Source: a plasmid. Taken from it: a stretch of DNA of 64,000 bases. Under the pieces are notes generated by a model that made no database searches, was not told where the DNA came from, and was given only the letters and a program-made list of their open reading frames with translations. The position numbers and the translations under genes are program-made. This document shows positions 1-64,000 of the stretch, in pieces (positions within the stretch are counted from its first letter, which is position 1; each line of letters starts with the position of its first letter). The stretch lies in the sequence record NZ_CP093377.1. One strand, given 5' to 3'.

Positions 1-302
1 AGCCGTTTGACCGTAAACTCTCCCTGTACGCTGGCCACAACGATATCGCCGTGCCGGGGCTTCTCAGCACTGTCCACAACCAGTAAATCGCCATTGTAGA
101 GGCTTCCGTCGGTCATACTGTCGCCGCTGGCGCGAAGGTAGTAAGTCGCGCTCGGATGCCGTATGCAGTAATCATGGAGATCCAGATCGGATTCGACATA
201 GTCAGCTGCAGGGCTGGGAAAACCGCAGCTGGCAAGGTCTGCAAACAACGGATGGGCCTGTGGCGGGAGTTCTTTCCCGGTGCTGAAAAGCTGCAGTTTC
301 AT
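1..302 (-). CDS. umuD: UmuD/MucA-like SOS mutagenesis protein, N-terminal part (C-terminus lies beyond the window start)
   Basis: Reverse-strand ORF starting at the ATG complementary to 300-302 with a GGAGG ribosome-binding site. Translation [66 protein letters not shown]...[17 protein letters not shown] contains the LexA/UmuD-type Ala-Gly cleavage site and Ser-Lys peptidase motifs. Confidence 0.75.
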
Positions 303-324
303 CTTTCCTCCTGACGTCTAAATA

Positions 325-344
325 TACTGGTTATCTATACAGTA
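325..344. promoter_or_regulatory. LexA (SOS) operator TACTGgttatctataCAGTA upstream of the umuD-like gene
   Basis: CTG-N10-CAG palindrome matching the SOS-box consensus, placed about 20 bp upstream of the umuD-like start. Confidence 0.6.
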
Positions 345-530
345 TATTTAACAGCGTGAGGATAATCCAGATCGCCTGCGCCATGAACAGAGTGAGTAAC
401 CTAAGCTACTCAAAATATTCTTAAATATCATTTTGATTCTCTATAGTTACTCACAATGAGAAATAAGGCTTTTATTTTTCCATTTTGATCTTATAATATG
501 CATCAAATTGAGTTTAATTGACGGAGCATA

Positions 531-1505
531 ATGATGAATATTTACTGCGATGATGGTTCAACTAATGTTAAGCTGGCATGGTTTGAAGGAAACGAGCTGC
601 AGACCCGGGTTTCTGCTAACTCCTTCCGGCATGGCTGGAAAGTGGCGGAGTTCAGTGCTGCAACGTTCAACTATCAGGTGGGTACGCTGAAATACACCTG
701 GGACAGCGTCAGCCGGGATGCCATCCCGACAACAAACGTGGAATATCAGTACGGTGATCTCAACCTGCTGGCCGTGCATCATGCGCTGCTGAACAGCGGG
801 CTTGAGCCGCAGCCGGTGAGCCTGACCGTGACGCTGCCCCTGAGCGAGTATTATGACGGGGACTGCCAGCGGAACGAGGAGAACATCCGACGCAAACGGG
901 AAAACCTGATGCGTGAGCTGGTTCTGAATAAGGGCAGGGCATTTACCGTAACGGACGTGAAGGTGATGCCGGAATCACTGCCGGCGGCGTTCTCCCGTCT
1001 CGCGGAGCTGAAGCCCGGACCCGCTGAGACCACCCTGATTATCGATCTCGGCGGAACCACGCTCGATGCCGGCGTGATTGTCGGACAGTTTGACGATATC
1101 AGTGCGGTACACGGCAATCCGTCTGTCGGCGTGTCGCAGGTCACCCGCGCAGCTGCAGGCGCGCTGCGGGCTGCAGACAGCGAAACCAGCGCGCTTATTG
1201 CTGACACGGTCATCCGCAACCGCAATGATCGTCAGTATCTGCAGCGTGTGATCAACGATGCCGGGAAAATCGACGATGTTCTGAACAAAATTACAGAGGC
1301 AATCACTTCCCTGGGCGCGCGTGTCACCAGTGAGCTGACGGCCTTCAGGAACGTTAACCGGGTATTCCTGGTCGGGGGTGGGGCATCCCTCATTGAAGAG
1401 GCTATCCGTCAGGCCTGGCCTCTGGCTCCTGACCGTATCGAGGTTATAGGCGATCCGCAGCTGGCGCTGGCCAGAGAGATTGCCCTTTACAATAAAGAGG
1501 ACTAA
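531..1505 (+). CDS. stbA: StbA/ParM-family actin-like plasmid segregation ATPase
   Basis: 324-aa ORF with actin-fold motifs (DDGSTNVKLAW, IIDLGGTTLD, VFLVGGGA). Typical ParM/StbA length. Followed 3 bp later by a second gene. Confidence 0.85.
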   Translation: MMNIYCDDGSTNVKLAWFEGNELQTRVSANSFRHGWKVAEFSAATFNYQVGTLKYTWDSVSRDAIPTTNVEYQYGDLNLLAVHHALLNSGLEPQPVSLTVTLPLSEYYDGDCQRNEENIRRKRENLMRELVLNKGRAFTVTDVKVMPESLPAAFSRLAELKPGPAETTLIIDLGGTTLDAGVIVGQFDDISAVHGNPSVGVSQVTRAAAGALRAADSETSALIADTVIRNRNDRQYLQRVINDAGKIDDVLNKITEAITSLGARVTSELTAFRNVNRVFLVGGGASLIEEAIRQAWPLAPDRIEVIGDPQLALAREIALYNKED

Positions 1506-1507
1506 AC

Positions 1508-2170
1508 GTGCCGGACGGCCAGTATTCTTTCTATCTGCACAGCGACGATCGCACCGACATCGCGGCGATGGCGACCATCAGTACCATCTCACAGCCCCTG
1601 CGCGGTGACTTCATCCGGACCGCTGCCACCGCCGGGGCGGTGATGTACCAGACGGATGCCCGTTTACCGGCGCTGATCCCGGTGTTCTTTGACGGGCACC
1701 TGAGCGCCATCCGGCTTTGCGCCGTGATGGCTCTGGTATCCGGCACCTGGTCTTCACTCTCAGGACTTCCAGATGAGCCTGATGGTGGCGTGGCGGCTCT
1801 GGCCATGTCACCGGAGACGCAATACCAGCGCCGGCGTTACACCCTGACGCTTCAGGATGACCGGAGCAGTGAACGGGTTGAGCGTGTGCTGACGGGCGTG
1901 TCATCCCGCCTGCGTGGCGAGCTGCTGAGAAACCTGATTATCACCGGTCTGGCCCTGCATACGACCGCGCCGGAGCTGCCGCGTCTGCTGGCCAGCATGC
2001 CGGTACCGCCCGGCACGGTCAGCGAGCTGCAGGTTCTGGTTCAGCAGATGCCCGGTACGGCTGGCGTGAGTAAGGCTGCAGTACCGGAGAAACCAGCACA
2101 GCCTGCCGCACCGGTAACCGGTGACGCGACCAGGATAAAGAAAAATATGCAACGGGCATTCGGAGACTAG
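1508..2170 (+). CDS. stbB: StbB/ParR-like segregation adaptor protein
   Basis: 220-aa ORF immediately downstream of stbA in operon arrangement, as in R100/R1 stb/par loci. The C-terminus is Pro/Ala rich. Confidence 0.55.
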   Translation: MPDGQYSFYLHSDDRTDIAAMATISTISQPLRGDFIRTAATAGAVMYQTDARLPALIPVFFDGHLSAIRLCAVMALVSGTWSSLSGLPDEPDGGVAALAMSPETQYQRRRYTLTLQDDRSSERVERVLTGVSSRLRGELLRNLIITGLALHTTAPELPRLLASMPVPPGTVSELQVLVQQMPGTAGVSKAAVPEKPAQPAAPVTGDATRIKKNMQRAFGD

Positions 2171-2173
2171 AAC

Positions 2174-2437
2174 ATGTCAGTGATTAAACAGAAGGCAGAG
2201 CAGTGTATTCATACCTTTCTGCGCGCCCGGAACGTGCCCGAATCTCAGTGGCCGGAACGGGTCAAAAAGACCGGCAGGGGAATGATACTGGCAGGCGTGG
2301 CCGTCGTGGTTCCCGGCGTTCTGGTTGATAACATATCCCTGCCGGTGACAATCGCGATGCAGGTCTGCTATGCCTCGCTGATCGGCCTCGGGGTTCTCCT
2401 GGCTTTTGACGATAAAAAGCCGAAGAGCCGACCCTGA
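2174..2437 (+). CDS. small membrane protein (2 predicted transmembrane helices)
   Basis: 87-aa ORF starting 4 bp after the stbB stop, with hydrophobic stretches. Confidence 0.4.
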   Translation: MSVIKQKAEQCIHTFLRARNVPESQWPERVKKTGRGMILAGVAVVVPGVLVDNISLPVTIAMQVCYASLIGLGVLLAFDDKKPKSRP

Positions 2438-2580
2438 GCAAGAACATCATTCAGAATGGTAACCAGACAGCCAGGGAGGGACTGATGCAAAAGGTTAAGA
2501 GCGCAGGGCTGACGCTGGCGCGGCCAGCGAGCTGTTGAACTGTCAGGACATAAGGGAGATGAACACAATGAGGAAGACAA

Positions 2581-2847
2581 ATGAAGTGTAATACTGCAAT
2601 TTTGTTTGTGGCGCTCACACTGGCAATACCTGGTGCGGTGAATGCGGCAGCCACAGTGGCGGTTCTTGACCAGTTGGCCAAGCAAAAGCAAAAGGAACGT
2701 GAAGACCAGCTCGAAGCCGTGGAACGTGATGCTTTGGCACAGCCAGATGCATGGAAAGCGTATCTACAGGTGTCTGAGCAGTGCCTGCTGATGCTCCCAT
2801 CATGCTGCAAAACCGCTACCGCAGCCTCGCCATTTCACTGGCACTGA
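2581..2847 (+). CDS. small secreted protein with N-terminal signal peptide
   Basis: 88 aa. Signal peptide MKCNTAILFVALTLAIPGAVNA. AGGA ribosome-binding site upstream. Confidence 0.4.
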   Translation: MKCNTAILFVALTLAIPGAVNAAATVAVLDQLAKQKQKEREDQLEAVERDALAQPDAWKAYLQVSEQCLLMLPSCCKTATAASPFHWH

Positions 2848-2958
2848 AGGCTGCAATGGCCTGTTCCCCAGACGCCCTCAAGCTCCTCGGGCGTAACGAC
2901 GTGATAGAGTTTCGCGTACTCCGATCATCGTTAGTCTCAGCCTGCAGCACAGCTAAAT

Positions 2959-3103
2959 AAGAGAGCTGCTGAGAAACCTGATTATCACCGGTCTGGCCCT
3001 GCATACGACCGCGCCGGAGCTGCCGCGTCTGCTGGCCAGCATGCCGGTACCGCCCGGCACGGTCAGCGAGCTGCAGGTTCTGGTTCAGCAGATGGCCGGT
3101 ACG
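2959..3103. repeat. ~145-bp direct duplicate of the 3' end of stbB (copy of 1919..2063, one mismatch)
   Basis: Exact string match of gagctgctgagaaacctgattatcaccggtctggccctgcatacg...ctggttcagcagatg at both places. This explains the shared peptide in the reverse-strand ORFs 1901..2152 and 2816..3259. Confidence 0.9.
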
Positions 3104-3171
3104 GCTGGCGTTTAACGAGAAAAAACCAAAGGGGCGGGGATGAATATGAACATTAACCTGAAGGAAACAGT

Positions 3172-3375
3172 ATGAAGCTTGAAGAACTGTCAGGAGACGA
3201 ACGCACGCTGGTCGTTGTGGCACTGCAGGCGCTGCACCGTGAGAGACTGACCGCATCAAATGCCGTCTTTACGGTCTGTAGTCTGGCCGGAAAAAAGCAG
3301 CCGCCGGAAGATATTTTTGGGCTGCGTGAAGTTCAGGATGCGCTGAGACGTATCGGTGCTGCACCTGCGCGTTAA
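3172..3375 (+). CDS. hypothetical small protein
   Basis: 67-aa ORF with a GGAAAC-type ribosome-binding site region. Confidence 0.35.
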   Translation: MKLEELSGDERTLVVVALQALHRERLTASNAVFTVCSLAGKKQPPEDIFGLREVQDALRRIGAAPAR

Positions 3376-3534
3376 ATCCGGCCCCGTACACTTCAGAACT
3401 AAAAAACGGCAGGCTGATATCGTGTCCCTGCCGCCATACATTACCTCGTCCTTATCCTCTGCCTCCTCCTCCTGAATAAAAAGGAAGTCGTTTCTCTCCG
3501 CTTTATTGCCGCCAGCCGGCGGCGTGTTCAACGC

Positions 3535-3690
3535 CGTGCCTTCACGCTAACCCGGCCGCTGCGGTCGCAAGGGTTCACGTTGTCTCCGTCCTCACCCGTT
3601 CGCACCTTTCACGGTGCATTCAGCCCGTGAAAGGCTTGCGCTGCGGCTTGCGGCGTCGCCCCTGCGCCCTCCGCTCAGAGCCGGGTTTTT
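3535..3690. repeat. ~150-bp structured repeat, copy 1 (candidate single-strand promoter or ssi element) upstream of the methyltransferase gene
   Basis: Near-identical to 5270..5425. Contains a perfect 9-bp stem ctttcacgg / ccgtgaaag with an 11-nt loop and GC-rich flanks. Lies 50-60 bp upstream of an anti-restriction-type gene. Confidence 0.6.
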
Positions 3691-3739
3691 GTGGCGGCAC
3701 GGCGCAAGAGGGTGCCGCATATCAGAGAGGAGTGTGTCT

Positions 3740-4432
3740 ATGTCCCGTTTTATTCTGGGTGACTGCGTGCAGGTGATGTCCCGTTTTCCGGCGCGTGCCG
3801 TCGATTTTATTCTTACCGATCCGCCGTATCTGGTTGGCTATAAGGACCGTACCGGGCGCACCCTGGCCGGGGACAACTCTGCCGAATGGCTCCAGCCCGC
3901 CTGTCATGAAATGTACCGCGTGCTGAAAAATGACAGCCTCATGGTGAGTTTCTATGCCTGGAACCGCGCGGATCTGTTTCTGAATGCGTGGAAAACGGCC
4001 GGTTTCCGGGTGGTTGGCCATATCGTCTTTACCAAGAGCTACGCCTCAAAATCGACGTTCGTGGGTTACACGCACGAGAGCGCCTACCTGCTGGCTAAGG
4101 GGAGGCCGCAAACCCCGGACCGTCCCATCCCGGACGTGATCCCCTGGAAATACACGGGCAACCGACACCACCCGACGGAGAAGCCGGTGCAGAGCCTGCG
4201 ACCGCTGATTGAATCGCTCACGCGTCCCGGGGCCATTGTCCTTGACCCGTTCGCCGGCAGCGGCTCCACCTGCGTGGCCGCCGCCGAAGCCAGCCGCCGC
4301 TATATCGGGATCGAGATGCTTGAGGAGTACCACGCCGCCGGCGTCCGCCGTCTGGCACAGGTTGAACGGGCGAGAAGGATGCCGGCGGCCAATGACGGCG
4401 CGTTTTACCCTGACTGGCCGGAGGCAGCATGA
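3740..4432 (+). CDS. orphan N6-adenine/N4-cytosine DNA methyltransferase (beta-class; DPPY then FAGSGST)
   Basis: Motifs ILTDPPYLVG and LDPFAGSGSTCVAA. No adjacent restriction gene. Typical leading-region orphan methylase. Confidence 0.85.
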   Translation: MSRFILGDCVQVMSRFPARAVDFILTDPPYLVGYKDRTGRTLAGDNSAEWLQPACHEMYRVLKNDSLMVSFYAWNRADLFLNAWKTAGFRVVGHIVFTKSYASKSTFVGYTHESAYLLAKGRPQTPDRPIPDVIPWKYTGNRHHPTEKPVQSLRPLIESLTRPGAIVLDPFAGSGSTCVAAAEASRRYIGIEMLEEYHAAGVRRLAQVERARRMPAANDGAFYPDWPEAA

Positions 4433-4650
4433 ATTACCCGGGACTTGAACACCTGCGCGCGGACGTGGCCGCGCTCAGCAATGCCATGTGTGACGTGCGG
4501 ATGATGCTGAACCGCCTCGAATCACAGCACCGGCACGATGCGGCAACGCTTACCGAACGTATGGCTGCGCAGACTCTGCGCCGGATCAACACCCTGCTTC
4601 TGGAAGCCTACCGCGAAGCCCTGGTGCTGGACGAAACCTTTCAGGACTGA
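4429..4650 (+). CDS. hypothetical protein, translationally coupled to the methyltransferase (ATGA overlap)
   Basis: 73-aa ORF whose start overlaps the methyltransferase stop. Confidence 0.45.
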   Translation: MNYPGLEHLRADVAALSNAMCDVRMMLNRLESQHRHDAATLTERMAAQTLRRINTLLLEAYREALVLDETFQD

Positions 4651-4705
4651 CTGACCCTGCCGGGCTGATGCCCGGCCTGTAACCCCTTACAAGAGAGAAA
4701 AAACG

Positions 4706-5128
4706 ATGTACGGAACCCGCGAAGAACTTTGTGTACAGCTTGAAAACATGTTCACGTCTGACGAGCCCCTGGTCCTGCTGGTCTGGACGGAAGAGGGGAT
4801 AAGCGTGGCCTGCCGTGAAGCCCAGCCAGAACCGGACGGGGCTGAAATCCGGGAGGTGATGAAGGCGCTCGGCGAAATGAAAATGACGCAATACCGTCAG
4901 CAGGGGGTAAATAATCTGACCATTAGCGACCTTCTGACCCGTCAGCGCGAAGCGGCAAACCGTCAGGTGAGTGTTCCGGCGGTACTCCTGTCACGTGTCC
5001 TGCGTAACTATGAATGCGAGCTGGAAAACCGGATCGGTATGGCCTGGGAAGCCGGGCGGCAGGAGCCGGAATCCGTCAGGGATGAGCTGAATAACGTTCG
5101 CGCCCTACAGGAGACGCTGGCCGCCTGA
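4706..5128 (+). CDS. hypothetical leading-region protein
   Basis: 140-aa ORF with an AGAGAAAAAACG ribosome-binding site region. A terminator-like hairpin follows at 5131..5155. Confidence 0.5.
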   Translation: MYGTREELCVQLENMFTSDEPLVLLVWTEEGISVACREAQPEPDGAEIREVMKALGEMKMTQYRQQGVNNLTISDLLTRQREAANRQVSVPAVLLSRVLRNYECELENRIGMAWEAGRQEPESVRDELNNVRALQETLAA

Positions 5129-5269
5129 GAGAACGCCGGGGTAACGCCCCGGCAACCGGTGGCCATCCACTGCGAATAAGGATGTCAGTGCCTTCCGCTT
5201 TTATCCGCCGCCGCCCTCCGGGCTACGTCGGGACAATGAAACTCCCCTGAAGCTCCGTGCGGTGACGGC

Positions 5270-5425
5270 ATGCGCCGTGACTTCACTGTAGCCCGGCCGC
5301 ATCGGCCACAAGGGTTCGCTGACGCCTCCGTCCTCACCCGTTCGCACCCTTCACGGTGCATTCAGCCCGTGAAGGCTTTGCGCTGCGGCTTGCGGCGTCG
5401 CCCCTGTGTCCTCCGCTTTTCGCCG
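5270..5425. repeat. ~150-bp structured repeat, copy 2, upstream of klcA
   Basis: Same element as 3535..3690, with the same 9-bp stem hairpin. Confidence 0.6.
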
Positions 5426-5483
5426 GTCTGTCGTGTCGTCACGGCGATGCCGGAACCGAGAATATGTTAACCGTGGAGGATCT

Positions 5484-5912
5484 ATGAACCAGACCGTGAC
5501 CTGTGATGCTGTTCGTCTTGAGGGTGCGCAGCGCCTGACTTTCCTGCCTGATTTGTTTGGCGGCGATTTTATGACGTCCGAGGCATCCGTGTACGCCTAC
5601 GCCGGGCGTTACTGCCCTGAGTATCAGGGGGGATTCTGGCAGTTTTACCGGCTGCCGGAAGGCGGCGGATATATGGCACCTGACGTGGAGAGCCTGACCC
5701 TGTGCAATCGGGACAACTGGTTTGAGCAGACTGTCAGCGGGGAAGTGGCGGGGATCATCCTCACGGCACTGGTACTGAATCACCGGAGCTGGCACCACAG
5801 TAACCATGACCATGAGGAGCTGTGCCGCCACTTCTGCCGCCGTTATGAGCAGCTTATGGCATTTGCTGATACCCATCCGGAAAGCGCCACCATCTGGCGT
5901 GCCCTTGACTGA
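5484..5912 (+). CDS. klcA: KlcA/ArdB-family anti-restriction protein
   Basis: Strong similarity to RK2 KlcA and ArdB (LTFLPDLFGG, VYAYAGRYCPEYQGGFWQFYRLPEGGGYMAPD). The start is taken at MNQTVTCD. Confidence 0.8.
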   Translation: MNQTVTCDAVRLEGAQRLTFLPDLFGGDFMTSEASVYAYAGRYCPEYQGGFWQFYRLPEGGGYMAPDVESLTLCNRDNWFEQTVSGEVAGIILTALVLNHRSWHHSNHDHEELCRHFCRRYEQLMAFADTHPESATIWRALD

Positions 5913-5954
5913 CTGACCACGGGCGGCGATGCCGCCCGATTAAAGGATAAAAAC

Positions 5955-6152
5955 ATGCAACTGTCACCGGAAACCCGCAGCATCCTGCGCCAGTATAAAA
6001 CGCTCATCAACGAGCGACGTCGCGAATCAGGACTCAGCCCCGTAACAACAGCGAAAGTGCTGGATGAGATCTGCGAATCGGCTACCCGACAGTGTGCCGC
6101 CTATCTTTGCGGCCACTTCATTCTCCAGGGCGGCCAGGGGGATGGACAATAA
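5955..6152 (+). CDS. hypothetical small protein downstream of klcA
   Basis: 65-aa ORF. Confidence 0.4.
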   Translation: MQLSPETRSILRQYKTLINERRRESGLSPVTTAKVLDEICESATRQCAAYLCGHFILQGGQGDGQ

Positions 6153-6318
6153 ATAATCCGGGCGGGGCATAGGCGCCGCCTGTTCGCGCGCGAAAACCCT
6201 GTCATCCCTTCGGGCTGACGGGCGGCAAGGCCAGCGCCTGCGGCGCTGCCCCCTCCCGCCCTGATGTTAGCCCGGGGCAATGCAGATGAAAACCCTTGTG
6301 AGGGCAAATTGTCACGGA

Positions 6319-6369
6319 TACGGTCCTGCGTGGCGTGGCGTGGCGTGGCGTGGCGTGGCGTGGCGTGGC
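6319..6369. repeat. (GGCGT)n pentanucleotide tandem repeat, about 7-8 units
   Basis: tgcgtggcgtggcgtggcgtggcgtggcgtggcgtt read directly from the sequence. Confidence 0.9.
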
Positions 6370-6432
6370 GTTGTCGCCAGCTCTGAAACCCGATCAGCAA
6401 ATCCTCTGAAAACACCTGAATCCTTCTTCTGG

Positions 6433-6959
6433 CCCCCTTCGGCTCCCGGCCCGCGTGGCGGTCCGGTCGTCGAGCCCCACTCCGCCAGGTCGGCTGCTGA
6501 CGCACCCGCCGGGCTCCGCCGAACCCGCAGGCGGTTTCGGGCTGACGCTAGGGTCTGATGGCTGAGGTCAACCCCCTGGCTTGCACCGGCCGGAGGCCGG
6601 GCCGCCCTGACCGCGCCGGCGGAGCCGTCGCTTTAAGGCCGCCACGCCGTTCCGACGTGTCGGGTGCGTGCATCCTGTTCTCCCGGTGAGGCCATCCCCC
6701 GTGCGTCCTCACGCGGAGGGCTGCTTGTAGCACCGTCGTGTCGTCATCCGAAGGGTGAAATGCACGCCGCCAAAACTTTTTGCGTGCCGCAAAAACTTTT
6801 GTCTGCGCCCTTCTTCTGCCGCCCCGCCGTTGCTCCTTTTGCCCTTTGCCGCGAGAGAACTCACCAGGGAGATGGCCAACCATCACCACAGGAGAAAACC
6901 AGGATGCACACACAAAACGTCAACGTCAAAACCGCCGCTCAGGAATCTTCCAGGAAGAT
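6433..6959. repeat. leading-region long structured repeat, copy 1 (~530 bp; candidate Frpo/ssi-type single-strand promoter cassette supplying ribosome-binding site, ATG and first ~17 codons)
   Basis: >95% identical to 11690..12200 and 14911..15436. GC rich with many internal inverted repeats. Ends 55 nt into ORF 6904..7176. Confidence 0.8.
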
Positions 6960-7176
6960 GGGGGAAGAGCAAAACCCTGTTTCTGTCGCGCGTGAGTGGG
7001 TGGCTCAGGCCACTTCGCTGAAGGCGGGGGTCACCGTCACCCTGTCCGACGTTTCCCGATATGGCGACGTGCAGGTGGAGATCCGCACCAACGGAACGCT
7101 TAACTGGCGCGCCTGGTCGTTTGAACCGGATTTTCTTTTTGAACTGAAACGCAACCTGCAATACGTGCAGCTTTAA
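6904..7176 (+). CDS. hypothetical protein whose N-terminus (MHTQNVNVKTAAQES) is encoded by repeat copy 1
   Basis: AGGAGA ribosome-binding site 8 nt upstream of the ATG. 90 aa. Hairpin terminator-like structure at 7178..7200. Confidence 0.55.
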   Translation: MHTQNVNVKTAAQESSRKMGEEQNPVSVAREWVAQATSLKAGVTVTLSDVSRYGDVQVEIRTNGTLNWRAWSFEPDFLFELKRNLQYVQL

Positions 7177-7219
7177 CCGGAGGCCGGATGTCCGGCCTTA
7201 ACCCAGAGAAGGAGGAAAC

Positions 7220-7585
7220 ATGCAGAACCTTAACACCCGTCCGGCGACCCGTAAGGTCGGGCAGAGCACCGAAATCGTGAAGCTGCTGCGCATTCAGGCC
7301 AGCGACACCCACGTGGTCGAGTTTGACAACGTGGACACCCGTTTTAACGACTGCAACAACTGGCAGGTGATGGCAGGGGACAAACGTGTCCTGTTCAGCA
7401 ACCGCATGTATGAACGTTTTTCAGATGTGAAATCGGGGATTCTGGCAACGATCAACGTATGTGAAAACTGCGCCAGCGAAACGGATAAAGCGATGCTGGA
7501 AGGGGCAAAAGTCATGATGCAGGTACTCGACGGCTATCCGTCCTTTGCAGCACTGGCTGCACACCCGAAACGTATTACCGGTTAA
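7220..7585 (+). CDS. hypothetical leading-region protein
   Basis: 121-aa ORF with a GGAGGAAACATG ribosome-binding site. Confidence 0.55.
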   Translation: MQNLNTRPATRKVGQSTEIVKLLRIQASDTHVVEFDNVDTRFNDCNNWQVMAGDKRVLFSNRMYERFSDVKSGILATINVCENCASETDKAMLEGAKVMMQVLDGYPSFAALAAHPKRITG

Positions 7586-7652
7586 CCGGGTGCCGTGACC
7601 GGATCGCACTCCGGCCACGGCGGACCATCACTTAAACACAGGAGTAAAAATC

Positions 7653-9665
7653 ATGGCCACCACCAATACTACGGCAAAAAAACCTGCGAAATCCACCTCT
7701 GCGAAAAAGACAGCGGAGAAAATCGCGCAGACTACCGAGCAGAAGCTCGTTCAGCTGCTCGCTGATACGCCCGTGCAAATCTTCCCGTACTCCCGCCTGT
7801 CACGCACTGACTTAAACACGCGCATTATTCCGCATACCGATCAGGAAGTGGAAGAGATGGCAGACAGCATTCAGGCAATGGGCATCCTGCAAAACCTGAT
7901 CGGTGCAGAACTGCCGGACGGTACGATCGGCATTGTCGGCGGGGAAGGTCGCCGCAGGGGCACAGGCATTCTGGTGATGCGCGGTGTGCTCGATGCAGAC
8001 ACGCCGTTTGTTCCGGTGAAAGTCCTGCCCGTGGAGATGGCGGTGGCGGCCTCGATGATCGAGAACGGTCGACGTAAACACATGCATCCCGCCGAGCAGA
8101 TTATCGGTTTTCGTACCCTTCAGCAGGAAGGTAAAACGGCTTCTCAGATCGGCGCACTGATGGGCTATCACCCGCGCCACGTTCAGCGCTGCCTGAAACT
8201 GGCGAATCTTGCCCCCTCCCTGCTGGATGCGCTGGCGCGGGATGAAATCTCCCTTGAACAGTGTGAAGTCCTGACCCTTGCTGATACCCATGAGCGTCAG
8301 GAGCAGGTCTGGAAAGAGGCTGTTGTACAGTGGCGCGATCCTGCCGTACAGACCCTGCGCAAAATGGTGACCGACGACAAGATGGCCATCAGTCACCCGA
8401 TGTTTGAATTTGTGGGCGAGGAAGCCTATACCGCCGCTGGCGGTACGCTGACCGCCGACCTGTTCAGCGACAGGGACAGCACCTTTGCCGATGCGGCGCT
8501 GGTGAAATCCCTGCTGGCTGGCAAGCTCACCGTGCTTGCCGCCCGCCTTCAGCAGGAGCAGGGCTGGGGCTGGTCAGAATTCCGTATGACGGAACTCAGC
8601 CACAGCGGCGAGGACAGGGAACAGTACCGCTTTGCCATGCCGGAACCTGTTCTGACCGAAGATGAGCTGCAACGTATTAACGAGCTGGAAGATGCAATTG
8701 AAGGATGTATGGCGTATGACGACGAATACGAGCTTCAGCAGCAGATTGACGATATTCACTGCGAGGCGACTTATCGCGAAGCCACGCCGGAATTTCGCGC
8801 CGCGCACGGAATCTGGGTGTCATGGGATGGTGACAGTTTTCAGGTTCAGCCTGGTATCCGCAGGCTGACCGACGAAGACCGGGCAGCAGAAGAACAGGCG
8901 CGTCAGGAGCGTGAAAAGAACGTAATCAGACACACCACGCCTGACATTCCCGCTGACGCCTATCCGGCAACGCTGGTTAAGGCCATGTCTGCGGAGCGCA
9001 CTCTTGCCGTTCAGGCGGAACTGGCGGGTCGCCCCGATGTATCGGTGGCGCTCCTGACGTGGACGCTGTGTCTTGCGCTCTTTGATCGCACCTACGGTAA
9101 ACGCAGCGAACCGCTGAAAGCCTATGTGACCTCGAATCAGTATCACCTTGCATCACTGGCGCCTTCCGGTGAAACAGGGAAGGCGCTGACGGCGCTCAGG
9201 GCACAGAAAAAAGCGCTTCAGGCAACGCTGCCCGAAAACTGGCATCTCGATTTCACCTGGCTGCTGTCATGGTCAGCAGAGCAGGTGAACACCCTGCTGG
9301 GATTCTGTGCCGCGCACGGTATCAACGGTATTCAGGAACGTATGTATAACCATACGCAGAAAAGCGAACTGGACGGGCTGGAAGCGGCGCTGGACTTTGA
9401 CCTGCGCAAGTGGTGGCAACCGGGGGCTGAGAGCTACTTCGGCAAGCTCACGATTTCCCAGATTGGCAAAGCCTATGAAGAAGCCGGACTGAGTGCCCGT
9501 GCAGGTGAAGTTGTGAAGCTCAGGCGCCGCGATGCGGCAAAGGCCGCCGAACAGGATCTGAATGCTCAGGGCTGGCTGCCTGACTGGATGGTGCGCACAG
9601 CGCCAGCCGCTGAGGCTGAAGAAGCCACTGAATCCGACGCTGATATCACTGACCACGCTGCTTAA
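7653..9665 (+). CDS. ParB-nuclease-domain (ParB/Srx N-terminal) leading-region protein, 670 aa
   Basis: N-terminal ParB-like motifs (IPHTDQEVEEMADSIQAMGILQNLI, GGEGRRRG, helix-turn-helix region) and a long C-terminal extension. Conserved position upstream of psiB in F-like leading regions. Confidence 0.75.
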   Translation: MATTNTTAKKPAKSTSAKKTAEKIAQTTEQKLVQLLADTPVQIFPYSRLSRTDLNTRIIPHTDQEVEEMADSIQAMGILQNLIGAELPDGTIGIVGGEGRRRGTGILVMRGVLDADTPFVPVKVLPVEMAVAASMIENGRRKHMHPAEQIIGFRTLQQEGKTASQIGALMGYHPRHVQRCLKLANLAPSLLDALARDEISLEQCEVLTLADTHERQEQVWKEAVVQWRDPAVQTLRKMVTDDKMAISHPMFEFVGEEAYTAAGGTLTADLFSDRDSTFADAALVKSLLAGKLTVLAARLQQEQGWGWSEFRMTELSHSGEDREQYRFAMPEPVLTEDELQRINELEDAIEGCMAYDDEYELQQQIDDIHCEATYREATPEFRAAHGIWVSWDGDSFQVQPGIRRLTDEDRAAEEQARQEREKNVIRHTTPDIPADAYPATLVKAMSAERTLAVQAELAGRPDVSVALLTWTLCLALFDRTYGKRSEPLKAYVTSNQYHLASLAPSGETGKALTALRAQKKALQATLPENWHLDFTWLLSWSAEQVNTLLGFCAAHGINGIQERMYNHTQKSELDGLEAALDFDLRKWWQPGAESYFGKLTISQIGKAYEEAGLSARAGEVVKLRRRDAAKAAEQDLNAQGWLPDWMVRTAPAAEAEEATESDADITDHAA

Positions 9666-9702
9666 TACCAGAGGCCGCCGCCTTCGGGCGGCGGGAACAG
9701 AC

Positions 9703-10137
9703 ATGACCATGCAATATGACCTGAACCGAATCAACACCCTGACCGCCACAGACCTGGAGTTTATCCGTCAGCAGGGCGAGGACGCGCGCCGCGCCCTCAG
9801 CGATGCCGTGACCGGCCTCCTGTCGGCACCTGAAGGATGGCGCGTCTGCGCCGAGTTCCGCAGCGAGTTCGGCGATTTCTTCCCCGTCCAGTGCCGCTTC
9901 AGCGCGGACGGCAGTGATGACTGGCATCTGTGCGTGTGCAGCCCCGGCGAAGTCTCGCCTTACTGGCTTCTGGTGCTGCTCTCCTCCGGCGGTGAAGTGG
10001 TGCGTACCCTTTACCAGAGCGACACGCTACAGCCTGACCGGATAAACCAGCTGATCGCGCAGCTGGCAGGTATGCGCCGCTTTAACTGCACTGCCAGCAC
10101 CGTGGCGAACCTGATGAGCGGGGAGGTGACAGCATGA
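9703..10137 (+). CDS. psiB: PsiB, plasmid SOS inhibition protein B
   Basis: Alignable with F PsiB (EFGDFFPVQCRFS..HLCVCSPGEVS..WLLVLLSSGGE). Confidence 0.85.
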   Translation: MTMQYDLNRINTLTATDLEFIRQQGEDARRALSDAVTGLLSAPEGWRVCAEFRSEFGDFFPVQCRFSADGSDDWHLCVCSPGEVSPYWLLVLLSSGGEVVRTLYQSDTLQPDRINQLIAQLAGMRRFNCTASTVANLMSGEVTA

Positions 10138-10880
10138 TCCCGTCCTCACACGCGCTCGTTTCCCTGAAACCCGCCCGTCAGGCTGCAATACAGGCTATCA
10201 GCCATGTTGAGTCTGCCCGCGAACGCGGCGCACGACTGCCCGCCATGCCGTATGTGCGTACCTTTCTGCGCTTGCTCACGGGCAGCGGTCGCCTCAACGC
10301 CACGGTGGCCAGTAAAATACCTGGCCTGCACTGGGTGCCAGATAACCGTCATTCGAACCTGAAACAGGTCGAGGAGGCGCTTAACACGATGATCGCCACC
10401 AGTGGCGAAGCCTGCCCGCTGCCGCTCACGACTGACGTACAGGCCGAACTGTTCCCGGAAGTCATGCACACCCGCACGGGGCGACGGCTGCACAGATCCA
10501 GCATTAAGACCACGCGTCAGCTTCGCCGCCAGTCCCGTCAGTACGAACAGCGCTGGAAACTGCGCCAGAACCTGCTGGAGCAGGCGAAAATCGACCTGAA
10601 TTTTCAGTCACCGGAAACCGTCTGCACCTGGTACACCCGGTGGAGCGACGAGTTTGACGCGGCAGAGCTTGCCGGACCGTTCTGGCGCTGGCAGTCGCGG
10701 TTCGCGTCGCTGAAGGAACTTGACTGGCTTCGCATCAGCGGTGAGCCGCTGTATGCAGTGATGTACGAAATCCCGTTTATTGTCCGGGAAACACCTGAGC
10801 ATGTTCGTGTCGCTGAACGCTGGCAGGTGCCGAATAAGTTGCAAAATCAGCAGGGGGAAGGGGCGCATCAGAAGTCATGA
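10134..10880 (+). CDS. psiA: PsiA, plasmid SOS inhibition protein A
   Basis: 248-aa ORF coupled to psiB (ATGA overlap), with PsiA-like length and sequence. Confidence 0.75.
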   Translation: MIPSSHALVSLKPARQAAIQAISHVESARERGARLPAMPYVRTFLRLLTGSGRLNATVASKIPGLHWVPDNRHSNLKQVEEALNTMIATSGEACPLPLTTDVQAELFPEVMHTRTGRRLHRSSIKTTRQLRRQSRQYEQRWKLRQNLLEQAKIDLNFQSPETVCTWYTRWSDEFDAAELAGPFWRWQSRFASLKELDWLRISGEPLYAVMYEIPFIVRETPEHVRVAERWQVPNKLQNQQGEGAHQKS

Positions 10881-11029
10881 GGATATATACAGTTTTTGGA
10901 CTGTTATTCCTGGGCAGATGATCGACAACGGGATATAATGGCGATGGCGCTTGAGGCTTTTTGCCTCATGATGTGAAGGTGGTTTGTTGTCGTGTTGTGT
11001 GGCAGAAAGCAGAAAGCCCCGTAGTTAAT

Positions 11030-11100
11030 TTTCATTAACCCACGAGGCCCCCTGTATGTCTCAACAACAACAGTATGGCCTCTTACCGTGCTTAATGCAA
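11030..11100 (-). ncRNA. sok: Sok-like antisense RNA of the hok/mok locus (approximate)
   Basis: Position inferred from type-I toxin-antitoxin locus organisation, antisense to the mok start region. Not delimited from sequence alone. Confidence 0.35.
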
Positions 11101-11271
11101 GGAGGAGTAAACCATGAAACTGCCGCGAAGTACCGTTATCTGGTGCGTACTGATAGTGTGTCTCACACTGCTGATATTCACTTACCTGACGCGAAAATCG
11201 CTTTGCGAAATTCGCCTGAGGGACGGACAACGGGAGGTCGCTGCAATTCTGGCTTACGAATCCAACGGTAA
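11056..11271 (+). CDS. mok: Mok, modulator of killing (overlapping reading frame needed for hok translation)
   Basis: 71-aa ORF overlapping hok in the +1 frame and ending 4 nt before the hok stop. Confidence 0.6.
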
Positions 11272-11275
11272 GTAG
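11114..11275 (+). CDS. hok: Hok/FlmA-family type-I toxin
   Basis: [53 protein letters not shown] is near-identical to Hok/FlmA. Confidence 0.9.
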
Positions 11276-11285
11276 CAACCTGGAG

Positions 11286-11306
11286 GCGGGGGAAACCCCG
11301 CCTTTT
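11286..11306 (+). terminator. rho-independent terminator / hok mRNA 3' fold-back element
   Basis: ggcgggg-gaaa-ccccgcc followed by tttt. Confidence 0.6.
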
Positions 11307-11605
11307 CAGGGCTGAGTTGCTCTGACATACCTGAAGCGCCTTTATGAAGGGGTTGCCGGTTCGCCGTCAGCCCCTTTTTCCTTCCCGACGCGACCGCACG
11401 CCTGAACCTCCGGGAAGGGCTGTTCCCCTGCGGGGAACGGGGGAAGGGGGACGCGCCTCCGGCGCTGCCCCTCTGCTCCCTCTGCCTGAGCCTCCCTCCT
11501 GCCTGTCCTGCCTGATTTTGTTGAATTCGAAACTCCGTGAGCTACCTGCTCATACCTGGCTTCGGCCTGGTGTGCCCGATGTTCTTTAGCCTGTGCGTCA
11601 TATCC

Positions 11606-12200
11606 GGCGTCCTGCCGGTTAACTTTCGCATCTGCAGCTGTATGGCCATAACCCGAAAACAGGGCAGGGCGATGGCCCCCTTCGGCTCCCGGCCAGCGCT
11701 GCTGTCCGGTCGTCAAGCCCCACTCCGCCAGGGCGGCTGCTGCGCACCCGCCAGGCTCCGCCGAACCCCTCCGGGTTTCGGGCTGACGCTAGGGTCTGAT
11801 GGCTGAGGTCAACCCCCTGGCTTGCACCGGCCGGAGGCCGGGCCGCCCTGACCGCGCCGGCGGAGCCGTCGCTTTAAGGCCGCCACGCCGTTCCGACGTG
11901 TCGGGTGTGTGCATCCTGTTCTCCCGGTGAGGCCATCCCCCGTGCGTCCTCACGCGGAGGGCTGCTTGTAGCACCGTCGTGTCGTCATCCGAAGGGTGAA
12001 ATGCACTCCGCCAAAACTTTTTGCGTGCCGCAAAAACTTTTGTCTGCGCCCTTCTCCTGCCGCCCCGCCGTTGCTCCTTTTGCCCTTTGCCGCGAGAGAA
12101 CTCACCAGGGAGATGGACAACCATCACCACAGGAGAAAACCAGGATGCACACACAAAACGTCAACGTCAAAACCGCCGCTCCCGAATCTTCCAGGAAGAT
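11606..12200. repeat. leading-region long structured repeat, copy 2
   Basis: Homologous to copies 1 and 3. Weaker homology to the copy-3 upstream region extends back to about 11370. Confidence 0.8.
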
Positions 12201-12459
12201 AGAGGGAAAAACCGTGTCGTACACGATCCTCGTCGCTGAGCAGAAAAAAAACTCAGCGGAGGAACCTGATGTTCTGGAGTTCAGCAGCCTGGCTGAGCTG
12301 AAGAAACTGCGCAGACGCTGCCCCGAAACGATGCGCTGCACCTATTTCTACGCCCTCAGCAGCGGCGTCGATAAACAGTTCCGCCATATCCATGTGGCTG
12401 AAGCTGACCACTTCAAACAGTTTGTGCGCCTGATCGCGCGCGCAGGTATCGACATTTAA
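12145..12459 (+). CDS. hypothetical protein with repeat-encoded N-terminus (MHTQNVNVKTAAPES)
   Basis: 104-aa ORF with the same ribosome-binding site and ATG context as 6904 and 15382. Confidence 0.55.
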   Translation: MHTQNVNVKTAAPESSRKIEGKTVSYTILVAEQKKNSAEEPDVLEFSSLAELKKLRRRCPETMRCTYFYALSSGVDKQFRHIHVAEADHFKQFVRLIARAGIDI

Positions 12460-12520
12460 ATCCGGTTTCACCCCGTGCGGCAGCCGCCGCCCGGAACTTA
12501 ATCAGACAGGAGCCAGAAGC

Positions 12521-12727
12521 TTGAGCGTTAACACCCCGACCGCAAAGGCCCGTTACGAAAATGGGCATATGTCAGACCCTGAGCCTAAAACAGCCTCTCT
12601 CATTGCGATTTATGGCAATGAGGTGAGCTATGCATGGAACGTTCTGGAGGATTTGAAAGCTGCAGGTGCTTCTTATACCCGCAGAAACATTATCGCCGAT
12701 ATGTTCCGCCGTCTGGGTGTTCAGTAA
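12521..12727 (+). CDS. hypothetical small protein (TTG start, N-terminus MSVNTPTA)
   Basis: 68-aa ORF. Its 5' region including the ribosome-binding site is duplicated at 12770..12830. Confidence 0.4.
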   Translation: MSVNTPTAKARYENGHMSDPEPKTASLIAIYGNEVSYAWNVLEDLKAAGASYTRRNIIADMFRRLGVQ

Positions 12728-12804
12728 CCCGGACTTACCTCTGACCCGATGCGGTGCTGTATAGCAGGTACCGCTCGGAACTGAATCAAACAGGAGCCTG
12801 AAAG

Positions 12805-13266
12805 ATGAACGTTAACACCCCGACCGCTGCACCAATGGCCTTTTTCGTTCCGTCTCATAACGCCGTTTATGACCGCGCAACCCGGCTGGAAGGGCAGTGG
12901 GTGACTCAGCGTGAAGCGATAACGCTGGAAGCCCTGCGCCGTTTCTATCCGGATGCGGAGCTGATCCCCGCGACTCTGGTTCAGGAAAAGCAGAATGAAG
13001 GCTATCGCCGTCCCTGGGTGGAAATCACCGAGGCCCGGTACATCGACCAGCTGGAAACGCTGCCGCCAGTGGACTGGTGCAGAGGGTATGGCGGGGAGTC
13101 GTTCAAATCGATGGAGTTTACGGGCGGGGATGTGACCGCAATTTTCGTCCGGTACGGCGCGCGTTTCTTTGAGTGCCATGACCTGCACACCCGCCATCAC
13201 CGGGAGCTGATTGGCGACGTGATCACCCGTTTCTGTCTCGATGCGCCGCTGAATTCCGCGCATTAA
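12805..13266 (+). CDS. hypothetical leading-region protein (N-terminus MNVNTPTA, paralogous 5' end to the previous ORF)
   Basis: 153-aa ORF with ribosome-binding site. A bidirectional hairpin terminator follows at 13268..13292. Confidence 0.55.
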   Translation: MNVNTPTAAPMAFFVPSHNAVYDRATRLEGQWVTQREAITLEALRRFYPDAELIPATLVQEKQNEGYRRPWVEITEARYIDQLETLPPVDWCRGYGGESFKSMEFTGGDVTAIFVRYGARFFECHDLHTRHHRELIGDVITRFCLDAPLNSAH

Positions 13267-13353
13267 AAAAGCAGGGTTGCCCCTGCTTTCTCAACGCCGG
13301 GTAGCCGCTGTAACGGTGAACCGGCAATCACAACCAAAGTAAGGAGATTGATC

Positions 13354-13500
13354 GTGAAATTTGACCCGCAAACTGTAAAACAGGCTGAGGCATTTGTAAA
13401 TGCCCTCCGCGCCGGAAAACGTGCACACATGCCCGCGCTGCGTTTCGGCCAGTGGCAGCAATTTATGACCACCGTTTACGCTGGTCTGGGGCTGGCATAA
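13354..13500 (+). CDS. small hypothetical protein (GTG start, 48 aa)
   Basis: AAGGAG ribosome-binding site 9 nt upstream of the GTG. Below the 60-aa cutoff of the ORF track. Confidence 0.3.
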   Translation: MKFDPQTVKQAEAFVNALRAGKRAHMPALRFGQWQQFMTTVYAGLGLA

Positions 13501-13540
13501 CAGGAGGCGGCCGCCTGCGGGCGGCCGGTAAGGAGAAACC

Positions 13541-14318
13541 ATGTCACAACTGAGTTTTGAATCCCTGTTCCTGGCAGACCAGACCGAACCGCAGCCGCGG
13601 GTTTCCGCTCCTGTCCGGGTATTGTCGCCAGCTGAGGCGCGTAAGCAGTTCGCCAGTGTATTCCGCCAGACTGCGAGATATATGCACCGTTCCGAAGTGT
13701 TCCTTGCTGCCAGTGGGCTGGATATGGCGCGCATACACACGCCAGAAAACATCGAAAACAGCCGACGCATCTGCGAACGGTATCAGCCAGACGATTTAGA
13801 CGCCATGAGGCATCTGTTCTGCCTGTTGGTGGAGGGGCTGGCGGGTGAAATGCATGATTTCCTCGGCGCTCTGTATATGGAGCATGAGCTGGGCGCGGAC
13901 GAAATGGGGCAGTATTTCTCGCCGTCCTCCATCTCCCGCCTGCTGGCCGGGCTACTCATGCCCGGCGCTCAGGAGACGATAAAGCGTGAGGGGGGGGATG
14001 ACGCTCGATGAACCCGCCTGTGGCAGCGCCGGTATGGTCATTGCCTTTGCTTACTGGATGGCTGAAGCGGGACTGAATCCATCTGAACAGCTGTATGCGA
14101 CCTGCACTGATATCGATCCGATGGTGGCAGATATGGCCTTTATCCAGCTGTCACTGCTGGGTATCCCCGCGAAAGTCGTGACCGGTAATACGCTGACTCT
14201 GAAAGCAAATCGCGTGCGTTATACCCCCGTGTATTACTTCAATGACTGGCAGGGACGTCTGGAGTTCCGCAGCCGTTTCGAAGCGATGAAAAACTTTCTG
14301 GCCACCGTGGCCGCCTGA
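13541..14318 (+). pseudogene. HsdM/N6-methyltransferase-like gene interrupted by a +1 frameshift at a G8 tract (13990..13997). It lacks the catalytic NPPY/F motif even when the frame is restored.
   Basis: ORF 13541..14011 carries GQYFSPSSISRLLAGLL (motif-X-like). ORF 13986..14318 in the next frame carries LDEPACGSAGMVIAF (motif-I-like) and an HsdM-like downstream helix. Removing one G would fuse them into one ~260-aa protein. Confidence 0.5.
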
Positions 14319-14359
14319 CTGACAGAGCGGCAGGGCAGACCTGCCGCAGGGAGATAAAA

Positions 14360-14695
14360 ATGACAAGCAACACACTGAACGCTGTTCCGGCGACCGTGCT
14401 GGAGACCATGGCAGAACGCCTCAACGGCCAGCCTGAACCGCTAAAAATCCGCAACAACGACGATCACGCTGCACTGGCTGCAGATGTGCTCTGGCAGTTT
14501 GCCCGAAAAACCGGGCTGAACAGGGAAAGCGAGAGCGTGCAAACTGTCATCACTGATTTTCTGGCCAATCTTCTGCACCTGTGCGAACAGTGCGATCCTG
14601 ACGGGGCAGGTATCGACGGATTTAATGCCCTGCTGAATATGGCCATGATGCATTATGAGCAGGAAAACGGAGGCGACAGCGAAGAACCAGTTTGA
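14360..14695 (+). CDS. hypothetical leading-region protein
   Basis: 111-aa ORF with a GGGAGATAAAAATG ribosome-binding site. Confidence 0.5.
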   Translation: MTSNTLNAVPATVLETMAERLNGQPEPLKIRNNDDHAALAADVLWQFARKTGLNRESESVQTVITDFLANLLHLCEQCDPDGAGIDGFNALLNMAMMHYEQENGGDSEEPV

Positions 14696-14839
14696 TCGGG
14701 AGTCTGTGCCCTGGTGGATGCCATCAGGGCAACCGCAAAAAAACGCTTCCCCTTAGGGGAAACGGGGAGGGCGAAAGCGCCTCCGGCGCTCCTGCCATTC
14801 CCCGCTACCGTACTTCTCTCCTTACCTGCCTTCAGAACC

Positions 14840-15436
14840 GGCGTCCTGCTGGTTAACTTTCTCAGCTGCAGCTTTGTTATGGCCATAACCCGAAAGCAGG
14901 GCAGGGCGATGGCCCCCTTCGGCTCCCGGCCCGCGTGGCGGTCCGGTCGTCAAGCCCCACTCCGCCAGGGCGGTTGCTGACGCACCCGCCGGGCTCCGCC
15001 GAACCCCTTCGGGTTTCGGGCTGACGCTAGGGTCTGATGGCTGAGGTCAACCCCCGGGCTTGCACCGGCCGGAGGCCGGGCCGCCCTGACCGCGCCGGCG
15101 GAGCCGTCGCTTTAAGGCCGCCACGCCGTTCCGACGTGTCGGGTGCGTGCATCCTGTTCACCCGGTGAGGCCATCCCCCGTGCGTCCTCACGCGGAGGGC
15201 TGGTCGTAGCACCGTCGTGTCGTCATCCGAAGGGTGAAATGCACGCCGCCAAAACTTTTTGCGTGCCGCAAAAACTTTTGGCGGCGCCCTTCTCCTGCCG
15301 CCCCGCCGTCGCTCCTTTGCCCTTTGCCGCGAGAGAACTCACCAGGGAGATGGCCAACCATCACCACAGGAGAAAACCAGGATGCACACACGAAACGTCA
15401 ACGTCAAAACCGCCGCTCAAGAATCTACCGGAAGAT
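14840..15436. repeat. leading-region long structured repeat, copy 3
   Basis: Homologous to copies 1 and 2. Ends 55 nt into ORF 15382..15675. Confidence 0.8.
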
Positions 15437-15675
15437 GTGATTCAAACCTCACCACGTCCCAGTTCACGGATCTGTTTTGCTGGGTCCTGGCAGCATCGGA
15501 AGGGGAGCCACAACCGGCAATTTTTACGCCGCCAGAGAATGCCACTGAGCTGACGTTAATTAATGACGAATGCCCGGATTATATCTCTGTCTGGGTTGTG
15601 GATGGTCGCCCGGTGGCAGCTGCAATGCCGCTGGATAATTTTCACCGCGTTATTCCTTCATCATTTGCTAAATAA
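15382..15675 (+). CDS. hypothetical protein with repeat-encoded N-terminus (MHTRNVNVKTAAQES)
   Basis: 97-aa ORF. Its stop lies 16 bp before the DUF932 gene start. Confidence 0.55.
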   Translation: MHTRNVNVKTAAQESTGRCDSNLTTSQFTDLFCWVLAASEGEPQPAIFTPPENATELTLINDECPDYISVWVVDGRPVAAAMPLDNFHRVIPSSFAK

Positions 15676-15691
15676 TCAGGAGTAAATAAAA

Positions 15692-16513
15692 ATGGTCAGT
15701 TTCGCAAGCCGCTATCGTATGCCTTCCTCGATCCGTAAAGACCGTCCGCTGACGAATGAGGAATTACAGCTCATCGTTCCGAGCGCGTTCTCATCGGATA
15801 AACACGATTCACGCTCTGAACGTTATACATATATCCCGACCATAAACATTCTTGACCGTTTACGTGATGAAGGGTTTCAGCCGTATTATGCAACGCAGTC
15901 ACGCACACGTGACCAGGATAAACGCGAATTTACAAAACATATGCTTCGCCTGCGTCGTCATGACCAGATTAACGGGAAAGAAGTACCGGAAATTATTCTG
16001 CTGAATAGCCATGATGGTTCAAGCAGCTATAAAATGATCCCCGGTATGTTCCGTCAGGTTTGCAGTAATGGTCTGGTTGCATGGAAGGATTTTGGTGAAA
16101 TCCGCGTACCCCACAAAGGGGATATTGTCGGGCAGGTTATTGAAGGCGCTTACACGGTGCTGAAAACATTTGACGCGGTTGATGAAAATATTGACCTCAT
16201 GAAAAGCATTCAGCTCACTTTGCCTGAGCAGCGCCTTTTTGGTGCGACCGCACTGGAACTTAAGTACGATGGAAAACCAGCGCCGATTACGCCGGAGCAA
16301 ATTATTAACCCCCGCCGGGTACTCGACAGAGGCCAGGATTTATGGACCACGTTTAACGTGGTACAGGAAAATGTGATCCGTGGGGGGATTCGTGGCAGAA
16401 CGCAAAAAGGGAAGGTGACCAGAACGCGGGAAGTCACCGGAATTGATGGTGACATCAAATTAAATCAGGTGCTCTGGAAAATGGCGGAGGAGTTTGCAAA
16501 ACTTAAGGCCTGA
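15692..16513 (+). CDS. DUF932-family protein (conserved leading-region protein of conjugative elements)
   Basis: 273 aa. Family recognised from sequence memory (PTINILDRLRDEGF..., LLNSHDGSSSYK). Shares a bidirectional terminator at 16519..16543 with the convergent gene. Confidence 0.65.
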   Translation: MVSFASRYRMPSSIRKDRPLTNEELQLIVPSAFSSDKHDSRSERYTYIPTINILDRLRDEGFQPYYATQSRTRDQDKREFTKHMLRLRRHDQINGKEVPEIILLNSHDGSSSYKMIPGMFRQVCSNGLVAWKDFGEIRVPHKGDIVGQVIEGAYTVLKTFDAVDENIDLMKSIQLTLPEQRLFGATALELKYDGKPAPITPEQIINPRRVLDRGQDLWTTFNVVQENVIRGGIRGRTQKGKVTRTREVTGIDGDIKLNQVLWKMAEEFAKLKA

Positions 16514-16541
16514 AAATTAAGCCGCTCAACAGAGCGGCTTT

Positions 16542-17081
16542 TTACTGTCCGCTATGTAACGAGGCCGTTTCCGCAATTTGAATCGCCTTCTCCTTTCCCG
16601 CAGCTGGCGCCAGACGTTCAGAAAGCAACTTTTTTCTGGCGAGCAATACACGATATATATTTTTGATATCCTGAGCATACGCCTTGCGCTGCGCAATGAG
16701 CTTTTTGCTCGGCCCCGTATTATACATCCCTACGCTGTCCCAGTTTTTTCCGTATGACCTGAAGTTGTGCGCCAGTACCCATGCACCCGTATAAACGCAG
16801 ATGCATGGATCATTCAACAGGCGCTCTCGGGTAATATTGAAGTTTTTAAGTTTACCGTAATGAGAACTGTTCACCTGCATCCCGCAGACATCTTCTGTTC
16901 CATTTCTGTTAGATCCATTTATCGCACCCGGCTTAAGTCTGCTCTCTTTAATTGAAATTGACATAAGCAGCAGCGGATCAATTTGATAATCTTTCCCGGC
17001 CTGATCAAAGCACATCTGGGGAGCTGCGCCAGCAGACATGGATAGGGTCAGCAATGCCGCAGGGAGTATCGATATTTTCAT
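16542..17081 (-). CDS. lytic transglycosylase (F orf169/gene X family) with signal peptide
   Basis: 179 aa. SLT-domain motifs (LLLMSISIKESRL, GMQVN, AYNTGP-like). Confidence 0.75.
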   Translation of the reverse strand: MKISILPAALLTLSMSAGAAPQMCFDQAGKDYQIDPLLLMSISIKESRLKPGAINGSNRNGTEDVCGMQVNSSHYGKLKNFNITRERLLNDPCICVYTGAWVLAHNFRSYGKNWDSVGMYNTGPSKKLIAQRKAYAQDIKNIYRVLLARKKLLSERLAPAAGKEKAIQIAETASLHSGQ

Positions 17082-17099
17082 TGTTTGGCCTTTTAACGA

Positions 17100-17679
17100 A
17101 ATACACGGGCTCTGGAGAGTCGCCTTAAAAAATACCCCGGCGGATCGTCGTAATCAAGTTAATTCACTACAAACGCGCGTGAGCGCTCTCCTGAAGGGAT
17201 TTAACACCCGTCCGAAATAAACATGTCAGAGCAGTAGACGGTATTAACACGCCGCTCTTTACTAACCCTTTAAAACATCACACCCCACGCAAGACTTCGT
17301 CTTGCAGATTTTTTCTTTAAATTCAGTGGCATGATGTGTGTTTTATTTCGTAATTTTTGAGTATGCGCGCTTAAGGTGTGTGGATTGACACACATTGCAG
17401 TGCTTAATCAGGCACTGCAATGTGTGCTAATACAGCACTCTGAAGTGTGGGGATTGTGTGTATTCAATTAATAGAGTAACTTAAAAGTAGATGGTGCCTG
17501 AACCACACACATCATAGTGCCTAATGCACACACATCATAGTGCCTGATTAGCACACATCTTTAGGGATGGATTAGATATAAAATCAGTTGGTTACCATAA
17601 CACAGCACCACTGACAGTTGTTAAAGCTCGCCATTGCAGTGCCGCATCAGGCACTGCATTAGAATATCGAGAAATTATT
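17100..17679. other. oriT region. Contains inverted repeats at 17393..17425 and 17636..17668 (TraM-binding-site-like) and two tandem 22-bp direct repeats at 17503..17548.
   Basis: AT-rich intergenic region between the gene-X-like gene and traM. Palindromes cattgcagtgcttaatcaggcactgcaatg and attgcagtgccgcatcaggcactgcatt. Direct repeat cacacacatcatagtgcct[a/g]a. The nic site could not be pinned down from sequence. Confidence 0.55.
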
Positions 17680-18066
17680 ATGCCAAGAAAGAACATTTAC
17701 TTTAAAGACAAAATTGACCGCGAAATACATGATATTCTTGAAATAGAACTACAGAAAGGGGCCACCACCTCTGAGATGAACTACTCATCAATAGTCAACG
17801 AATTAGTACGCCTTGGGCTAATGGTTTACAAATCGAAAGAAGAAGGAAGCTCATTTGACCTGGATGGCTTCAGGCGCGACCTTATAAAGAAAGTCTCCGG
17901 GTCGCGAGAAGGTATTATGATTCTGACTGCCCTTGTTTCTGACATCTTCGTTACACTCAAAGGTCCCGACTCTGGCGTGAAACTGGAAGAGCTCATAAAC
18001 ACCAATATCAGTGCAATTAACGATGCGGAAGATAAAGCCGAAAAAGACCACTTCCTGGCAGGGTAA
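17680..18066 (+). CDS. traM: TraM, relaxosome accessory protein
   Basis: 128 aa, first gene after oriT. Length and charge pattern as F TraM. A bidirectional hairpin follows at 18078..18098. Confidence 0.8.
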   Translation: MPRKNIYFKDKIDREIHDILEIELQKGATTSEMNYSSIVNELVRLGLMVYKSKEEGSSFDLDGFRRDLIKKVSGSREGIMILTALVSDIFVTLKGPDSGVKLEELINTNISAINDAEDKAEKDHFLAG

Positions 18067-18104
18067 ACTAGCTTCTTTGGCCGGAACACTCCGGCCAGAA
18101 TCGA

Positions 18105-18791
18105 TCACTGGGACGGCTTTTCATCCCACGGAAGGTCACTTTTCTCCACCTCTCTTATTTTTTCCTTCAGAAACACCTCGAACTCCATACAAAGAACTTT
18201 AAGCGCCTGCGCATCCTCGTTCTGGTCAAGTAACCTTTCCGTAAAATAACCCAGCGTATTCATCAGACGGGTAAGCATTTCGTCATTAAGACTACGGTTA
18301 TGAACCTTCGCCATCGCCCTGATTTCATCCGCGAGATTCTCAGGAATACGCATGCTGTAGCCAGTTGTTTTCCCTGGAAGTAAAATTCTTTCACCCTCAC
18401 GCCACACCCACAACTGCTCCTGTTTGGGCGGGACTTTAACATCTTCCGCAACATCAACGGATTCACCATCAAGTAATTTCCCCAGCCACTCCTCAAATTT
18501 CACCGCCAGTGCAATGAGACGCTCACCCTCCGCAGTTTTAATGACAGGCCTGCCTGGCTGGTAATTCAGCGACAACAAAAGCCTGGCAATAATTTCCTCA
18601 TTCACGCTCCTGTTGCCAGCTCTGGCACATATTCTCAGCTCCATAAGCAGATTATCCGGAGCGCGCAATCGCCATTCCACAGCTTCACCCGGCTGGAACT
18701 TACGCGGACGGCCGCGACCATCCCACATTTTCTCTTTAACTTTCATAGCTATAGATCTCGGAGGCCATTTCCGTACTTTCTCGTCAACCAA
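18105..18791 (-). CDS. tandem Arc/MetJ-type ribbon-helix-helix DNA-binding protein (two repeats of a ~100-aa module), divergent from traA
   Basis: 228 aa. Two Arc-like motifs (ELRICARAGNRSVNEEIIARLLLSL and IRAMAKVHNRSLNDEMLTRLMNTL), each followed by a similar amphipathic helix. It occupies the traJ/traY slot on the opposite strand. Confidence 0.65.
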   Translation of the reverse strand: MVDEKVRKWPPRSIAMKVKEKMWDGRGRPRKFQPGEAVEWRLRAPDNLLMELRICARAGNRSVNEEIIARLLLSLNYQPGRPVIKTAEGERLIALAVKFEEWLGKLLDGESVDVAEDVKVPPKQEQLWVWREGERILLPGKTTGYSMRIPENLADEIRAMAKVHNRSLNDEMLTRLMNTLGYFTERLLDQNEDAQALKVLCMEFEVFLKEKIREVEKSDLPWDEKPSQ

Positions 18792-18942
18792 GCCTACTCA
18801 CTTACCCATTCAGATAAATCTGAATAATTCTAAAAAATGTGACATGGGTCACAGTTTTTTTTTTTTGAGGTTATGGGACAATTGCGCCCGCGTAAACAAG
18901 CACTTACGCGAATCACTTTTGTTTACCTCGGAGAAAACAAAC

Positions 18943-19296
18943 ATGTTAACCAAAGGCAGTGCCCTTAACGTCGGAAAGGGAGGGGCGGTAGCGTATTTAT
19001 TCCGTAAAGCACGCGAAAATCGCCAGACTAAATTTTACTTAAAGTCAGCAGGCGCTTTTTTAATTTCACTTATGGTCACTCACCCGGCATTCGCATCTGG
19101 TGCTGACCTTCTTTCCTCACAGAACACCACGGTTAATTCCACCTTCGGTTCCGGCTCTTCATTGATTAAATGGTTTTACATCGCCGAAATCATCATGGGC
19201 CTGTTTATTTACATCAAGGCCCGTTCACCGCTGGTATTCGTCGGTATCGTAATGGCAATCATCTTTACCCGTGTAGGCTTCGGCATAGCGAGTTAA
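18943..19296 (+). CDS. traA: TraA propilin
   Basis: 117 aa. Pilin-like sequence ...SQNTTVNSTFGSGSSLIKWFYIAEIIMGLFIYIKARSPLVFVGIVMAIIFTRVGFGIAS, alignable with the F TraA mature pilin. Confidence 0.85.
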   Translation: MLTKGSALNVGKGGAVAYLFRKARENRQTKFYLKSAGAFLISLMVTHPAFASGADLLSSQNTTVNSTFGSGSSLIKWFYIAEIIMGLFIYIKARSPLVFVGIVMAIIFTRVGFGIAS

Positions 19297-19299
19297 ACG

Positions 19300-19602
19300 A
19301 TGAGCGGGGATGAGGATAAATATAACTTCCCGGAAACAATGAACCAGCAGGACCGCTATTTAGGCTTGCCAATTGATGAATTAATTGTTACCGCACCCCT
19401 TTTAGTTTTGGGGGTGCTTAACAATCTGTCACTCGAACTGGGTGTAATCGCGGGAATCCTCTGGTTTATCGTCAGATATCTGAAAAAAGGGCAGGGATCA
19501 TACTGGTTACTTAATTTCTGTTACTGGCACCTGCCATCACTTTTGTTCAAAGTAACCTTTCGCCAGATACCTGATTCAAGTTTCCGGCACTGGAGGGCAT
19601 AG
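19300..19602 (+). CDS. traL: TraL pilus assembly protein
   Basis: MSGDEDKYNFPETMNQQDRYLGLPIDE... matches the F TraL N-terminus. Confidence 0.85.
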   Translation: MSGDEDKYNFPETMNQQDRYLGLPIDELIVTAPLLVLGVLNNLSLELGVIAGILWFIVRYLKKGQGSYWLLNFCYWHLPSLLFKVTFRQIPDSSFRHWRA

Positions 19603-19608
19603 TTTTTC

Positions 19609-20190
19609 ATGAAACTGAATATTAAGGGAGAGCGCGATAAACAACTACGCTATGCGTTTATTGGTCTTTCAGCTTTAACTTTACTCATGGGCGCAGGGAA
19701 TGTACTGACAGGGTCACTGGCATGGTATTTCGCCACTACCCAGAAAACCATCACCACGCCATTAACGTTTAACCGCCCATTTGCATCAGATTCTAAAAGT
19801 GTCGATGCCACCGGTCTGACACAGTTCGCCGCTTCCTTTATTTACTGGCGACTCAACGTTACTCCTGAAAACATCGAACATAACCAGAAAATGATTCTTG
19901 GATTTGTCCCTTCCGCCGAACGGGACGAACTCAGGAAAGCTCTGGATATTGAAGCTGAACGCATCAGGAAAGCGGGCATTTCCACCCAGTTCGACACGAA
20001 AGAAATTCGAGTCATGGATGATGGCTCCGTGCAGTACAGCGGGGTTCTGAAGTCCTCCACCACTAACGGCGTAATCATCACGCCGATGAAAGACCAGGAA
20101 AAAACCTACCGCCTGAAACTGAGTTATGAGAACGGTGTGATTAACCTCCACAGCTTCGAAGAACTCCAGCCGGTATCCACCACCAACTGA
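19609..20190 (+). CDS. traE: TraE pilus assembly protein
   Basis: 193 aa with an N-terminal transmembrane helix. Position and length as F TraE. Confidence 0.85.
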   Translation: MKLNIKGERDKQLRYAFIGLSALTLLMGAGNVLTGSLAWYFATTQKTITTPLTFNRPFASDSKSVDATGLTQFAASFIYWRLNVTPENIEHNQKMILGFVPSAERDELRKALDIEAERIRKAGISTQFDTKEIRVMDDGSVQYSGVLKSSTTNGVIITPMKDQEKTYRLKLSYENGVINLHSFEELQPVSTTN

Positions 20191-20201
20191 CAGGACTGCC
20201 C

Positions 20202-20942
20202 ATGAAATTTCGTATTTCACCGGCAGCTGCTGCTGTGTTTCTGGCAGCGGGATTATTTAACAGCGGCCTCCGGGCCGCTTCCGCACCCGCAGCCATTCCG
20301 TTTGAGAACGACGCCGCCTTTAACGTCACTCTCAGCAACACTAACCCGAGCAAGGTTGTTGTCGACGGAGAACTCATTACCAGCATCAGCGGACCCACCG
20401 GTGCCTATGACCAGAGCCAGACTGACGACGGAGCACTCATTCTGTCTCCACTTGTCAGTCAGAACTTTACGCTGTTTATCCAGACAGACCGCGGCTCATC
20501 CCTGAGTCTTAACATCAGGCCGCAGCCGGGTAACGGCAAAACACTGCGCTTCACCCCGATGTCACCACCACTTCGCAGAAACGACGATGCGAAGGCATGG
20601 GAAGAAGGGCAGACCTACGAAAAAACACTGGTCGCACTGTCCCGCGCCGTCGTCAACGGTCAGGTGCCGGACGACTACCAGGAGTATCCGGTCAGCCGCA
20701 TGCCGGCGTACACACCCGCCAGTGATGTACGCCTGACACCGGAACGCCAGTTTGTTGGCAATAACCTGCGCGTTGTGCGCTTCCGGATGAGCAACCCGGG
20801 CAGCATCACCCGCAGCCTGCGCGAGCGCGATTTCTGGCGCAAGGGCGTCCGGGCCGTAATGCTGTCGCAGAACCAGCTTTATGCCGGTGGCGAAGGCTAC
20901 GCCTGGATTGTGTTTTCAGGTGACGGAGACACCCGCCCATGA
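20202..20942 (+). CDS. traK: TraK (secretin-like outer-membrane ring protein)
   Basis: 246 aa with signal peptide. Order and length as F. Confidence 0.85.
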   Translation: MKFRISPAAAAVFLAAGLFNSGLRAASAPAAIPFENDAAFNVTLSNTNPSKVVVDGELITSISGPTGAYDQSQTDDGALILSPLVSQNFTLFIQTDRGSSLSLNIRPQPGNGKTLRFTPMSPPLRRNDDAKAWEEGQTYEKTLVALSRAVVNGQVPDDYQEYPVSRMPAYTPASDVRLTPERQFVGNNLRVVRFRMSNPGSITRSLRERDFWRKGVRAVMLSQNQLYAGGEGYAWIVFSGDGDTRP

Positions 20943-22342
20943 GCCTGAATAAAAACCTGAAAACCCGGCGCAAGCAGCTGGCCATTCTTGCCGCCGTTAT
21001 CGTGGGAGGTGCCGCCGCCACGAGCGGCGTTATCTGGTACGGGCAACATCAACAGGAACAGAAACAGCCCGCGCCGGTTGCCACCCCAAACATGACCGGT
21101 GTGGTCACGGCAGCGTTTAACCAGCAGGTTAATGATGCCGCACTGGCACAGCAGCAGGCCAAGACCTCCGCACTTGAGGACAAGCTCACCACGCTCACCC
21201 AGCAGTTTGTACAGAACAAGCTCACTACCGAGCAACAGCTGGCTAAAAAGGATGAAGAGATTCAGCGCCTGAATGACCAGCTTACGAAAGCCCCCGGCAG
21301 CAACGTGACCACTGGCCAGCAGACACCACCTGGCGGTCAGAACGGAACACCACTCCCCGGTCCCGTTGCTGCCGGTCAGGCCCGGCCACCCGAATACACC
21401 GTGACCCCCGCAGGCACACCGGCCGCCACTGGTGTGAATATGGGGCAAGGCGCAGCGTTCTACCCGGGCGGCTCTGGCCAGAGAGTGACAGGTGGGCTGA
21501 GCACCACAAAGTTCAGCTATGAAAGCCTGAAGAAAAAGCCAACGAAACTGCCCTGGATTCCGTCAGGCTCCTTCTCAGACGCCATCATGATTGAAGGGGC
21601 CGACGCCAACGCCAGTGTTACCGGCCAGCAGAACACCCAGCCCGTCACCATCCGCCTGCTGGGCAATATCCAGATGCCAAACAACAAAGAATACAGCGCT
21701 GACGGCTGCTTTGTGGTGGGGGAAATCTGGGGCGACATCTCCAGCGAGCGCGGGATTGTCCGGACGAAATCAATCAGCTGCGTACTGAAAAACGGCAAGC
21801 ACGTCGATATGGAATTCGATGGCCACGTCAGCTACCAGGGTAAAGGCGGTGTTCGCGGCAAGCCTGTTATGCGAAACGGCATGATTGTCGGCTACGCGGG
21901 GGCTGCAGGCCTCCTGTCAGGTTTTGGTGAAGGTATCAAATCTGCGGCAACACCATCCGTCGGCCTCGGTGCCACAGCGGATGTCGGTGCCGGCGACGTG
22001 TTTAAGCAGGGTATAGGCGGCGGAGCCAGTAAGGCGGCCGACACGCTGAGCCAGTACTGGATTAAGCGCGCCGAACAGTATCACCCGGTCATTGATATCG
22101 GCGCTGGCAACCTGGTAACTGTGGTCTTCCAGAAGGGCTTCCGCCTTGAAACCATCGAGGATGCCGATGACGCGAAAGCGAAAGAGGAACTGCAGAAAGC
22201 CGACAACGCCGCGCAGAGCTCCGTCACTCCGCAGCCTGCGAGCCAGACCACTGCATCCAGTACCACCTCAGCCGGCAACATCAACCCTGATGACGTTCTC
22301 CGCCAGGCCAGTCAGCTGCGCCTCGGTGACACAATCAACTGA
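20939..22342 (+). CDS. traB: TraB (VirB10-like)
   Basis: 467 aa with an N-terminal transmembrane helix, coiled coil and Pro-rich linker. Coupled to traK. Confidence 0.85.
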   Translation: MSLNKNLKTRRKQLAILAAVIVGGAAATSGVIWYGQHQQEQKQPAPVATPNMTGVVTAAFNQQVNDAALAQQQAKTSALEDKLTTLTQQFVQNKLTTEQQLAKKDEEIQRLNDQLTKAPGSNVTTGQQTPPGGQNGTPLPGPVAAGQARPPEYTVTPAGTPAATGVNMGQGAAFYPGGSGQRVTGGLSTTKFSYESLKKKPTKLPWIPSGSFSDAIMIEGADANASVTGQQNTQPVTIRLLGNIQMPNNKEYSADGCFVVGEIWGDISSERGIVRTKSISCVLKNGKHVDMEFDGHVSYQGKGGVRGKPVMRNGMIVGYAGAAGLLSGFGEGIKSAATPSVGLGATADVGAGDVFKQGIGGGASKAADTLSQYWIKRAEQYHPVIDIGAGNLVTVVFQKGFRLETIEDADDAKAKEELQKADNAAQSSVTPQPASQTTASSTTSAGNINPDDVLRQASQLRLGDTIN

Positions 22343-22348
22343 GGACTT

Positions 22349-22501
22349 ATGAAAAATAAAGAGGAACAAAACCAAAAAAGAGTACCTGTCAGCTCTCCTT
22401 TTCGTGAGTTCATTGCCGTAGCCCTGTTCCTTGTCGCAATTGCAGGTGTCTTTTTAATGGCCAAATGCATGGTTTTCGGAATTAGTTTATCAATGAAATA
22501 A
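22349..22501 (+). CDS. small membrane protein (50 aa) in the traP/trbD position
   Basis: ATG 6 bp after the traB stop. One transmembrane helix. Below the ORF-track cutoff. Confidence 0.4.
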   Translation: MKNKEEQNQKRVPVSSPFREFIAVALFLVAIAGVFLMAKCMVFGISLSMK

Positions 22502-22552
22502 CCCCTCTGTTTGAGGCCATATATCCCCTTCCGAATTCACCCGGAGATACCC

Positions 22553-23092
22553 ATGAATAAAAGCATTATCGGCATGCTGCTGTGCAGCGCACTGACCGGC
22601 TGCGCCGGTCTCAATTCTGATTTCGACTGTAACAAGACCGCGACCGACCAGTGCCTGACCACCGGTGAGGCCAACAAGCTGGCCGCTCAGGGTAAAAGTC
22701 TGGATGACCTGACGGCCGAAAAAAACGCAAAAAAGCCTGCGGGTGAAACCCTGCCGGCACTGCGCAATTCGGCACCGGTCGTGAATCCGTTCCGTCCTGT
22801 CTCCGTCGTAGCAACCGGAACCACCGCCGCCAGGCCTCTGACCACTGCGCCGGCGAAAACATCCGGCACACTGGTCACGCCGCTGGCCACGACGAGTCAT
22901 GCGACCCCCGTGCCGGTTAACACGGCAGGCCGTGTTCCGGTTCAGCGTATTCCTGACGCCACGCAGCGCCTGTGGATTGCCCCCTGGGTGGACACGGACG
23001 ACAACTTCCATCAACCGGCAGTGGTCGAGTTCGTGAAGAACAAATCTCACTGGGATGAGAGCTACCGCGTTATCGGGGAGGGTGGGGAATGA
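22553..23092 (+). CDS. traV: TraV lipoprotein
   Basis: Lipobox LTGCAG. Alignable with F TraV (CNKTATDQCLTTGEANKLA..., LWIAPWVDTDDNFHQP). Confidence 0.85.
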   Translation: MNKSIIGMLLCSALTGCAGLNSDFDCNKTATDQCLTTGEANKLAAQGKSLDDLTAEKNAKKPAGETLPALRNSAPVVNPFRPVSVVATGTTAARPLTTAPAKTSGTLVTPLATTSHATPVPVNTAGRVPVQRIPDATQRLWIAPWVDTDDNFHQPAVVEFVKNKSHWDESYRVIGEGGE

Positions 23093-23343
23093 GCAGCCAC
23101 TACGTTTCCGCCAGGAACGGCGTCGATCATCTGGTGAAATCATTCCCCCATACACGGAAAGGAACGGCGCAAATCACTGCCGCACAGTCAGTCGATACCG
23201 ACGATGAAACGCTGGCTGTTCTGAGCGTGAGCTGTGGCTGGCAGATTAAAACTGCCGGTGATGCACCGCACACCGGTCAGATGAACGAAGAGAAACTACG
23301 TCGCCTTGAGTTAATCCGGGCCGCTGCGGAGGGTCGAAAATGA
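23089..23343 (+). CDS. hypothetical protein in the traR position (no Cys4 zinc finger)
   Basis: 84 aa, coupled between traV and traC. Confidence 0.5.
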   Translation: MSSHYVSARNGVDHLVKSFPHTRKGTAQITAAQSVDTDDETLAVLSVSCGWQIKTAGDAPHTGQMNEEKLRRLELIRAAAEGRK

Positions 23344-25949
23344 GTTTTGTCGACAACCTGTTGGATATGCTGAAAAACGGGAAAGAGGAAGACGGTGCCG
23401 CCACGGCCCGCGAGAATCTTTCCCAGACATGGGGCTACCCGTCCCTGGTTGCGGCGCTGCCTTACCGGTATTACGACGACACCAATGAGATTTTCGTCAA
23501 CGCCGGCTCTGCAGGCTTCATCATGGAAGCCGCCCCGCTGCCCGGCGCGAACGAACAGGTGATGGCCGCGCTCGATGACATGCTGCGCAAAAAACTGCCC
23601 CGCCAGACTCCCGTCACCGTCATCATGCTTGCCAGCAAGTGTGTCGGGGAACGTATCGATCGCGGTGTGAGTAACGACATGTGGAAAGGAGGGATGGCCG
23701 ATCACCTCAATAAAATCACCCGCGCGTTCTGGCAGCGCTCTGCGCTGCACGGTCTGGCCAACGAACGCGAATACCCGCTTTACCTGCGTAACTACCGCAT
23801 CTTTCTTGTCTATGGTCAGCCGCTGAAGCGCGCCTCCCAGACACAACGGGTGATTGATGACCTGGTTCAGATCCGCAACACCATCCGCGTCTCCCTGGGC
23901 GCTGCGCGCATCGACAGCGTGAACGTTGATGTGTACGGTTTCCTGTCTGCGGTACGCGAGCAGATGAACTACCGCCAGGAACAGGTACTGACGTCCTCCG
24001 GGGACTACAACGAGGATGAAAAGCTGAACCGCCAGGTGGTTGATCAGGGGATAGGGCTTGATGTCTATCCGTCGCATCTCCGGATGACGTTACCCGAAAC
24101 CATCGACGCGCGCGGGACACGGTTGCCGGCATCGGCATGTCGCATCATTAACATGCAGCTTGCCAAAACGCCTAAACGCTTCGCCCTGTGGCAGGGGGCG
24201 GACAACCTGCAGAACATTCGCTTTCCTGACCTCGGAATACCCTGTCCCTTTATGCTGACCTGGACAACGGAGCTGGAAGAGCAGACCAAAAGCCAGAGTG
24301 AGGCATTTCGCAAAGATACCGATTTGTCAAAAAAGGCCAGCTCAGCCTACGCCGCACTTTTCCCCGGTACCAAAAGGGCCGCAGAGGAATGGCGACGTAC
24401 CCGTGAGCAACTGAACAATAACGAAATTGCACTCTGCAACACGTACTTTAACCTGACCCTGTTCGCGCCGGACAACAATACTGACGCACAGGCCTGTGAG
24501 CTGGCCGCCGTGAACGTGTTCCGTAAGAACGAGCTGGAGATGGTAACGATACAGTACCAGCAGATGCGTAACTGGCTGGCCGGCTTCCCGTTCGTCATGC
24601 AGGAAGGGATGTGGGAAGACCTGAAAACAACAGGCGCAACGCTGCGCGCCAAGTCATGGAACGCGGTGAGTCTGATGCCGATCGTGGCAGAACGCCAGCT
24701 GTCGAATGTAGGTATGCCGCTGCCCACCTACCGCAACCAGGTTGCATTCTACGACATGTTTGGTGAGGAGAACGGCAGCACCAACTTTAACATCGCTGTG
24801 ACCGGCACGTCTGGCGCGGGTAAATCCTTCCTGACACAGGGTATCCTGCGCGACGTGCTGAATGCCGGGGGATACGCCTGGGTTATCGACATGGGTGACA
24901 GTTATAAAAACTACTGTCATCAGGCCGGCGGGGTTTATCTCGATGGCGCTAAACTGCGCTTTAACCCGTTCGCCAACGTCAAAGATATCAAGCACTCTGC
25001 TGAAGGGATTGTGCGTCTGCTGACGGTACTCGCCAGCCCGACGCAGCCGCTTGATGGTGTCTGCGAGGCGATCCTGCAGAAAGCGGTAATGGATGCGTGG
25101 GAGAAGAGGGCAAATAAAGCCCGTATCGACGACGTTCATAATTACCTGACCAGTGAGGATGTGAATCAGGCGTTTGCAGACAAGCCAACCATCATCGCGC
25201 GTCTCGCTGAGCTGGCCATGCTGCTCGATACCTACTGCACCTGGGGACCTGACGGTGAATACTTTAACGCCGACACCCCGACGCTCGATGGTGAAACCCG
25301 CTTCGCGGTGCTGGAGCTGCTGAGCCTGGAAGACAAGCCGAAGCTGCTCTCGTCCATCCTGTTCTCGCTCATTCTGGCGATACAGGAAAAGATGTACCAC
25401 AGCCCGCGCGACCTCAAAAAAGTCTGCATCATCGACGAGGCCTGGCGTCTGCTGGGTGGCTCTAACCCACACGCGGCAAGGTTTATCGAAACCGGCTACC
25501 GCACCGTGCGTCGTCACCGTGGGGCGTTTATTACCATCACCCAGGGCATCAAGGACTTCAGCGCCAGTAAGGAAGCAGAAGCCGCCTGGAACAACAGCTC
25601 CACCAAAATCACCCTGCTGCAGGATGCTAAGGCGTTTAAACAGTACCTTGCCGATAACCCGGATCAGTTCTCGGACATGGAAAAAGAAGTTATCCGTGGC
25701 TTCCAGCCAGCCCTGCAGACCGGCTACAGCTCCCTGCTGATAAACGCCGGTGAATACAGCTCCTTCCACCGTCTGTTCGTCGACCCCGTCACCCGCGCCA
25801 TGTTCAGCTCGCGTGGTGAGGACTTTGCCTTCATGCAGAAATTGCAGAAAGAAGCCGGGGCCACTGCGGAAGAAGCGGCATATCTGCTGGCGGAGAAGAA
25901 ATTCGGCAATGAACTTCGTGAACTTGAAGAATGGGTGAAAGCAGCATGA
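23340..25949 (+). CDS. traC: TraC (VirB4-family ATPase)
   Basis: 869 aa. Walker A GTSGAGKS. Extensive identity with F TraC. Confidence 0.95.
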   Translation: MSFVDNLLDMLKNGKEEDGAATARENLSQTWGYPSLVAALPYRYYDDTNEIFVNAGSAGFIMEAAPLPGANEQVMAALDDMLRKKLPRQTPVTVIMLASKCVGERIDRGVSNDMWKGGMADHLNKITRAFWQRSALHGLANEREYPLYLRNYRIFLVYGQPLKRASQTQRVIDDLVQIRNTIRVSLGAARIDSVNVDVYGFLSAVREQMNYRQEQVLTSSGDYNEDEKLNRQVVDQGIGLDVYPSHLRMTLPETIDARGTRLPASACRIINMQLAKTPKRFALWQGADNLQNIRFPDLGIPCPFMLTWTTELEEQTKSQSEAFRKDTDLSKKASSAYAALFPGTKRAAEEWRRTREQLNNNEIALCNTYFNLTLFAPDNNTDAQACELAAVNVFRKNELEMVTIQYQQMRNWLAGFPFVMQEGMWEDLKTTGATLRAKSWNAVSLMPIVAERQLSNVGMPLPTYRNQVAFYDMFGEENGSTNFNIAVTGTSGAGKSFLTQGILRDVLNAGGYAWVIDMGDSYKNYCHQAGGVYLDGAKLRFNPFANVKDIKHSAEGIVRLLTVLASPTQPLDGVCEAILQKAVMDAWEKRANKARIDDVHNYLTSEDVNQAFADKPTIIARLAELAMLLDTYCTWGPDGEYFNADTPTLDGETRFAVLELLSLEDKPKLLSSILFSLILAIQEKMYHSPRDLKKVCIIDEAWRLLGGSNPHAARFIETGYRTVRRHRGAFITITQGIKDFSASKEAEAAWNNSSTKITLLQDAKAFKQYLADNPDQFSDMEKEVIRGFQPALQTGYSSLLINAGEYSSFHRLFVDPVTRAMFSSRGEDFAFMQKLQKEAGATAEEAAYLLAEKKFGNELRELEEWVKAA

Positions 25950-26359
25950 GTGAACAACAGGACAAGCCGTATGAAGGCGATACCGTCAACGATGGTGCAA
26001 CGATCGCCGGCAAAACATCCCGCTGGGTTAAGGCCTGCATGCTGGGGCTGGCAGGATTGCCGGGCATGACAGGTGTGGCATATGTTACGGCAAAAGCCGT
26101 CACACCGGAGGTGGTGGTCTTCGATATGAAGGGAACCGTTGACCTGTTTATGCAGCAGTCCGCGCAGCTGCAGCTCGATGAGGACAAAGCCCGGGTGCTG
26201 ACAACGCGTTTCAATAGCGCGCTGTCAGACAGTCTCGGTGAATGGCAGGCCTCACATAACGCCATCATTCTGGTTAAACCGGCGGTGATGAGTCCGCAGC
26301 GGGATATCACGAATGAGATCCGTGCCGACATTGCGCGCCGCACTCAGGGGGGGCAGTGA
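25946..26359 (+). CDS. trbI: TrbI
   Basis: 137 aa, coupled to traC (ATGA). Membrane-anchored. Confidence 0.75.
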   Translation: MSEQQDKPYEGDTVNDGATIAGKTSRWVKACMLGLAGLPGMTGVAYVTAKAVTPEVVVFDMKGTVDLFMQQSAQLQLDEDKARVLTTRFNSALSDSLGEWQASHNAIILVKPAVMSPQRDITNEIRADIARRTQGGQ

Positions 26360-26991
26360 AAAGACCACTGAAGCTGATGGGTATGATGCTGCTGATGCTC
26401 TCCGCCGGCAGCGGGGCGAAAGATCTCGGAACCTGGGGCAACGTCTTCGAGCCTGCAGAGCAGGACATGCTGGCGTTTATCCAGAATCGCCTGAAGGGAA
26501 TGGAGCAGACGGGTGAACTTGACCGCCTGCGCAAAGAAGCAACGGAAAGAGTGAAGGAGCATGCGGTACGCCCGACGCCGGTGGAAGGGCTCACAAAAGC
26601 GAAGGAATACCGAAGCTTTGCCTGGGACCCGACATTTACCGTGAAGGAAACGATCACTGACATGCAGGGCAATGTGATCGCCCGGAAGGGTGATACGGTC
26701 AATCCTCTGGATAAGGTGCCCTTCAGCCAGGTGCTCTTTTTTATCGACGGCGATGATAAGGAGCAGGTGAGCTGGGCACGACAACAGCTCGCCGGTCAGA
26801 TCAGCGTGAAGGTCATCCTGGTAAACGGCAACATCAAAGAAACCAGTGATGCACTGAATGAACGTATCTACTTCGACCAGTCTGGCGTACTGACCCGTAA
26901 ATTCGGTTTTGAACACATCCCCGCGCGGATATCGCGCGACGGCCGCGTGATGAAGGTGGAAGAAATACCTGTTAAGGGAGACGGTAAATGA
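26356..26991 (+). CDS. traW: TraW
   Basis: 211 aa with signal peptide. Alignable with F TraW. Confidence 0.85.
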   Translation: MKRPLKLMGMMLLMLSAGSGAKDLGTWGNVFEPAEQDMLAFIQNRLKGMEQTGELDRLRKEATERVKEHAVRPTPVEGLTKAKEYRSFAWDPTFTVKETITDMQGNVIARKGDTVNPLDKVPFSQVLFFIDGDDKEQVSWARQQLAGQISVKVILVNGNIKETSDALNERIYFDQSGVLTRKFGFEHIPARISRDGRVMKVEEIPVKGDGK

Positions 26992-27338
26992 TCTTTCTGC
27001 TTGTACTGTCCGGTATAACAGGGATCGCAGGTTGTGCGATTACAACAGCATGGTTACCGGTGAATCTGCGCTGGCAGGGAGTCCAGTGCGCGGTATTTAC
27101 CCTGATTATTCAGGGATGCATTCTTAAGGTCATACCACTCGACACGGACGGTAGCGGACTTTTGATTGCTGCCGGACTGATGCTTTCCCAGTGGTTCGCC
27201 CCCCTTATCGCCAGAGAGACAAGGAAATTGAGCGTGCATTTCAGGATACCTTCAGTGCCCGGTTATCTGCTGATGTACATCCTGTGCCTGGTGCTGATCG
27301 GTGCCAGCTGGTTTCCCATCTGGATGGTTTTGAGATGA
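26988..27338 (+). CDS. polytopic small membrane protein (first gene of the traW-traU insertion)
   Basis: 116 aa, 3-4 predicted transmembrane helices. ATGA overlap with the traW stop. Confidence 0.5.
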   Translation: MIFLLVLSGITGIAGCAITTAWLPVNLRWQGVQCAVFTLIIQGCILKVIPLDTDGSGLLIAAGLMLSQWFAPLIARETRKLSVHFRIPSVPGYLLMYILCLVLIGASWFPIWMVLR

Positions 27339-27353
27339 GATAATACCGGTTGC

Positions 27354-27707
27354 TTACCAGAAGCTTTTGAGAAGCAAAATAGTCAGCCCAAAAAATACAA
27401 CGGTGAAACAGATAGCAAGAATGAAATACGGAAAGCTGTGATGTGTGGAATCACTACCTGCTATCTGCCGCAGGTTTAAATCAGTAATTAAAGATGCCCA
27501 TGCGAGCACAAATCCGAAGCAAATAATCAACAATGCCAGGAAAACAAAACCAGCGACAGACGTCACCGGAATGCATGTTCTCGCGCCCGTGCTGAGAAGT
27601 GCAAACAAGGAGCTGGAGGCAATTAAATCCCTCACCAGATTTCGGGTTGCTTCAAGTTGATTATCAGTTGGCTGTATACGCCTGAGCCTGTCCATCATTT
27701 TCCCCAT
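27354..27707 (-). CDS. polytopic small membrane protein encoded antisense to the tra operon
   Basis: 117 aa, 3 predicted transmembrane helices. Convergent with the preceding ORF. Confidence 0.45.
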   Translation of the reverse strand: MGKMMDRLRRIQPTDNQLEATRNLVRDLIASSSLFALLSTGARTCIPVTSVAGFVFLALLIICFGFVLAWASLITDLNLRQIAGSDSTHHSFPYFILAICFTVVFFGLTILLLKSFW

Positions 27708-27783
27708 TCTTTCCGTTCCCGTGTTTTAGCCAGTCCGCAAGAATTCTGATGATGCACGGTAAAATACATTAAAGGTACTCAAA

Positions 27784-28176
27784 ATGACTGCAACAACGTT
27801 AGGTGACCTGTTTCCTGAAATGCGCCAGGCGGTCACTTCTCATCGCCGCTACGCCAGAAGACCTTGTAAACCAGCTGAAATATCTCCGCGTATGGGGACA
27901 GCAGAACGCCTGAAGACACTGTATCCGGAATTTGACTCCTGGCATCCGGTCCTTGTGACCAAAGCCTGGCTCCACTGGTGTGAGCAGAACCAGCAGGACA
28001 GCCGGGAGCCGTCGAAACGAGATGAACGTTTCCCGGACTACATCATTCACCTCTTACTGGAGAACATGCGGGCCGAGGACAGCGCGAAACGTAAAAAGGG
28101 CCCGACGCTGTCACTTTCCGGGCGTCTCGACAGGCTGTTTGCAGGCGAAGGGCAGGAGAACGCCGAATGTCACTGA
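27784..28176 (+). CDS. hypothetical protein, paralog A (YPEFDSWHP...AWLHWCEQN motif)
   Basis: 130 aa. Shares a ~55-aa domain with the next ORF. Confidence 0.5.
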   Translation: MTATTLGDLFPEMRQAVTSHRRYARRPCKPAEISPRMGTAERLKTLYPEFDSWHPVLVTKAWLHWCEQNQQDSREPSKRDERFPDYIIHLLLENMRAEDSAKRKKGPTLSLSGRLDRLFAGEGQENAECH

Positions 28177-28403
28177 GACACAATACTGGAACCAAAGGCA
28201 GTGAAGAGGAAGTGAATCGCCTCTGTCAGCTGTACCCTGAAATTGCATCATGGCAACCGGCACTGATCGCCGGTGCCTGGCATCAGTGGTGCGCTGAGAA
28301 CCCGCATCTGCCGGCGATGCCGGAAGTACGTGACGAGGCGTTTCCCCTGTACCTCGTCAGGCTTATCCGCAACAGAATGGAGGAGATGAACGCATGGCGT
28401 TAA
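28167..28403 (+). CDS. hypothetical protein, paralog B (YPEIASWQP...AWHQWCAEN motif)
   Basis: 78 aa. Start overlaps the stop of paralog A. Confidence 0.5.
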   Translation: MSLRHNTGTKGSEEEVNRLCQLYPEIASWQPALIAGAWHQWCAENPHLPAMPEVRDEAFPLYLVRLIRNRMEEMNAWR

Positions 28404-29425
28404 TCAGCTGTTTCACCGGCCCTCAGGGGCTGCAGGGTGTGCTCGCCTGTTTGCGCGATACTGAGGGCATGACCGGTATTCTGGTCGTGGTTGCGCTACT
28501 CGCTGGCTGGATTGTTGTTCAGTACGTGGCATGTGCACGGCGTGAACGTCTGGCGCGGGAGAGCAGACCGGGAATACCCGTCCCTCTGGCGCAATTTGGT
28601 AATGCCCGTCATGCAACTGCTGTGCATGACTTTGCTAACCGGAATTATTACCAGGTGATGCTGGCCGAGATGGAAAAAGCGCTGTTTTCGGCAGGCTATG
28701 AATTGACGCGGGATGCATCTCGCTGCACACGGCTGGCAAATACAGACAGTCGTGACATCAGCCGGAAAGTGACCCGAGTGCGCCACCGCTATATGACCCC
28801 GCTCATTTCAGAACAGATGCTGAATGACAGCATTGATGATGCCATGAAAAATGGTTCCGCAGCTGAATGGCTGAACCTGCTTATCCAGGGCAGTGAGCGG
28901 GAAGGGTGGTATATCACCCGGACCGCAGGGGCGGCAGGAGCTGTTCTGAGCGACAGGCAAAAATGTCGCTGGCCGCTCAGGCAGGTGATGATCACCCTGA
29001 AGTCAGACAGCCTCGTCATTACCCGTGATTTCGTTCAGGGGCTGAACGCAGCGGCCGACGCTGTAAGCAACATGGCGTTCCCCGACATGGCTGATGAACC
29101 CGACCTCAGCGCTGTGCCTGTGAACATCTGTGGACTTCAGGTGACACTGATGCGCCAGCTCTGCAGCACCCCGCCGGGATTTTTCCCGGATGAAAGCGGC
29201 AGCAGTGTACCGGACGAATTGTTCAGTCAGATGCCTGAGCTGAAGTATGGTGAGAAGCGTATTGTCGTCTTTGCGCAGATAACGTCAGCACCTGCGACAG
29301 ACGTTCTGGCCCGATTCATCATAACCGTCGGTGACCGTATTGCGGCAGGAGAGGAATATGCGGCTGATTACGATGATGACAACGGTTATGCCTTTATCTT
29401 CCAGCGGACCAGCAGACCCCGCTGA
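28394..29425 (+). CDS. hypothetical 343-aa protein with an N-terminal transmembrane anchor
   Basis: Start overlaps the previous stop. Transmembrane segment GILVVVALLAGWIVVQYV. No recognisable motif. Confidence 0.5.
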   Translation: MALISCFTGPQGLQGVLACLRDTEGMTGILVVVALLAGWIVVQYVACARRERLARESRPGIPVPLAQFGNARHATAVHDFANRNYYQVMLAEMEKALFSAGYELTRDASRCTRLANTDSRDISRKVTRVRHRYMTPLISEQMLNDSIDDAMKNGSAAEWLNLLIQGSEREGWYITRTAGAAGAVLSDRQKCRWPLRQVMITLKSDSLVITRDFVQGLNAAADAVSNMAFPDMADEPDLSAVPVNICGLQVTLMRQLCSTPPGFFPDESGSSVPDELFSQMPELKYGEKRIVVFAQITSAPATDVLARFIITVGDRIAAGEEYAADYDDDNGYAFIFQRTSRPR

Positions 29426-29529
29426 TTCAACCGCGCTGCCCTTCAGGATGTTCGGTGCTCACTGCGTTGCGCTCCGCCTCAGCCTGAATGTCATCCCGGT
29501 TTCCGATTAACCCCCGACCAGGTAACGCC

Positions 29530-29745
29530 ATGAAAAAAGACCCTGATACTGAAAAGGGCCGGCATGTTACAGCCGTTCGTCATGATGAAAAATCGGCATT
29601 ACGGCTCAATGCCATTCTTGCAGAGAATCCCCTTTATTATCCCTCGCTCGTCTTACGGGCTGGCCTGCTGGCCCTTGAGAACATGAGCAAAGAACAACGG
29701 CTGACGATCGTCATGAAAGCCGCGACTAAGCCCGAAACACACTGA
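29530..29745 (+). CDS. small ribbon-helix-helix-like protein
   Basis: 71 aa from MKKDPDT. Beta strand plus two helices pattern (HVTAVRHDEKSALRLNAILAEN...SLVLRAGLLALE). Confidence 0.4.
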   Translation: MKKDPDTEKGRHVTAVRHDEKSALRLNAILAENPLYYPSLVLRAGLLALENMSKEQRLTIVMKAATKPETH

Positions 29746-29806
29746 CCTTTCTGTTTTAACTGGCCCTCCCGCCGTCCGGTGGCTGCGGCACACCCGGAGA
29801 TACCCC

Positions 29807-30130
29807 ATGACACACCCTGAATATATCGGGCCGGTGACGGTTACCCGTGACCGCAACGGTTTCTGGACGCACCCACGCTATTTTACCCCCGCCAGTGATG
29901 AGGCCGGGCAGTCAGAATTCGGCGACTGGATGCGACTGCACAACCTGACCTGCGCCATCCGCTGGATGGAAAATGATGCGCCTCCGCAGGTGATCGCCGC
30001 CTGGGAAAATGGCGTAGCCGACATCAACGACTGGCAGCCCTCGGCGCCTGCGGGTGATGGCTGGTTCATTGGCTCCATTCATGACACTGAGGACGGCCCG
30101 GTCTGTGTGTGGCTCCGGGAGGTGAAATGA
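29807..30130 (+). CDS. hypothetical protein translationally coupled to traU
   Basis: 107 aa. Its stop overlaps the traU ATG (ATGA). Confidence 0.5.
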   Translation: MTHPEYIGPVTVTRDRNGFWTHPRYFTPASDEAGQSEFGDWMRLHNLTCAIRWMENDAPPQVIAAWENGVADINDWQPSAPAGDGWFIGSIHDTEDGPVCVWLREVK

Positions 30131-31125
30131 AGCGCTATTCATGGCTGGCCGGTGTGTTGCTGGTTATGTTGTCCTGGATGCCCGCGCAGGAAACGGCAGC
30201 AGCCAGTAACGCCGGTGACGGACGCTGGGTGAATCCCATCACTGACGTCTGCTGGAAATGCCTGTTTCCGATGACGCTCGGTAATATCCAGCTGGCTTCC
30301 GGGCCTCAGAAAGACACAACCAACCCGTCTTCACCCATCCAGATTTGCCCGGTGGGGATTCTGTACCGCATCGGTCTGGCCATCGGATTCTGGGAGCCGA
30401 TGGCGATGGTGGACGTGACCCGTGAGCCGGGCGTCATGGTTAACATGGGCGGCTTTAAAATCGATCTCGGACGAACGGGAACGGGAACCGCAGGGCAGAG
30501 TGACCGGCCCGCTGCCGGCGCGTTCTACCACGTCCACTGGTATAAGTACCCTCTCATTTTCTGGCTGAACATCATCACCAGTCTGGGCTGTCTGCAGACC
30601 GGCGACATGGATATCGCCTATCTTTCCGAAGTCGATCCTCTCTGGAATGACAGCACGCTCTCAATGCTGATTAACCCCGAGGCAGCACTGTTCGGCAACC
30701 TGATAGCTCAGGGCGCGTGCGCAGCTGATGCCGCCGCCGCGTCAGCGGGCCTGCCGCTCTCGCCGTTGTTCTGGTGTGCAGGGAGTCAGGGGGCGATGTA
30801 CCCGCTGACGGGCTATACCAGTGGTGAGTTTTCTCCGCTGGAGGCCTCATTGCTCGTCGGCGAGCGAATGGCGTTCAAGATGCACCGGGAAGGACTGGTC
30901 TGGAATTCTATTGGTGCAGATAACGCCGTCTGCAACCAGTATCCTTCACCCATCCTTCCCAAGGAACGATGGCGATATCAGATGGTGAACATGTATCCCG
31001 AGACGAACAACTGTCATCCCTTCGGGGCCAGTACGCAGCTGTGGGGTACAAAGCACAATTCCCCGTCCTCCAAAAAGAACTTCGGCTATCTCTTCTGGCG
31101 CAAACGTAACTGCGTCTTCCTCTAA
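30127..31125 (+). CDS. traU: TraU
   Basis: Signal peptide. Motifs WVNPITDVCWKCLFPMTLG and conserved Cys pattern as F TraU. Confidence 0.9.
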   Translation: MKRYSWLAGVLLVMLSWMPAQETAAASNAGDGRWVNPITDVCWKCLFPMTLGNIQLASGPQKDTTNPSSPIQICPVGILYRIGLAIGFWEPMAMVDVTREPGVMVNMGGFKIDLGRTGTGTAGQSDRPAAGAFYHVHWYKYPLIFWLNIITSLGCLQTGDMDIAYLSEVDPLWNDSTLSMLINPEAALFGNLIAQGACAADAAAASAGLPLSPLFWCAGSQGAMYPLTGYTSGEFSPLEASLLVGERMAFKMHREGLVWNSIGADNAVCNQYPSPILPKERWRYQMVNMYPETNNCHPFGASTQLWGTKHNSPSSKKNFGYLFWRKRNCVFL

Positions 31126-31135
31126 GGACATGACA

Positions 31136-31759
31136 ATGAAAAACGCTTATCTCCGGGCGCTGACGATCGGCGTCCTGATTGCTTTCGCACCAATGGTCGT
31201 GGCGAGCGCCCAGACTGATATTTCCGTCACTGACCACAGCTGGATCAAAGGTCAGCAGGACGCACTGGCGGCTATGAAGGACGATCTGCAAAGCCAGTCT
31301 GCCGGTTCATACGTGATACCGCAGGCGCAGCAGGATCTTATTACCCGACTACAGGGAAATATAGCGGCTCAGACCACCACGATGGGGGAAAAAGACACCT
31401 TCCCGGCGATTTACTTTGTAAGCCTCGGCATACCTCGCGAAGGCCTGCTGCCGATGCTGAAGGACGCCCGCCGTTACAACATACCGCCAACGCTGCGTGG
31501 CCTCGTCAATAACGACATGCGCCAGACTGCGGCAGCTATGTTTGAGCTGAGTAAGGAGGACAGGGACGCCGGCGTGCAAATCGATCCGACGCTGTTCACT
31601 CAGTACAACATCACCACGGTACCTGCCCTGGTGGTGACCTGTCCTGGCCACCATGACGTTATCCGGGGAAGCCTGCCCCTGAAACAGGCCCTTGAGAAAG
31701 TGGCTGAAAGCGGCGAGTGCGCGGCAACGGCACGCCATCTCCTGGAGGCCGCCCAATGA
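31136..31759 (+). CDS. trbC: TrbC
   Basis: About 207 aa with signal peptide. Position as F trbC. Confidence 0.8.
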   Translation: MKNAYLRALTIGVLIAFAPMVVASAQTDISVTDHSWIKGQQDALAAMKDDLQSQSAGSYVIPQAQQDLITRLQGNIAAQTTTMGEKDTFPAIYFVSLGIPREGLLPMLKDARRYNIPPTLRGLVNNDMRQTAAAMFELSKEDRDAGVQIDPTLFTQYNITTVPALVVTCPGHHDVIRGSLPLKQALEKVAESGECAATARHLLEAAQ

Positions 31760-33561
31760 TAAAAATGCTTTCAACTGCGCTGTTGCTGTTCCCGCTTTTC
31801 GCTGTCGCCGCTGATCCTGCCTTTGAGGCGGGTGCGAGTTTTGGTAAGGGTAACGCTGCCGCAGGAACCGGTGCTCTGAAAAATCCCGGCGCGGTCACCG
31901 GAGCGATACCGGGCTATACCGCGAACCCACCGGAAAAGGGGTATTACGGTGGTGTAAACGGGGGCGATGGCGGTCTGGCGGGAAAAGGACAGGCTGCCCT
32001 GCAGGGCAATGACGCGGCACAGTCGGTGATCAGTTCCGGCACCAAAAACCCGACCCCAGCGATTGATCCGAATGCGCCCTTTATCACTATTGGTAAAAAT
32101 GCGGAGGGTACGGCAGACGGGATCATGGATGGCAGCAGCCAGCAGTGTAAGGAAACGACTGTATCCAAATCCACCTTTGAGAAGTTCACCTGTGAGCGTG
32201 ATGCCTGGATTGAACAGAGCTGTACGCGTAGCGGCGTTCCTGGCGGTGCCATGAGTAAGCCTGTCGTAACAAGCGAAGAGGTCAGAATAAAAGTGCAGAC
32301 CGGTGGCCGAAAGTTAACGGTCACTATTCCTGAAACTATGGAAATAAACAAAGCCACGCTGTATTTCGGTAGCAATGAAAAAGGCGTTGATCAGTGGGGG
32401 ATGGAAGGTACTTTCATCAATACGAGACTCAAAATACAGAGGAACGTAAATATGCCTCTGAATTTGACCGGAGCAGTTGAGGCAGGGCAGGTCTTTACAT
32501 CCACAACTTTCTGTCCGGACATCTGTACTGGTTATACAAAGGATGCGACAGCAGATCTGATGAATGAAGCTGACGTCGTACTCATCCTTAACGTGACGAC
32601 CACCAAAATGGATTTTGAACCCTCTGTTGGCTGGTCCGAAGCATGCTCTGTCAATAAAGACAAAGCAGTGAAAACCGGCTCCGTCTGCACTTCGCCCGGA
32701 GGTAGCCGACCAGTCACGGTCGATGGCAACATCTACCAGGTAACCAGTGACTGCTGGCAATACACCGATCAGTATCTGGTCCCGTCAGGCTCAAACGGGA
32801 CGTGCGGCAGTTTGATGCAAAACCCCGCCTGTACCGTGAACGGTACAGCCTGTCAGAAAAAAAATGGTAGCTACTGCGAGCATGAGACTGTCAGCTATGA
32901 GTGCCAGAAAGTGTGGTCTTCATCGGGGCTTGTCTGTGGGGGCACCTATTTCTGCAAATCAGGTGACTGTACTGAAACCGACGGCGCGGGGGATAACGGT
33001 TTCGATACTGCCGTTGCAAAACTGGCAGGTCTTGCCTCTGCCGCAGAAGATGTGAAGGAAGATCAGATTAACGTACGTGCCTTTACCGGCGAAGTGATGA
33101 GCTGCCGAAAAGCTGTAGCTGGCTTTTCTAACTGCTGTAAAGACAGCGGCTGGGGTGCAGATGCGGGGCTTCAGCAGTGTAACAGCAAAGAAATGGCGCT
33201 GGGCAAAGCGAAAGCCAAAAAAGTGACGGTTAGCATTGGCGAAAAATGTGACCACAAAGCGCTTGGCGTTTGCATTCAGAAAAGTCAGGTTTACTGCGTT
33301 TTCCAGGGCAAGCTGGCGCGCATTATTCAGGAGCAGGGGCGGCGCGATCAGCTTCATGTGGGCTTTGGCAGCGGTGACAACCCGGACTGCAGGGGGATAA
33401 CGGTTCCGGAGTTACAGAGTATCGACTTCGACAAAATCAACTTCTCTGACTTCTACGAGGATTTGATGAAGAACCAGAAAATCCCCGATACCAGCGCGCA
33501 GGTCAGGCAGATTAAGGATCGCATCGCCGCGCAGGTGAACCAGCAGGGAGGCGGCAAATGA
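31756..33561 (+). CDS. traN: TraN (Cys-rich outer-membrane mating-pair stabilisation protein)
   Basis: 601 aa with signal peptide and many conserved Cys in the C-terminal half. Confidence 0.9.
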   Translation: MIKMLSTALLLFPLFAVAADPAFEAGASFGKGNAAAGTGALKNPGAVTGAIPGYTANPPEKGYYGGVNGGDGGLAGKGQAALQGNDAAQSVISSGTKNPTPAIDPNAPFITIGKNAEGTADGIMDGSSQQCKETTVSKSTFEKFTCERDAWIEQSCTRSGVPGGAMSKPVVTSEEVRIKVQTGGRKLTVTIPETMEINKATLYFGSNEKGVDQWGMEGTFINTRLKIQRNVNMPLNLTGAVEAGQVFTSTTFCPDICTGYTKDATADLMNEADVVLILNVTTTKMDFEPSVGWSEACSVNKDKAVKTGSVCTSPGGSRPVTVDGNIYQVTSDCWQYTDQYLVPSGSNGTCGSLMQNPACTVNGTACQKKNGSYCEHETVSYECQKVWSSSGLVCGGTYFCKSGDCTETDGAGDNGFDTAVAKLAGLASAAEDVKEDQINVRAFTGEVMSCRKAVAGFSNCCKDSGWGADAGLQQCNSKEMALGKAKAKKVTVSIGEKCDHKALGVCIQKSQVYCVFQGKLARIIQEQGRRDQLHVGFGSGDNPDCRGITVPELQSIDFDKINFSDFYEDLMKNQKIPDTSAQVRQIKDRIAAQVNQQGGGK

Positions 33562-34340
33562 AGCGCGTCCTCTGTGGCCTGCTTATGGCGCTGGCGAGCC
33601 ATACGGCACTGGCCGAGGAGATTGTGACGCCGGCTGAGCCGTTCACCGGCTGGTCCTGGTACAACGAACCGAAGAAGCCCCCTGAGCAGCCCCGAAAACC
33701 GCAGCAGCCTGCACCACAGGCCATCCCGGATCTCAGCAAAATGTCCCCGATGGAGCAGGCCAGAGTACTGAAAGGGTATACACAGGAGGCGCTTAACCGC
33801 GCCATTCTGTACCCTTCGCGGGAAAATACGGCGACGTTCCTGCGCTGGCAGAAGTTCTGGACGGACCGGGCATCGATGTTCAGCCAGTCCTTTGCGGCGG
33901 CGCAACTGAGCCATCCTGATCTCGATTACAACCTGGAGTATCCGCACTACAACAGCATGGCGCCGTTTATGCAGACCCGCGACCAGCAGACGCGGCAGAG
34001 CGCCGTGGAGCAGCTGGCGCAGCAGTATGGCCTGTTCTACTTCTACCGGGGCAGTGACCCGATTGATGTGCAGATGGCGGGCGTGGTGGCTGACTTTGCG
34101 AAAACCAACGGGATTTCACTCATTCCGGTCTCGGTTGACGGACAGGTGGCGGCCACCCTGCCACAAAGTCGTCCGGACACCGGACAGTCCCGGTCGATGA
34201 ATATCACGCACTTTCCGGCGCTCTTCCTGGTTGACCCGCGCAACCAGAACTACCGTGCCCTGTCCTATGGCTTCATGACCCTGGATGACCTGTCGAAGCG
34301 ATTCCTGAATGTGGCCACTGGCTTTAAACCCAATTCCTGA
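33558..34340 (+). CDS. traF: TraF (thioredoxin-fold pilus assembly protein)
   Basis: Alignable with F TraF (WSWYNEP, ILYP, LDYNLEYPHYN, FYFYRGSDPID, SLIPVSVDG, HFPALFLVDP). Confidence 0.9.
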   Translation: MKRVLCGLLMALASHTALAEEIVTPAEPFTGWSWYNEPKKPPEQPRKPQQPAPQAIPDLSKMSPMEQARVLKGYTQEALNRAILYPSRENTATFLRWQKFWTDRASMFSQSFAAAQLSHPDLDYNLEYPHYNSMAPFMQTRDQQTRQSAVEQLAQQYGLFYFYRGSDPIDVQMAGVVADFAKTNGISLIPVSVDGQVAATLPQSRPDTGQSRSMNITHFPALFLVDPRNQNYRALSYGFMTLDDLSKRFLNVATGFKPNS

Positions 34341-34349
34341 GAGTCTCTT

Positions 34350-34817
34350 ATGACAAAGATGCTTTTACCCCTCATCCGTGATGCAGGGCGTTTCGCCCTG
34401 TACACACTTGTCTTCGGCCCGGCGCTGTTGCTGTACGGTATTGTGATAGCCATTTCGCTTGAAGGCTCGCTGGCGGGGCAGTTTGTGAAAGAGGCGCAGA
34501 CGCTAACCGAAGGCGCGCCCGCCGGTAAGGTAATGCAGTGCATTACGCATTATGAACCGGCACCACAATCCCGGCTACCTGAGCCCGGCGAGGACGCAAG
34601 CCCCCCTCCTTATGAGTTCCCGCCGGTACAGTTTTGCCATCGTGAACCGGTTGACAGCGATCTCTGGATAAAGCCGATGAATGCAACGCTGCTCAACCTC
34701 TGGCTGACGGGCGCGCTGTTCGGCGCGGCTGTGGCTTTTCTGGCTCATCTTTATATTCATCGTTCAGCCACCTCACGGCAGATGTCGGGGGGATGGCAAA
34801 AGGAGAAACACGAATGA
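34350..34817 (+). CDS. membrane protein in the trbA position
   Basis: 155 aa with 3 transmembrane segments. Confidence 0.5.
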   Translation: MTKMLLPLIRDAGRFALYTLVFGPALLLYGIVIAISLEGSLAGQFVKEAQTLTEGAPAGKVMQCITHYEPAPQSRLPEPGEDASPPPYEFPPVQFCHREPVDSDLWIKPMNATLLNLWLTGALFGAAVAFLAHLYIHRSATSRQMSGGWQKEKHE

Positions 34818-35032
34818 AACCCACTATTCTCGCAGGACTGATTTTCTGGGGCACGATGGCGCGCGTACTGAGCGAGCTGATGACCTGGTCGGTTGAGCAT
34901 ACGCAGCAGGGGCTCTTATGGCTGTGCAATGGGATGTGGGCCGGTGCGGCTGGCATGGTGGTGTATGCCGTGTATCGCTGGTTCCGTGACGAAAGAGGGC
35001 AAACGCATAAGGAAGGCGACCATGAACATTAA
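34814..35032 (+). CDS. traQ: TraQ (pilin chaperone)
   Basis: 72-aa membrane protein. C-terminal ...EGDHEH resembles F TraQ ...EGGHVSH. Confidence 0.6.
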   Translation: MKPTILAGLIFWGTMARVLSELMTWSVEHTQQGLLWLCNGMWAGAAGMVVYAVYRWFRDERGQTHKEGDHEH

Positions 35033-35630
35033 AACCGGACTCACGGCTCTGCTGATGTGCCTGCCCCTGCTGGCGAACGCCGGCGCGCGCGAGGAGTTAA
35101 TGGCGCTTGAAGCGACAAAAATGGCCTCTGCTGACGCTGCAGCCGTCGCCGCCTCCACCATTCCGGTACCTGCGCCAGCCAGCCTGATGGCGCTGCCGGA
35201 CGGACGTCGGGCTAACATGAAAGATTATGCCGTGGTGCTCTTTATGCAGGCACACTGTCAGTACAGCGCGAAGTTTGACCCGCTGCTGAAGGGCTGGGCT
35301 GATGAGCATGCTGTCAGGGTTTACCCGTACACCCTGGACGGCGGCGGTGATGTGTCTTATCCGACGCCGATGATCCCGCGCAGGACCGATCCGAATTCTC
35401 CCATTGCAGACGAGATTGTGACCTTCTTCGGAAACGGGCTGCCGATTGCGACACCGACGGCCTTTATGGTCAACGTCAACACCCTGAAAGCCTACCCGCT
35501 GACTCAGGGTGTGATGGACATCCCTGCACTTGAGAGCCGGATGGCCAGCCTGATTCAGGCTGACATGGACAACGTCGATCCGAAAACGCTGCCGCCCATG
35601 CCGGCAAGCGCGCAGGTCACCCCTCAGTAA
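35022..35630 (+). CDS. trbB: TrbB-like periplasmic thioredoxin-fold protein with a CQYS (CxxS) site
   Basis: Signal peptide. Only one Cys outside the signal peptide (MQAHCQYS). Confidence 0.65.
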   Translation: MNIKTGLTALLMCLPLLANAGAREELMALEATKMASADAAAVAASTIPVPAPASLMALPDGRRANMKDYAVVLFMQAHCQYSAKFDPLLKGWADEHAVRVYPYTLDGGGDVSYPTPMIPRRTDPNSPIADEIVTFFGNGLPIATPTAFMVNVNTLKAYPLTQGVMDIPALESRMASLIQADMDNVDPKTLPPMPASAQVTPQ

Positions 35631-35647
35631 TACAAACGGACTACAAA

Positions 35648-35911
35648 ATGACGACAAATACGTATGCGTTATCGCGTACCGAGCGCGTGTGGCTGTTATT
35701 CAGCGTGACGCTGCTTGTGTCCGCAGCGTTCTATGGGGTGCTGGCCCACCGGGTGGTCAGCGTCATGGATCGCCCTGAACTGACAACCTGTCTGCAGGAC
35801 TTTCCGGTGCTCCTGCTGATATCACTGAGCATCGGCTTCTTTTTCACCGTCACCGGGCTGTACGTCTGTCGTCAGACCCTGGCCAGGAAACCCCGGGAGG
35901 AGATTGCATGA
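35648..35911 (+). CDS. trbJ: TrbJ
   Basis: 87-aa membrane protein in the conserved position. Confidence 0.6.
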   Translation: MTTNTYALSRTERVWLLFSVTLLVSAAFYGVLAHRVVSVMDRPELTTCLQDFPVLLLISLSIGFFFTVTGLYVCRQTLARKPREEIA

Positions 35912-36312
35912 GGTACATCAGACTGAAGACGTTTATCCGAAACCAGGCTATCGGGATACTGAAAGACAGTAGTGAGGTTACGGAAACCCAAAAATGGACT
36001 GACCTGTTAACGCTGAAACTGTTTTATGCCTTCATTTTTACCGCCGTAGTCGAAAGGGTATACGTGACGTGCGCCATCACAACGCTCAGTGCGATGTCCG
36101 TTGACCGCGCCGAACAGTTCACGCTCTCGCTTCTCATCCACTATCCGCAGTACCTGTTGTGGGGCGTTATGGCCGCGATTATCGCGCTCATTGCGGTGAA
36201 TTTACTCGTCTGCAGCTGGCTCTGTCTGGCCAGATATCTTTGCCGCAAAATTAACCGCGCTGACAGCCCGGCAGGCAAGAATACGCAAGCTGTGGAGGTG
36301 CCTAATGATTAA
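35908..36312 (+). CDS. trbF: TrbF
   Basis: 134-aa membrane protein in the conserved position. Confidence 0.6.
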   Translation: MRYIRLKTFIRNQAIGILKDSSEVTETQKWTDLLTLKLFYAFIFTAVVERVYVTCAITTLSAMSVDRAEQFTLSLLIHYPQYLLWGVMAAIIALIAVNLLVCSWLCLARYLCRKINRADSPAGKNTQAVEVPND

Positions 36313-37669
36313 GGCGCTTATTACGGCAGGGATTGTGTTCTTCTCAGGCCTGGCTGCTCTGCCTGCTCAGGCGGACGTCAATGGTGACCTCAACGGCTTC
36401 TTTGGCAAGCTGGGCTACAGCGGCAACGTCTCTCAGGCGCAGGCATGGCAGGGGCAGGCGGCCGGGTACTTCTCGGGCGGCTCTGTCTACCTCCGGAATC
36501 CCGTCAAAAGCGTCCAGCTGATCTCGATGCAGCTGCCTTCCCTGAATGCCGGCTGCGGCGGCATCGACGCCTATCTCGGGTCGTTCAGTATGATCAGCGG
36601 TGAGGAAATTCAGCGATTCGTTAAGCAAATCATGAGCAATGCCGCCGGCTATGCATTCGACCTGGCTCTGCAAACAATGGTGCCGGAGCTGAAGCAGGCG
36701 AAAGACTTCCTGCAGAAGCTGGCGAACGACGTGAACTCAATGAACATGAGTTCGTGCCAGGCCGCGCAGGGCATCATCGGCGGGTTGTGGCCCGTAACGC
36801 AGGTTTCCCAGCAGAAAATCTGCCAGGACATTGCCGGCGAAACCAACATGTTTGCTGACTGGGCGGCCTCCCGCCAGGGCTGCACCGTCGGAGGACAGGG
36901 CGACAAAGTCACGGCCAAAGCCGGCGATGCAGAAAAAGACCAGGTACTGAAAAACAAAAACCTTATCTGGGACACGCTCAGTAAGAACGGGCTGCTTGGT
37001 AACGACCGCGCCCTGAAGGAGCTGGTCATGAGTACCGTCGGCTCCATCATTTTCAACAAGAACGGCGATGTGACAATCCTGACGCCGCTGGTCGATAACC
37101 GCGACCTGATTAAAGTTCTGATGCGCGGGGGAACAGCGAAGGTCTACGGGTGCGATGAAGCAACACTCTGTCTGGGGCCTGTCGTCACTAACCTGACGAT
37201 TACTGAGTCCAGCGCTCTGGTCACACTGGTCAAAAACCTGATGCTCTCGATGCAGAACAAACTTGTCGATGACAAACCGCTGACCGATCAGGAAAAAGGC
37301 TTCGTGAACACCACCTCTGTGCCGGTACTGAAATACCTGACCAATGCCCAGAGTATGGGGATGAGCGCCACGTACCTCCTGCAGGTTTCCGACTTCATTG
37401 CCCAGGACCTGATGATTCAGTACCTCCAGGAACTGGTGAAACAGGCAAGCCTGTCTCTGGCTGGTAAGAACTTCCCTGAAGAAGCTGCCGCAAAACTACG
37501 CGACAACATCATTCATGCGCAGGGACTGCTGGCCGACATGAAGCTGCAGTCTGCAGCCGATCAGAACGCGCTGGACGGTATCGACCGCAACATGCAGTAC
37601 CTGCAGCAGCAGGTGTCCACCATTGTTTCAGGCTCCTATCAAAGCAACTATCACTGGGGTGATCGCTGA
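36305..37669 (+). CDS. traH: TraH
   Basis: 454 aa with signal peptide. Alignable with F TraH. Confidence 0.9.
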   Translation: MIKALITAGIVFFSGLAALPAQADVNGDLNGFFGKLGYSGNVSQAQAWQGQAAGYFSGGSVYLRNPVKSVQLISMQLPSLNAGCGGIDAYLGSFSMISGEEIQRFVKQIMSNAAGYAFDLALQTMVPELKQAKDFLQKLANDVNSMNMSSCQAAQGIIGGLWPVTQVSQQKICQDIAGETNMFADWAASRQGCTVGGQGDKVTAKAGDAEKDQVLKNKNLIWDTLSKNGLLGNDRALKELVMSTVGSIIFNKNGDVTILTPLVDNRDLIKVLMRGGTAKVYGCDEATLCLGPVVTNLTITESSALVTLVKNLMLSMQNKLVDDKPLTDQEKGFVNTTSVPVLKYLTNAQSMGMSATYLLQVSDFIAQDLMIQYLQELVKQASLSLAGKNFPEEAAAKLRDNIIHAQGLLADMKLQSAADQNALDGIDRNMQYLQQQVSTIVSGSYQSNYHWGDR

Positions 37670-40600
37670 TGCTTGAGATATACACCATTTATGGCGGAGG
37701 AATGTGGAAAACGGCGCTGGACGCCGTTGTCACCCTTGTCGGTCAGAATACCTTCCACACCTTAATGCGTATTGCCGGCACCTTCGGGGTGCTGGCAGTA
37801 TTGCTCACTTTCATCAAACAACGTAACCCGATGGTCTTCGTCCAGTGGCTGGCGATCTTCATGATCCTGACGTCCATCCTGCTGGTACCGAAACGTTCAG
37901 TACAGATAATTGACCTCTCAGACCCGGCTGCGGTGTGGAAAACCGATAATGTACCGGTCGGTCTGGCGGCCATCGCGTCACTGACGACCAGCATCGGTTA
38001 CAAAATGGCATCGGTGTACGACATGCTGATGGCCAGACCTGACTCGGTAACCTACAGCAAGACCGGTATGCTGTTTGGCTCGCAGATTGTGGCGGAAACC
38101 AGCGACTTCACCACGCAAAACCCGGAGCTGGCTCAGATGCTGCCGGACTACGTGGAAAACTGTGTTATCGGCGATATTCTGCTGAACGGTAAATACACCA
38201 TCAATCAGCTGCTCAATTCCACTGACCCGCTGACGCTGATAACCAGTAACCCCAGCCCGCTGCGGGGCATCTTTAAGATGACCTCCACCTCGCGTCAGTT
38301 CCTGACCTGTCAGCAGGCGGCAACGGAGATACAGAAGCTGGCGAATACCGACGTCAATCCGGGCAGTGCGACATTCACCTGGCTGACGCGGAAGGTCTTC
38401 GGCAACAAGCTGAATGGCGCGACGCTTCTGGCCAACGCTATGGGGGAAAGCTACGGATTCTTCTATTCCGGGGGAATGACGGCTGCGCAGATCATGAAGA
38501 ACAACATCACGAACAGTGCAGTTCGGCAGGGAATTAAGGGTTTTGCCGCTCGCTCATCCGATACGGCTAACCTGCTTAATCTGGCCACCGAGAACGCTGC
38601 CACGAAACAGCGTCTCAGCTGGGCGGCGGGTAATGAGCTTGCCACCCGCACTCTGCCGTTTGCACAGTCCCTGCTGATGCTTATCCTGGTGTGCCTGTTC
38701 CCGCTGATGATTGCGCTGGCCGCGTCAAACCACACGCTTTTTGGCCTGAACACCCTGAAAATATACGTTTCCGGGTTTATCTATTTCCAGATGTGGCCGG
38801 TGATGTTCGCCATTCTTAACTATGCCGCCAACTACTGGCTGCAGAGTCAGTCCGGGGGTACGCCCCTGGTGCTGGCCAACAAGGATGTGGTGGCACTGCA
38901 GCATTCGGACGTGGCGAATCTGGCAGGCTACCTGGCACTGTCCATTCCGGTGCTCTCGTTCTATCTGACCAGAGGGGCGGCGGCAATTGGCTCTCAGGTT
39001 ACCGGCAGCATACTCAGTTCAGGGGCATTCACCTCTGCCGGTGTGGCAGCGACCACTGCGGACGGAAACTGGTCGTTTAACAACATGTCGATGGACAATG
39101 TCAGCCAGAACAAGATGGACACGAACCTGGTGCAGCGCCAGGGGCAGCAGACGTGGCAGGCGGATAACGGCTCCACGCAGACGCAGACGGCCGGTGGCCA
39201 CACGGTTATCGACGGCTCAGGCGCAATGTCGAATCTGCCGGTGAACATGAAGCTCAGCCAGCTGGCAAGCAGTGGTTTCCAGGAGTCAGCCCGTCAGTCG
39301 CAGGTTCAGGCGCAGACGGCGCTCGATGGCTACAACCATAGCGTCACCAGTGGCTGGTCGCAGCTCTCACAGCTTTCTAATCAGACAGGTACCAGCGACA
39401 GCCTGACCCGCGGCAGTGAAAACAGCCAGGTCACTAACGCAACGCGCGGCGCCAGCATGATGATGTCGGCCGCTGAAAGCTATGCGAAAGCGAACAACAT
39501 CTCGACGCAGGAAGCCTATAACCAACTGATGTCAAAATCACAGGAAGGCAGTTTCAATGCTGGCGGCAAAATTTATGCCAAAGCTGATTCAGGCGATTCA
39601 GCAATAGGGAAAATTGGCAAATGGACTGTGGGTGCTAGCGGTGGGATTGAGGGGCACATGGGAGTTGAATATAAAGGCTCCGATGGCAGCTCTCATGGAA
39701 CACAAGACACAAACTCTCTTGCTCAAGATATGCGACACGACAAAAACAGTCAGGCAGTTAATGACTTCCGCCAGGGTATGGATATGGTTAAAAGTAGCCG
39801 TATCACCGATGGCGCGAATCATTCCGAGAATGCTGCAAGCAGCAATGTTCAGCAGCTGGCCGCAACGCTTAATGATGCTGAGAGCCAGTATCATCAGTAC
39901 ACCACCAGTTCGACGCAGAGTAGCGAGTTCAGCAGGATGGCCACCATTGCGCAGAACCAGAGCGCGAGCCTCGATACGAACTATACGCAGGAGTTTGTGG
40001 ACTGGGCGGCCAATAAATACGGCGATAAGGCACAGTCCATGCTGACAAGTGCGCCGTCGGCGCGTGAAGCGGCGATGGAGTTCGTAAATGAACGGCTCAA
40101 ACCAGAAATCATGGGGGATTATCAGCAGGGGCGTTCAGATCTTACCAGCGGTCAGGAGCATGCAGCATTCAGTGGGGAGCATATCGTTCAGCCAGCACGT
40201 GGCAGTCAACAGGTATCAGGTTCATCTGGTCATGATGCTGGAGTCAGCTACAGCTCTCAGGATGGTGGTGCTCACAGATCGGGAGGTGTTGGCAGCGCCC
40301 AGACTTACGGAACGACTCAGGGCGCTGAATATGTAGGCCAGCAGGGTGGGAATTATTCTGCCAGAACAGACGATTCTGTTTCGCCGGGTATGGAGCAGTC
40401 AACTATTCATCAAGGACAAGCAGCCGGACAGAGAAGCAGCTCGGGTAATATCACCTCGTCGGCAGGCATGGTTGTTGCCGGTGGACGCACCACGGCAGAT
40501 GAAAGAACCGGCCATATTGCAGAATCGCACTCGGAGTTCCATCATTCAGGAGCCGTCAGGGAGCAAGGAAGCATGCATGGCCAGGAGAGTGAAGTTACTC

Positions 40601-40977
40601 ATAGCCGTTCAGGCATTAATGTTGGCGGTGAAAAAGTACGTGGCGATGCTATGCAGGAGTCATATAGAGAAAATCAGGCTAAGCTGCAGGAACATTCCTC
40701 ACAGGGTTTTGGGCCCCAGAATGAGCTACAGCGCAGAGTGGCGGAACAAAGATCTGAAAATGAGCATAAAATCAACGAATCTGCTGAGGGAATTGGCAAA
40801 AAACAATCCACTGTTCAGGTATCCAGTGATATATTAAGCGGAGAACATGCGAATGCTCAGTCAAAATTCGCAAAAGGATATGAAAGTGAAAAAGGACGTC
40901 AAAATTTCATTCCTGAGGAGGCCAGCGATGCTGATGTTAAAGCTAGGCTTGCCGAAATACGCAGGAAAGCAGGCTAA
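37669..40977 (+). CDS. traG: TraG (VirB6-like N-domain plus mating-pair stabilisation and entry-exclusion C-domain) with an extended low-complexity C-terminus
   Basis: 1102 aa (F TraG is 938 aa). N-terminal polytopic membrane domain conserved. C-terminal ~250 aa rich in Q/S/G/H/E. Confidence 0.9.
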   Translation: MLEIYTIYGGGMWKTALDAVVTLVGQNTFHTLMRIAGTFGVLAVLLTFIKQRNPMVFVQWLAIFMILTSILLVPKRSVQIIDLSDPAAVWKTDNVPVGLAAIASLTTSIGYKMASVYDMLMARPDSVTYSKTGMLFGSQIVAETSDFTTQNPELAQMLPDYVENCVIGDILLNGKYTINQLLNSTDPLTLITSNPSPLRGIFKMTSTSRQFLTCQQAATEIQKLANTDVNPGSATFTWLTRKVFGNKLNGATLLANAMGESYGFFYSGGMTAAQIMKNNITNSAVRQGIKGFAARSSDTANLLNLATENAATKQRLSWAAGNELATRTLPFAQSLLMLILVCLFPLMIALAASNHTLFGLNTLKIYVSGFIYFQMWPVMFAILNYAANYWLQSQSGGTPLVLANKDVVALQHSDVANLAGYLALSIPVLSFYLTRGAAAIGSQVTGSILSSGAFTSAGVAATTADGNWSFNNMSMDNVSQNKMDTNLVQRQGQQTWQADNGSTQTQTAGGHTVIDGSGAMSNLPVNMKLSQLASSGFQESARQSQVQAQTALDGYNHSVTSGWSQLSQLSNQTGTSDSLTRGSENSQVTNATRGASMMMSAAESYAKANNISTQEAYNQLMSKSQEGSFNAGGKIYAKADSGDSAIGKIGKWTVGASGGIEGHMGVEYKGSDGSSHGTQDTNSLAQDMRHDKNSQAVNDFRQGMDMVKSSRITDGANHSENAASSNVQQLAATLNDAESQYHQYTTSSTQSSEFSRMATIAQNQSASLDTNYTQEFVDWAANKYGDKAQSMLTSAPSAREAAMEFVNERLKPEIMGDYQQGRSDLTSGQEHAAFSGEHIVQPARGSQQVSGSSGHDAGVSYSSQDGGAHRSGGVGSAQTYGTTQGAEYVGQQGGNYSARTDDSVSPGMEQSTIHQGQAAGQRSSSGNITSSAGMVVAGGRTTADERTGHIAESHSEFHHSGAVREQGSMHGQESEVTHSRSGINVGGEKVRGDAMQESYRENQAKLQEHSSQGFGPQNELQRRVAEQRSENEHKINESAEGIGKKQSTVQVSSDILSGEHANAQSKFAKGYESEKGRQNFIPEEASDADVKARLAEIRRKAG

Positions 40978-40982
40978 TAGGA

Positions 40983-41561
40983 GTGTATATGGCAATTACA
41001 CAGGCAGATGTTAATAAAGATATTCGTATGTTGGCAGATAGCATAGAAGATGAAAATCGGCCATTGGTTAATCCTGTACAAGCTTTGAAGATAAGTATGC
41101 TGTGGCCATTGAGTTGCGCTGCTGTTTATGCAATTGCTGTCTCCTGGGCTATATATAACTTTACGCCACATATTGATCATTTCGATAATATGACAACCCT
41201 AACAGGCGAGTATGGGTTTGTACTTGCAGCCTGTTCCTTAGCTATTGTATTTTGTCTATTCATAGGTGCGTCACTATATGGTCCTGCGCTTGCATACCTA
41301 TCGCTAAGCGAAGAAGCTAGAGATAAATCTCTAATCATAAGGCGATTAAAAAAAGTTACGTTGAAGGTAGGGGGATTCTTCCTCCTCTGTAACTTAGGGA
41401 TAGCGGTTCTTTCAATTAAATTCCCTTCCGTTTTAGTTATCTCACCATTCTCAATCATTGTATCATTTTTGATCACGCAAGGTGTTGTAGGTGCCGAGGC
41501 TGCTAGATATGGAATTAGTTCAATTTTTGGCAAAGTGAATAAATTAGCTAATAAAATCTAG
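40983..41561 (+). CDS. traS: TraS entry-exclusion inner-membrane protein
   Basis: AT-rich, 4 transmembrane segments, immediately after traG. Confidence 0.7.
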   Translation: MYMAITQADVNKDIRMLADSIEDENRPLVNPVQALKISMLWPLSCAAVYAIAVSWAIYNFTPHIDHFDNMTTLTGEYGFVLAACSLAIVFCLFIGASLYGPALAYLSLSEEARDKSLIIRRLKKVTLKVGGFFLLCNLGIAVLSIKFPSVLVISPFSIIVSFLITQGVVGAEAARYGISSIFGKVNKLANKI

Positions 41562-41846
41562 GCATATAGATAGCAGTGCGGGTTCTATCTTTATTGATAT
41601 TGCTCGCACTTTTTATAACCATTTTAAAATTTAATAGTCATTCTTAAGAGAAAACCTATCGGAAATGATCTCATTTCCTACTACTACCATTGCTCGAAGA
41701 TATAATGGACATGACTCCCCTAAATTTTAGTAGTAATTGACGACAAACAAACTTTTTAACCTAAATTCCCTTTCAAATCTGCCGATAACATCTCTGTTAG
41801 CTCTGTCTCGCTAACGGGGATGTTTTACTATGCACAGGACGAATAC

Positions 41847-42578
41847 ATGAAATTAAAACAATTAGCCGTTGTTGGTCTGGTCGCTTCTGCTCTGGCGCTT
41901 TCAGGATGTGGTGCCATGTCCACAGCGGTGAAGAAACGTAATCTCGATGTCAAAACCCAGATGAGTGAAACTATCTGGCTGGAGCCATCATCAGAGAAGA
42001 CTGTCTATCTGCAGATCCGCAATACTTCCGACAAGGATATGTCTGGCCTGCAGGCACAAATTACAAATGAACTGGCCGCCAAAGGCTACCGCGTCACCAG
42101 TTCTCCGGACACCGCCTACTACTGGATTCAGGCAAACGTACTGAAAGCCGAAAAAATGGATCTGCGTGATGCTCAGGGCTTCCTCAAGACCGGGTACGAA
42201 GGTGCGGCAATGGGAGCGGCACTGGGCGCGGGTATTACGGCGTATAACTCGTCTTCAGCTGGCGCAACGCTGGGTGTAGGGCTTGCCAGTGGCCTGATTG
42301 GTATGGCTGCTGATGCAATGGTTGAAGACGTGAACTACACGATGGTGACCGATCTGCAAATTTCCGAGCGCAGCAAGGCTACCGTTACCACTGATAACAT
42401 TGCAGCTCTGAAGCAGGGAACATCAGGCGTGAAAGTGCAGACCAGCACCGAGCAGGGCAACCGCGCCAAATACCAGACCCGCGTGGTATCCAGCGCCAAC
42501 AAGGTGAACCTCAAGTTTGAAGAGGCGAAACCTGTTCTCGAAGCGCAGCTGGCCAAGTCCATCGCCGGCATCATGTAA
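41847..42578 (+). CDS. traT: TraT surface-exclusion lipoprotein
   Basis: Near-identical to F TraT ([30 protein letters not shown]...). Terminator hairpin at 42583..42607. Confidence 0.95.
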
Positions 42579-42626
42579 CTGCATAGGCGGTCAAAGACCG
42601 CCCGTTTACCAAAATAAGGAATCAGC

Positions 42627-42959
42627 ATGAAAAAAGCAGGAATTGTGTGTTTATCACTGGTCGTGGCTGTACTCACAGGATGTTCCTCCCCAAAATCTAC
42701 CCCGGAAGAACCAGAAATGACAGCTGCACGCCAGTGCTCTGATCAGGTGCTCACCGCTTCAAAAAATAAAGCGGGTACAACGAAGTTAACGTCAATCATG
42801 AAAGATGAAGCCACCATTGTTCGGGTTGGTGATTCTTCTCAGGAAACCCATCTCATCAAGGGATTCCCTTACGTTGAGTCCACGTCTGTTGATAACGGTA
42901 AGCCGGGTTCAACATGGCGCAACTGCATGCAGGCGAAAGGGTTTACTGTTGGTGGTTAA
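42627..42959 (+). CDS. small lipoprotein
   Basis: 110 aa, lipobox LTGCSS. Confidence 0.5.
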   Translation: MKKAGIVCLSLVVAVLTGCSSPKSTPEEPEMTAARQCSDQVLTASKNKAGTTKLTSIMKDEATIVRVGDSSQETHLIKGFPYVESTSVDNGKPGSTWRNCMQAKGFTVGG

Positions 42960-42980
42960 CCAGCTTGGGACAATCGTGAG

Positions 42981-43292
42981 TTAACTGCCCGTCACAAGAA
43001 AATCTACCGCACTGACGATGATATCCCTCATCTCAGGGCAGTAAATGTGAAAATCGTTTTCATCCAGTTCATGCAGATATACGGTCTGGATAAGTTGAGT
43101 CATCAGAATATACCGTTCACCGTCGATCACGATACTGGGGTTGATTTTGCTCATACCTGGCAGAGAAGGTCGCCAGCGAACAAACGGGATAATCACCCGC
43201 GTATTGAGATCTTCAAGCTGACCAGATTGTGCAATGACAAAGTACGGATATTCTTCGTTATCTGGCCGCCGGAATATTGAGCCCTGCTTCAT
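42981..43292 (-). CDS. ccdB: CcdB-family gyrase-poisoning toxin
   Basis: 103 aa, alignable with F CcdB (RVIIPF...; IVIDGERYILMTQLIQTV). Confidence 0.7.
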   Translation of the reverse strand: MKQGSIFRRPDNEEYPYFVIAQSGQLEDLNTRVIIPFVRWRPSLPGMSKINPSIVIDGERYILMTQLIQTVYLHELDENDFHIYCPEMRDIIVSAVDFLVTGS

Positions 43293-43537
43293 TTAAACAC
43301 TCGCAAACCCGCACTACTGACAGGGATCGCATGTTCTTCAGTGAACCGGTTAGTGGCGGCTATAGCCTCTCTGTTTTCTTCCTTCCATCTTATCTGTCGC
43401 TTTTTGCGAACAACATCCTCCAGGGCTGTGTTCAGCGTGGCTGACAGGTTGATGTTTAACATTTTCGCTTCTTCAACCAGAGCGGCATCAAGCGAAATGT
43501 TCGTGTTTTTCTTTCTGGCTCGCATAGCAGTATTCAT
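43289..43537 (-). CDS. ccdA: CcdA-family antitoxin
   Basis: RHH N-terminus, alignable with F CcdA (ARRLRAERWKAENQEGM versus KKRQIRWKEENREAI). Start taken at MNTAM; the upstream in-frame Mets at 43543 and 43570 are also possible. Confidence 0.7.
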   Translation of the reverse strand: MNTAMRARKKNTNISLDAALVEEAKMLNINLSATLNTALEDVVRKKRQIRWKEENREAIAATNRFTEEHAIPVSSAGLRVFK

Positions 43538-43762
43538 GCGCATCACCTCATGTACGTCCAATATGCGCATTACTATAGCGCAGGATTAGCAAATGCCCAA
43601 CTGATGGGCAGCTGTAGCAGAGCGCTTCTGTAGACGATACACAGGCACCGGTGCGTAATTGCCTGATGCCTCTCCACAAACGTTTCGCTTCCTCGCAGGA
43701 CTGCGCCAGGCGCAGCCCTGCCTGCGGCGAGCGTTGCATACACAAACGTAAAGGCATTCACC

Positions 43763-44062
43763 ATGAATACAACATTCCTCTCCCGCACCGTAAACGTGCT
43801 TTTCTTTTCCTTTCTGACTCTGGTCAGCACCATTTATCTGCTGGAAAGATTCGGCGTTGATCTTTTGAAATGGCGGGCCGGGAGTTCATTACTCCTGACC
43901 TATACCTCTGCGCTGTCCGGTGCGGGTTTTGAGTGGGCCAGTGAGCTGAACACCATTGTTATTCTTCTTATTTTCCTGTGCGGCGGCGTGCTGGTTTCCC
44001 TGCTCACGGCTTATCTGTTTCGTGTTATTGGGCTGTTATCGAATCAACTTAAACGTTCGTGA
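43763..44062 (+). CDS. small membrane protein
   Basis: 99 aa, 3 transmembrane segments. Confidence 0.45.
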   Translation: MNTTFLSRTVNVLFFSFLTLVSTIYLLERFGVDLLKWRAGSSLLLTYTSALSGAGFEWASELNTIVILLIFLCGGVLVSLLTAYLFRVIGLLSNQLKRS

Positions 44063-44123
44063 TTCAAAGAAATAGTGAACTGAAGCATGCCCTGTTGCCG
44101 GGGCATTTTCACGGGAGGACATC

Positions 44124-44432
44124 ATGCGTTTTGATAGAACAGAAGGCGATCTTGCCGGTTTATTGCACCTTATCCATCTGGAAAGCGAGCTGATGGCAGC
44201 AAGGGCCTGGATGAATGTATTTGGTTCACTTCCTGAGGGGCAAGGTATGACCATTGTTGCTTTCTGGGCTGGCTATGAATTTACCCTTTATGATCTGGAG
44301 CCCCGGGAGTGGCATTCACCGGTTTATAAGGATGTGGCTTGGTCAGTCCGTTCTGTGGCTGCATACATTAATAAACAGGACTGGGAGGACGGATGTCAGC
44401 AGGCCAGGTATGAACTGAGTCAGATGAAATAA
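44124..44432 (+). CDS. hypothetical protein
   Basis: 102-aa ORF. Confidence 0.45.
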   Translation: MRFDRTEGDLAGLLHLIHLESELMAARAWMNVFGSLPEGQGMTIVAFWAGYEFTLYDLEPREWHSPVYKDVAWSVRSVAAYINKQDWEDGCQQARYELSQMK

Positions 44433-44546
44433 CCAGACGATTGCCCCCCACGCGGTACCACTTTTTTTCATCACCCTTTTCAACGTTTCTTTTCTGATAA
44501 CACACATCACCGCGCAGGTGATGCGATAACTGCCGGACAACACTCT

Positions 44547-47138
44547 ATGAGCTTCGCAGGAAAAAACCTTACCCAGGGCGGGCAGATGACCGCCTACCGC
44601 TGGCGCATGTTCATTCAGGTGAACAACTGGATAGGATTCTGGATCTTCATCCTGTTCGCCGTACTGACTACCGCCATCTTTCTCTGGCGAATCCCTCAGG
44701 AAGCCCTGGATAACGGTTCCCTGTGGTGGTTCGCCAGTATCAACAGCAGCTTTATTGACCTTATGCCGGCATCGGGAACGCCAAAAATCTACGACGTTCA
44801 CTACTGGTATGCGCCGACCGCGACGGCAATGGTGCTGAAAATGACTTTGCCACAGATTTATACCGACCCGTACATGCAGGCGATGGGCGACCAGTGTCTG
44901 CGCGAGCTGCAATGGGCGGCCGGCGCCAGCGGGCTGTTCAGTATGGTGGTGTTTATCGCCGTGACCTGGTTTATCGCGAATATCGGCCGAAAGGAGAGCG
45001 AGGACGAATATCTCTCCGGCATGCAGCTGACCGACAAGCCAGCGGAAGTGAATAAATTACTGCGCAAAAACGGTGAGATCTCTGATCTGCGCGTAGGCGA
45101 CCTGCATATGGTCAGGATGGCGGAGGTACTCAATTTCCTGATGCATGGCACTATCGGGGTGGGGAAGTCGACGCTGATACGCTGGTTACTCGACTACATC
45201 CGCAGGCGTGGTGACCGGGCCATCATCTACGACTCAGGCTGTACCTTTACCGAAACCCATTATAACCCCTCCACCGATATCATCCTTAACGCCCACGATG
45301 AGCGATGTGCCAACTGGCAGATGTGGGGTGAGTGCGTTGACGCGGTCGATTACGACAACCTGGCCGCCAGCCTCATTCCGGTAGAAGGGGAATCCGATCC
45401 GTTCTGGGTATCCAGCTCGCGAACCATTTATGCCGATCTTGCAATTCGTATGTCAACGGACCCGGAACGGAGCATTGAGAAGTTCCTCAAAACCCTTCTG
45501 TCCCTCAGCATGAAAAATCTGCGTGACTATCTGGCCAACACGCCCTCAGCCAACCTGGTTGAGGAGAAGATCGAGAAAACGGCCATTTCCATTCGCTCGG
45601 TGGTAACCAACTACGCCAAAGCCCTTCGCTATCTGCAGGGGCTGGATGACGGAACGAAGCCGCCGTTCACCATCCGCGAGTGGATGACGCAGGAGCGCTA
45701 TGACAGCAGCTGGCTGTTTATTTCAACCCAGGCACGTCACCGCAAGAGTGTACGCCCGCTTATCTCGCTGTGGGTGTCGCTGGCCACACTGATGCTGCAG
45801 AGCATGGGGGAGAACAGCGACCGCCGCGTATGGTTCATTATCGATGAAGCACCCAGCCTGCAGCGCATACCCGAGCTGGCCGAGACGCTTGCCGAGGCGC
45901 GTAAATTTGGCGGCTGTTTCGTGCTGGGCATGCAGAACATGGCGCAGCTGGTTCACGTCTACGGCCGCGAGCTGGCCAAAAGCATCTTTGACCTGATGAA
46001 CACCCGTATGTACGGACGTTCGCCGAGCGCCGAGATGGCCAAAGTGGTGGAAGAGGAACTGGGCAACCAGCGTAAGCGCAAAATCCGTGAGCAGAACAGC
46101 TACGGTCTGGACCAGGTGCGTGACGGTGTGTCCCTCGGTAAGGACGAGGTGAATAACCCGATTGTCGACTACGAGCAGATCATGCGTCTGCCAAACCTCA
46201 ACTTTTATGTTCGCCTCCCGGGTGAGTATCCGGTCGTCCGTCTGAAGCTGAAATACCGCGCGCTGAAGAAACGGCAGGCAGGCCTCATTGAGCGCAATAT
46301 CCGCGATGCGCTCAGTCCGGAGCTTGAGAGGGTTATTCAGGAGAACGAGCGCGCAGCGGCTGCTGCAGGTCTGACGTTCCCGACCGGTGAAGAAGTGCTG
46401 GAGAAGGGAAGCGAAATGTCAGCCGCAGCTGACGGTACGGCTCATGTTGCTTCTGCAGGTACGCCGGCATCATCGCCCGTCGAAAAAAAGACAGCAACAC
46501 CAGAGACAGCGCCGAAGCCTCCTCAGGGCACAGTGCCTGAACGGAAACAGGTTGCTGTCATGGAGCCTGTTATCTCCGGTTCTGCGACAGTCGTACCGGA
46601 AGAGGGGGGCGGAAAACACAACATGGTGACACCTCCTGTCACTGCAGAGAAAAAAGATAACGTTGTTTCTCTCCGTTCTGTTGGCGCAATGAAAAAACCG
46701 ACTGAAGTACCGGGCAAATTACCGGTCTCCCCCGGAGTGACCGGTCACCCGGGTACCGCTGACTCTGTACAAACAATGCCCGATGCCCTCAAGGCCCTGC
46801 GAAACCGACATCATGTACCGGAACCACCTGTCGCCTCACCTCTGAGCATGCTGCACAGGGCACGCCAGCGGCCGGCCTCTTCGGAAAGCGATCCGCAGAC
46901 AGAGGAAAACGGCGGTGAGTCCATGAACCTCGACATGAAAGTGACGGCACTGCCTGACGGCGGCCTGAGTCTGACGACGGCAGGGAAGTCAGTGACACCG
47001 AAAACCCCGGATGAAGCCCACGGTACTCACCGGCAGCTGGCGCAGGAAGAAGAGAACATTTTACTTCACCGTCACGCGGACGACCCGGGTTACGACGAAA
47101 ACGACCATTACTATTACGACAGAGAGCCTGAATTATGA
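44547..47138 (+). CDS. traD: TraD type-IV coupling protein
   Basis: 863 aa. N-terminus MSFAGKNLTQGGQ as F TraD. Walker A GTIGVGKST. Long divergent C-terminal tail. Confidence 0.95.
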   Translation: MSFAGKNLTQGGQMTAYRWRMFIQVNNWIGFWIFILFAVLTTAIFLWRIPQEALDNGSLWWFASINSSFIDLMPASGTPKIYDVHYWYAPTATAMVLKMTLPQIYTDPYMQAMGDQCLRELQWAAGASGLFSMVVFIAVTWFIANIGRKESEDEYLSGMQLTDKPAEVNKLLRKNGEISDLRVGDLHMVRMAEVLNFLMHGTIGVGKSTLIRWLLDYIRRRGDRAIIYDSGCTFTETHYNPSTDIILNAHDERCANWQMWGECVDAVDYDNLAASLIPVEGESDPFWVSSSRTIYADLAIRMSTDPERSIEKFLKTLLSLSMKNLRDYLANTPSANLVEEKIEKTAISIRSVVTNYAKALRYLQGLDDGTKPPFTIREWMTQERYDSSWLFISTQARHRKSVRPLISLWVSLATLMLQSMGENSDRRVWFIIDEAPSLQRIPELAETLAEARKFGGCFVLGMQNMAQLVHVYGRELAKSIFDLMNTRMYGRSPSAEMAKVVEEELGNQRKRKIREQNSYGLDQVRDGVSLGKDEVNNPIVDYEQIMRLPNLNFYVRLPGEYPVVRLKLKYRALKKRQAGLIERNIRDALSPELERVIQENERAAAAAGLTFPTGEEVLEKGSEMSAAADGTAHVASAGTPASSPVEKKTATPETAPKPPQGTVPERKQVAVMEPVISGSATVVPEEGGGKHNMVTPPVTAEKKDNVVSLRSVGAMKKPTEVPGKLPVSPGVTGHPGTADSVQTMPDALKALRNRHHVPEPPVASPLSMLHRARQRPASSESDPQTEENGGESMNLDMKVTALPDGGLSLTTAGKSVTPKTPDEAHGTHRQLAQEEENILLHRHADDPGYDENDHYYYDREPEL

Positions 47139-50100
47139 TGTCAGTCGCCCCAGTAGCGTCAGCCGGCGAGGCTGCAGGCTACTACAGCAATTCCGATAAC
47201 TACTATTTTTTGGGCAGCCTGCAGAGCCTATGGATGGGAGAGGGTGCAAAAGCGCTGGGTCTGGAGGGCAACGTCCGTGGCGATGATCTGACGGCCGTGC
47301 TCGAGGGACGTCTGCCGGACGGTTCACGGCTGGGTAAAGAGGTTAACGGACAGCATGTCCACCGCCCGGGTCATGACCTGACCTTTTCCGCTCCCAAGAG
47401 CGTGTCCATTCTGGCACTCATTGGCAACGATAAAGAAATGGTGGAGGCACATAACCACGCGGTCCGCGTGGCGGCCGGCTATGTGGAGAAGCTTATCTCG
47501 GCCCGCGACACGAAAGACGGCGTCACGTCCATCGTACATACCGGCAAGATGGTGGCAGCTGCTTACACGCATGACACTTCACGTAACCTCGATCCGCAGC
47601 TGCACACCCACCTCCTGATTGCCAACATGACGGAGTATGCGGGCAAATGGAAAGCCCTGGCCACGGACTATATCCATAACGCCGGCTTTATCGAAACCGT
47701 CATGAAGCATCAGGTCACGCTCGGGAAAATTTATCGCAGCGCGCTGCGTGAACGGGTTGAAGCGCTCGGCCATGAAGTGGAAGAAGTAGGCAAGCATGGC
47801 ATGTGGGAGATCAAGGGTGTTCCGGAAGACGTCAGGGACGAATATTCCTCACGGGGCAGGGAAATACAGGGGGCCGTGGGGGCTGAAGCCACGCTGCGCA
47901 GCCGGGATGTGGCCGCCAAAGACACCCGCAGGGCGAAAGTTGACCCTTCGCGTATGCGCCTGATGGAGCGCTGGCTGGGCCAGATGAAGGAGAAGGGATT
48001 TGACCTGAAGGCGTATCAGGAGAGCGTGGTGCCGCGTGATGCAGGTCTTCGCGAGGCACCACCTCTGCCGGCGCGAGAGCATCAGCCGACCCCGGTTCCT
48101 GCCGGGCCTGAGCAGGCATCTCCGCAGACCTCCTCCAGGGCAGAGAAGAGTCCCGACACCCCTGCTCAGTCAGCAGAACGGGAGAGCCTGTCCCGTCAGC
48201 CTGTACCACAGCAGACTGACACGATGAGTCAGCCGGCACTGACCGGTCCCGAAAAGACGCCGACGGCCAGGAGTTTTCCTGCAGCGCAGCGGGACACTGA
48301 AATACCCCGCCCGGAACTGACTGAGGCTGTCCGGCTGGCCATCTCGCAGCTCAGTGACAGTAAAACACGTTTCACTTTTGGTGAACTTATGCTGACCACG
48401 GCGGAGCTGAGCGAACAGCTGCCGGAAATTCAGGATATTCGTGTGGCCATCGATGCGGCGCTGAAGGACGGCATGATTGTGCCGCTGGACAGTGAGAAAG
48501 GGGTCTTCACCTCCCGTATTCACCTGCTGGATGAACTCTCGATCCAGGCGCTGAGTCAGGAACATCTCAAATCCACAAAAGTCGTCAGTTTCACCCGTCC
48601 GGCGCAGTACGCGCCGGCGGCGCTGGAAGTGGTGGAGAAAGACGCCCTGGTTCTGATGAATGCCCCGTCAGGCGTGGCGGGTATCCGTGACCTGACCGCG
48701 CAGCTGGCCGGTATTGCCGGCGCGAACGGTCGTGACGTGCAGGTGCTGGCCAGCTCTGCCGAGCGCGCCATTTCGCTGGCGAAATCCGACGATTTACGGG
48801 AACGGATCATCAGCCGTCAGCATGTTCTGAGCGGTGATTTCCACCTGAAACCCCAGAGCACGCTGATTATCGAAGGGGCAGAGCGTCTGGGATTAAAGGA
48901 GACGCTGGTACTGCTGGGCGAAGCGCGTGCGCAGGACGCACAGCTGGTCTTTCTCGACAGTGCCGGGCGTCAGGCGAACGGTAATGCCATGTCCGTGCTG
49001 GAGTCCGCGGGGGTTGCCCGCTCCCGCCGCACTGAGCCGGCGCCCGGGCTGGAGGCCGAAGTGGTCAGTATTCCGAACAAACGCGACCGTTACGAGGCGC
49101 TGGCCAACCGGTTTGCAGAGCTGAGCGGAGGCAGTGAAAACGTCACCGCCGTTGTGGTCGGCAGGCGTGAACAGGCACAGCTGACGGGCCTGGTACGTGA
49201 GGCGCTGCAGAACGCAGGACAGCTGGGGCGTGACGGCGTGGAGATAGAGGCCCGGCAGCCGGTCTGGCTCGACAGCAAAACGCGCCGCATGCCCGGTTCA
49301 TACCGTCCCGGCATGGTACTTGAAGATCGCACGGACGCAAAAGCGCGTAAGTCGTATGTGATTGACCGGGTGCATGAGGACACGCGAGTCCTCTCGCTCA
49401 TCGACGGGGACGGCGTGCTGACCCGGATGAAAATCGGGGATATCAGCGCTGACTGGCGTCTCTTCAGCCGCGAAACCCTCAGCGTGGCCACCGGCGAAAA
49501 ACTGCTGGCCGTGGCGGGGGATCGTGAGCACAGCCTGAAGGCAAAAGACCGTCTTGAGGTGACCGGGATAAGTGAAAAGGGGATTGAGGTGAAACGGGGG
49601 GAAGAGACCCTGACGCTGCCAAAAGACCAGCCGCTCTACCTGTCACATGCCTACGTGACCGCGCCGGGCGGCCGGGATAACGACACCGGCGTGGTGCTGG
49701 CCGCGCTGAACAGTCGCGACATCTCATCCCAGACCATGAACTCGCTGGCACAGAGTGGTCACCGGGCGGAAGTGTTCACCGCCGAAGTGCAGGATCGGGC
49801 GGAAGCCCGGCTGCAGCGCATGAAGACCAGTGCCTCTCCCGTGCAGCTGGTCAGAAGTCTGAGTGGCCACGATGACGTCAGCCAGGCGGTTGACTCGCTG
49901 CATGACAGCGTCCGGACGGACGCCGGGCTGGCCGTCTGGCGTGCCATCAATGACCAGCGCACTGTGGTGTTCAGCGAACTTAAGCTTGCGACGGAGGCGC
50001 ATAAATATCATCCCGACCTTGAAGCCATCGGGAATGAAATCGGGGCGATGGTCAAAAACGGCGAGTTACTCTCCGTGTCAGCAGGCGGAGAGCCGGTGCT

Positions 50101-52549
50101 GGTTTCCCGGTCCACATGGGAGATGGAGAAAGCCATTCTGCGTGTGGTGGAGGAAGGGAAAGGTACGCAGCAGCCGTTGCTGGAACAGGTACCGGAGGCC
50201 GTGCTGAACGGACTCACCGATGGCCAGAAAAAGGCGACCACCCTGGTGCTGGGCACCACGGATCAGTTTATCGGGATTCAGGGCTATGCCGGCGTGGGGA
50301 AAACCACTCAGCTGAAGGCGGTGATATCTGCACTGGAGACCATACCGGCGGACGTTCGTCCGGTGATGACGGGTCTTGCCCCGACGCACCAGGCGGTGAA
50401 AGAAATGAGCGACGTCGGTGTCCGGGCGCAGACCATCAAATCCTTTATCGTTGAACATGACCAGGCGACGGCCGCAGGCGGTAAGCCCGACTATAAAGGA
50501 CAGGTGTTTCTTATCGATGAGTCCTCAATGGCAGGCAACCAGGATACGGCGGCCCTGTTCCAGGCCATTGCCAGCGGCGGCGGTCGCGCGGTCTCGATGG
50601 GGGATATCGACCAGTTTGAATCGGTCGACGTGGGCGCGCCGTTTAAGCTGATGCAGGAGCGCAGTCCGATGGATGTGGCCATCATGAAGCAAATCGTCCG
50701 CCAGAAAGACCTGCAGCTGCGCGGTGCCGTTCACGACATCATTGATAACCGGATCGATGCGGCCCTGCAGCGCATTGAAACCCAGCCGGCTGACCGTGTG
50801 GCGCGTAGCGCTTCAGCCGCGCTCCCTGAGAGTGCCATTCAGGAAACGGAGACGCCCGTTAACGACATCGTGGCTGACTGGACGGACCGGACGCCGGAGG
50901 CGCGGTCCCGTACCCTCATTATCACCCAGCTGAACGCTGACCGTCGTGCGGTAAATGCCGGCATTCATGCTGTGCTGGCTGCCCGGGGAGAGCTGGGGGA
51001 GAAGGCCATAACGGTGCCGGTGCTCGATAAAATCACCCACACCCGTCATGAGTTTAACAAAACCGATGCCTGGGAAGCCGGGATGGTGGTTAAACGCGGC
51101 GATCGCTACCAGGACGTGCTGGCCGTTGACCGCAACGGCAGTACGGTCACGGTACGCGATGAGGAGGGGAAGATTGGACTGTATTCCCCGAAGCAACTCA
51201 TCACCGGCGACGTGCAGCTGTTTCGCCGCAGCGAGAGGGAAGTCCGCGCCGGCGATCTGCTGAAGTTCACGGCGACAGACAAGGAGCAGGGACAGATGGC
51301 CAGCCAGCGCTATACGGTCGAGTCGGTCAGCGAAACGGGCAATATTCGTCTGAAGGGGGAAAACGGCCGCATCACCATCAATCCTCAGGCGGTCAGGGCG
51401 CAGCAGCATATTGACTACGGCTGGGCCGTCACCGGGTACGGTGCTCAGGGAGCCAGCAGCGATTATGTCATTGCGCTTGAGGGCACGGAAGGCGGGCGTA
51501 AGGCACTTGCCTCCCGTCGCGCCTTCTACATCTCGGCCTCGCGCGTGAAAGAGCACGTCCAGATTTATACCGACGGGAAGGCGGACTGGGTTAAGGCGGT
51601 AAAAACGCCGGAGCGGGATATCAAAACGGCGCACGATGCGCTGGCGCCAGAAACGCAGCGTAAACAGGCGAAAGCCATCTGGGCAATGGGACAGCCGGTG
51701 AATAAAACGGCCATTGGCCGCGCCTGGGTGCGCCATCAGGGTATGCAGAACGCGTCACTGACGGCAAAAATCATCCCGGCCACCCGGCGCTTTCCCGAAC
51801 CGGCGCTGGCGCTGCCGGTGTATGACAACAACGGCCGGAGTGCGGGCCTGGCCCTGGTTTCCCTGGTTGCCAGCCCGGAAGGGCGGATGACGCAGGGGGA
51901 GACCCGGATGGTCATGACAGATCGTGCCCGTGGTGCAGTACTGCAGCGGAGTCAGTCCGGAAACACGATTGTGGTCAGTGACCTGGCGGCCGCGCTCGAT
52001 GCCGTACGACATCACCCGAAGGACGGCGTGGTCTGGCAGACCGGCGATGAGCCACCATCAGCACATCTGCTGAAAGTCAGCGGAGGTATCGTTACGGAGG
52101 CCGCATCAGAACACAAACTGATCCGTGACCAGGAGGAAACCACACGACAGACGGAAAAAGACATGCTTAACAAAGCCGCTAAAGCGGAAAAAGAAAAGAG
52201 TGAGACTCAGGAGCGTATTGTTGTGCCGGTGGAGGACGCGGTGCGTATTACGCCCGGGATGCTCGAGGTTGACGACCGAAATGAGCCAACGATTCCTGAC
52301 GGAAAAGTGCTCATTCAGGTTGCCAGCTCGGACAGCGTTAGCCACGATGAGATTGGCCGTCATATCAGGGCAGAAAAGGAACCATTGGCCAGCAAAGTCG
52401 CTTCGGAACGTGCGGGAGTCAGCCGCATTGTGAATGAGCTGGCCAATACCGAGCGGGATATTATCCGGCAACCCGAAAATAGCGAGCGCGGCCGCATGCC
52501 GGAGCGTGAAGAACAGACCCTCACCCGAACCATTCAGAAAGAACGTTAA
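47135..52549 (+). CDS. traI: TraI relaxase-helicase
   Basis: 1804 aa. N-terminal relaxase (MMSVAPVASAGEAAGYYS...), helicase motifs GYAGVGKT. Confidence 0.95.
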   Translation: MMSVAPVASAGEAAGYYSNSDNYYFLGSLQSLWMGEGAKALGLEGNVRGDDLTAVLEGRLPDGSRLGKEVNGQHVHRPGHDLTFSAPKSVSILALIGNDKEMVEAHNHAVRVAAGYVEKLISARDTKDGVTSIVHTGKMVAAAYTHDTSRNLDPQLHTHLLIANMTEYAGKWKALATDYIHNAGFIETVMKHQVTLGKIYRSALRERVEALGHEVEEVGKHGMWEIKGVPEDVRDEYSSRGREIQGAVGAEATLRSRDVAAKDTRRAKVDPSRMRLMERWLGQMKEKGFDLKAYQESVVPRDAGLREAPPLPAREHQPTPVPAGPEQASPQTSSRAEKSPDTPAQSAERESLSRQPVPQQTDTMSQPALTGPEKTPTARSFPAAQRDTEIPRPELTEAVRLAISQLSDSKTRFTFGELMLTTAELSEQLPEIQDIRVAIDAALKDGMIVPLDSEKGVFTSRIHLLDELSIQALSQEHLKSTKVVSFTRPAQYAPAALEVVEKDALVLMNAPSGVAGIRDLTAQLAGIAGANGRDVQVLASSAERAISLAKSDDLRERIISRQHVLSGDFHLKPQSTLIIEGAERLGLKETLVLLGEARAQDAQLVFLDSAGRQANGNAMSVLESAGVARSRRTEPAPGLEAEVVSIPNKRDRYEALANRFAELSGGSENVTAVVVGRREQAQLTGLVREALQNAGQLGRDGVEIEARQPVWLDSKTRRMPGSYRPGMVLEDRTDAKARKSYVIDRVHEDTRVLSLIDGDGVLTRMKIGDISADWRLFSRETLSVATGEKLLAVAGDREHSLKAKDRLEVTGISEKGIEVKRGEETLTLPKDQPLYLSHAYVTAPGGRDNDTGVVLAALNSRDISSQTMNSLAQSGHRAEVFTAEVQDRAEARLQRMKTSASPVQLVRSLSGHDDVSQAVDSLHDSVRTDAGLAVWRAINDQRTVVFSELKLATEAHKYHPDLEAIGNEIGAMVKNGELLSVSAGGEPVLVSRSTWEMEKAILRVVEEGKGTQQPLLEQVPEAVLNGLTDGQKKATTLVLGTTDQFIGIQGYAGVGKTTQLKAVISALETIPADVRPVMTGLAPTHQAVKEMSDVGVRAQTIKSFIVEHDQATAAGGKPDYKGQVFLIDESSMAGNQDTAALFQAIASGGGRAVSMGDIDQFESVDVGAPFKLMQERSPMDVAIMKQIVRQKDLQLRGAVHDIIDNRIDAALQRIETQPADRVARSASAALPESAIQETETPVNDIVADWTDRTPEARSRTLIITQLNADRRAVNAGIHAVLAARGELGEKAITVPVLDKITHTRHEFNKTDAWEAGMVVKRGDRYQDVLAVDRNGSTVTVRDEEGKIGLYSPKQLITGDVQLFRRSEREVRAGDLLKFTATDKEQGQMASQRYTVESVSETGNIRLKGENGRITINPQAVRAQQHIDYGWAVTGYGAQGASSDYVIALEGTEGGRKALASRRAFYISASRVKEHVQIYTDGKADWVKAVKTPERDIKTAHDALAPETQRKQAKAIWAMGQPVNKTAIGRAWVRHQGMQNASLTAKIIPATRRFPEPALALPVYDNNGRSAGLALVSLVASPEGRMTQGETRMVMTDRARGAVLQRSQSGNTIVVSDLAAALDAVRHHPKDGVVWQTGDEPPSAHLLKVSGGIVTEAASEHKLIRDQEETTRQTEKDMLNKAAKAEKEKSETQERIVVPVEDAVRITPGMLEVDDRNEPTIPDGKVLIQVASSDSVSHDEIGRHIRAEKEPLASKVASERAGVSRIVNELANTERDIIRQPENSERGRMPEREEQTLTRTIQKER

Positions 52550-52577
52550 TCTCCCTTTTAACCATGAGACTCAGACG

Positions 52578-53366
52578 ATGAAAGTACACAAATTAGCGGC
52601 ATTAATAGTTACAACATACGTTAACTTTATTTCAACAGCACACGCTTCGACCACACAACCGCTGTTCAGCCACGAGCAGGAGGCGCGTATAGGCAAAATT
52701 GCGGCCGATTATCTGGTATCTCACCCGGAGATTCTGGTGATCGTCAGTCATAAGCTGCAGGAACAGCAGGAGGCACGTAAGCAGAAGATGTTTGCACTCA
52801 GCGTGATGGAGAATCAGGCGAACCTTCTGCATGACCCGGACACCCCGGCTTACGGGCCTGATAATGCAAAGGTCGCGGTGATTGAATTCTTTGATTACCA
52901 GTGCGTGTTCTGCAGCCGCTTCGCGCCGGAGCTGGAGAAGGTCATGAAAGCGCAGCCGGACGTCCGCTACCTCTTTAAGGAGTGGCCAATATTTGGTGGT
53001 CGCTGGGAAGCCTCACTTCAGGCTGCGCAGCAGGGGCTGACGGTCTGGCAAAAGAAAGGGCCGCAGGCCTATGTCGCCTATCACAATGCCATCTACGCGA
53101 CCGGCCATAATGAAGGCAAACTGACGGCAGATGATATTCACGGGGCTGCGTTAAAAGCAGGACTGGCAACGCCGGCTCCGGGCGAGCATACCGCGTCCCT
53201 GGAGAAAAACAGCAATCTGGCGGAGGTGCTGGGGCTCACCGGAACGCCGGGAATCATCGTGATGCCCGTCACCGGCGCCACACCGGAAACCATCACGGTT
53301 TTCCCGGAAGCCGTTACCGCTGACAGACTGCAGGCCGCTATAAGGAAGGCCTCGCGGGGACAATAG
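52578..53366 (+). CDS. DsbA-family thiol:disulfide oxidoreductase (CVFC active site) with signal peptide
   Basis: EFFDYQCVFCSRF motif. Occupies the traX/finO position. Confidence 0.75.
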   Translation: MKVHKLAALIVTTYVNFISTAHASTTQPLFSHEQEARIGKIAADYLVSHPEILVIVSHKLQEQQEARKQKMFALSVMENQANLLHDPDTPAYGPDNAKVAVIEFFDYQCVFCSRFAPELEKVMKAQPDVRYLFKEWPIFGGRWEASLQAAQQGLTVWQKKGPQAYVAYHNAIYATGHNEGKLTADDIHGAALKAGLATPAPGEHTASLEKNSNLAEVLGLTGTPGIIVMPVTGATPETITVFPEAVTADRLQAAIRKASRGQ

Positions 53367-53789
53367 TCCTCCGTCCGGCGAACGTCTCCCGCCAGAGACT
53401 GTTCTTCATGTTCCGCGCGTAAATGCCATTTTCCCTTTTCGTTCCCCTGCGCTTCCTCGATCAGGCCTTCCGGCCTGATGCTGCGGCGAGCGCTGCCGGT
53501 TAAAAGTCCCTTCAGGACAATTAGAACGCAAACAATGAACGCTAATCTGGCCTGACATCTGGAAATATTGCCAGCGAGAAGGTAGTATTCGGATCGTCTG
53601 CGATCGTCTTGTGGTGGGACAGATTGTTGATTCAGATTACTTTTGTGACCTGGCTCAAACTGACGGTTTGACTGCTTTGTGGTGAGGCGGGCGGGTGGCA
53701 GAAGATGGTTTTACGGAAGAAATGCGGACTTCCGGAAACAGACAGGGCAGGACGTGTCCGGTAATAACGTTCAGGAGCAGGTGACGGGA

Positions 53790-53880
53790 TTTCCCGGAGC
53801 CTGAATGCACAAACCCCCTGAAATCTGTATCCACTTTGGCGGGCGGTTCAGATTCAGGGGGTCCAAAAGCAGGCGCGTTG
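53790..53880 (-). ncRNA. copA: CopA/Inc-like antisense RNA region of an IncFII-type replicon (stem-loop 53813..53862)
   Basis: Imperfect 14-bp inverted repeat ccccctgaaatctg ... cagattcagggggt just upstream of the tap leader peptide and repA. Orientation and extent inferred. Confidence 0.45.
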
Positions 53881-53900
53881 CCTGTGAAGGATTATAACGC

Positions 53901-53954
53901 ATGCACCATAGAAAACAACACCCGGCCGCCATAAGAACAGGCCGCCGTGAATGA
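53901..53954 (+). CDS. tap: tap-like leader peptide (17 aa) translationally coupled to repA
   Basis: MHHRKQHPAAIRTGRRE. Its TGA stop overlaps the repA GTG start. Confidence 0.55.
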   Translation: MHHRKQHPAAIRTGRRE

Positions 53955-54960
53955 CAATCAGATTTCTGTTCACTGGTCTGAGCTTCCGGCCGAAGAGTTA
54001 ATCCGTTTCTGGCAGGACGTCGATGCCGGCACACAGGATAATTTTCTTACTGAGCCGGTCAAAAAGCGGACCCGCCGTAAGCGCGGTGAACACTCCACAA
54101 AAGCCAAATGTGAAAACCCGTCCTGGTTCCGTCCTGAGCATTATAAAAAGCTCTCCGGGGAACTGGGGCATGCCTACAACCGTCTCGTGATGTTCGACAA
54201 GCGGACCGGCCGCCCCAGACTGCGTGTTCACGTTTCCCGTCATCCCCTTTTTGTCACGGGTCGCCGTAAGGCAGGACGCAAATATGGTTTCCGGCCGGAA
54301 CGTCAGCGCCTGAACGACGCCCTCTGGCCGCTCCTCGTGAGTTTCTGCGACGGGGGTAAGCACACCGTGGGTATGTGTATCTCTCGCCTGGCGAAGGAGC
54401 TGAGTCCGAAAGATGAAAACGGGAATGTCATTCCGGAAACGGAGGTGACAGTGTCACGTCTTTCTCGGCTTATTGATGAACTGGTACGCTTTGGTGTGCT
54501 TGGGCTGGCGGAAGAGCGCACCTGGGATCGGGGATCCCGCTCCTGGCTGCCGACTTATGTTTATATCACCCCTGTGGGATTCCAGATGCTGGGCGTCAAT
54601 ATGGACAAGCTGTTTAAGGAGCAGGATAAGAAGCTCCGTCAGAGCGCCGAGCGCGAGCAGCTGATCCGGGACGGGGTGATTAACGAACATGATGATGTTC
54701 AGCCCCACTCTGCGCGTAAATGCTGGTCTGCCCGTAAGCGCCGTGAAGCACTGATTTACCGTCGTAAAAAAGGCGCTGAGCGTAAACGAGCCAATAACCT
54801 GATAAAGCTGCCGGTGGACGAACGTCTTCATGCCATGGAAAAATGGGTTTTCAAAACCCTTCCTCATGATGAGGCGTACTGGTGTACGCCGGAACGACTG
54901 ACACAGCTGGCGATTCAGCATCTTTACCAGCTGGACCTGGCGCTGTCACCGCCGGACTAG
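53947..54960 (+). CDS. repA: RepA, IncFII (RepFIIA/FIC)-family replication initiator
   Basis: 337 aa with GTG start. Alignable with R100 RepA1 core (LAKELSPKDENG...SRLSRLIDELVRFGVLGL...YVYITPVGFQMLGVNMDKL...). Confidence 0.8.
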   Translation: MNDNQISVHWSELPAEELIRFWQDVDAGTQDNFLTEPVKKRTRRKRGEHSTKAKCENPSWFRPEHYKKLSGELGHAYNRLVMFDKRTGRPRLRVHVSRHPLFVTGRRKAGRKYGFRPERQRLNDALWPLLVSFCDGGKHTVGMCISRLAKELSPKDENGNVIPETEVTVSRLSRLIDELVRFGVLGLAEERTWDRGSRSWLPTYVYITPVGFQMLGVNMDKLFKEQDKKLRQSAEREQLIRDGVINEHDDVQPHSARKCWSARKRREALIYRRKKGAERKRANNLIKLPVDERLHAMEKWVFKTLPHDEAYWCTPERLTQLAIQHLYQLDLALSPPD

Positions 54961-54999
54961 CCGCGACATACGGCACATCATCTCCCTCTGTTCACATGC

Positions 55000-55320
55000 C
55001 CCTCGCCGGGGCTTCTTGTGCTGGTTTTTCCCGGAAAAATTGAGCATTTTTTGTTCCCGCCATCCGGTCGGGCGGCATTTTCTGCCGCAAACGCATTACC
55101 CTGATGGCCTGGAATACCGATGAATTCTTTTTTCCACAGAAATCCGCAAACGAATAATCACCTTTTCCGGAAATGAAAAAAACAGAACCCGCAATTTAAT
55201 CTAACCCCCTCTTTTTTATCGCTCTGTTCATTTCATTCCAGAGTGGATCTTTGTCTTCCGCCACTCTGTGGATAATTAAAAAGGCCTTCGCATGCAGCGG
55301 CCTCACGGCCGCGCGCTCAG
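55000..55320. other. putative oriR region with DnaA box TTATCCACA (complement at 55268..55276)
   Basis: AT-rich region downstream of repA containing tgtggataa. Confidence 0.5.
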
Positions 55321-55808
55321 ATGAAAATCAAAAGTACCTCCCGTCGCAGGCGACGGGCCCCGTTCTGGCCAGAACCTGACACCGTCTCCTGGCCTGCCCC
55401 CTGTTAAACCGACGCCGCCCCGGCCCGAAGGGCCGGAACACCCTCGCTTTAAGAGGGATGTTGTAACTAGTCAACGTAATAGCTGCAGGTTGAGTCGCGG
55501 TAAGTTCGCTGTACACGCTCGTAAGCGCCTCACGGCGCTAACGCGGAGATACAGCCCATCAGCGGCCTCTGGCCTCGACGGGCTCACTCCGACCGCGCAC
55601 GTCACCATCAGGCGTGGCGGTTACCGGATATGGCTTTGCAGGGTAAGGGATGGGACAGGCAGAACCTTTCAAACCGCAGCGGCTTACGCCGGTCACGACG
55701 CCCCTCACCAGAATCACCCGGTTCAGCTCCGGCTGGCGTCTCCATGCCGCTTCGCGGCATCATGACCATGAGCCTTTATGTTGAATATCACTCTGCGGGG
55801 GTGACCGG

Positions 55809-56039
55809 ATGGACTATTCAGATACCTTCATGCGACAGCATGATGAAATGTGCCAGGTGGTGGGCAGTATTGTGTTTTCACTTATCGAAGCCGGGCATGA
55901 CTCAACAAGCGAAAACATCGTGCTCGTGCTGCGCAACGGGCTTGCCGAAACCGGGAGATGGGAACCGGACCAGCTTCTGTACCTCCAGCTGGCCATTGAT
56001 TTACTGCAGCGTGGCCGCAACATACCCGGACCGGGCTGA
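55809..56039 (+). CDS. hypothetical small protein
   Basis: 76-aa ORF. Function unknown. Confidence 0.3.
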   Translation: MDYSDTFMRQHDEMCQVVGSIVFSLIEAGHDSTSENIVLVLRNGLAETGRWEPDQLLYLQLAIDLLQRGRNIPGPG

Positions 56040-56059
56040 CTCCGGAAACGGTGTCAGGT

Positions 56060-56827
56060 TTACCAGAGCTTTTCCAGTATGAGCAGGACCAGCAGATGAC
56101 CGGTATAGGCCATATAAAAGAAATGACGCGGCATAAAACGCTGACGGCCTGCCGGGCAGAGGTCCGTGCACAGGGACATTGCTATCAGGGGGAATACCAG
56201 TGTTGGCAGTGTGGCCAGTAATAATGTCTCTGCAGGCATGCTGAGCAGATGCGTGATACCGTTTAAGCAGAGCAGTGACAGCACGGCAACAAAGGCGGCC
56301 CTGCGCTTCATTTCGGGGGCAGAGCTTCCCGTAACGGTTGCCAGGCTGACGGCCAGTATGACGCCCGACAGGCCATAACTTGCGGGCTGAAGCGGAAATA
56401 TCATGAGCGCCAGAAGCAGCCCACCGACAAGGTTTCCCTTCTGGCCATACCGGTACCGCAGGGCAAGCAGCTGCGTGACGCCGGCGAACACGAACAGGAT
56501 GTTCATCGCCCACCACGGCTGGTGATCCAGGAAGGCCAGGCTGAATACCGGCTGCGTGATGACTGCCCAGATCCACAGCCGGTTTGCCCTTACCTGCAGA
56601 CGTTCTGGCGAACGCTGCACGTTCATCGCCCATATAAGCGTGAACAGGGGGAAGGCCATCCGGCCAAGCGCATACATCACCGGCCAGGCTGGCGTCAGAA
56701 ACAGCGTATTGATGTGATCGATGAACATGGCCAGAAGCGCCACGAGCTTGATCATATCCAGTGCTGCCGGGCTGGGTTGGCCGGTTTTCTGCAGGTTGTG
56801 AAATGCATCGGGTACGAACAGATTCAT
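56060..56827 (-). CDS. traX: TraX-family membrane protein (F-pilin acetylase family), relocated outside the tra operon
   Basis: 255 aa, polytopic. LKLIALIAMAVDH-like motif (IKLVALLAMFIDHI). Confidence 0.65.
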   Translation of the reverse strand: MNLFVPDAFHNLQKTGQPSPAALDMIKLVALLAMFIDHINTLFLTPAWPVMYALGRMAFPLFTLIWAMNVQRSPERLQVRANRLWIWAVITQPVFSLAFLDHQPWWAMNILFVFAGVTQLLALRYRYGQKGNLVGGLLLALMIFPLQPASYGLSGVILAVSLATVTGSSAPEMKRRAAFVAVLSLLCLNGITHLLSMPAETLLLATLPTLVFPLIAMSLCTDLCPAGRQRFMPRHFFYMAYTGHLLVLLILEKLW

Positions 56828-57276
56828 GCTGAATACTCCCCAGACGACATGCGGTCAGCAGCCAGCCCTGAACAGAATGCCAGAATACTCTGCCGGTTTG
56901 CGATGTCACCCTGACTTTTAATTTTTCCAGAATTTTGCGCACCGCAAATTCTGATTTATCCCGCAGCACACGCATGGCGCCGGCCACATCTTTATTCTGA
57001 ATACAAATAGTTAAAATATGAAAGTCGTTCATGTATCACCCCGTCCGTACTATATTGTTATCGGCAACAACCACAACATATTTAGATTAGGGGACGCACT
57101 GACCTGTAAATAATTATTTCAGTTTCGAGGGCCCATTCTTTATTTACGAAATAACCGGCCATTAAATGACAGCAGCCAGAATTAACTTACACCAGTATAA
57201 TACACTTCCTTTTTATAATTTTCAGCGAATATCTCTTTGCCGGACATTCATCCTGACATGTTCTTTCTGTAAAGTT

Positions 57277-57663
57277 TCAACTGAATACAGACCAGGAATC
57301 AGCTTTATCCAGCTGATTCCTTATGAGAAACGCATCAACTTCTCCTCTCATTGCCGGTAACAGTTCCAGCGTATCAAGCTGCCCGGCAGGATCGTATTTT
57401 TCTGGTTCGTCATTTAACTCACAGCCTGCCCGGTGCATAACAATGACACTGATAGTCATTATATAGGGCTGCTCATCGTAGTGGTAGCCGGGTGAGTCAG
57501 GGTACTGTTCTTCGAACAGTTCGATCAACCGGAGAGTTTCCGCTTTTATTTCCTTTTCCCTGGAGATAATCAGAGCCATTCGCCGTGCTTCTTCTGATTT
57601 AATGGCCTGTTCTGCATCTTTGAGAGCCTGTCGTTTACGGGGGTCTCCCGATCTCTTTTTCAT
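57277..57663 (-). CDS. hypothetical protein
   Basis: 128-aa ORF with a charged N-terminus. Confidence 0.4.
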   Translation of the reverse strand: MKKRSGDPRKRQALKDAEQAIKSEEARRMALIISREKEIKAETLRLIELFEEQYPDSPGYHYDEQPYIMTISVIVMHRAGCELNDEPEKYDPAGQLDTLELLPAMRGEVDAFLIRNQLDKADSWSVFS

Positions 57664-58006
57664 AATTATTGAATCTCAATATATTGAATGTACTAATTAT
57701 CAGTATTTATAACATTAGCCGTTTTATAAGACCATTATCAACCCCTGCGGTGCAGCATTCAGTGAAAATTACCCGGCCTGCAATTTCTTTGCGTCTGGCA
57801 GCCGTACATCATGTTGAACAGATACAGTGAGATTACAGTCTGATAAAAGTCTGTCCCTGAATATGGTACAGGATGTACTTCTCGCATGACTTTTCTGCGT
57901 CAGAATCAGTCAATTCCCCTCCTTTAGAGGGAGATCGTATGCTAAAGTTTGTCAGCTTAACAGGGGGTAGTCTGGTGACAGGAAATTAAAAAAGGACAAA
58001 TACTCA

Positions 58007-58534
58007 ATGGCTTTACAAGGAAAATTTGTTGTTAATGACGCTACCTTTAGCCCTTTGACGTTCTATGGCATAGGCACATTTCTGGCTTATTCCGGTAATG
58101 ACTAATACCGGAATCGTGCGGGGTGTATTGGTGTCCATGATAATGGTCCAATTCCTGACGGCCGTTATCACATAGTCAATCGCCCTTCCGGAGGATGGAA
58201 AGGGGTTATTCGTACTGATCTCCATGATTTTTATTCATGGCCGACTTCAAGGCCGGTGATCAAGTATGAGTGGTTTGCCCTGTATCGCGATGACGGGAAA
58301 ATTGACGATCACACATGGGTTAATGGTGTTGAACGGGGGAATTTCCGTTTGCATCCCCCAGGTCCTCTTGGGATAGCCCTAGGATGCATTACGTTGCAAC
58401 ATCGCACTGACTTCATTGCGATTCGACAGGCGTTAATGTCAACGCCGCAGATCAGGCTCCCTAATGGTCTGATGTCTTATGGAACGATTGAGGTGATCTT
58501 GAATGGCCGCGAGACGTGTCCCGACGGGATTTAG
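58007..58534 (+). pseudogene. DUF2778/Tlde1-like L,D-transpeptidase-fold toxin gene interrupted by an in-frame TAA at 58103..58105
   Basis: The same reading frame gives MALQGKFVVNDATFSPLTFYGIGTFLAYSGND*YRNRAGCIGVHDNGPIPDGRYHIV...FRLHPPGPLGIALGCITLQH. This carries the conserved GPIP.G.Y and RLHP...GC(I)TL catalytic His/Cys signature. Confidence 0.55.
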
Positions 58535-58833
58535 AGTTTGCATGTATCATCCTTTGTGCATTTGCCACGATGGGAAGTAGTTGCTTACAGCGCAGCCTTG
58601 AGGATACAAGATTAAGACAGTTGCTTATAGCTGCGCTGGACAGAATTCCTGAACAACGGACTAAGCACTTGGTTTTTGTTCACCTGCTAACTTTCCATAT
58701 ATCACAAGCCATTCAAGCCGCTTTTCCAGCCAGGCGAATCACCAGCAACACATTACTATCAGCTGCTGATGGAAACCATCCGCTGGACGCTGCTTCCGCC
58801 GGCAGAGTGAAGTCCGCTGACAATTCTCACTGA
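58516..58833 (+). CDS. hypothetical protein immediately downstream of the DUF2778 gene (possible cognate immunity protein)
   Basis: 105-aa ORF with a hydrophobic N-terminus, overlapping the toxin-like gene by 19 bp. Confidence 0.35.
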   Translation: MSRRDLEFACIILCAFATMGSSCLQRSLEDTRLRQLLIAALDRIPEQRTKHLVFVHLLTFHISQAIQAAFPARRITSNTLLSAADGNHPLDAASAGRVKSADNSH

Positions 58834-58853
58834 TATCACTATCGGGTCAGCTG

Positions 58854-59171
58854 TCAGGCATGGCCCGGTTTAAAAAGATAAGCTGACAGTTCTGCTGCGG
58901 TGATATCAAACTCGAGTTGCTGTATGACTTCTGCCAGTTTTTTCGCTGCCGTATCGCGGTCAATCTGATTCAGTAAAATCTGGAGAGCGGCCTGTTTAAG
59001 CTCCGGAGGCAGATGTTCCAGATCAATAATAATATCGCCGTCAGTTTCTTCAGCCGGTTCCCTGAAAAGCCAGCCGTAGTCCGTGTGTTCAGCATGCATG
59101 TCAGTAGTCTCCGTTATCATCCTGCTCCAAAACTCAATAACCCGGAAGGTATTCGGGTCAAAAAGGGCCAA
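58854..59171 (-). CDS. small acidic protein co-operonic with the Abi_2 gene
   Basis: 105 aa. Its start lies 16 bp after the upstream gene's stop. Confidence 0.45.
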   Translation of the reverse strand: MALFDPNTFRVIEFWSRMITETTDMHAEHTDYGWLFREPAEETDGDIIIDLEHLPPELKQAALQILLNQIDRDTAAKKLAEVIQQLEFDITAAELSAYLFKPGHA

Positions 59172-59186
59172 TAAAGATATGGGAAC

Positions 59187-60236
59187 CTAGAGAATGGCGA
59201 TGGAATTATCAGCACCGATTGTGAGGACTGTCTGACCCTCCTTTACAATCCGGATAAACTCGTTCTTCTCAAGAACCCGGATTAATCTGCTGATTCCTTT
59301 ACCACCACGTGACACTTTTATCTGTGCTTTAATCTTTTCGGGGGCTATATAGCTGTTCAGCCCGTCCACCGAGCACAGAGCATAGAATCTCAGGTTTGCC
59401 GAGTGGCTCAGGAAATTCACTTTCCGGTCAGGATTCATCCATCCGATCATATCCAGAATATCGTCATAATGTTTCCTCAGTAGGCTACAGCTGGCCTGGG
59501 CTCCGTATACCGGATTTCCGTAATCCGGTTTACCGGTCTTCGGATCGTCATGGTGGAACTTCCAGATGGCCTCGTGGTGGGACAATCTGTTACGCAGTTC
59601 CTTGATGCGATAAAACTGATCGCATATTTCCTTTCGTTCATAATGGGCCGGAGCATTTGGAAACACTGTACGCGTCAGATGAGGCCAGAGCAGGGTTTTA
59701 TGTGCCCCCTGAGGGTTCTCGTAATATCGGGTTAGTAACATTGTCCAGAAGCCAAAGGACAAACCGGAAATCACACGGTTCGGAGTAATTAACTTGCTGG
59801 TCTTGGCAATTTCATCGATTGCCATTTTTACCTGATTTTCAACCGGTATTGTTTTCTTCAATACACGATTACCGTATTGATCCAGCAAAAAACCCTGAGC
59901 ATCCCTTGGCTGGGTTGTTTTTTTCGGATCCGGGCGTTTGTACCTGTCATTATTTTTGGGATACGCTTTGTCCCCCATATAACGGGGAAGATCAAATATC
60001 CAGTTGTGATCTGTCTTCCACAAAGAGGAGGCTACTGCGGCCGGAGGCGGGTTCGTCCGTATAGCATGATCAAGCGCATTGCGCAGTGTGACTTCCAGAC
60101 ACTGCAGGGCTGGCAGCATGGCGCCGCAAAGCGCCTTGTTCCAGTGATATGCTGACATTACCTGTGCTGGCGTTATTTTAAGATGTTGAACATAGATATC
60201 GAGGCGTTCTTTGTTAATGAACAGATCAAGGCTCAT
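59187..60236 (-). CDS. Abi_2-family (AbiD/AbiF-like) abortive-infection protein
   Basis: 349 aa. LRNRLSHHEAIW motif characteristic of Abi_2 (LRN..AHH.R.WN). Confidence 0.55.
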   Translation of the reverse strand: MSLDLFINKERLDIYVQHLKITPAQVMSAYHWNKALCGAMLPALQCLEVTLRNALDHAIRTNPPPAAVASSLWKTDHNWIFDLPRYMGDKAYPKNNDRYKRPDPKKTTQPRDAQGFLLDQYGNRVLKKTIPVENQVKMAIDEIAKTSKLITPNRVISGLSFGFWTMLLTRYYENPQGAHKTLLWPHLTRTVFPNAPAHYERKEICDQFYRIKELRNRLSHHEAIWKFHHDDPKTGKPDYGNPVYGAQASCSLLRKHYDDILDMIGWMNPDRKVNFLSHSANLRFYALCSVDGLNSYIAPEKIKAQIKVSRGGKGISRLIRVLEKNEFIRIVKEGQTVLTIGADNSIAIL

Positions 60237-60336
60237 ACGGCATCCCGGGAAAAATGTTTGACATACGTGGCGTGTGTCTGCTTTAATTCACACATCAAAG
60301 CGGTGTGCCGTAGTACAGGCCTCACGCGACAATAGT

Positions 60337-60372
60337 TGTTCGGAAAAGCCATCCTTCGGGGTGGCTTTTCTC
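60337..60372 (-). terminator. rho-independent terminator of the upstream reverse-strand gene
   Basis: aaaagccatcc-ttcg-gggtggctttt hairpin with a T-run on the reverse strand. Confidence 0.6.
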
Positions 60373-60375
60373 GTT

Positions 60376-60975
60376 TCAGAGCCCGTCCACGGGTTCTAGT
60401 TTCTTCTCCGCACGAATAGTATTGATGTCTGCGTAAAACTTCTCAGCTCCGACCGGATAAAAAACCTCATGAAATACCCGGTCGATCAACTTCGCATCAC
60501 GGCCGGCAATTTCATTAAACAGCGAAAACGTCAGGGACAGGCCACGGGGGATATAGGCAAACTGGCTGTGCAGAACCTGGCTGGCCCGCAGATGAAGATA
60601 AGGCATATTCCTCATCATGAGCTGCTGTAAATCGTCATGGGTGGTCAGTTTCAGCAGCGCCTTATACTTAAGGTTATTACCGGTAATCATATCGTTTTCA
60701 AACCAGTGTTCGGCGACCTTTATGCCGAACTGCTTACCGAGTTCTTCATCCATCAGGCTGACAAGCGGGCTTGTCCGGCTGAAGTTCTTTATCAAATCCT
60801 GAAATTCCTGAGTCAGGAGTTCTTTCAGAAAATCGCTTTTGGACTTACCAGCTATGCTGGCCTGCACCGTAATCATCGCATCAACATCAAGCGGGATATT
60901 TCGCACCGTAAGGGTTGCTGTTTTGTTTACGTCTGGTTCCTGTTCCTGAAATGTCATAATGATCCCCATTAACAC
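60376..60975 (-). CDS. protein with N-terminal ribbon-helix-helix-like domain and unknown C-terminal domain
   Basis: 199-aa ORF in a low-GC region (start possibly MTFQEQEP). N-terminus TLTVRNIPLDVDAMITVQASIAGKSKSDFLKELL is RHH-like. Confidence 0.45.
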   Translation of the reverse strand: MLMGIIMTFQEQEPDVNKTATLTVRNIPLDVDAMITVQASIAGKSKSDFLKELLTQEFQDLIKNFSRTSPLVSLMDEELGKQFGIKVAEHWFENDMITGNNLKYKALLKLTTHDDLQQLMMRNMPYLHLRASQVLHSQFAYIPRGLSLTFSLFNEIAGRDAKLIDRVFHEVFYPVGAEKFYADINTIRAEKKLEPVDGL

Positions 60976-61519
60976 TGAAGCAATAACATTGCTCTACTCA
61001 TGTTGCACATAGTCACACATGATTCATTTCATGTCAAATGCATCAAATTATGTCTTATGCATCAATCCGAGTGTTAAGACTTATAGTGACAACCTGGTAT
61101 TATTGCGCAGATCCGAAAAAAGCTAGTCCCGGATCTTATGGAACCGCACCGGCGCGCAGCACCCCTCGCAGGCCACATCTTGTGGTCAATGTCGCTTTCT
61201 CCTCGATGTTATATCCCATATATTGTGTTACGTCCTCTTACGGAAACCCGGTCGCTGCACACCGGTAAACGCCGCTTTGCTTATTCCGCATGCGTGGTAC
61301 ACTTCCGGAAAGTTATGATATGCCAGAAAGTCGGATCCTGCCGGAACGGCCATCCGGTAATTTATTGGAGTGGTTATATGACTGCTTATTATAAACCTGT
61401 AAATGATGACGGAAGGGGAAAATCATCCGGGTGACAGACACAGGTTTGTGCGCAGGAGGTTGTGCTGCGAATCATAATTACTCTGAGTGACTATTTTTAC
61501 GGGAATGATTTGGGAGGGG

Positions 61520-61834
61520 ATGATGTCTATTACGCTGCAGAAAATATGTGAGAGTCTGAGAGTCGAGTACGGTCATCACGAATTATGGCTGGACTGGCGG
61601 GAGTGGCCTTTCCGGCAGCATAATCCGGCGCTGGAGCGTCAGCCGGTGGTCATATCATGTTCCGGTCGCCAGCTTGCAGCCTGGGACGGCGCCGGTGACA
61701 GCTGGTCTTTTGTTCAGGGACGGGAGCAACTTAGCTTTGATGACCAGTCGGATTACTTCAATCCTGGAAGAAATAAGGACAACTTTCTCGACGCCAGACG
61801 TATTGCCGAGTTAAAGGAAAAATACCGATTCTGA
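61520..61834 (+). CDS. hypothetical protein
   Basis: GGGAGGGG ribosome-binding site then ATG. About 105 aa. Confidence 0.4.
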   Translation: MMSITLQKICESLRVEYGHHELWLDWREWPFRQHNPALERQPVVISCSGRQLAAWDGAGDSWSFVQGREQLSFDDQSDYFNPGRNKDNFLDARRIAELKEKYRF

Positions 61835-61900
61835 TGCTCTCTCCGGGTCGAAATGCGCAGAGCCGGGATTTCTCAACAGATCATCTGGACAGAAAAAGCC

Positions 61901-62116
61901 ATGAAAAAGAAAAAAACGTCAGAGCCGGGGTTACTGAGGCGTATAGTCGCTGACCCTGAGCGACCGGATAACACGCTGAAAGCCGGAATTTACTATACCT
62001 GGCCCTATGGCTGGGAGCCTGCGGATTTCACGCCAATGATGCGCCGAATTCTTGGCGGAAAACGTACACGCCATGTGATGATGTTCGATGAATTCCATCA
62101 GGTGTTCAGAAAATGA
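61901..62116 (+). CDS. hypothetical small protein coupled to the recombinase gene
   Basis: About 72 aa. Its stop overlaps the recombinase start. Confidence 0.35.
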   Translation: MKKKKTSEPGLLRRIVADPERPDNTLKAGIYYTWPYGWEPADFTPMMRRILGGKRTRHVMMFDEFHQVFRK

Positions 62117-62892
62117 TGATGCCTGCCCTTCCCGGCCAGGGGATTGCCCTGCCTGCCGCATCGCTGCCGGTGGCCATCGACTACCCGGCCGCCCTCGCCT
62201 TACGCCAGATGGCGCTGGTTCAGGACGAACTGCCGAAATATCTGCTGGCGCCGGAAGTGAGTGCCCTGCTCCACTATGTACCCGATCTCCACCGCAAGAT
62301 GTTGCTGACCACCCTCTGGAACACCGGCGCGCGCATTAACGAAGCGCTGGCGCTGACCCGGAGTGATTTTTCTCTGGCGCCGCCCTACCCGTTCGTGCAG
62401 CTGGCCACACTCAAGCAGCGGGCGGAGAAAGCGGCCCGAACGGCCGGCCGCTCGCCTGCCGGCAGTCAGGCGCATCGCCTGGTTCCGCTTTCCGATGCGA
62501 ACTATGTCGGTCAGCTGGAGATGATGGTGGCCACGCTGAAAATACCTCTTGAACGACGCAACAAGCGAAGCGGCAGAACCGAGAAGGCGCGTATCTGGGA
62601 GGTTACCGATCGGACGGTCCGCACCTGGCTCAGCGAAGCGGTTGAAGCGGCAGCGGCTGACGGGGTGACATTCTCCGTGCCGGTGACCCCGCACACGTTC
62701 CGTCATTCCTACGCCATGCACATGCTTTATGCCGGTATACCACTGAAGGTGCTGCAGAGTTTAATGGGACACAAGAGCATCAGCTCGACGGAGGTGTACA
62801 CGAAGGTGTTTGCGCTCGATGTGGCGGCACGGCACAGGGTACAGTTCCAGATGCCTGGCGATGAGGCGGTGGCGCTGATAAAAAAAATCTAA
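62113..62892 (+). CDS. tyrosine site-specific recombinase (phage-integrase/XerD-like; probable multimer resolution, ResD-like)
   Basis: C-terminal catalytic motifs HTFRHSYAMHML...LMGHKSISSTEVYTKV (His-x-x-Arg, His, Tyr). Confidence 0.75.
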   Translation: MMMPALPGQGIALPAASLPVAIDYPAALALRQMALVQDELPKYLLAPEVSALLHYVPDLHRKMLLTTLWNTGARINEALALTRSDFSLAPPYPFVQLATLKQRAEKAARTAGRSPAGSQAHRLVPLSDANYVGQLEMMVATLKIPLERRNKRSGRTEKARIWEVTDRTVRTWLSEAVEAAAADGVTFSVPVTPHTFRHSYAMHMLYAGIPLKVLQSLMGHKSISSTEVYTKVFALDVAARHRVQFQMPGDEAVALIKKI

Positions 62893-62920
62893 AAAAGTTG
62901 AAAGTATTTAACATCTCAAT

Positions 62921-62952
62921 TTGATGTTGTTTTAATATTAAAACAACATCAA
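62921..62952. repeat. perfect AT-rich palindrome ttgatgttgttttaatattaaaacaacatcaa flanked by ttgat direct repeats (candidate recombination site, centromere or bidirectional terminator)
   Basis: Read directly from sequence. Lies between the convergent recombinase and parG-like genes. Confidence 0.6.
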
Positions 62953-62985
62953 ACGGAGATTGCTTTGATTGTTTTTTGATATTAT

Positions 62986-63270
62986 CTACTCGCTTATTTT
63001 CTTCTTGCCCGCAATTTGCAAACCATAGTCCAGTATGTTGATGCAAGACATATTTATGAATGCAGCTCGCGATTGCCCGTTCTCTGCAGCAGCTTCGTCA
63101 ATACGCTGAATCAGTTCAGGGTCCATTGTGATTGTGATCTGCTGTTTTTTTCCTTTTACCACTCCCTTCGAAGCGGGAACTTTTGCATCAGGGGCTGAGT
63201 TTATAAAGTTCTCTACTGCATCATTCTTTGAAACGGGTGGTTGGGTTTTGGGTTTTTTTTGGATTGGCAT
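62986..63270 (-). CDS. ParG-like RHH centromere-binding protein (type-Ib partition)
   Basis: 94 aa, lysine-rich flexible N-terminus plus RHH C-terminus (ITITMDPELIQRIDEAAAENGQSRAAFI). Downstream of the ParA gene in an operon. Confidence 0.6.
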   Translation of the reverse strand: MPIQKKPKTQPPVSKNDAVENFINSAPDAKVPASKGVVKGKKQQITITMDPELIQRIDEAAAENGQSRAAFINMSCINILDYGLQIAGKKKISE

Positions 63271-63317
63271 TTCATATCACCTAAACATTATTTTGATATT
63301 ATTTTGATTGCATTTGA

Positions 63318-63977
63318 CTATTTAAATAGTATTGATATGAGAGCATCTAACTCTTGCACTGCAATCTTTTCATGCGAACGTAATTTCAGCTCACTTACGG
63401 TTCTCCCGCTGCCTGCAGCATTGGCGTAAACTTTTCTTTGATAGATGATTTTGTCTAGGATTGGGATGTCCTCTTTGTACTCTTCCATCATTTCCAGCAT
63501 ATCTTTGTTGTCAGAGGATCTGGCTTGAGTATCTGCTTTGTTCAAAAGCGAATAACAGACCAATCCATCTCTGATACTTCGCGCTTCTTTGATTAGATCG
63601 GCGTTGGCATCCATGGCCCAGGCTTCGAAACTTCCAGGTGCTGAAGGAACTAAAAGGACGTCTGTGATTGTCAGAGCAGCCCTCATGGCTGTGGAATCAC
63701 GGCCTCCACATTCGATGATGATATCGTCAAAGTTATCTTTCTGTTGGAGAACCTGGCTCCTTAACACCGGGCCTTCTGGGTAATGCGAGCAAGCAATACC
63801 TGGTTCAACCCCGTCTTCTGAACGAACCAGGATAGCTGTTTGAGAAGACCCTTGTTTATCACCATCAACTAACCATACTTTTCTGCCTTGCCGAGCTCTT
63901 GCCACTGCGATGTTAACCGCGAGAGTAGATTTACCTACTCCTCCTTTCGTATTAGCAATCGTTAGTATCATTTTCAT
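63318..63977 (-). CDS. parA: ParA/ParF-family small Walker-type partition ATPase
   Basis: Deviant Walker A KGGVGKST. 219 aa. Confidence 0.85.
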   Translation of the reverse strand: MKMILTIANTKGGVGKSTLAVNIAVARARQGRKVWLVDGDKQGSSQTAILVRSEDGVEPGIACSHYPEGPVLRSQVLQQKDNFDDIIIECGGRDSTAMRAALTITDVLLVPSAPGSFEAWAMDANADLIKEARSIRDGLVCYSLLNKADTQARSSDNKDMLEMMEEYKEDIPILDKIIYQRKVYANAAGSGRTVSELKLRSHEKIAVQELDALISILFK

Positions 63978-64000
63978 CTCTTTTTAATATTAAAAAACCA

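Follow-up and report, generated by a model that had tools for sequence, protein, structure and literature searches.

Promoters formed by folded single-stranded DNA are already described in the literature. Class 1 (ssp1) comprises Frpo1 and Frpo2 of F, with ssi1-3 as the counterparts on ColIb-P9 (Masai and Arai 1997). The class 2 promoters lie upstream of klcA and ardA on IncI1 plasmids (pESBL, R64) and of yfgB/ardB on F, and they are reported to work in vivo from single-stranded DNA; Wen et al. (2025, PMC12672017) report their induction in transconjugants by RNA-seq and their start sites by 5' RACE, and say that class 3 differs from the remaining hairpins. In F, ssp2 drives yfgB, and its deletion cuts transfer into restriction-proficient recipients (Fraikin et al. 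2026 preprint, 10.64898/2026.01.09.698686). The GC content of ssp2 is 68.6% (Shaw et al. 2026, PMC13478746). Two further sequences, 'Frpo* 1' and 'Frpo* 3', were listed as low-certainty computational candidates on a contig from the metagenome of an insect gut (OFEI01000013.1; Samuel et al. 2024, Supplementary Table 2).

We analysed a repeated hairpin in a 64-kb stretch of plasmid DNA (hereafter the window), which carries one copy upstream of a DNA methyltransferase gene and a second upstream of a klcA/ardB-family gene. Based on comparative sequence analysis, we put at roughly 85% the probability that each copy would be a single-strand DNA promoter, as a short apical variant of the class 2/ssp2 family. 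The short form is a further member of an element type already published, and the interpretation therefore adds nothing new to that type.

Two direct repeats and the genes behind them

The repeat consists of two units in direct orientation, 1.74 kb apart. Copy A (3532-3704, minus strand; family profile E = 1e-51) precedes the DNA methylase gene as an imperfect hairpin of 173 nt on the transferred strand, and copy B (5273-5446, minus strand; E = 5e-49) precedes klcA as one of 174 nt. These were the only two copies detected by nhmmer (E up to 1) in the 64-kb window, with GC contents of 68.2% and 67.2%, respectively. A repeat search within the window gave 3584-3704 and 5326-5446 at 87% identity and 3532-3576 and 5273-5317 at 82%, while the full units agree in 147 of 175 aligned columns (84%). 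The original prediction had set the repeat at 3535-3690 and 5270-5425 and called the copies near-identical. A direct repeat is present, but its limits had been set with the register off by about 6 nt, and 'near-identical' overstated the likeness, since those intervals align at 78.7% identity.

The first gene after copy A (3740-4432, plus strand) encodes a DNA methyltransferase (Pfam N6_N4_Mtase, E = 3.2e-38) without a nearby restriction partner, and its counterpart in related plasmids is annotated 'DNA methylase'. The remainder of the copy-A operon (4429-5128, plus strand) encodes two proteins, one of 73 aa whose function is unknown (4429-4650) and one with a DUF1380 domain (4706-5128; E = 8e-12), a gene order matched in F, R64, pKpQIL and pMT1. 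The first gene after copy B (5484-5912, plus strand) belongs to the klcA/ardB anti-restriction family (Pfam PF03230 Antirestrict, E = 5.1e-26). Both gene identities are as first proposed. The distance from element to gene, earlier put at 50-60 bp, is 35 nt (3705-3739) between the base of copy A and the start codon at 3740, and 37 nt (5447-5483) between the base of copy B and the start codon at 5484.

A Shine-Dalgarno sequence followed by a start codon was found no more than 140 nt downstream of 164 of 171 elements, at 19-40 nt in 160 of them, whereas the opposite side of the element carried such a pair in just 20 of 171. The orientation relative to the downstream gene is constant and the spacing is fixed. 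The first downstream genes include those for KlcA/ArdB (59), methylase (49), ArdA (9) and DUF1281 proteins (4), in addition to families of unknown function. Among the products encoded immediately downstream of some elements, an acidic family of 155 aa without a Pfam match is a reasonable anti-defence candidate.

A hairpin maintained on the minus strand

Each unit folds as a whole, with terminal inverted arms at 3532-3556 and 3680-3704 in copy A and at 5273-5297 and 5422-5446 in copy B. Structure prediction of the reverse strand, which had been suggested as a check, gave a stable hairpin in both copies, the DNA fold of the minus strand being -55.8 kcal/mol for copy A (z = -4.5) and -58.9 kcal/mol for copy B (z = -5.8), with 0 of 200 shuffles as good in either case. 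The plus strands of the single copies also fold significantly (z = -4.6 and -4.2; -48.7 kcal/mol for the plus strand of copy B vs -58.9 for its minus strand), and for this reason the strand preference rests on the comparative data.

The 9-bp stem quoted earlier is just the tip of the one long imperfect hairpin in each unit. As a perfect stem of CTTTCACGG (3606-3614) and CCGTGAAAG (3625-3633) it exists in copy A alone, where the apical stem-loop (3605-3634, minus strand) reaches 10 bp and encloses a loop of 10 nt, GCTGAATGCA on the minus strand, and not the 11 nt originally counted. Copy B differs: its apical stem-loop (5348-5375, minus strand) has a 9-bp stem made of CCTTCACGG (5348-5356) and CCGTGAAGG (5367-5375), with a compensatory change from T·A to C·G relative to copy A and a loop identical to that of copy A. 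Over the whole hairpin, the paired nucleotides that differ between the window copies number six; they make up exactly three compensatory pairs, and every pair is preserved.

The comparative set consisted of 46 diverse relatives with a median pairwise identity of 72%. The pattern used to gather the relatives from metagenomes prescribes the apical loop and one of the junction motifs, and so the conservation of these two features in the alignment (A2) is there by construction. The consensus fold of the 46 sequences contains 40 pairs, with compensatory changes in 28. Paired cells amounted to 95.5%, vs 85.0% in shuffles, and to 30-43% in the control in which the partner was slid by 1-3 columns; the observed values were reached by 0 of 500 shuffles on any of five measures. 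In the apical helix (helix 7), covariation was detected at 9 of 10 pairs. An extra consensus pair, 51-162, was rejected, these positions being unpaired in 39 of the 46 sequences. The alignment also contains an apical loop, GGGCTGAATGC, that is conserved, and two junction motifs, AAGCCGCAGC and GAACGGGTGAGGA, that are invariant to a degree for which pairing alone is insufficient.

In the same alignment 66 G·T wobbles stand against 6 A·C mismatches, indicating that the minus strand is the folding strand. Of the two orientations, the minus strand gave the more stable fold in 45 of the 46 sequences and in all 18 plasmid copies, and the consensus fold energy was -43.7 in the transferred-strand orientation vs -18.9 in the complement. 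The hairpin is maintained by compensatory changes and folds specifically on the minus strand.

Promoter-like motif and proposed expression from the transferred strand

The gene-distal arm of the hairpin carries the conserved sequence TTG-N15-TAnnGT among the 46 relatives. The TTG of the -35 box (columns 157-162) is present in 45, 39 and 39 relatives at its three positions; the box is paired at positions 1-4, with covariation at position 4. In the -10 box (columns 179-184), T occurs in 45 of 46, A in 46 of 46, and the final G and T each in 45 of 46, with two variable positions between. In contrast to the paired -35 box, the consensus structure leaves the A at -11 without a partner. In copy A the corresponding hexamers on the minus strand are TTGCGA (3565-3570), on the gene-distal (3') arm, and TAGCGT (3544-3549), 15 nt past it; in copy B, in the same alignment columns, they are TTGTGG (5306-5311) and TACAGT (5285-5290), again 15 nt apart. 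These hexamers are weak in comparison with the consensus, and a spacer of 15 nt is short for sigma-70, for which the optimum is about 17 nt.

The motif is directed at the gene only in the folded hairpin. No conserved promoter motif read towards the loop was found on the gene-proximal arm among the 46 relatives, nor any sigma-70 double-strand promoter pattern on either strand of 3000-7000. Counting 7 nt past the T at -7, transcription of the methylase operon is predicted to start at 3699 ± 2 nt (plus strand), leaving a leader of 41 nt, and by the same reasoning that of klcA at 5441 ± 2 nt (plus strand), leaving one of 43 nt. A non-template A (column 192), paired with a template T (column 16), is invariant in all 46 sequences.

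The window represents the leading region of a conjugative plasmid of Enterobacteriaceae, of IncFII type. On the plus strand the order is parM, methylase, klcA, parB-like, psiB, psiA, sok RNA, DUF932, a nic-like site and the tra genes, and this leading-region order is common to F and R64. The sok RNA (10945-11116) was the sole Rfam match that reached threshold in 1-20000. With what we take to be the F/R100 nic-region sequence as query, a single match, GTGGGGTGTGATGTTTT, was obtained at 17272-17288 on the minus strand, with 2 mismatches and a chance expectation of 0.18, between the DUF932 gene and traA. The TraI relaxase gene (47135-52549) lies on the plus strand and supports the assignment of the transfer strand; TraI on the plus strand and the nic-like site on the minus strand together indicate that the minus strand is transferred. 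The methylase and klcA genes are both templated by this strand.

In the proposed mechanism, the minus strand would enter the recipient alone during conjugation, 5' end first from a nick near 17.3 kb, and the 173-nt element on it would fold back upon itself. The fold would set the gene-distal arm (TTGnnn-N15-TAnnGT, non-template) against the gene-proximal arm, which runs on into the template of the gene. The -35 box would then be duplex, and the internal loop that holds the invariant A at -11 and the next two bases would leave the -10 box partly pre-opened. Transcription by the sigma-70 RNA polymerase of the host would begin close to the base of each hairpin (about 3699 and 5441) and proceed into the methylase operon and into klcA. 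Complementary-strand synthesis would remove the hairpin; the boxes would then sit on the opposite strand, about 150 bp upstream of the gene and pointing away from it, and expression would consequently stop. The original prediction of single-strand promoters for first-wave anti-defence genes gains support from the folding strand, the covariation, the motif and the family homology; as for the short variant itself, we infer its activity, its exact starts, its shut-off after conversion and any role as a barrier to complementary-strand synthesis. Such hairpins would decide anti-restriction expression in the minutes before host defences cut the plasmid, and a role of this kind would bear on the spread of resistance plasmids in Enterobacter, Klebsiella and related bacteria.

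The hairpin might instead be mainly or only structural on the incoming strand, either as a barrier to complementary-strand synthesis or as a single-strand initiation (priming) site, but we give this a slim chance. A pure barrier would need neither the conserved TTG-N15-TAnnGT with its unpaired invariant A nor the fixed gap of 19-40 nt to a ribosome-binding site and start codon, even though the junction motifs never vary, beyond what pairing explains, and Frpo-type transcripts are able, according to the literature, to prime DNA synthesis. The F ssp2 is reported to stall complementary-strand synthesis at the stem end, independently of transcription, and UvrD to resolve the stall (Fraikin et al. 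2026 preprint, 10.64898/2026.01.09.698686); this published barrier role is, however, additional to the promoter role, and the homologues have mapped transcription starts. The window copies are GC-rich like ssp2, yet they fall short of it by about 70 nt and in stability (-56 to -59 vs -80 kcal/mol). The short hairpin that precedes the DUF1281-methylase operon of F, which is probably ssp3, has a folding energy of about -50 kcal/mol, and the same preprint reports ssp3 as being without barrier activity.

It is highly improbable that the element acts as an RNA hairpin in a plus-sense transcript, be it a terminator, insulator or stabiliser serving the operon before it or a regulatory leader of the genes that follow. 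The plus strand does fold well in single sequences and the elements lie between operons, but both the G·T and A·C counts and the consensus energies given above favour the opposite strand, and a start at the hairpin base would leave the hairpin outside the mRNA. A rho-independent terminator, which the original prediction had itself named as a finding that would refute it, was detected at neither element in a terminator scan, and neither hairpin is followed by a T-run. No Rfam match was found at the elements either, with E up to 1 in 1-20000.

The least credible account has the palindrome as a dispersed repeat (a REP or a miniature transposon) or a recombination substrate, placed between genes by chance and without a role in expression: in its favour are the two direct copies 1.74 kb apart and a metagenome contig (L238) with a single hybrid copy and without the methylase operon, as recombination between the copies would give, but the orientation to the downstream gene is always equal and the spacing fixed, the elements retrieved from annotated plasmids lie among leading-region genes before a few anti-restriction or methylase genes, and just two copies, with no terminal repeats or target duplications seen, occur in 64 kb.

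Relation to the known classes

The single-strand promoter reading can be placed among the described systems by homology. Plasmids F and pKpQIL and those of IncI1 carry the element in front of klcA, ardA and methylase genes, so that its absence from related plasmids, which the original prediction had counted as evidence against it, was not observed. A profile built from short variants only matched, over model positions 6-182 of about 184, the ssp2 hairpin of F at L009:7488-7714 (E = 1e-12) and the klcA and ardA hairpins of R64 at L011:4210-4437 and L011:11159-11387 (E = 6-8e-13), and a mixed profile gave E values of about 1e-27 to F ssp2 and the IncI1 klcA and ardA hairpins; the plasmid accessions used were NC_002483 and NC_005014. 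Direct pairwise blastn of the window copies against the class 2 loci of F and R64 gave no significant match, and it is consequently the profile, together with intermediates such as pKpQIL, that supports class 2 membership. A scan of genome contigs with GCCGCAGCGCN{20,50}CGGGTGAG, a pattern too GC-rich and too short, returned chance matches only, in GC-rich Actinomycetota and similar, while the metagenome pattern including the AT-containing loop recovered relatives.

With class 2/ssp2 the window copies share homology over the whole element, including the basal stem GCCGTG...CACGGC, the junction motifs AAGCCGCAGC and CGGGTGA, the CCCTTGnnn-N15-TAnnnT of the gene-distal arm, folding of the transferred strand, a GC content of about 68% and a position 30-40 nt before klcA or ardA. 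They differ in length (about 173 vs about 240 nt), in identity over the shared columns (just 57-58%), in their lower predicted stability and in the tip, where ssp2 has an apical domain of about 90 nt and the window copies have a stem of 9-10 bp with the loop GCTGAATGCA. One window copy is also predicted to drive a methylase gene directly, which is not so for class 2 in F and R64. Because they lack the architecture of about 240 nt, the window copies are a short variant of the wider family and not strict class 2.

Class 3/ssp3 is the promoter of the M.EcoGIX methylase operon (Wen et al. 2025), and by position it is probably the hairpin before the DUF1281-methylase operon, at L011:386-544 in R64 and L009:3664-3822 in F. 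These hairpins match the short-variant profile (E = 1.4-1.8e-13) and resemble the window copies in length (about 165 nt), in TTGCAT-N15-TAACGT and in the junction motifs, but they have another apical domain, without the CTGAATG loop, and an identity of 59-62%.

Frpo* 1 (75-77% identity; blastn E down to 5e-35) and Frpo* 3 (72-73%) are the same short variant, the matches spanning 128-226 nt with the apical loop and junction motifs in common. The metagenome pattern scan recovered their contig, OFEI01000013.1 (L211). Whereas the Frpo* candidates are bare sequence listings, the window copies stand on an IncFII-type plasmid of Enterobacteriaceae, and the comparative evidence suggests that these low-certainty candidates do represent elements with a real structure on the transferred strand. 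Three other elements in the window (6533-6903, 11768-12144 and 15006-15381) are 72-76% identical to Frpo* 5/7, distant Frpo-like candidates of Samuel et al.

To Frpo/ssi, or class 1/ssp1, the likeness is that of a long leading-region hairpin that rebuilds -35 and -10 boxes on the transferred strand, but the short element has about half their length, and F ssiD and ssiE and ColIb-P9 Frpo1-3 gave no match to either copy by blastn (word size 7, E up to 1e-3).

A more speculative extension, which we consider doubtful, is that the short variant forms a separate subclass linking classes 2 and 3, that the junction motifs AAGCCGCAGC and GAACGGGTGAGGA and the loop GGGCTGAATGC are recognised by a factor of the host or the plasmid (RNA polymerase, SSB, UvrD or primase, for instance), and that the swappable apical domain sets the barrier to complementary-strand synthesis. 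If so, the apical domain would set how long first-wave expression lasts. The sequence evidence taken together suggests that the short form has its scaffold in common with class 2 and with the hairpin that is probably class 3, the tip being swappable.

Two related hairpin units upstream of the methylase and klcA genes

Two related units precede the methylase and klcA genes as the original prediction proposed, but their extent, identity and distances differ from its description. The intervals proposed for two near-identical repeats of about 150 bp are misaligned by about 6 nt and share 78.7% identity, while the full units, copy A (3532-3704) and copy B (5273-5446), are 84% identical in an end-to-end alignment. 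The repeat search of the window detected direct repeat pieces at 3584-3704/5326-5446 (87%) and 3532-3576/5273-5317 (82%), and terminal inverted arms enclose each full unit (3532-3556/3680-3704 in copy A, 5273-5297/5422-5446 in copy B). The predicted 9-bp stem CTTTCACGG/CCGTGAAAG is present in copy A (3606-3614/3625-3633), with a loop of 10 nt rather than the length given, but is absent as such from copy B, in which the equivalent stem is CCTTCACGG/CCGTGAAGG at 5348-5356/5367-5375. In both copies the stem is only the tip, and the entire unit folds into one long imperfect hairpin. The folding energy of the minus strand as single-stranded DNA is -55.8 kcal/mol (z -4.5) for copy A and -58.9 kcal/mol (z -5.8) for copy B, neither being equalled by any shuffle; the plus strand gave -53.9 and -48.7 kcal/mol, respectively. 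The downstream genes were correctly named, DNA methylase (N6_N4_Mtase, E 3e-38) and an ArdB/KlcA-family anti-restriction protein (PF03230, E 5e-26), but the hairpin base lies 35 nt and 37 nt from the start codons at 3740 and 5484, not 50-60 bp.

All genes are on the plus strand in the order parM, stability gene, methylase, klcA, ParB-like, psiB, psiA, sok RNA, DUF932 and traA-traI. A search with the F/R100 nic region gave a single nic-like sequence, GTGGGGTGTGATGTTTT, which occupies 17272-17288 of the minus strand and falls between the DUF932 gene and traA. Transfer of the nicked strand in F-like plasmids begins with its 5' end and with the leading region, and thus the minus strand is the transferred strand and templates all of these genes. 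Couturier et al. 2023 and Samuel et al. 2024 describe the same polarity. Many Enterobacter and Citrobacter plasmids contain segments with 95-96% identity to the 2.4-kb segment, and the one related plasmid inspected is typed conjugative, IncFII and MOBF.

Other repeats and RNAs were detected in the neighborhood. A 149-nt direct repeat (1919-2067/2963-3111, 99% identity, 1044 nt spacing), its first copy within the Plasmid_stab_B gene (1508-2170), suggests a tandem duplication of roughly 1 kb; the corresponding part of Citrobacter plasmid NZ_CP114567 has one small ORF fewer. Three minus-strand copies of a hairpin repeat of about 370 nt (6533-6903, 11768-12144 and 15006-15381), presumably the 'long repeat' of the original prediction, precede the ParB-like/psiB/psiA block, genes near 12.2 kb and the DUF932 gene, respectively. 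A tandem run of about 8 GCGTG pentamers (6328-6367) lies just upstream of the first copy, and the sok antitoxin RNA at 10945-11116 on the plus strand (RF01794, 98 bits, E 1.7e-21) marks a hok/sok-type module directly after psiA.

Folding strand and putative promoter motif

Scanning metagenomes with a pattern built around the apical loop and a single junction motif gave 120 loci, which together with the window and fetched plasmid loci made 171 full-length elements (127 unique). Short variants, with a short tip like copies A and B, accounted for 111 of the 127, and 44 representatives below 95% identity (median pairwise identity 72%) were aligned with the two window copies (alignment A2); conservation of the apical loop and the GAACGGGTGAG motif in this alignment is imposed by the search pattern. 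The consensus fold contains 40 pairs, 28 of them with both-sided pair-keeping changes. Paired cells amounted to 95.5% versus 85.0% after shuffling, and 0 of 500 shuffles matched the observed value on any of five measures, a control that overstates significance because the sequences are related. When partners were slid by 1-3 columns, 30-43% of cells were paired. Six paired nucleotides differ between copies A and B, forming three compensatory pairs (C·G to A·T, A·T to G·C and T·A to C·G), and the other 25 differences are all in unpaired columns.

Since Watson-Crick covariation is blind to strand, G·T wobbles were used for the strand test. In the minus-strand orientation G·T cells numbered 66 versus 6 A·C cells (41 versus 6 minus the one dominant pair). 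Because the structure had been predicted in this orientation, the prediction was repeated on the reverse complement, giving 24 pairs and -18.9 kcal/mol versus 40 pairs and -43.7 kcal/mol, with the same direction under DNA parameters. The minus-strand orientation was the more stable for 45 of the 46 aligned sequences and for all 18 plasmid copies folded. The structure prediction for the reverse (minus) strand, proposed as a check, yielded a long hairpin on the strand that the comparative data favour: it is the transferred strand that folds and not the mRNA-sense strand.

On the transferred strand, the gene-distal (3') arm carries T, T and G (45, 39 and 39 of 46), a 15-nt spacer and a -10-like motif of T (45/46), A (46/46), two unspecified positions, G (45/46) and T (45/46). 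The -35-like and -10-like boxes, read on the minus strand, are TTGCGA (complement of 3565-3570) and TAGCGT (complement of 3544-3549) in copy A, and TTGTGG (complement of 5306-5311) and TACAGT (complement of 5285-5290) in copy B. With candidate pairs added to the structure, the first four positions of the -35 box pair, and position 4 covaries (G·C 22, A·T 12, G·T 4). Across the -10 box, the first T pairs, an internal loop holds the invariant A and the two bases after it, and a 3-bp mini-helix takes in the last G and T. In duplex DNA the motif faces away from the gene, on the opposite strand and about 150 bp upstream; in the modelled structure, only folding of the single strand brings the motif opposite the arm that is continuous with the template of the gene. 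A simple pattern scan detected no duplex sigma-70 promoter in 3000-7000. Transcription is predicted to start, 7 nt from the T at -7, at 3699 for the methylase (41-nt leader) and 5441 for klcA (43-nt leader), both genes being read on the plus strand, and these positions fall on an invariant A·T pair (alignment columns 192 and 16). The 15-nt spacer is a weak point of the promoter reading. Between the boxes of copy A the template arm has 24 nt versus 20 nt in the non-template arm, and the roughly 4 extra nucleotides could, speculatively, stretch the geometry.

Downstream genes, distribution and alternative readings

A ribosome-binding site, start codon and ORF of at least 40 codons were found within 140 nt downstream (mRNA sense) of 164 of the 171 elements, near-duplicates included, and in 160 of these the distance, counted from where the profile match ends, is 19-40 nt; on the other side, the same search succeeded for 20 of 171. 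The first downstream gene encodes KlcA/ArdB (59 elements), methylase (49), an acidic protein of about 155 aa with no Pfam match (29), a 260-aa protein of unknown function (9), ArdA (9) or DUF1281 (4). The acidic family, which follows the metagenome element L134:3661-3837 and those at 28 other metagenome loci, occupies the slot held elsewhere by KlcA, ArdA or methylase and is a reasonable anti-defence candidate; tblastn detected no such protein encoded in the window.

By sensitive blastn, copy B matched 4168 of 72,556 plasmid records, chiefly from Klebsiella, Enterobacter, Serratia, Citrobacter, Yersinia, Escherichia and Salmonella. At least 80% of copy B is covered in one piece in 403 of them, and most of the remainder match in two pieces because the tip is longer. 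The expected placement before ardA, klcA or methylase genes elsewhere was found in fetched records: just upstream of klcA in pKpQIL, of methylase and ardA in Yersinia pestis pMT1 and one Salmonella IncFII plasmid, of ardA and a gene of unknown function in a Lelliottia plasmid, and of an anti-restriction gene in a Serratia plasmid. The two long-tip copies retained before methylase and ardA in pMT1, which is typed non-mobilizable and is without transfer genes, look like what is left of the leading region of a conjugative plasmid. A 1310-nt metagenome contig carries one hybrid element (L238:764-950) without the methylase operon, its gene-distal half resembling copy A (3475-3675) and its gene-proximal half copy B plus klcA (5273-5814). 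Such a hybrid would be the expected product of recombination between two direct copies; an ancestral state with a single copy and the collapse of a repeat in assembly are other possible origins.

The strand test, the motif, the gene coupling and the homology to ssp2/class 2 promoters support the reading of copies A and B as single-strand promoters, and they are a short apical variant of a known family. A structural role as barrier or priming site could plausibly exist alongside, with a precedent in the ssp2 stem, reported to stall complementary-strand synthesis until unwinding by UvrD (Fraikin et al. 2026 preprint, 10.64898/2026.01.09.698686), but taken alone it leaves the conserved motif and the start-codon spacing unexplained. 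An RNA structure of plus sense is disfavoured both by the strand test and by the absence of an Rfam match at the element. The fixed orientation, the limited range of genes downstream and the presence of two copies in 64 kb are at odds with a generic mobile palindrome. The missing T-run at the hairpins and the strand test together exclude an intrinsic terminator, the outcome named beforehand as refuting.

Comparison with published single-strand promoters

Both this type of element and its location ahead of klcA, ardA and methylase genes are already published (2024-2026). In IncI1 pESBL, six operons are reported to be strongly induced 15 min after transfer, each with a predicted hairpin promoter, and all six start sites were mapped by 5' RACE; class 1 is the ssi/Frpo type, class 2 the pair before klcA and ardA, and class 3 the promoter of the M.EcoGIX methylase, with classes 2 and 3 reported as conserved in F (Wen et al. 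2025, PMC12672017). According to the Fraikin et al. preprint, deletion of ssp2, the F copy before yfgB, reduced transfer into restriction-proficient recipients, and ssp3 equals ssp2 in promoter strength without the stall. ssp2 is also reported as found independently, with 86% identity to one Samuel candidate (Shaw et al. 2026, PMC13478746). Frpo* 1 and Frpo* 3 are low-certainty candidates from an insect metagenome (Samuel et al. 2024 Supplementary Table), and the minus strand of the window copies is 75-77% identical to the former (E down to 5e-35) and 72-73% to the latter. By analogy, the window copies may work like Frpo; sequence comparison of the short element with F ssiD, F ssiE and ColIb Frpo1-3 gave no match.

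The profile built from short variants only matches, along almost the full length of the model, the hairpin before yfgB in F (L009:7488-7714, E 1e-12), the R64 hairpins before klcA and ardA (E 6-8e-13) and a hairpin of about 165 nt before the DUF1281-methylase operon of F and R64 (E 1.4-1.8e-13). The last, at 386-544 in R64 and 3664-3822 in F (E about 1e-13), shares the scaffold and the TTGCAT-N15-TAACGT motif type with class 2 and the window copies, and judging from its position is probably the published class 3/ssp3 promoter. The window copies are homologous to ssp2/class 2 and to this probable ssp3, with 57-72% identity to these relatives over shared columns. The common scaffold consists of the basal stem GCCGTG/CACGGC, AAGCCGCAGC, (A/C)CGGGTGA and the promoter arm. 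In contrast, the tips differ: an apical domain of about 90 nt in ssp2, a different short tip in the probable ssp3, and a covarying stem of 9-10 bp with loop GCTGAATGCA in the window copies. The variable tip is flanked by AAGCCGCAGC and GAACGGGTGAGGA (alignment columns 70-78 and 119-131; 3643-3652/3591-3603 in copy A, 5385-5394/5334-5346 in copy B), whose shorter cores AGCCGCAGC and CGGGTGA are kept in nearly all aligned class 2 and class 3-like relatives. Since only four bases of these motifs pair mutually, their conservation points to a sequence-specific role. Wen et al. 2025 describe class 3 as different from the rest of the hairpins; should R64 386-544 be their class 3, classes 2 and 3 would be related.

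Follow-up and report, generated by a model that had tools for sequence, protein, structure and literature searches.

Leading-region repeats of an IncF-like plasmid resemble single-stranded DNA promoters and include a shared translation start

Three direct repeats in the leading region of an IncF-like plasmid (record NZ_CP093377.1) are probably class 1 (Frpo/ssi-type) single-stranded DNA (ssDNA) promoters whose conserved element includes the translation start of the gene behind it, with the encoded leader as a by-product. We put the probability of this reading at about 65%. Promoter hairpins of the Frpo/ssi type are known; what is unusual here is that the element itself carries a ribosome-binding site (RBS), a start codon and about 18 codons. 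Conjugative plasmids rely on early expression from the incoming single strand to deliver proteins against restriction, the SOS response and other defences, and outside F and IncI1 plasmids the membership of this early gene set is mostly guesswork. Positions refer to the whole stretch of plasmid DNA that was analyzed (64,000 nt), which we call the window.

Results

Three repeats with a common translation start

The three repeats have cores of 531 nt each with pairwise identities of 95.1-95.9% (repeat search and MAFFT) and a G+C content of 65-66.5%, which exceeds that of the leading region (57.6%) and of the whole window (54.8%). An earlier account of this DNA, made from its letters only and called here the sequence-only reading, had described three near-identical, GC-rich copies and was right on this point. 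Copies 2 and 3 share about 70 nt of extra sequence at their upstream ends (from 11598 and 14832) and are 94% identical over 609 columns when it is included. The place of this segment is taken in copy 1 by a microsatellite, noted before as (GGCGT)7-8 just upstream of the copy and found here as (GCGTG)8.8 (Table 1). The reverse-strand ORFs inside the repeats had been regarded as translation artefacts, and this is consistent with the alignment, in which a 1-nt indel splits the copy 3 counterpart of the 121-aa frames at 6548-6913 and 11789-12154 into 61 + 67 aa. Copies are 95-96% identical to each other inside the plasmid and 75-93% identical across plasmids, indicating concerted evolution. In an Rfam scan of the window no family matched the repeats, and only sok (10945-11116) and PK-repBA (53812-53933) reached the gathering score.

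Homology between the copies passes through AGGAGAAAACCAGG-ATG and ends 54-57 nt inside three different ORFs, so that three unrelated proteins begin with the same MHT[QR]NVNVKTAA[QP]ES and have a common N-terminus of 15-18 residues. The sequence-only reading had placed the end about 55 nt into the ORFs, behind the same RBS and ATG, in good agreement with these measurements. The three protein bodies belong to separate blastp clusters, one DUF905/YfjA-like, one YgeA-like and one from an unnamed family. In Pfam and NCBIfam no domain spans the leader, and neither ORF2 nor ORF3 belongs to a family there. A literature search found no earlier description of the shared N-terminus; one may exist elsewhere.

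An F-like nic sequence lies on the minus strand, which makes the minus strand the transferred strand and means that the leading region enters first. All long plus-strand ORFs from about 530 to 16513 are directed towards the nic sequence, just as had been remarked of the leading-region genes and oriT, and the neighbouring leading-region genes beside the nic site are ParB, psiB, psiA, hok/sok, ORF273/DUF932 and SLT. All three repeats precede plus-strand genes, for which the transferred strand is the template, and the gene order is as in F. A class 2-like element is also present in the window, before an ArdB/KlcA-type gene.

Table 1. Positions of the repeats and associated features in the window
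Feature	Position	Strand	Remarks
Microsatellite (GCGTG)8.8	6328..6371		Just 5' of copy 1, at the place of the ~70-nt extra segment of copies 2 and 3
Repeat copy 1	6430..6960	-	Core 531 nt; predicted functional strand is the transferred (minus) strand; repeat search, MAFFT, fold z = -10.5
Main long hairpin, copy 1	6664..6915	-	Apex 6777-6795; fold and covariation
Basal stem, copy 1	6664-6690		Pairs with RBS, ATG and codons 2-4 at 6890-6915
Conserved bulge GTGCATTTCACCC (sense GGGTGAAATGCAC)	6753-6765		Copy 1 hairpin
Translation-initiation region and leader, copy 1	6890..6960	+	Shine-Dalgarno AGGAG, ATG at 6904
ORF1	6904..7176	+	90 aa, leader and DUF905 (YfjA-like) body
(AACGTC)2, the TTGACG boxes of the transferred strand	6916-6933		Copy 1 leader
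Terminal palindrome ATCTTCCAGGAAGAT	6945-6959		End of copy 1 leader
Repeat copy 2	11598..12201	-	Core 11671-12201 plus ~70 nt common to copy 3 only; fold z = -7.2
Main long hairpin, copy 2	11905..12156	-	Apex 12018-12036
Translation-initiation region and leader, copy 2	12131..12201	+	ATG at 12145
ORF2	12145..12459	+	104 aa, leader and YgeA-like body, homologue of F YgeA
Repeat copy 3	14832..15438	-	Core 14908-15438 plus ~70 nt common to copy 2 only
Main long hairpin, copy 3	15143..15393	-	Apex 15256-15274; by identity with copies 1 and 2
Translation-initiation region and leader, copy 3	15368..15438	+	ATG at 15382
ORF3	15382..15675	+	97 aa, leader and unnamed family; directly 5' of ORF273/DUF932 gene (15692-16513)
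F-like oriT nic sequence GCGTGGGGTGT/GATG	17271..17290	-	Nick between GCGTGGGGTGT and GATG; TraM/SLT context

The start codon is part of a hairpin on the transferred strand

Folding of the transferred strand had been proposed as a check of the sequence-only reading, and it gave a stable hairpin that is supported by covariation. The hairpin spans about 250 nt. The fold of copy 1 has a ΔG of -169 kcal/mol and a z-score of -10.5 relative to shuffled sequences, and the z-score for copy 2 was -7.2; hence, the fold is not a chance feature. We analyzed covariation in 56 diverged copies that were <93% identical to each other. In this set 76% of the cells pair, compared with 40-48% when the partners were slid, and 414 cells carry double changes, compared with 127-191 in the controls; none of 500 shuffles reached the observed value. 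The basal stem contains the ATG and codon 2, which show covariation with the distal arm. The base preceding the ATG does so as CG (15), GC (15) and UA (13), and the first base of codon 2 as UA (28) and GC (22), corresponding to Asn and His, so that residue 2 switches between the two in step with a base about 225 nt away.

When comparing the two strands, we counted 352 G:T versus 238 A:C departures on the raw structure and 121 versus 97 after correction for reference bias, which favors the transferred strand only slightly. As the corrected count was indecisive, we used a folding-energy test on both strands with shuffled controls. In each of the 55 copies compared, the transferred strand folded more stably than the sense strand, with a mean difference of 13.3 kcal/mol; the difference in composition-matched shuffles was 3.8 ± 2.9 kcal/mol, and 0 of 330 reached the observed value.

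A consensus scan of both hairpin arms in the 56 copies looked for canonical -35 and -10 boxes spaced 16-19 nt apart and found no conserved pair; the only recurrent promoter-like match was TTGACG-17-CAT(C/G)CT (20 of 56 copies). The TTGACG boxes lie in leader codons and are paired in only 51-73% of the cells across the family. No double-strand sigma-70 promoter was predicted between positions 6200 and 7250. Activity of the repeats as single-strand promoters is predicted from their homology with F Frpo.

The leader cassette is widespread and constrained at the nucleotide level

A DNA-pattern scan identified 109 instances of the leader in about 25 enterobacterial genera, including Klebsiella, Enterobacter, Serratia and Pantoea. 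The scan demanded the first 20 nt of the leader, and conservation of this part, including one TTGACG box, was therefore not judged from the scan set. The bodies behind the leader form at least 19 unrelated protein clusters (blastp), mostly of uncharacterized families, plus ArdB/KlcA-type, DUF4942, DUF5983 and DUF905 proteins, and the same bodies also occur in proteins that lack the leader. In 96% of 104 cases no stop codon interrupts the leader frame for at least 40 codons, as opposed to 26% and 18% for the other frames. A Shine-Dalgarno-like motif is found 4-12 nt before the ATG in 97 of the 98 unique copies, within a stretch that is the most variable part of the element. Among hairpin cores found independently of the leader, 65 of 69 are followed by it. 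There are three types of apex module, and in some leader-bearing elements of other genera the apex module resembles class 2. The modular expression-leader cassette of the sequence-only reading is thus borne out by the number of unrelated families and genera and by the retention of the frame.

The conservation of the leader acts on nucleotides. Codon positions 1, 2 and 3 are equally conserved (0.82/0.82/0.80), intact ORFs translate the motif AAGATGGGG in either of two frames (ERWG versus RKMG; 45 versus 15 copies), the copy number of the NV-encoding hexamer ranges from 1 to 3, and F Frpo retains a relic of the leader that lacks an ATG. The additional claim that the repeats standardize translation initiation holds in that RBS, ATG and leader are shared, but a device evolved for this purpose does not fit as well: with equal conservation of the codon positions and a motif translated in two frames, the leader makes more sense as a by-product of constraint on the nucleotides.

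Discussion

Proposed mechanism

In the mechanism that we favor, the minus strand, nicked at oriT, would enter the recipient 5' end first, and each repeat on it would fold into an imperfect hairpin of about 250 nt with smaller flanking hairpins. Host RNA polymerase would start within the hairpin, as homology with F Frpo suggests, and transcription towards oriT would give early, transient expression of the downstream genes until it is ended by complementary-strand synthesis. The Shine-Dalgarno sequence, ATG and codons 2-4 make up one side of the basal stem, and the next 15 or so codons correspond to the 5'-terminal portion of F Frpo with its TTGACG box. Because the conserved element contains its own ATG, the gene directly behind it would be translated from this ATG, giving a product fused to a leader of about 18-20 aa, M[HN]T[QR]NV(NV)0-2[KN]TA[AT]xESSERW[GV]. 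The sequence of this peptide would be set by constraints on the DNA, and the peptide itself is probably without function. The site of transcription initiation, translation across the leader and its lack of function as a peptide are predictions of this model. Recombination between copies could then turn the element into a common socket for varied leading-region genes, including anti-restriction genes.

This idea can tentatively be taken further, to the hairpin base with RBS, ATG and leader as a universal socket of enterobacterial leading regions. The same DNA would be both the translation start and a portion of the ssDNA promoter. As in F Frpo, the TTGACG boxes (codons 5-9) would supply the -35 side, so that along the linear sequence part of the promoter would follow the start codon of the gene it drives. 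Recombination in the constant socket would exchange the apex module as well as the gene downstream, and the leader would tag the complete set of proteins that are made from ssDNA on entry. With all of these parts together, the extended reading is possible but doubtful.

Alternative explanations

The hairpin could instead act in the sense mRNA, as a structure of the 5' untranslated region that sequesters RBS and ATG and controls translation or mRNA stability, with ordinary promoters upstream. A translational lock would have RBS, ATG and codons 2-4 paired in a covarying basal stem, as observed; the ATG was nearly always paired in RNA folds, and the corrected count of G:T and A:C departures is only mildly asymmetric. 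We nevertheless consider this explanation unlikely, since the sense strand is the less stable one in every copy and by far more than composition accounts for, no double-strand promoter is predicted upstream, and the element shares homology and synteny with F Frpo, a validated single-strand promoter. Moreover, the RNA folds gave no 5' end that would clearly free the RBS, leaving a simple lock-and-release model unsupported. A variant in which read-through mRNA locks RBS and ATG and internal starts free them was rejected, as the ATG was mostly paired whatever 5' end was assumed. Alternatively, the repeats might play no part in expression, being scars of recombination or gene conversion or else a non-autonomous mobile element, and might owe their identity to recent duplication only; we consider this highly improbable. 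The higher identity within than between plasmids would agree with such an origin, and Frpo repeats are documented as crossover points (PMC3817090), but architecture, covariation and strand-specific folding are kept across about 25 genera, the element always lies directly upstream of, and in frame with, a gene templated by the transferred strand, and alignment of the copy ends revealed neither terminal inverted repeats nor target duplications.

Two further explanations concern the leader. The roughly 20 residues could be a functional peptide tag of early proteins, for example a signal for degradation, localization or secretion, and the repeat could be kept partly to encode it. The retention of the frame would suit such a tag, as would the good conservation of the first 12 residues as a peptide and the related start, MSTRNIHVNTAS, of F YgeA, a protein made early in transconjugants. 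We regard a tag as quite unlikely because conservation does not drop at third codon positions, the conserved 3' motif yields different peptides in two frames, the number of NV units varies and residue 2 follows a distant base; in addition, the same DNA is kept in F Frpo1/2 without an ATG, and the same protein families work elsewhere without the leader. The shared ATG might also be unused, with true starts downstream of the repeat and the common N-terminus an annotation artefact. In ORF1 an internal ATG in the same frame (6958) coincides with the end of the repeat and would yield the usual DUF905 length of 72 aa, and the start chosen by PGAP is only a prediction. This is very unlikely given that the frame is held across the junction far more often than the other frames are and that a correctly spaced Shine-Dalgarno-like motif persists in nearly all unique copies despite the variability of this stretch, while ORF2 and ORF3 have no ATG near the junction.

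Significance

If our preferred reading of the repeats as ssDNA promoters with a built-in translation start is true, the nucleotide-conserved leader of 20 codons would be a simple marker for genes wired directly to a Frpo-type element. The N-termini of proteins could then be dictated by DNA structure, which bears on the annotation and on the leaderless expression of such proteins. The covarying stem with the ATG offers precise mutations for working out how the promoter operates.

Comparison with known systems

Class 2/3 ssDNA promoters (pESBL klcA/ardA and M.EcoGIX; F Frpo3/ssp2) also form long hairpins on the transferred strand before leading-region operons. They belong to different sequence families, and the publications consulted report no shared leader for them. 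The CUP repeats of the IncN plasmids pKM101 and R46 are likewise cassettes, of about 0.4 kb, that precede many leading-region genes (ardA, ardB, ccg) and co-ordinate their expression, but they act via a repressor on double-stranded DNA. In R46 the CUP repeat stops 12-15 nt short of the ATG, and each gene has its own RBS, ATG and N-terminus; with neither ATG nor leader in common, the R46 elements were rejected as a precedent for the shared start codon. The present repeats had no blastn match in R46, and ArdK/ArdR were absent from the window by tblastn. R46 ccgAI and ardA both start with MT.(V/I)TTPS.

The Frpo* elements 5-7 of Samuel et al. 2024 (Salmonella enterica AAEPNF010000010.1) belong to the same sequence family as the present repeats, with 72.6-80.3% identity over 277-402 nt, including the Shine-Dalgarno region. 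The accessible part of that publication grades these Frpo* relatives as low-certainty because their boxes differ from those of known Frpo. It gives Frpo* 5-7 as upstream regions that end at the start codon, whereas the element described here continues through it, and this part of the publication is silent on the leader, the paired ATG, the variety of fused genes and the strand-specific folding.

Similarity to the validated F and ColIb elements is minimal in blastn, with only a 27-nt match to F ssiD in the TTGACG region (E-values of 1e-6 to 5e-4). In a MAFFT alignment with F Frpo1/2 and ColIb ssi1, suggested earlier as a check, the repeats form collinear blocks with a mean column identity of 61%. 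Repeats of the Frpo/ssi type had been put forward from the outset, and this assignment agrees with the F-like positions, the collinear alignment, a 75-80% match to Frpo* over about 400 nt and the transferred-strand fold. The class 1 ssDNA promoters Frpo1 and Frpo2 (ssiD) of F and ssi1-3 of ColIb-P9 are also dispersed direct repeats of the leading region, and class 1 start sites have been mapped in pESBL (PMC12672017). The positions in F are alike, with Frpo2/Frpo1 sites before yfjA-parB-psiB-psiA, before ygeA and before ORF273, flanking hok/sok. The repeat unit of F measures about 607 nt, and a size of 0.53-0.6 kb (531-609 nt) is therefore not unusual. F and ColIb share with the present repeats the long imperfect hairpin on the transferred strand, a collinear apex AAAAGTTTTTGC...GCAAAAAGTTTTG, the bulge GTGCATTTCACCC and the segment GCGGTTTTGACGTTTTG; the boxes proposed for F do not appear to be conserved in the present element. 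In F, about 25 nt separate the end of repeat homology from the start codons of ssb and ygeA, and RBS and ATG are not shared, whereas here the RBS, ATG and about 18 codons belong to the conserved element and the ATG lies within its basal stem.

Three leading-region genes begin inside a direct repeat

A repeat search and alignment identified three copies of a structured, G+C-rich direct repeat in the window (see the table). The cores common to all copies are 95.1-95.9% identical in pairwise comparison and contain 65-66.5% G+C, against 57.6% for the leading region, in agreement with the sequence-only reading, which had described GC-rich copies of more than 95% identity. Copies 2 and 3 have ~70 further upstream nucleotides in common, and the counterpart of this stretch in copy 1 is filled by a microsatellite, (GCGTG)8.8 at 6328-6371, also noticed in that reading. 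The homology runs past AGGAGAAAACCAGG-ATG and ends 54-57 nt inside the ORFs, so that ORF1, ORF2 and ORF3 all start with MHT[QR]NVNVKTAA[QP]ES. The bodies of the three proteins have no mutual relationship, and the proposal that unrelated genes take a common ribosome-binding site (RBS), ATG and N-terminus from the repeat is borne out at all three positions. These three ATGs are also the starts annotated by the NCBI pipeline in an Enterobacter plasmid of 96% identity. Reverse-strand ORFs within the repeats had been regarded as artefacts, rightly so, as a 1-nt indel in copy 3 breaks up the 121-aa ORFs found in copies 1 and 2. ORF1 has another in-frame ATG at 6958, precisely at the repeat end, from which the product would have 72 aa, the usual DUF905 length (F YfjA has 77 aa), which points to grafting of the leader, the N-terminus encoded by the repeat end, onto a start already present.

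Positions of the repeats, associated genes and nic-like site in the window
Feature	Position	Strand	Length	Description
Copy 1 core	6430-6960		531 nt	Common to all three copies
Copy 2 core	11671-12201		531 nt	Common to all three copies
Copy 3 core	14908-15438		531 nt	Common to all three copies
ORF1	6904-7176			Body: DUF905/YfjA-like protein
ORF2	12145-12459			Body: homologue of F YgeA
ORF3	15382-15675			Body: unnamed family
Antirestriction gene	5481-5912			Leaderless in window
68-aa protein	12521-12727		68 aa	Leaderless in window
DUF1419-like protein	12805-13266			Leaderless in window
F-like nic sequence	17271-17290	minus		GCGTGGGGTGT|GATG

The region holding the repeats is an IncF-type leading region with genes for ArdB/KlcA-type antirestriction, DUF1380, ParB-like, PsiB and PsiA proteins, hok/sok (sok recognised by an Rfam match) and a DNA methylase, beyond which lie ORF273/DUF932, a lytic transglycosylase gene on the opposite strand and TraM. 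The nic-like site on the minus strand identifies this strand as the transferred one; on it the leading region enters the recipient first, and it is the template for all + strand genes. The N-6 DNA methylase gene consists of two overlapping ORFs in the window (13541-14011 and 13986-14318); its counterpart in L001, the related Enterobacter plasmid, is undivided (792 nt). The split is a frameshift or sequencing error. At 53812-53933, an Rfam PK-repBA pseudoknot (93 bits) marks an IncFII-type repA control region.

The transferred strand of the repeats folds into a conserved hairpin

Folding predicted an imperfect hairpin of ~250 nt on the transferred strand of each copy. The hairpin of copy 1 extends from 6664 to 6915, its apex lying at 6777-6795, and has smaller hairpins on its 3' side; ΔG was -169 kcal/mol over 551 nt (z = -10.5 relative to dinucleotide shuffles; copy 2, z = -7.2). 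The 5' side of the basal stem is the complement of the Shine-Dalgarno (SD) sequence, the ATG and codons 2-4, and pairs with 6664-6690. Covariation was assessed in 56 aligned copies less than 93% identical, related elements having been gathered by one pattern scan of species-representative genomes. Standard pairs occupied 76% of cells on the copy 1 structure versus 40-48% when partners were slid by 1-3 columns, and changes on both sides were found in 414 cells versus 127-191 in the controls; none of 500 column shuffles reached the observed covariation. The basal helix containing the start codon was 93% paired. At the first position of codon 2, A (Asn) or C (His) covaries with a partner ~225 nt away (UA 28, GC 22), and the base immediately 5' of the ATG occurs in three pair types (CG 15, GC 15, UA 13). 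The transferred-strand hairpins expected from the sequence-only reading were thus recovered by folding and covariation.

The hairpin might instead be primarily a structure of the sense mRNA. The two-strand energy test counts against this: with DNA parameters, the transferred strand was the stabler of the two in all 55 copies, by 13.3 kcal/mol on average, while composition-preserving shuffles gave a difference of 3.8 ± 2.9 and reached the observed mean in 0 of 330 cases. A reference-corrected count of G:T versus A:C departures showed no more than a mild asymmetry. By the energy test, the hairpin structure is specific to the transferred strand.

Within the 56-copy alignment (columns ~196-275), one conserved base carries any of three interchangeable apices: that of the window (AAAAGTTTTTGC...GCAAAAAGTTTTG), a short GCGCCGC(A/T)...GGCG, and a long insert, CGTCACCGCAGGCCGCAGCGCAAGCGAGC...GCGAACGGGCGAGG, resembling the class 2 element (rows differing from the window include L027, L029, L045, L055, L064 and L079). 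With CTTTTGTCTG following it, the apex stem-loop at 6777-6805, like those of copies 2 and 3, scores as an intrinsic-terminator-like site of the + strand; the other strand has a similar mirror image. This site might block read-through in the double-stranded plasmid; it is missing from subfamilies whose apex is of another type.

The leader is a widespread cassette conserved as nucleic acid

The 94 stretches retrieved by the scan came from Enterobacter, Klebsiella, Raoultella, Citrobacter, Kluyvera, Kosakonia, Leclercia, Lelliottia, Cedecea, Serratia, Rahnella, Yersinia, Hafnia, Pantoea, Mixta, Erwinia, Salmonella arizonae and others. Genuine leader instances number 109, including the window and two annotated plasmids. 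Beyond the leader, its own frame runs on without a stop through 40 codons or more in 96%, versus 26% and 18% for the other two frames. The bodies form at least 19 blastp clusters, among them ArdB/KlcA-type antirestriction, DUF4942, DUF5983 and DUF905 proteins and many without a Pfam family. Of 98 unique copies, 97 have an SD-like motif 4-12 nt 5' of the ATG, and the leader follows 65 of 69 hairpin cores found independently of it. Some protein bodies that are leaderless in the window (examples in the table) have homologues bearing the leader elsewhere, with homology beginning right behind the leader, and one Serratia plasmid has three leader genes of its own. The modular expression-leader cassette proposed earlier thus reaches well beyond the window.

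A Rahnella inusitata contig (L058) carries four leader genes inside 6.9 kb. At 5835-6234 of this contig an intact leader, MHTQNVKTAAPESSERWG..., opens a 114-aa ORF and the upstream sequence is unrelated to the hairpin, so the leader can exist apart from an Frpo-like structure. The window also has a second, shorter shared start region (12480-12543 and 12764-12827; 64 nt, 83% identity) that takes in the RBS ACAGGAGCC and start codon together with the first 8 codons of the genes at 12521 (TTG start, MSVNTPTA...) and 12805 (MNVNTPTA...). The encoded peptide is reminiscent of both the main leader (NV.T.A) and the N-terminus of F YgeA.

Several observations together show conservation of the leader at the nucleic-acid level. 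Leader nt 22-63 are conserved alike at codon positions 1, 2 and 3 (0.82, 0.82 and 0.80). The terminal motif AAGATGGGG is read in two frames in intact genes (...ERWG in 45 and ...RKMG in 15 unique copies), the frame being set by a 1-nt difference within the loop of a small palindrome. The AACGTC hexamer (TTGACG on the transferred strand) occurs one to three times per leader, giving NV, NVNV or NVNINV, and residue 2 tracks base pairing in the stem. Leader DNA also persists in F as non-coding sequence: one frame of the Frpo DNA, lacking an ATG, still reads QNVKTAAPETQKMMG, a relic of the leader. Most simply, the leader peptide is a by-product, translated because the start in use is the element's own ATG.

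The repeats as probable class 1 single-strand promoter elements

From homology, synteny and strand-specific structure, we conclude that the repeats are probably class 1 (Frpo/ssi-type) single-strand promoter elements; promoter activity, a transcription start and translation of the leader at the repeats are inferred. Early expression in F transconjugants needs Frpo1 and Frpo2 (PMC9849209), and class 1 start sites have been mapped on pESBL (PMC12672017). No double-strand sigma-70 promoter was predicted around copy 1, and a consensus scan gave no conserved pair of -35/-10 boxes. TTGACG boxes are weakly paired in the 56 leader-bearing copies and located in the lower stem in F. RNA folding gave no support to the idea that the RBS is freed solely in internally initiated transcripts. 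The literature searched gave no account of a start codon in the hairpin stem, of a nucleotide-constrained shared leader or its spread over many families, or of strand-specific folding of the leader element; other papers may have one. The finding would carry a mechanism of current interest over to many plasmids of clinical relevance; it offers a sequence tag for early genes and lends itself to precise experiments.

The IncN CUP repeats, a functional analogue, stop on R46 12-15 nt ahead of the RBS and ATG, which are gene-specific; they have no sequence in common with the window repeats, and CUP regulators are absent from the window. The R46 genes ccgAI and ardA (L098 23211 and 24551, minus strand) both start MT.(V/I)TTPS with similar DNA, a weak parallel, in an unrelated leading region, to the shared starts described here. 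Another long transferred-strand hairpin lies 5' of the ArdB/KlcA-type antirestriction gene (window ~5150-5460, minus strand; ΔG -91 versus -77 kcal/mol for the sense strand; z = -4.3). By eye, it has the blocks CAGGGGCG.ACGC.GCAAGCCGCA, GAACGGGTGAG and CCGGGCTACAGTGA in common with Frpo*3 and Frpo'4 (Samuel et al.); it probably belongs to class 2 (F Frpo3/ssp2-type). Second closest to the window repeats are the Salmonella candidates Frpo* 5-7, which belong to the same family (blastn, 72.6-80.3% identity over 277-402 nt) and were published with low certainty as upstream sequence alone, taken up to the start codon at most (Samuel et al. 2024).

The F leading region has two repeats, Frpo1 before ygeA-ORF273 and Frpo2 before ssb-yfjA-parB-psiB-psiA, flanking a hok/sok-type locus (PMC9849209), and the window copies sit at the same kinds of position. 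The F unit measures ~607 nt, which makes the 0.53-0.6 kb of the window repeats ordinary. Blastn against F ssiD gave one 27-nt match alone, in the TTGACG-containing segment. In a multiple alignment, the window copies, a Serratia copy, F Frpo1/2 and ColIb ssi1 were collinear, as the earlier comparison with F and ColIb-P9 had anticipated, with common blocks in the same order: a 5' block (CCCCCATC...GCGGTTTTGACGTTTTG), mid-stem blocks, the apex AAAAGTTTTTGC...GCAAAAAGTTTTG and the bulge GTGCATTTCACCC. At the gene-proximal end of both F repeats (NC_002483 6600-6646 and 11990-12036), ATGATG opens a short frame, which after Frpo1 reads MMGAENQREEKAG and stops in an ATGA overlapping the ygeA start (YgeA N-terminus, MSTRNIHVNTAS), and after Frpo2 continues in frame into ssb; these frames may reflect translational coupling or chance. 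The mutual homology of Frpo1 and Frpo2 ends ~25 nt before the ssb and ygeA ATGs. F Frpo1/2 and ColIb ssi, the closest known elements, have the same architecture as the window copies, yet their repeat stops before the RBS.

Follow-up and report, generated by a model that had tools for sequence, protein, structure and literature searches.

EntFR, a tandem ribbon-helix-helix protein encoded at the traJ position of an F-like plasmid, and the candidate control region that it shares with traA

What controls the transfer operon of an F-like plasmid in which a gene of the opposite strand stands between traM and traA? The locus lies in a window of 64,000 nucleotides (the whole stretch of plasmid DNA analysed; record NZ_CP093377.1). 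Its sequence identifies the gene as entFR, which encodes the regulator specific to one plasmid lineage, the F-like plasmids of MOBF12 group D (Enterobacter-type, IncFII/IncFIB pECL_A-like); it is 97.7% identical (tblastn) to the pECL_A gene with the product WP_013087192.1. This protein and WP_013512867.1 (locus L003) are among the EntFR homologues in supplement 2 of PMC5102898, where the EntFR query was WP_011906555.1 of pENTE01. The authors describe EntFR as a putative regulator with a double ribbon-helix-helix (RHH), encoded at the traJ locus in plasmids of MOBF12 group D, which have neither TraJ nor FinO (Fernandez-Lopez et al. 2016, Front Mol Biosci 3:71, PMC5102898). The layout is already known: a 2016 publication named EntFR and reported the protein with its double RHH and the TraJ-/FinO-negative context. 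Nothing essential separates the published EntFR from the window gene; family, locus in place of traJ, double RHH and TraJ-/FinO-negative context are alike. The text of PMC5102898 says nothing of a CRP box, the repeats, the gene's opposite orientation, an AT-hook-like arm or a single-module relative, and it reports no experiments. No later work on EntFR or on group D regulation, experimental follow-up included, was found in a literature search. New here are the single-module relative, the linkage of entFR to the traA promoter, the geometry of the CRP core and the operator candidate RGA-W4-TCY. The value of the present analysis is a sharper, testable map of the control region, the core observation dating to 2016.

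The gene is carried by 249 PLSDB plasmids. Relatives are typed MOBF and MPF_F by MOB-suite. In a homologue search that recorded the strand, the layout was kept down to about 40% protein identity, in plasmids of Pantoea, Erwinia, Phytobacter and Pectobacterium. Plasmids of the pECL_A type (IncFII/IncFIB) are common in the Enterobacter cloacae complex, in clinical and wastewater sources, and their transfer is governed by something other than the textbook TraJ/FinOP circuit. The sign of EntFR action and the effect of glucose/cAMP, once known, would explain when such plasmids spread and would also offer a specific target against transfer.

The genes and repeats around entFR are the following.
17280..17295, minus strand: oriT nic-region motif, reverse complement GTCTTGCGTGGGGTGT, kept in most related loci; presumably the nic region, by likeness to what is taken to be the F nic sequence, GTGGGGTGT/GGTG.
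17680..18066, plus strand: traM, relaxosome protein gene (Pfam Tra_M 43.5 bits; NCBIfam TraM E 8e-12; relatives annotated TraM).
18079..18096, no strand: GC-rich inverted repeat GGCCGGA-ACAC-TCCGGCC, read from the sequence; it separates the stop codons of the convergent genes traM and entFR.
18105..18746, minus strand: entFR coding sequence including the stop codon, 213 aa, with a conserved ATG at 18746; the mechanical ORF reaches a TTG at 18791.
18943..19296, plus strand: traA (propilin), first gene of the tra operon (Pfam/TIGR TraA; F TraA tblastn 2.5e-12).

Downstream of traA lie traL, traE, traK and traB. The reverse-strand ORF of 228 aa given in the preliminary description is present (18105..18791, from TTG), but its start is corrected, giving 213 aa. 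The true start is almost certainly the ATG at 18746, since all homologues begin with MKVKEK, the PGAP genes of relatives are 642 bp long and the 45 nt upstream of the ATG show no conservation. The gap between traM and traA is indeed small, measuring 876 bp where about 880 bp had been given; the divergent intergenic region, put at 150 bp, is 196 bp long (18747-18942). As stated earlier, no plus-strand ORF of at least 60 aa lies wholly inside the gap, but two touch it: 18011-18202 (63 aa), which begins within traM, and 18613-19296, an in-frame upstream extension of traA. Neither matches a Pfam family. The divergent orientation of the reverse-strand gene and traA is kept in every relative inspected. 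The repeat at 18079..18096 might at best be a terminator, since it is followed by no T run.

The gene takes the place of traJ and traY, as had been proposed, sitting where group A F-like plasmids carry them. Searches of the whole window with F TraJ and F TraY (tblastn) gave noise only; the reach of tblastn with F proteins is limited, F TraM failing too, though Pfam detects TraM. A traJ/traY pair hidden on the plus strand is rejected on this noise and on the lacking family matches of the gap-touching ORFs. The absence of finP is borne out in Rfam, with no FinP at the gathering score in the whole window or at E<=5 in 17000-19500. An absence of finO after traI is likewise supported: a DsbA/ScsC-like ORF comes next, and then the repA leader. 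The annotation of the tra region in a relative, 94.5% identical over 17400-19400, lists no TraJ, FinO or TraX. Two ORFs of 99 and 102 aa upstream of traD (43763-44432), considered for a TraY-like RHH protein, were rejected, being without Pfam match and not RHH-looking.

EntFR contains two Arc-type RHH modules, as claimed: Pfam Arc (PF03869) matches in two stretches (51.5 bits, E 9e-14), and each half alone passes the gathering score of 20.4 bits (modules 1 and 2, 25.8 and 30.8 bits). The internal duplication of about 100 aa is equally clear, the N- and C-terminal halves being 32% identical over 96 aa (E 2e-16), and both peptides quoted earlier, NRSVNEEIIARL and NRSLNDEMLTRL, occur in the protein. 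Comparison with Arc, Mnt and TraY by profiles and AF2 gave an RHH fold, not an unrelated one. The parts of the protein are the following.
18699..18719, minus strand: AT-hook-like basic arm GRGRPRK, codons 10-16, ahead of the first beta-strand (33-homologue comparison).
18567..18683, minus strand: RHH module 1, residues 22-60, with strand 22-30 and helices 31-43 and 48-60 (AF2; Pfam Arc).
18471..18533, minus strand: long helix after module 1, residues 72-92 (AF2).
18255..18368, minus strand: RHH module 2, residues 127-164, with strand 127-135 and helices 136-148 and 153-164 (AF2; Pfam Arc).
18141..18218, minus strand: long C-terminal helix after module 2, residues 177-202 (AF2).

Both RHH cores are modelled with an AF2 pLDDT of about 88. 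The long helix after module 1 may serve in oligomerisation; the linker behind it (residues 94-119) is modelled with low confidence. PDB profile matches in module 2 are single-chain Arc (3.5e-6), AmrZ (3.3e-5), Arc and Mnt. The AF2 model superposes on single-chain pseudo-dimers, namely TraY (chain 9f0x_E), single-chain Arc and AvtR. EntFR would resemble F TraY and engineered single-chain Arc in being a single-chain pseudo-dimer, its two beta-strands pairing within the chain into the DNA-reading ribbon. The small homodimerising subunit typical of Arc and Mnt is not found; EntFR is a tandem of 213 aa. Across 33 homologues the basic arm keeps R13, P14, R15 and K16 without exception and R11 and G12 almost always, and KGRPR is also found in the distant relative P0239. 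A Pfam AT_hook search of the N-terminal 30 residues gave no match; the arm is taken, at the level of the motif, to be like the AT-hooks of HMGA (R-G-R-P core, basic flanks).

An origin of EntFR as an inverted and fused TraY, suggested previously, is contradicted by profile comparison (hhalign with F TraY, probability 0.2%, E 0.33). No Pfam TraY (PF05509) match appears at E<=1, Arc being matched instead; F TraY itself scores 130 bits. The TraY of R1 is a single RHH (PMC12117103). A single-module relative of 98 aa occupies the same divergent position in a distant F-type plasmid (locus L045), so the duplication was probably independent of TraY and took place in situ. An ORF of 84 aa before this single-module gene was considered as an unfused first half and rejected, its translation not being RHH-like. 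Between the window and pECL_A, identity is 97% in entFR, 92% in the intergenic region and 93% in traA, but only 68% in traM, and the middle of oriT barely aligns; the traM and entFR modules are separated by a recombination breakpoint near 18079..18096. From the high identity of entFR, intergenic region and traA against the low identity of traM and oriT, entFR is inherited with the traA promoter and not with the oriT/traM module.

The divergent intergenic region and the traA 5' end contain the following elements.
18791..18796, minus strand: putative entFR -10 hexamer TAGGCT (TAnnCT in aligned relatives).
18809..18824, no strand: IR-1 TTCAGATAAATCTGAA, core RGA-W4-TCY at 18812-18821; candidate EntFR autoregulatory operator.
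18838..18853, no strand: consensus cAMP-CRP box TGTGACATGGGTCACA, flanks AAA...GTT, centre 18845.5 (consensus match, conservation).
18855..18866, plus strand: T12 tract, between the CRP box and the putative traA -10, conserved in both clades.
18874..18882, plus strand: putative extended -10 of the traA/tra operon promoter, TGgGACAAT (conserved block).
18889..18910, plus strand: IR-2 CGCGTAA-ACAAGCAC-TTACGCG, unique in the window.
18984..18995, plus strand: ops-like element GGCGGTAGCGTA, inside the traA 5' end, conserved in the Enterobacter clade.

A consensus promoter scan of the intergenic region found no full sigma-70 promoter and no usable -35 for traA. Transcription starts are expected near 18784 (minus strand) for entFR and near 18889 (plus strand) for traA. 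The AG..TA core of the entFR -10 block is invariant in an alignment of 36 sequences. In the distant locus L044 a TAGAAT hexamer is found equally far from the CRP box as the putative entFR -10, and the Pantoea clade has TACACT at the same distance as the putative traA -10.

The palindrome tgtgacatgggtcaca noted previously is present at 18838-18853. Its implied use as operator of the regulator is better explained by a consensus cAMP-CRP box; the palindrome is most likely a binding site for CRP, a host protein that senses sugar, and not an EntFR operator. TGTGA-N6-TCACA occurs once in 64 kb, with 0.07 occurrences expected by chance. The core GTGA-N6-TCAC is kept in 32 of 36 distinct intergenic sequences, in both clades, the sixth stem pair being lost in some, and L044 has a perfect box of the CRP type. 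Centres of CRP sites lie near -41.5 (class II) or -61.5/-72.5 (class I) from the transcription start. The distances to the -10-like hexamers put the box at -61.5 of a putative entFR start and at about -43 (-43.5) of a putative traA start. The box of L044 is 49.5 bp from TAGAAT on the regulator side and 29.5 bp from TACTAT on the traA side, corresponding to -61.5 and -41.5. With T12, the distance from box to putative traA -10 in the window is 31.5 bp; CRP activation of traA is uncertain because this spacing is 2 bp beyond the canonical class II value. The host gene crp is a known requirement for transfer of F-like plasmids (PMC7762799).

The run described as T13 has an actual length of T12 (18855-18866). 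A length of exactly T12 is shared by 44 of the 58 sequences, among them 28 of the 31 metagenome contigs, and isolate sequences range from T8 to T14. By these counts the tract is conserved in length, not hypervariable, and its use as a slippage (phase-variation) switch is rejected. Very improbable is a reading of the palindrome and T12 together as the EntFR operator, or as an intrinsic terminator shielding traA from traM read-through, in place of a CRP site. Such a reading would draw on the scan, which lists 18838-18853 as terminator-like on both strands, on the resemblance of a hairpin followed by 12 T to a terminator, and on the binding of palindromes by RHH proteins. The stem, however, is weak (-3 to -7 kcal/mol) and in Kosakonia-type plasmids is down to five pairs with TGTGA/TCACA still exact; on this weakness, and on its erosion in some clades beside unchanged CRP pentamers, the terminator was rejected. 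The box is also invariant across EntFR clades whose strand residues differ, and its distances to both -10-like hexamers match CRP geometry, exactly so in L044. The sequence at 18838-18853 is assigned to CRP by what is taken to be its consensus, which the box with AAA/TTT flanks presumably fits better than the lac site does.

In 37 of 38 loci, drawn from both clades, the core of IR-1 precedes the entFR ATG by 72-78 nt; in L044 it is 28 bp from the CRP box centre. Only 4 core matches occur in 64 kb, and the window has no further good match to the full IR-1 sequence. RGA-W4-TCY is a better operator candidate than the palindrome. Compared by eye with the presumed consensus sequences of Lrp, Fis, IHF, ArgR and ArcA, IR-1 gave no convincing match. 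The predicted DNA-facing strand residues differ between the clades (EWRLRAP/GYSMRIP vs YRKLWLP/FSSSFP); since IR-1 is near-constant between clades in spite of this difference, it would fit a host factor better than EntFR. IR-2 may act in the RNA, forming a stem-loop where the tra mRNA is predicted to begin, or in the DNA as a second operator. Its stem is kept in most relatives with changing outer pairs (-6 to -11 kcal/mol); folds of IR-2 and the traA leader were computed sequence by sequence, and the MAFFT alignment split the two clades. The sequence type of IR-2 co-segregates with the EntFR clade, as a single evolutionary event. At the place of the ops-like element L044 has a perfect GGCGGTAGCGTG in traA; the Rfam JUMPstart match at this element is weak (18.7 bits, gathering score 35).

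From protein identity, fold class, synteny, the absence of TraJ, TraY and FinOP, and the conservation and geometry of the DNA elements, a circuit is tentatively proposed, at somewhat less than an even chance: CRP input, autoregulation by EntFR at RGA-W4-TCY and help by EntFR at the traA promoter, without FinP/FinO. The promoters, the protein assigned to each site and the sign of regulation are inferred. cAMP-CRP would supply the nutritional input to the entFR and traA promoters. EntFR on RGA-W4-TCY, centred at -32.5 of its own promoter, would exert negative autoregulation. From the same repeat, at about -72.5 of the traA promoter, it would aid CRP and RNA polymerase in starting the tra operon. 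EntFR would thereby stand in for TraJ and TraY at the PY promoter of F, with no FinP/FinO layer. Activation of conjugation genes by an Arc-like RHH protein has a precedent in TprA of PAPI-1 (PMC8565334). Also conceivable, though rather doubtful, is a compact two-input switch without an RNA layer, in which one CRP box (class I for entFR, near-class II for traA) serves both promoters, EntFR autoregulates and gates, and the ops-like element recruits RfaH. In such a switch the AT-hook-bearing single-chain EntFR would have arisen by in-situ duplication of a small RHH gene. T12 would set CRP 2 bp off the canonical register, so that the promoter could depend on EntFR, and RfaH, brought in at the ops-like element of traA, would act on the 34-kb transcript.

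Against an activator stands the fact that RHH regulators are mostly repressors, and the closest sequence relatives of EntFR are Arc, Mnt and AmrZ. It is also IR-2, not IR-1, that changes along with the EntFR clade. EntFR as a fertility inhibitor, that is, an Arc/Mnt-style repressor of itself and of the traA promoter (e.g. via 18889-18910), with CRP as activator and FinOP replaced, is a possible but unlikely alternative. It agrees with the nearest sequence relatives, the repressors Arc and Mnt as well as AmrZ, and with the divergent promoters, P22 Arc and Mnt likewise working at a divergent promoter pair. IR-2 would suit a repressor by its position at the predicted traA +1; it is unique in the window, is kept within clades and switches type with the EntFR beta-strand type. 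Another brake on a costly 34-kb operon would also be expected where FinOP is absent. The co-segregation of IR-2, however, is one split between two clades, and IR-2 is also like an RNA stem, with compensatory outer pairs. Seen from traA, IR-1, the element most constant in position, is beyond the CRP box on the upstream side, where a traA repressor would be badly placed, and Arc-like activators of conjugation genes exist, e.g. TprA.

A third role, improbable here, is that of a relaxosome accessory, the reading favoured by Fernandez-Lopez et al. (PMC5102898): EntFR would mainly be the equivalent of TraY, bending oriT beside IHF and stimulating nicking by TraI, its proximity to traA being incidental or autoregulatory. 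In its favour, F TraY in the relaxosome matches EntFR best in structure, the window yielded no further TraY-like gene, and a weakly IR-1-like AGA-T5/6-CT follows the nic-proximal hairpin at 17306-17316, in a block conserved at 87-100%. But entFR travels with the traA promoter module and not with oriT/traM, and the region bound by TraY in F (about +60 to +90 from nic) can hardly be aligned between plasmids with 97% identical EntFR. Downstream of entFR, only 12 of 38 loci have the exact IR-1 core again in the traM/oriT region, the palindromic partner of the oriT IR-1 core is not conserved across clades, and EntFR is without sequence homology to TraY.

Among known systems, F TraY (PF05509; PDB 9f0x chains E-G) has no detectable sequence homology to EntFR. 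The repeat unit is about 100 aa in EntFR (RHH and long helix) and about 60 aa in TraY. entFR lies on the strand opposite to traA in all relatives, with its own putative promoter and outside the tra operon, whereas traY is the first gene of the tra operon, on the strand of traA, and is expressed from PY. Closest in sequence family is Arc/Mnt (PF03869; PDB 1arq, 1mnt, single-chain Arc 1u9p), and the unit of RHH and C-terminal helix in EntFR recalls Mnt. EntFR, with 213 aa, is a naturally fused tandem, unlike the small homo-oligomers Arc (53 aa) and Mnt (82 aa). The operators differ, and EntFR belongs to a plasmid transfer region, Arc and Mnt to phage immunity. TprA (Pseudomonas aeruginosa ICE PAPI-1, NCBIfam NF052309) is, like EntFR, an Arc-like RHH protein at conjugation genes, and demonstrates that the RHH fold can activate against silencing by nucleoid proteins (PMC8565334). 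Unlike EntFR, it is a single RHH in a different type of element, with the partner NdpA2; EntFR scores 17.7 bits against NF052309, below the cut-off of 150. The TraJ/FinP/FinO system of the group A plasmids corresponds to EntFR in its place within the transfer region and presumably in its task (firing of the tra promoter); host CRP feeds into it, as it would into the EntFR system. It has no homology to EntFR, and here neither the antisense RNA nor FinO is present. The target of CRP in F-like plasmids is the traJ promoter, according to Starcic 2003 as cited in PMC7762799; at the EntFR locus, by contrast, the CRP box stands directly between the regulator gene and traA.

The reverse-strand gene between traM and traA is almost certainly entFR, already described in silico in 2016. 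Plasmids of MOBF12 group D, hosted by Enterobacter, Pantoea, Erwinia, Rahnella and Kluyvera, are FinO- and TraJ-negative and carry at the traJ locus a conserved double ribbon-helix-helix (RHH) protein, named EntFR and proposed as a functional stand-in for TraY, possibly for TraJ (Fernandez-Lopez et al. 2016, PMC5102898). Homologues in the supplement of that paper include WP_013087192.1, the product of Enterobacter plasmid pECL_A (97.7% identical to EntFR of the window), and WP_013512867.1, the protein of Pantoea locus L003. Later literature on EntFR was not found. The arrangement, singled out in the preliminary description, is therefore a rediscovery. The 2-kb layout around the gene occurs in 175 plasmids, nearly all of Enterobacter (megablast), with the gene annotated as "Arc family DNA-binding protein"; the protein is present in 249 plasmids (tblastn).

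The gene and its neighbours are as follows (Pfam also recognises TraL).
17680-18066 (+): traM, Pfam Tra_M
18105-18791 (-): entFR as a mechanical ORF, 228 aa from TTG (ORF list)
18943-19296 (+): traA, Pfam TraA, followed by traL, traE, traK and traB

The reverse-strand ORF is present, transcribed divergently from traA as described (ORF list; same layout in relatives), but is shorter than the 228 aa reported. Every homologue begins with MKVKEK, the PGAP gene length in relatives is 642 bp, and the 45 nt from ATG 18746 to the TTG are without conservation in the relatives' alignment; EntFR is thus 213 aa. Between the divergent genes lie 196 bp, not 150 bp. The traM-traA gap, said earlier to hold no plus-strand ORF of 60 aa or more, is touched by two; one starts within traM, the other is an in-frame extension of traA, and neither has a family match.

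Rfam detects no FinP, whether at the gathering score over the whole window or at E≤5 near the entFR locus. F TraJ and F TraY give only noise in tblastn against the window. TraJ, TraY, FinO and TraX annotations are absent from the tra region of a relative 94.5% identical over 17400-19400. The earlier claim that a tandem RHH gene replaces TraJ/TraY/FinOP is borne out. Neither traX nor finO lies between the following two features.
52434-53366: DsbA/ScsC-like thioredoxin-fold protein, 310 aa, directly after traI
53812-53933: IncFII repA leader pseudoknot (Rfam PK-repBA, 93 bits), after the DsbA/ScsC-like gene

Other features of the window are a ccdA/ccdB toxin-antitoxin pair at 42981-43570 (-), set between traT and traD in the transfer region and oriented opposite to it; the Sok antisense RNA (hok/sok system) at 10945-11116 (+), which falls in the leading region (Rfam, 98 bits); and a 92-aa ORF at 58256-58534 (+) with a Tlde1 domain (64 bits), probably truncated, since only model positions 51-118 of 120 are covered.

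EntFR scores 51.5 bits with the Pfam Arc-like domain, in two stretches. Each half alone exceeds the Arc gathering score (25.8 and 30.8 bits vs 20.4), and the halves are 32% identical over 96 residues; the internal tandem duplication and both peptides quoted for it are real. Across 33 homologues (36-96% identity) the N-terminal arm R-G-R-P-R-K shows no or almost no variation. The AlphaFold2 model, built on the same alignment, has two confident RHH cores (residues 22-60 and 127-164, pLDDT ~88), a long helix behind each (72-92 and 177-202) and a disordered linker joining the two units. PDB sequence matches are single-chain Arc, AmrZ, Arc and Mnt. The reading as a tandem Arc-type RHH protein stands. 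Its proposed origin as an inverted, fused and rewired TraY is rejected: the family profile fails to match F TraY (hhalign probability 0.2%), and the Pfam family is Arc, not TraY.

The family is narrow, as only ~5 full-length clusters are found among 1.84 billion representative proteins (profile search). Two distant relatives are instructive. P0239 (208 aa) shares the tandem plan and carries a KGRPR arm, its gene being divergent from a pilin-like ORF on a short contig. P0244, 98 aa, has one RHH-plus-helix unit.
L045 4375-5720: locus of P0244, the single-module relative, in a metagenomic F-type transfer locus

The P0244 gene sits between traM and traA and is transcribed away from traA; its intergenic region lacks CRP box and T12. 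Because a single unit occupies this position, the divergent-RHH design probably predates the duplication, and the latter most likely took place in situ. R1 TraY is a single RHH and F TraY a fused tandem (relaxosome paper, PMC12117103), so the EntFR and F TraY tandems are convergent.

Identity of window segments to pECL_A
entFR: 97%
entFR-traA intergenic region: 92%
traA: 93%
traM: 68%
TraM-site region: 70%
middle of oriT: 81% over 28% of length

A mosaic breakpoint lies between traM and entFR (17331-18104 vs 18105-19296). The identical break is found in two other Enterobacter plasmids (loci listed for the breakpoint: L012, L015, L016). By these identities entFR shares its inheritance with the traA promoter rather than with the allele-specific oriT/TraM unit, and the two modules evidently recombine independently. 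On the oriT side are an F-like nic motif (reverse complement GTCTTGCGTGGGGTGT) followed by hairpin GCAAGACTTCGTCTTGC and AGATTTTTTCT (17280-17316), three 23-nt direct repeats (17491-17559) and inverted repeats CATTGCAGTGC...CAGGCACTGCA at 17393-17419 and 17632-17658; the repeats within 17381-17660 probably represent TraM sites and elements of the traM promoter.

In the control-region alignment (36 distinct sequences, later plus 31 metagenome contigs) seven elements survive in both EntFR clades, Enterobacter and Pantoea; the DNA between them is scrambled.
18796-18791 (-): TAnnCT hexamer
18812-18821: inverted repeat IR-1, core RGA-W4-TCY
18838-18853: AAA-TGTGA-N6-TCACA
18855-18866: T12, previously given as T13
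18877-18882 (+): xAxAxT hexamer, GACAAT, preceded by TG in the Enterobacter clade
18889-18910: inverted repeat IR-2, GCGTAA...TTACGC
Upstream of traA: ribosome-binding site of traA

The palindrome 18838-18853 has the textbook CRP core and occurs once in 64 kb (0.07 expected). The pentamers remain exact even in those clades that lack the sixth pair, with a hairpin weakened to -3 or -4 kcal/mol. Recognition by a protein is thereby favoured over a role as terminator stem, and a CRP site is the most likely reading. With the hexamers assumed as -10 elements at -12 to -7, its centre (18845.5) falls at -61.5 of a putative entFR promoter (inferred start ~18784) and at -43.5 of a putative traA promoter (~18889). 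The distant locus L044 also has a perfect box, exactly 49.5 bp from TAGAAT towards the regulator gene and 29.5 bp from TACTAT towards the pilin gene; these spacings correspond to the canonical -61.5 and -41.5 positions. No promoter in the entFR-traA intergenic region passes a simple consensus scan, which fits activator-dependent promoters.

A T tract of exactly 12 is present in 44 of the 58 sequences and in 28 of the 31 metagenome contigs, so the idea of a slippage switch is rejected; the tract looks like a length-constrained spacer. T8, T10, T11, T13 or T14 in a few isolate assemblies could be explained by slippage or sequencing error. The T10 of pECL_A would give the canonical 29.5-bp spacing from box centre to -10. 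In 37 of 38 loci IR-1 precedes the entFR ATG by 72-78 nt, and in L044 it is 28 bp from the CRP box centre; its own centre would fall at -32.5 of the putative entFR promoter and -72.5 of the putative traA promoter. IR-2 begins at the predicted traA +1, with the stem kept in most relatives. A short hairpin (18759-18773, minus-strand transcript) lies in the predicted entFR leader; relatives' sequences differ there yet, by eye, seem to keep the stem.

An ops-like element, GGCGGTAGCGTA, lies at 18984-18995 (+), 41 nt into traA. It is kept as GGCGGTAGCGTC in Enterobacter-clade relatives, and a perfect GGCGGTAGCGTG occupies the equivalent place in L044. The Rfam JUMPstart match at 18957-18995 is weak (18.7 bits, below the gathering score of 35). 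RfaH-dependent antitermination of the 34-kb tra operon is suggested; rfaH is a host requirement for F transfer (PMC7762799).

In the favoured reading EntFR, a single-chain RHH protein, would recognise specific sequence and regulate the traA promoter module, repressing its own gene through IR-1 and, with cAMP-CRP, switching on the tra operon. Whether it activates or represses that operon is nearly an even call, leaning slightly to activator on circumstantial grounds: position, linkage, IR-1 upstream relative to traA, and precedents. About as good is a brake: EntFR would repress in the manner of Arc and Mnt, possibly at IR-2, and CRP would be the sole activator. In its favour, most RHH proteins are repressors, and IR-1 is nearly constant although predicted DNA-facing strand residues differ between clades; the sequence type of IR-2 does change with EntFR clade, in one evolutionary event only. 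A relaxosome role is a third option. Contact is possible with the 70 bp beside the predicted nic site, conserved everywhere and containing an AGA-T5/6-CT motif, but linkage of entFR to the traA promoter speaks against a role that is mainly relaxosomal and TraY-like. The control-region map applies to a clinically common plasmid group.

Acting as activator, EntFR would take over the role of TraJ plus TraY at PY, the F tra operon promoter, without the FinOP layer. F transfer depends on crp, and CRP acts on the traJ promoter of pRK100 (Starcic 2003, cited in PMC7762799). The precedent for EntFR as activator is TprA, an Arc-like RHH protein that activates conjugation genes (PMC8565334).
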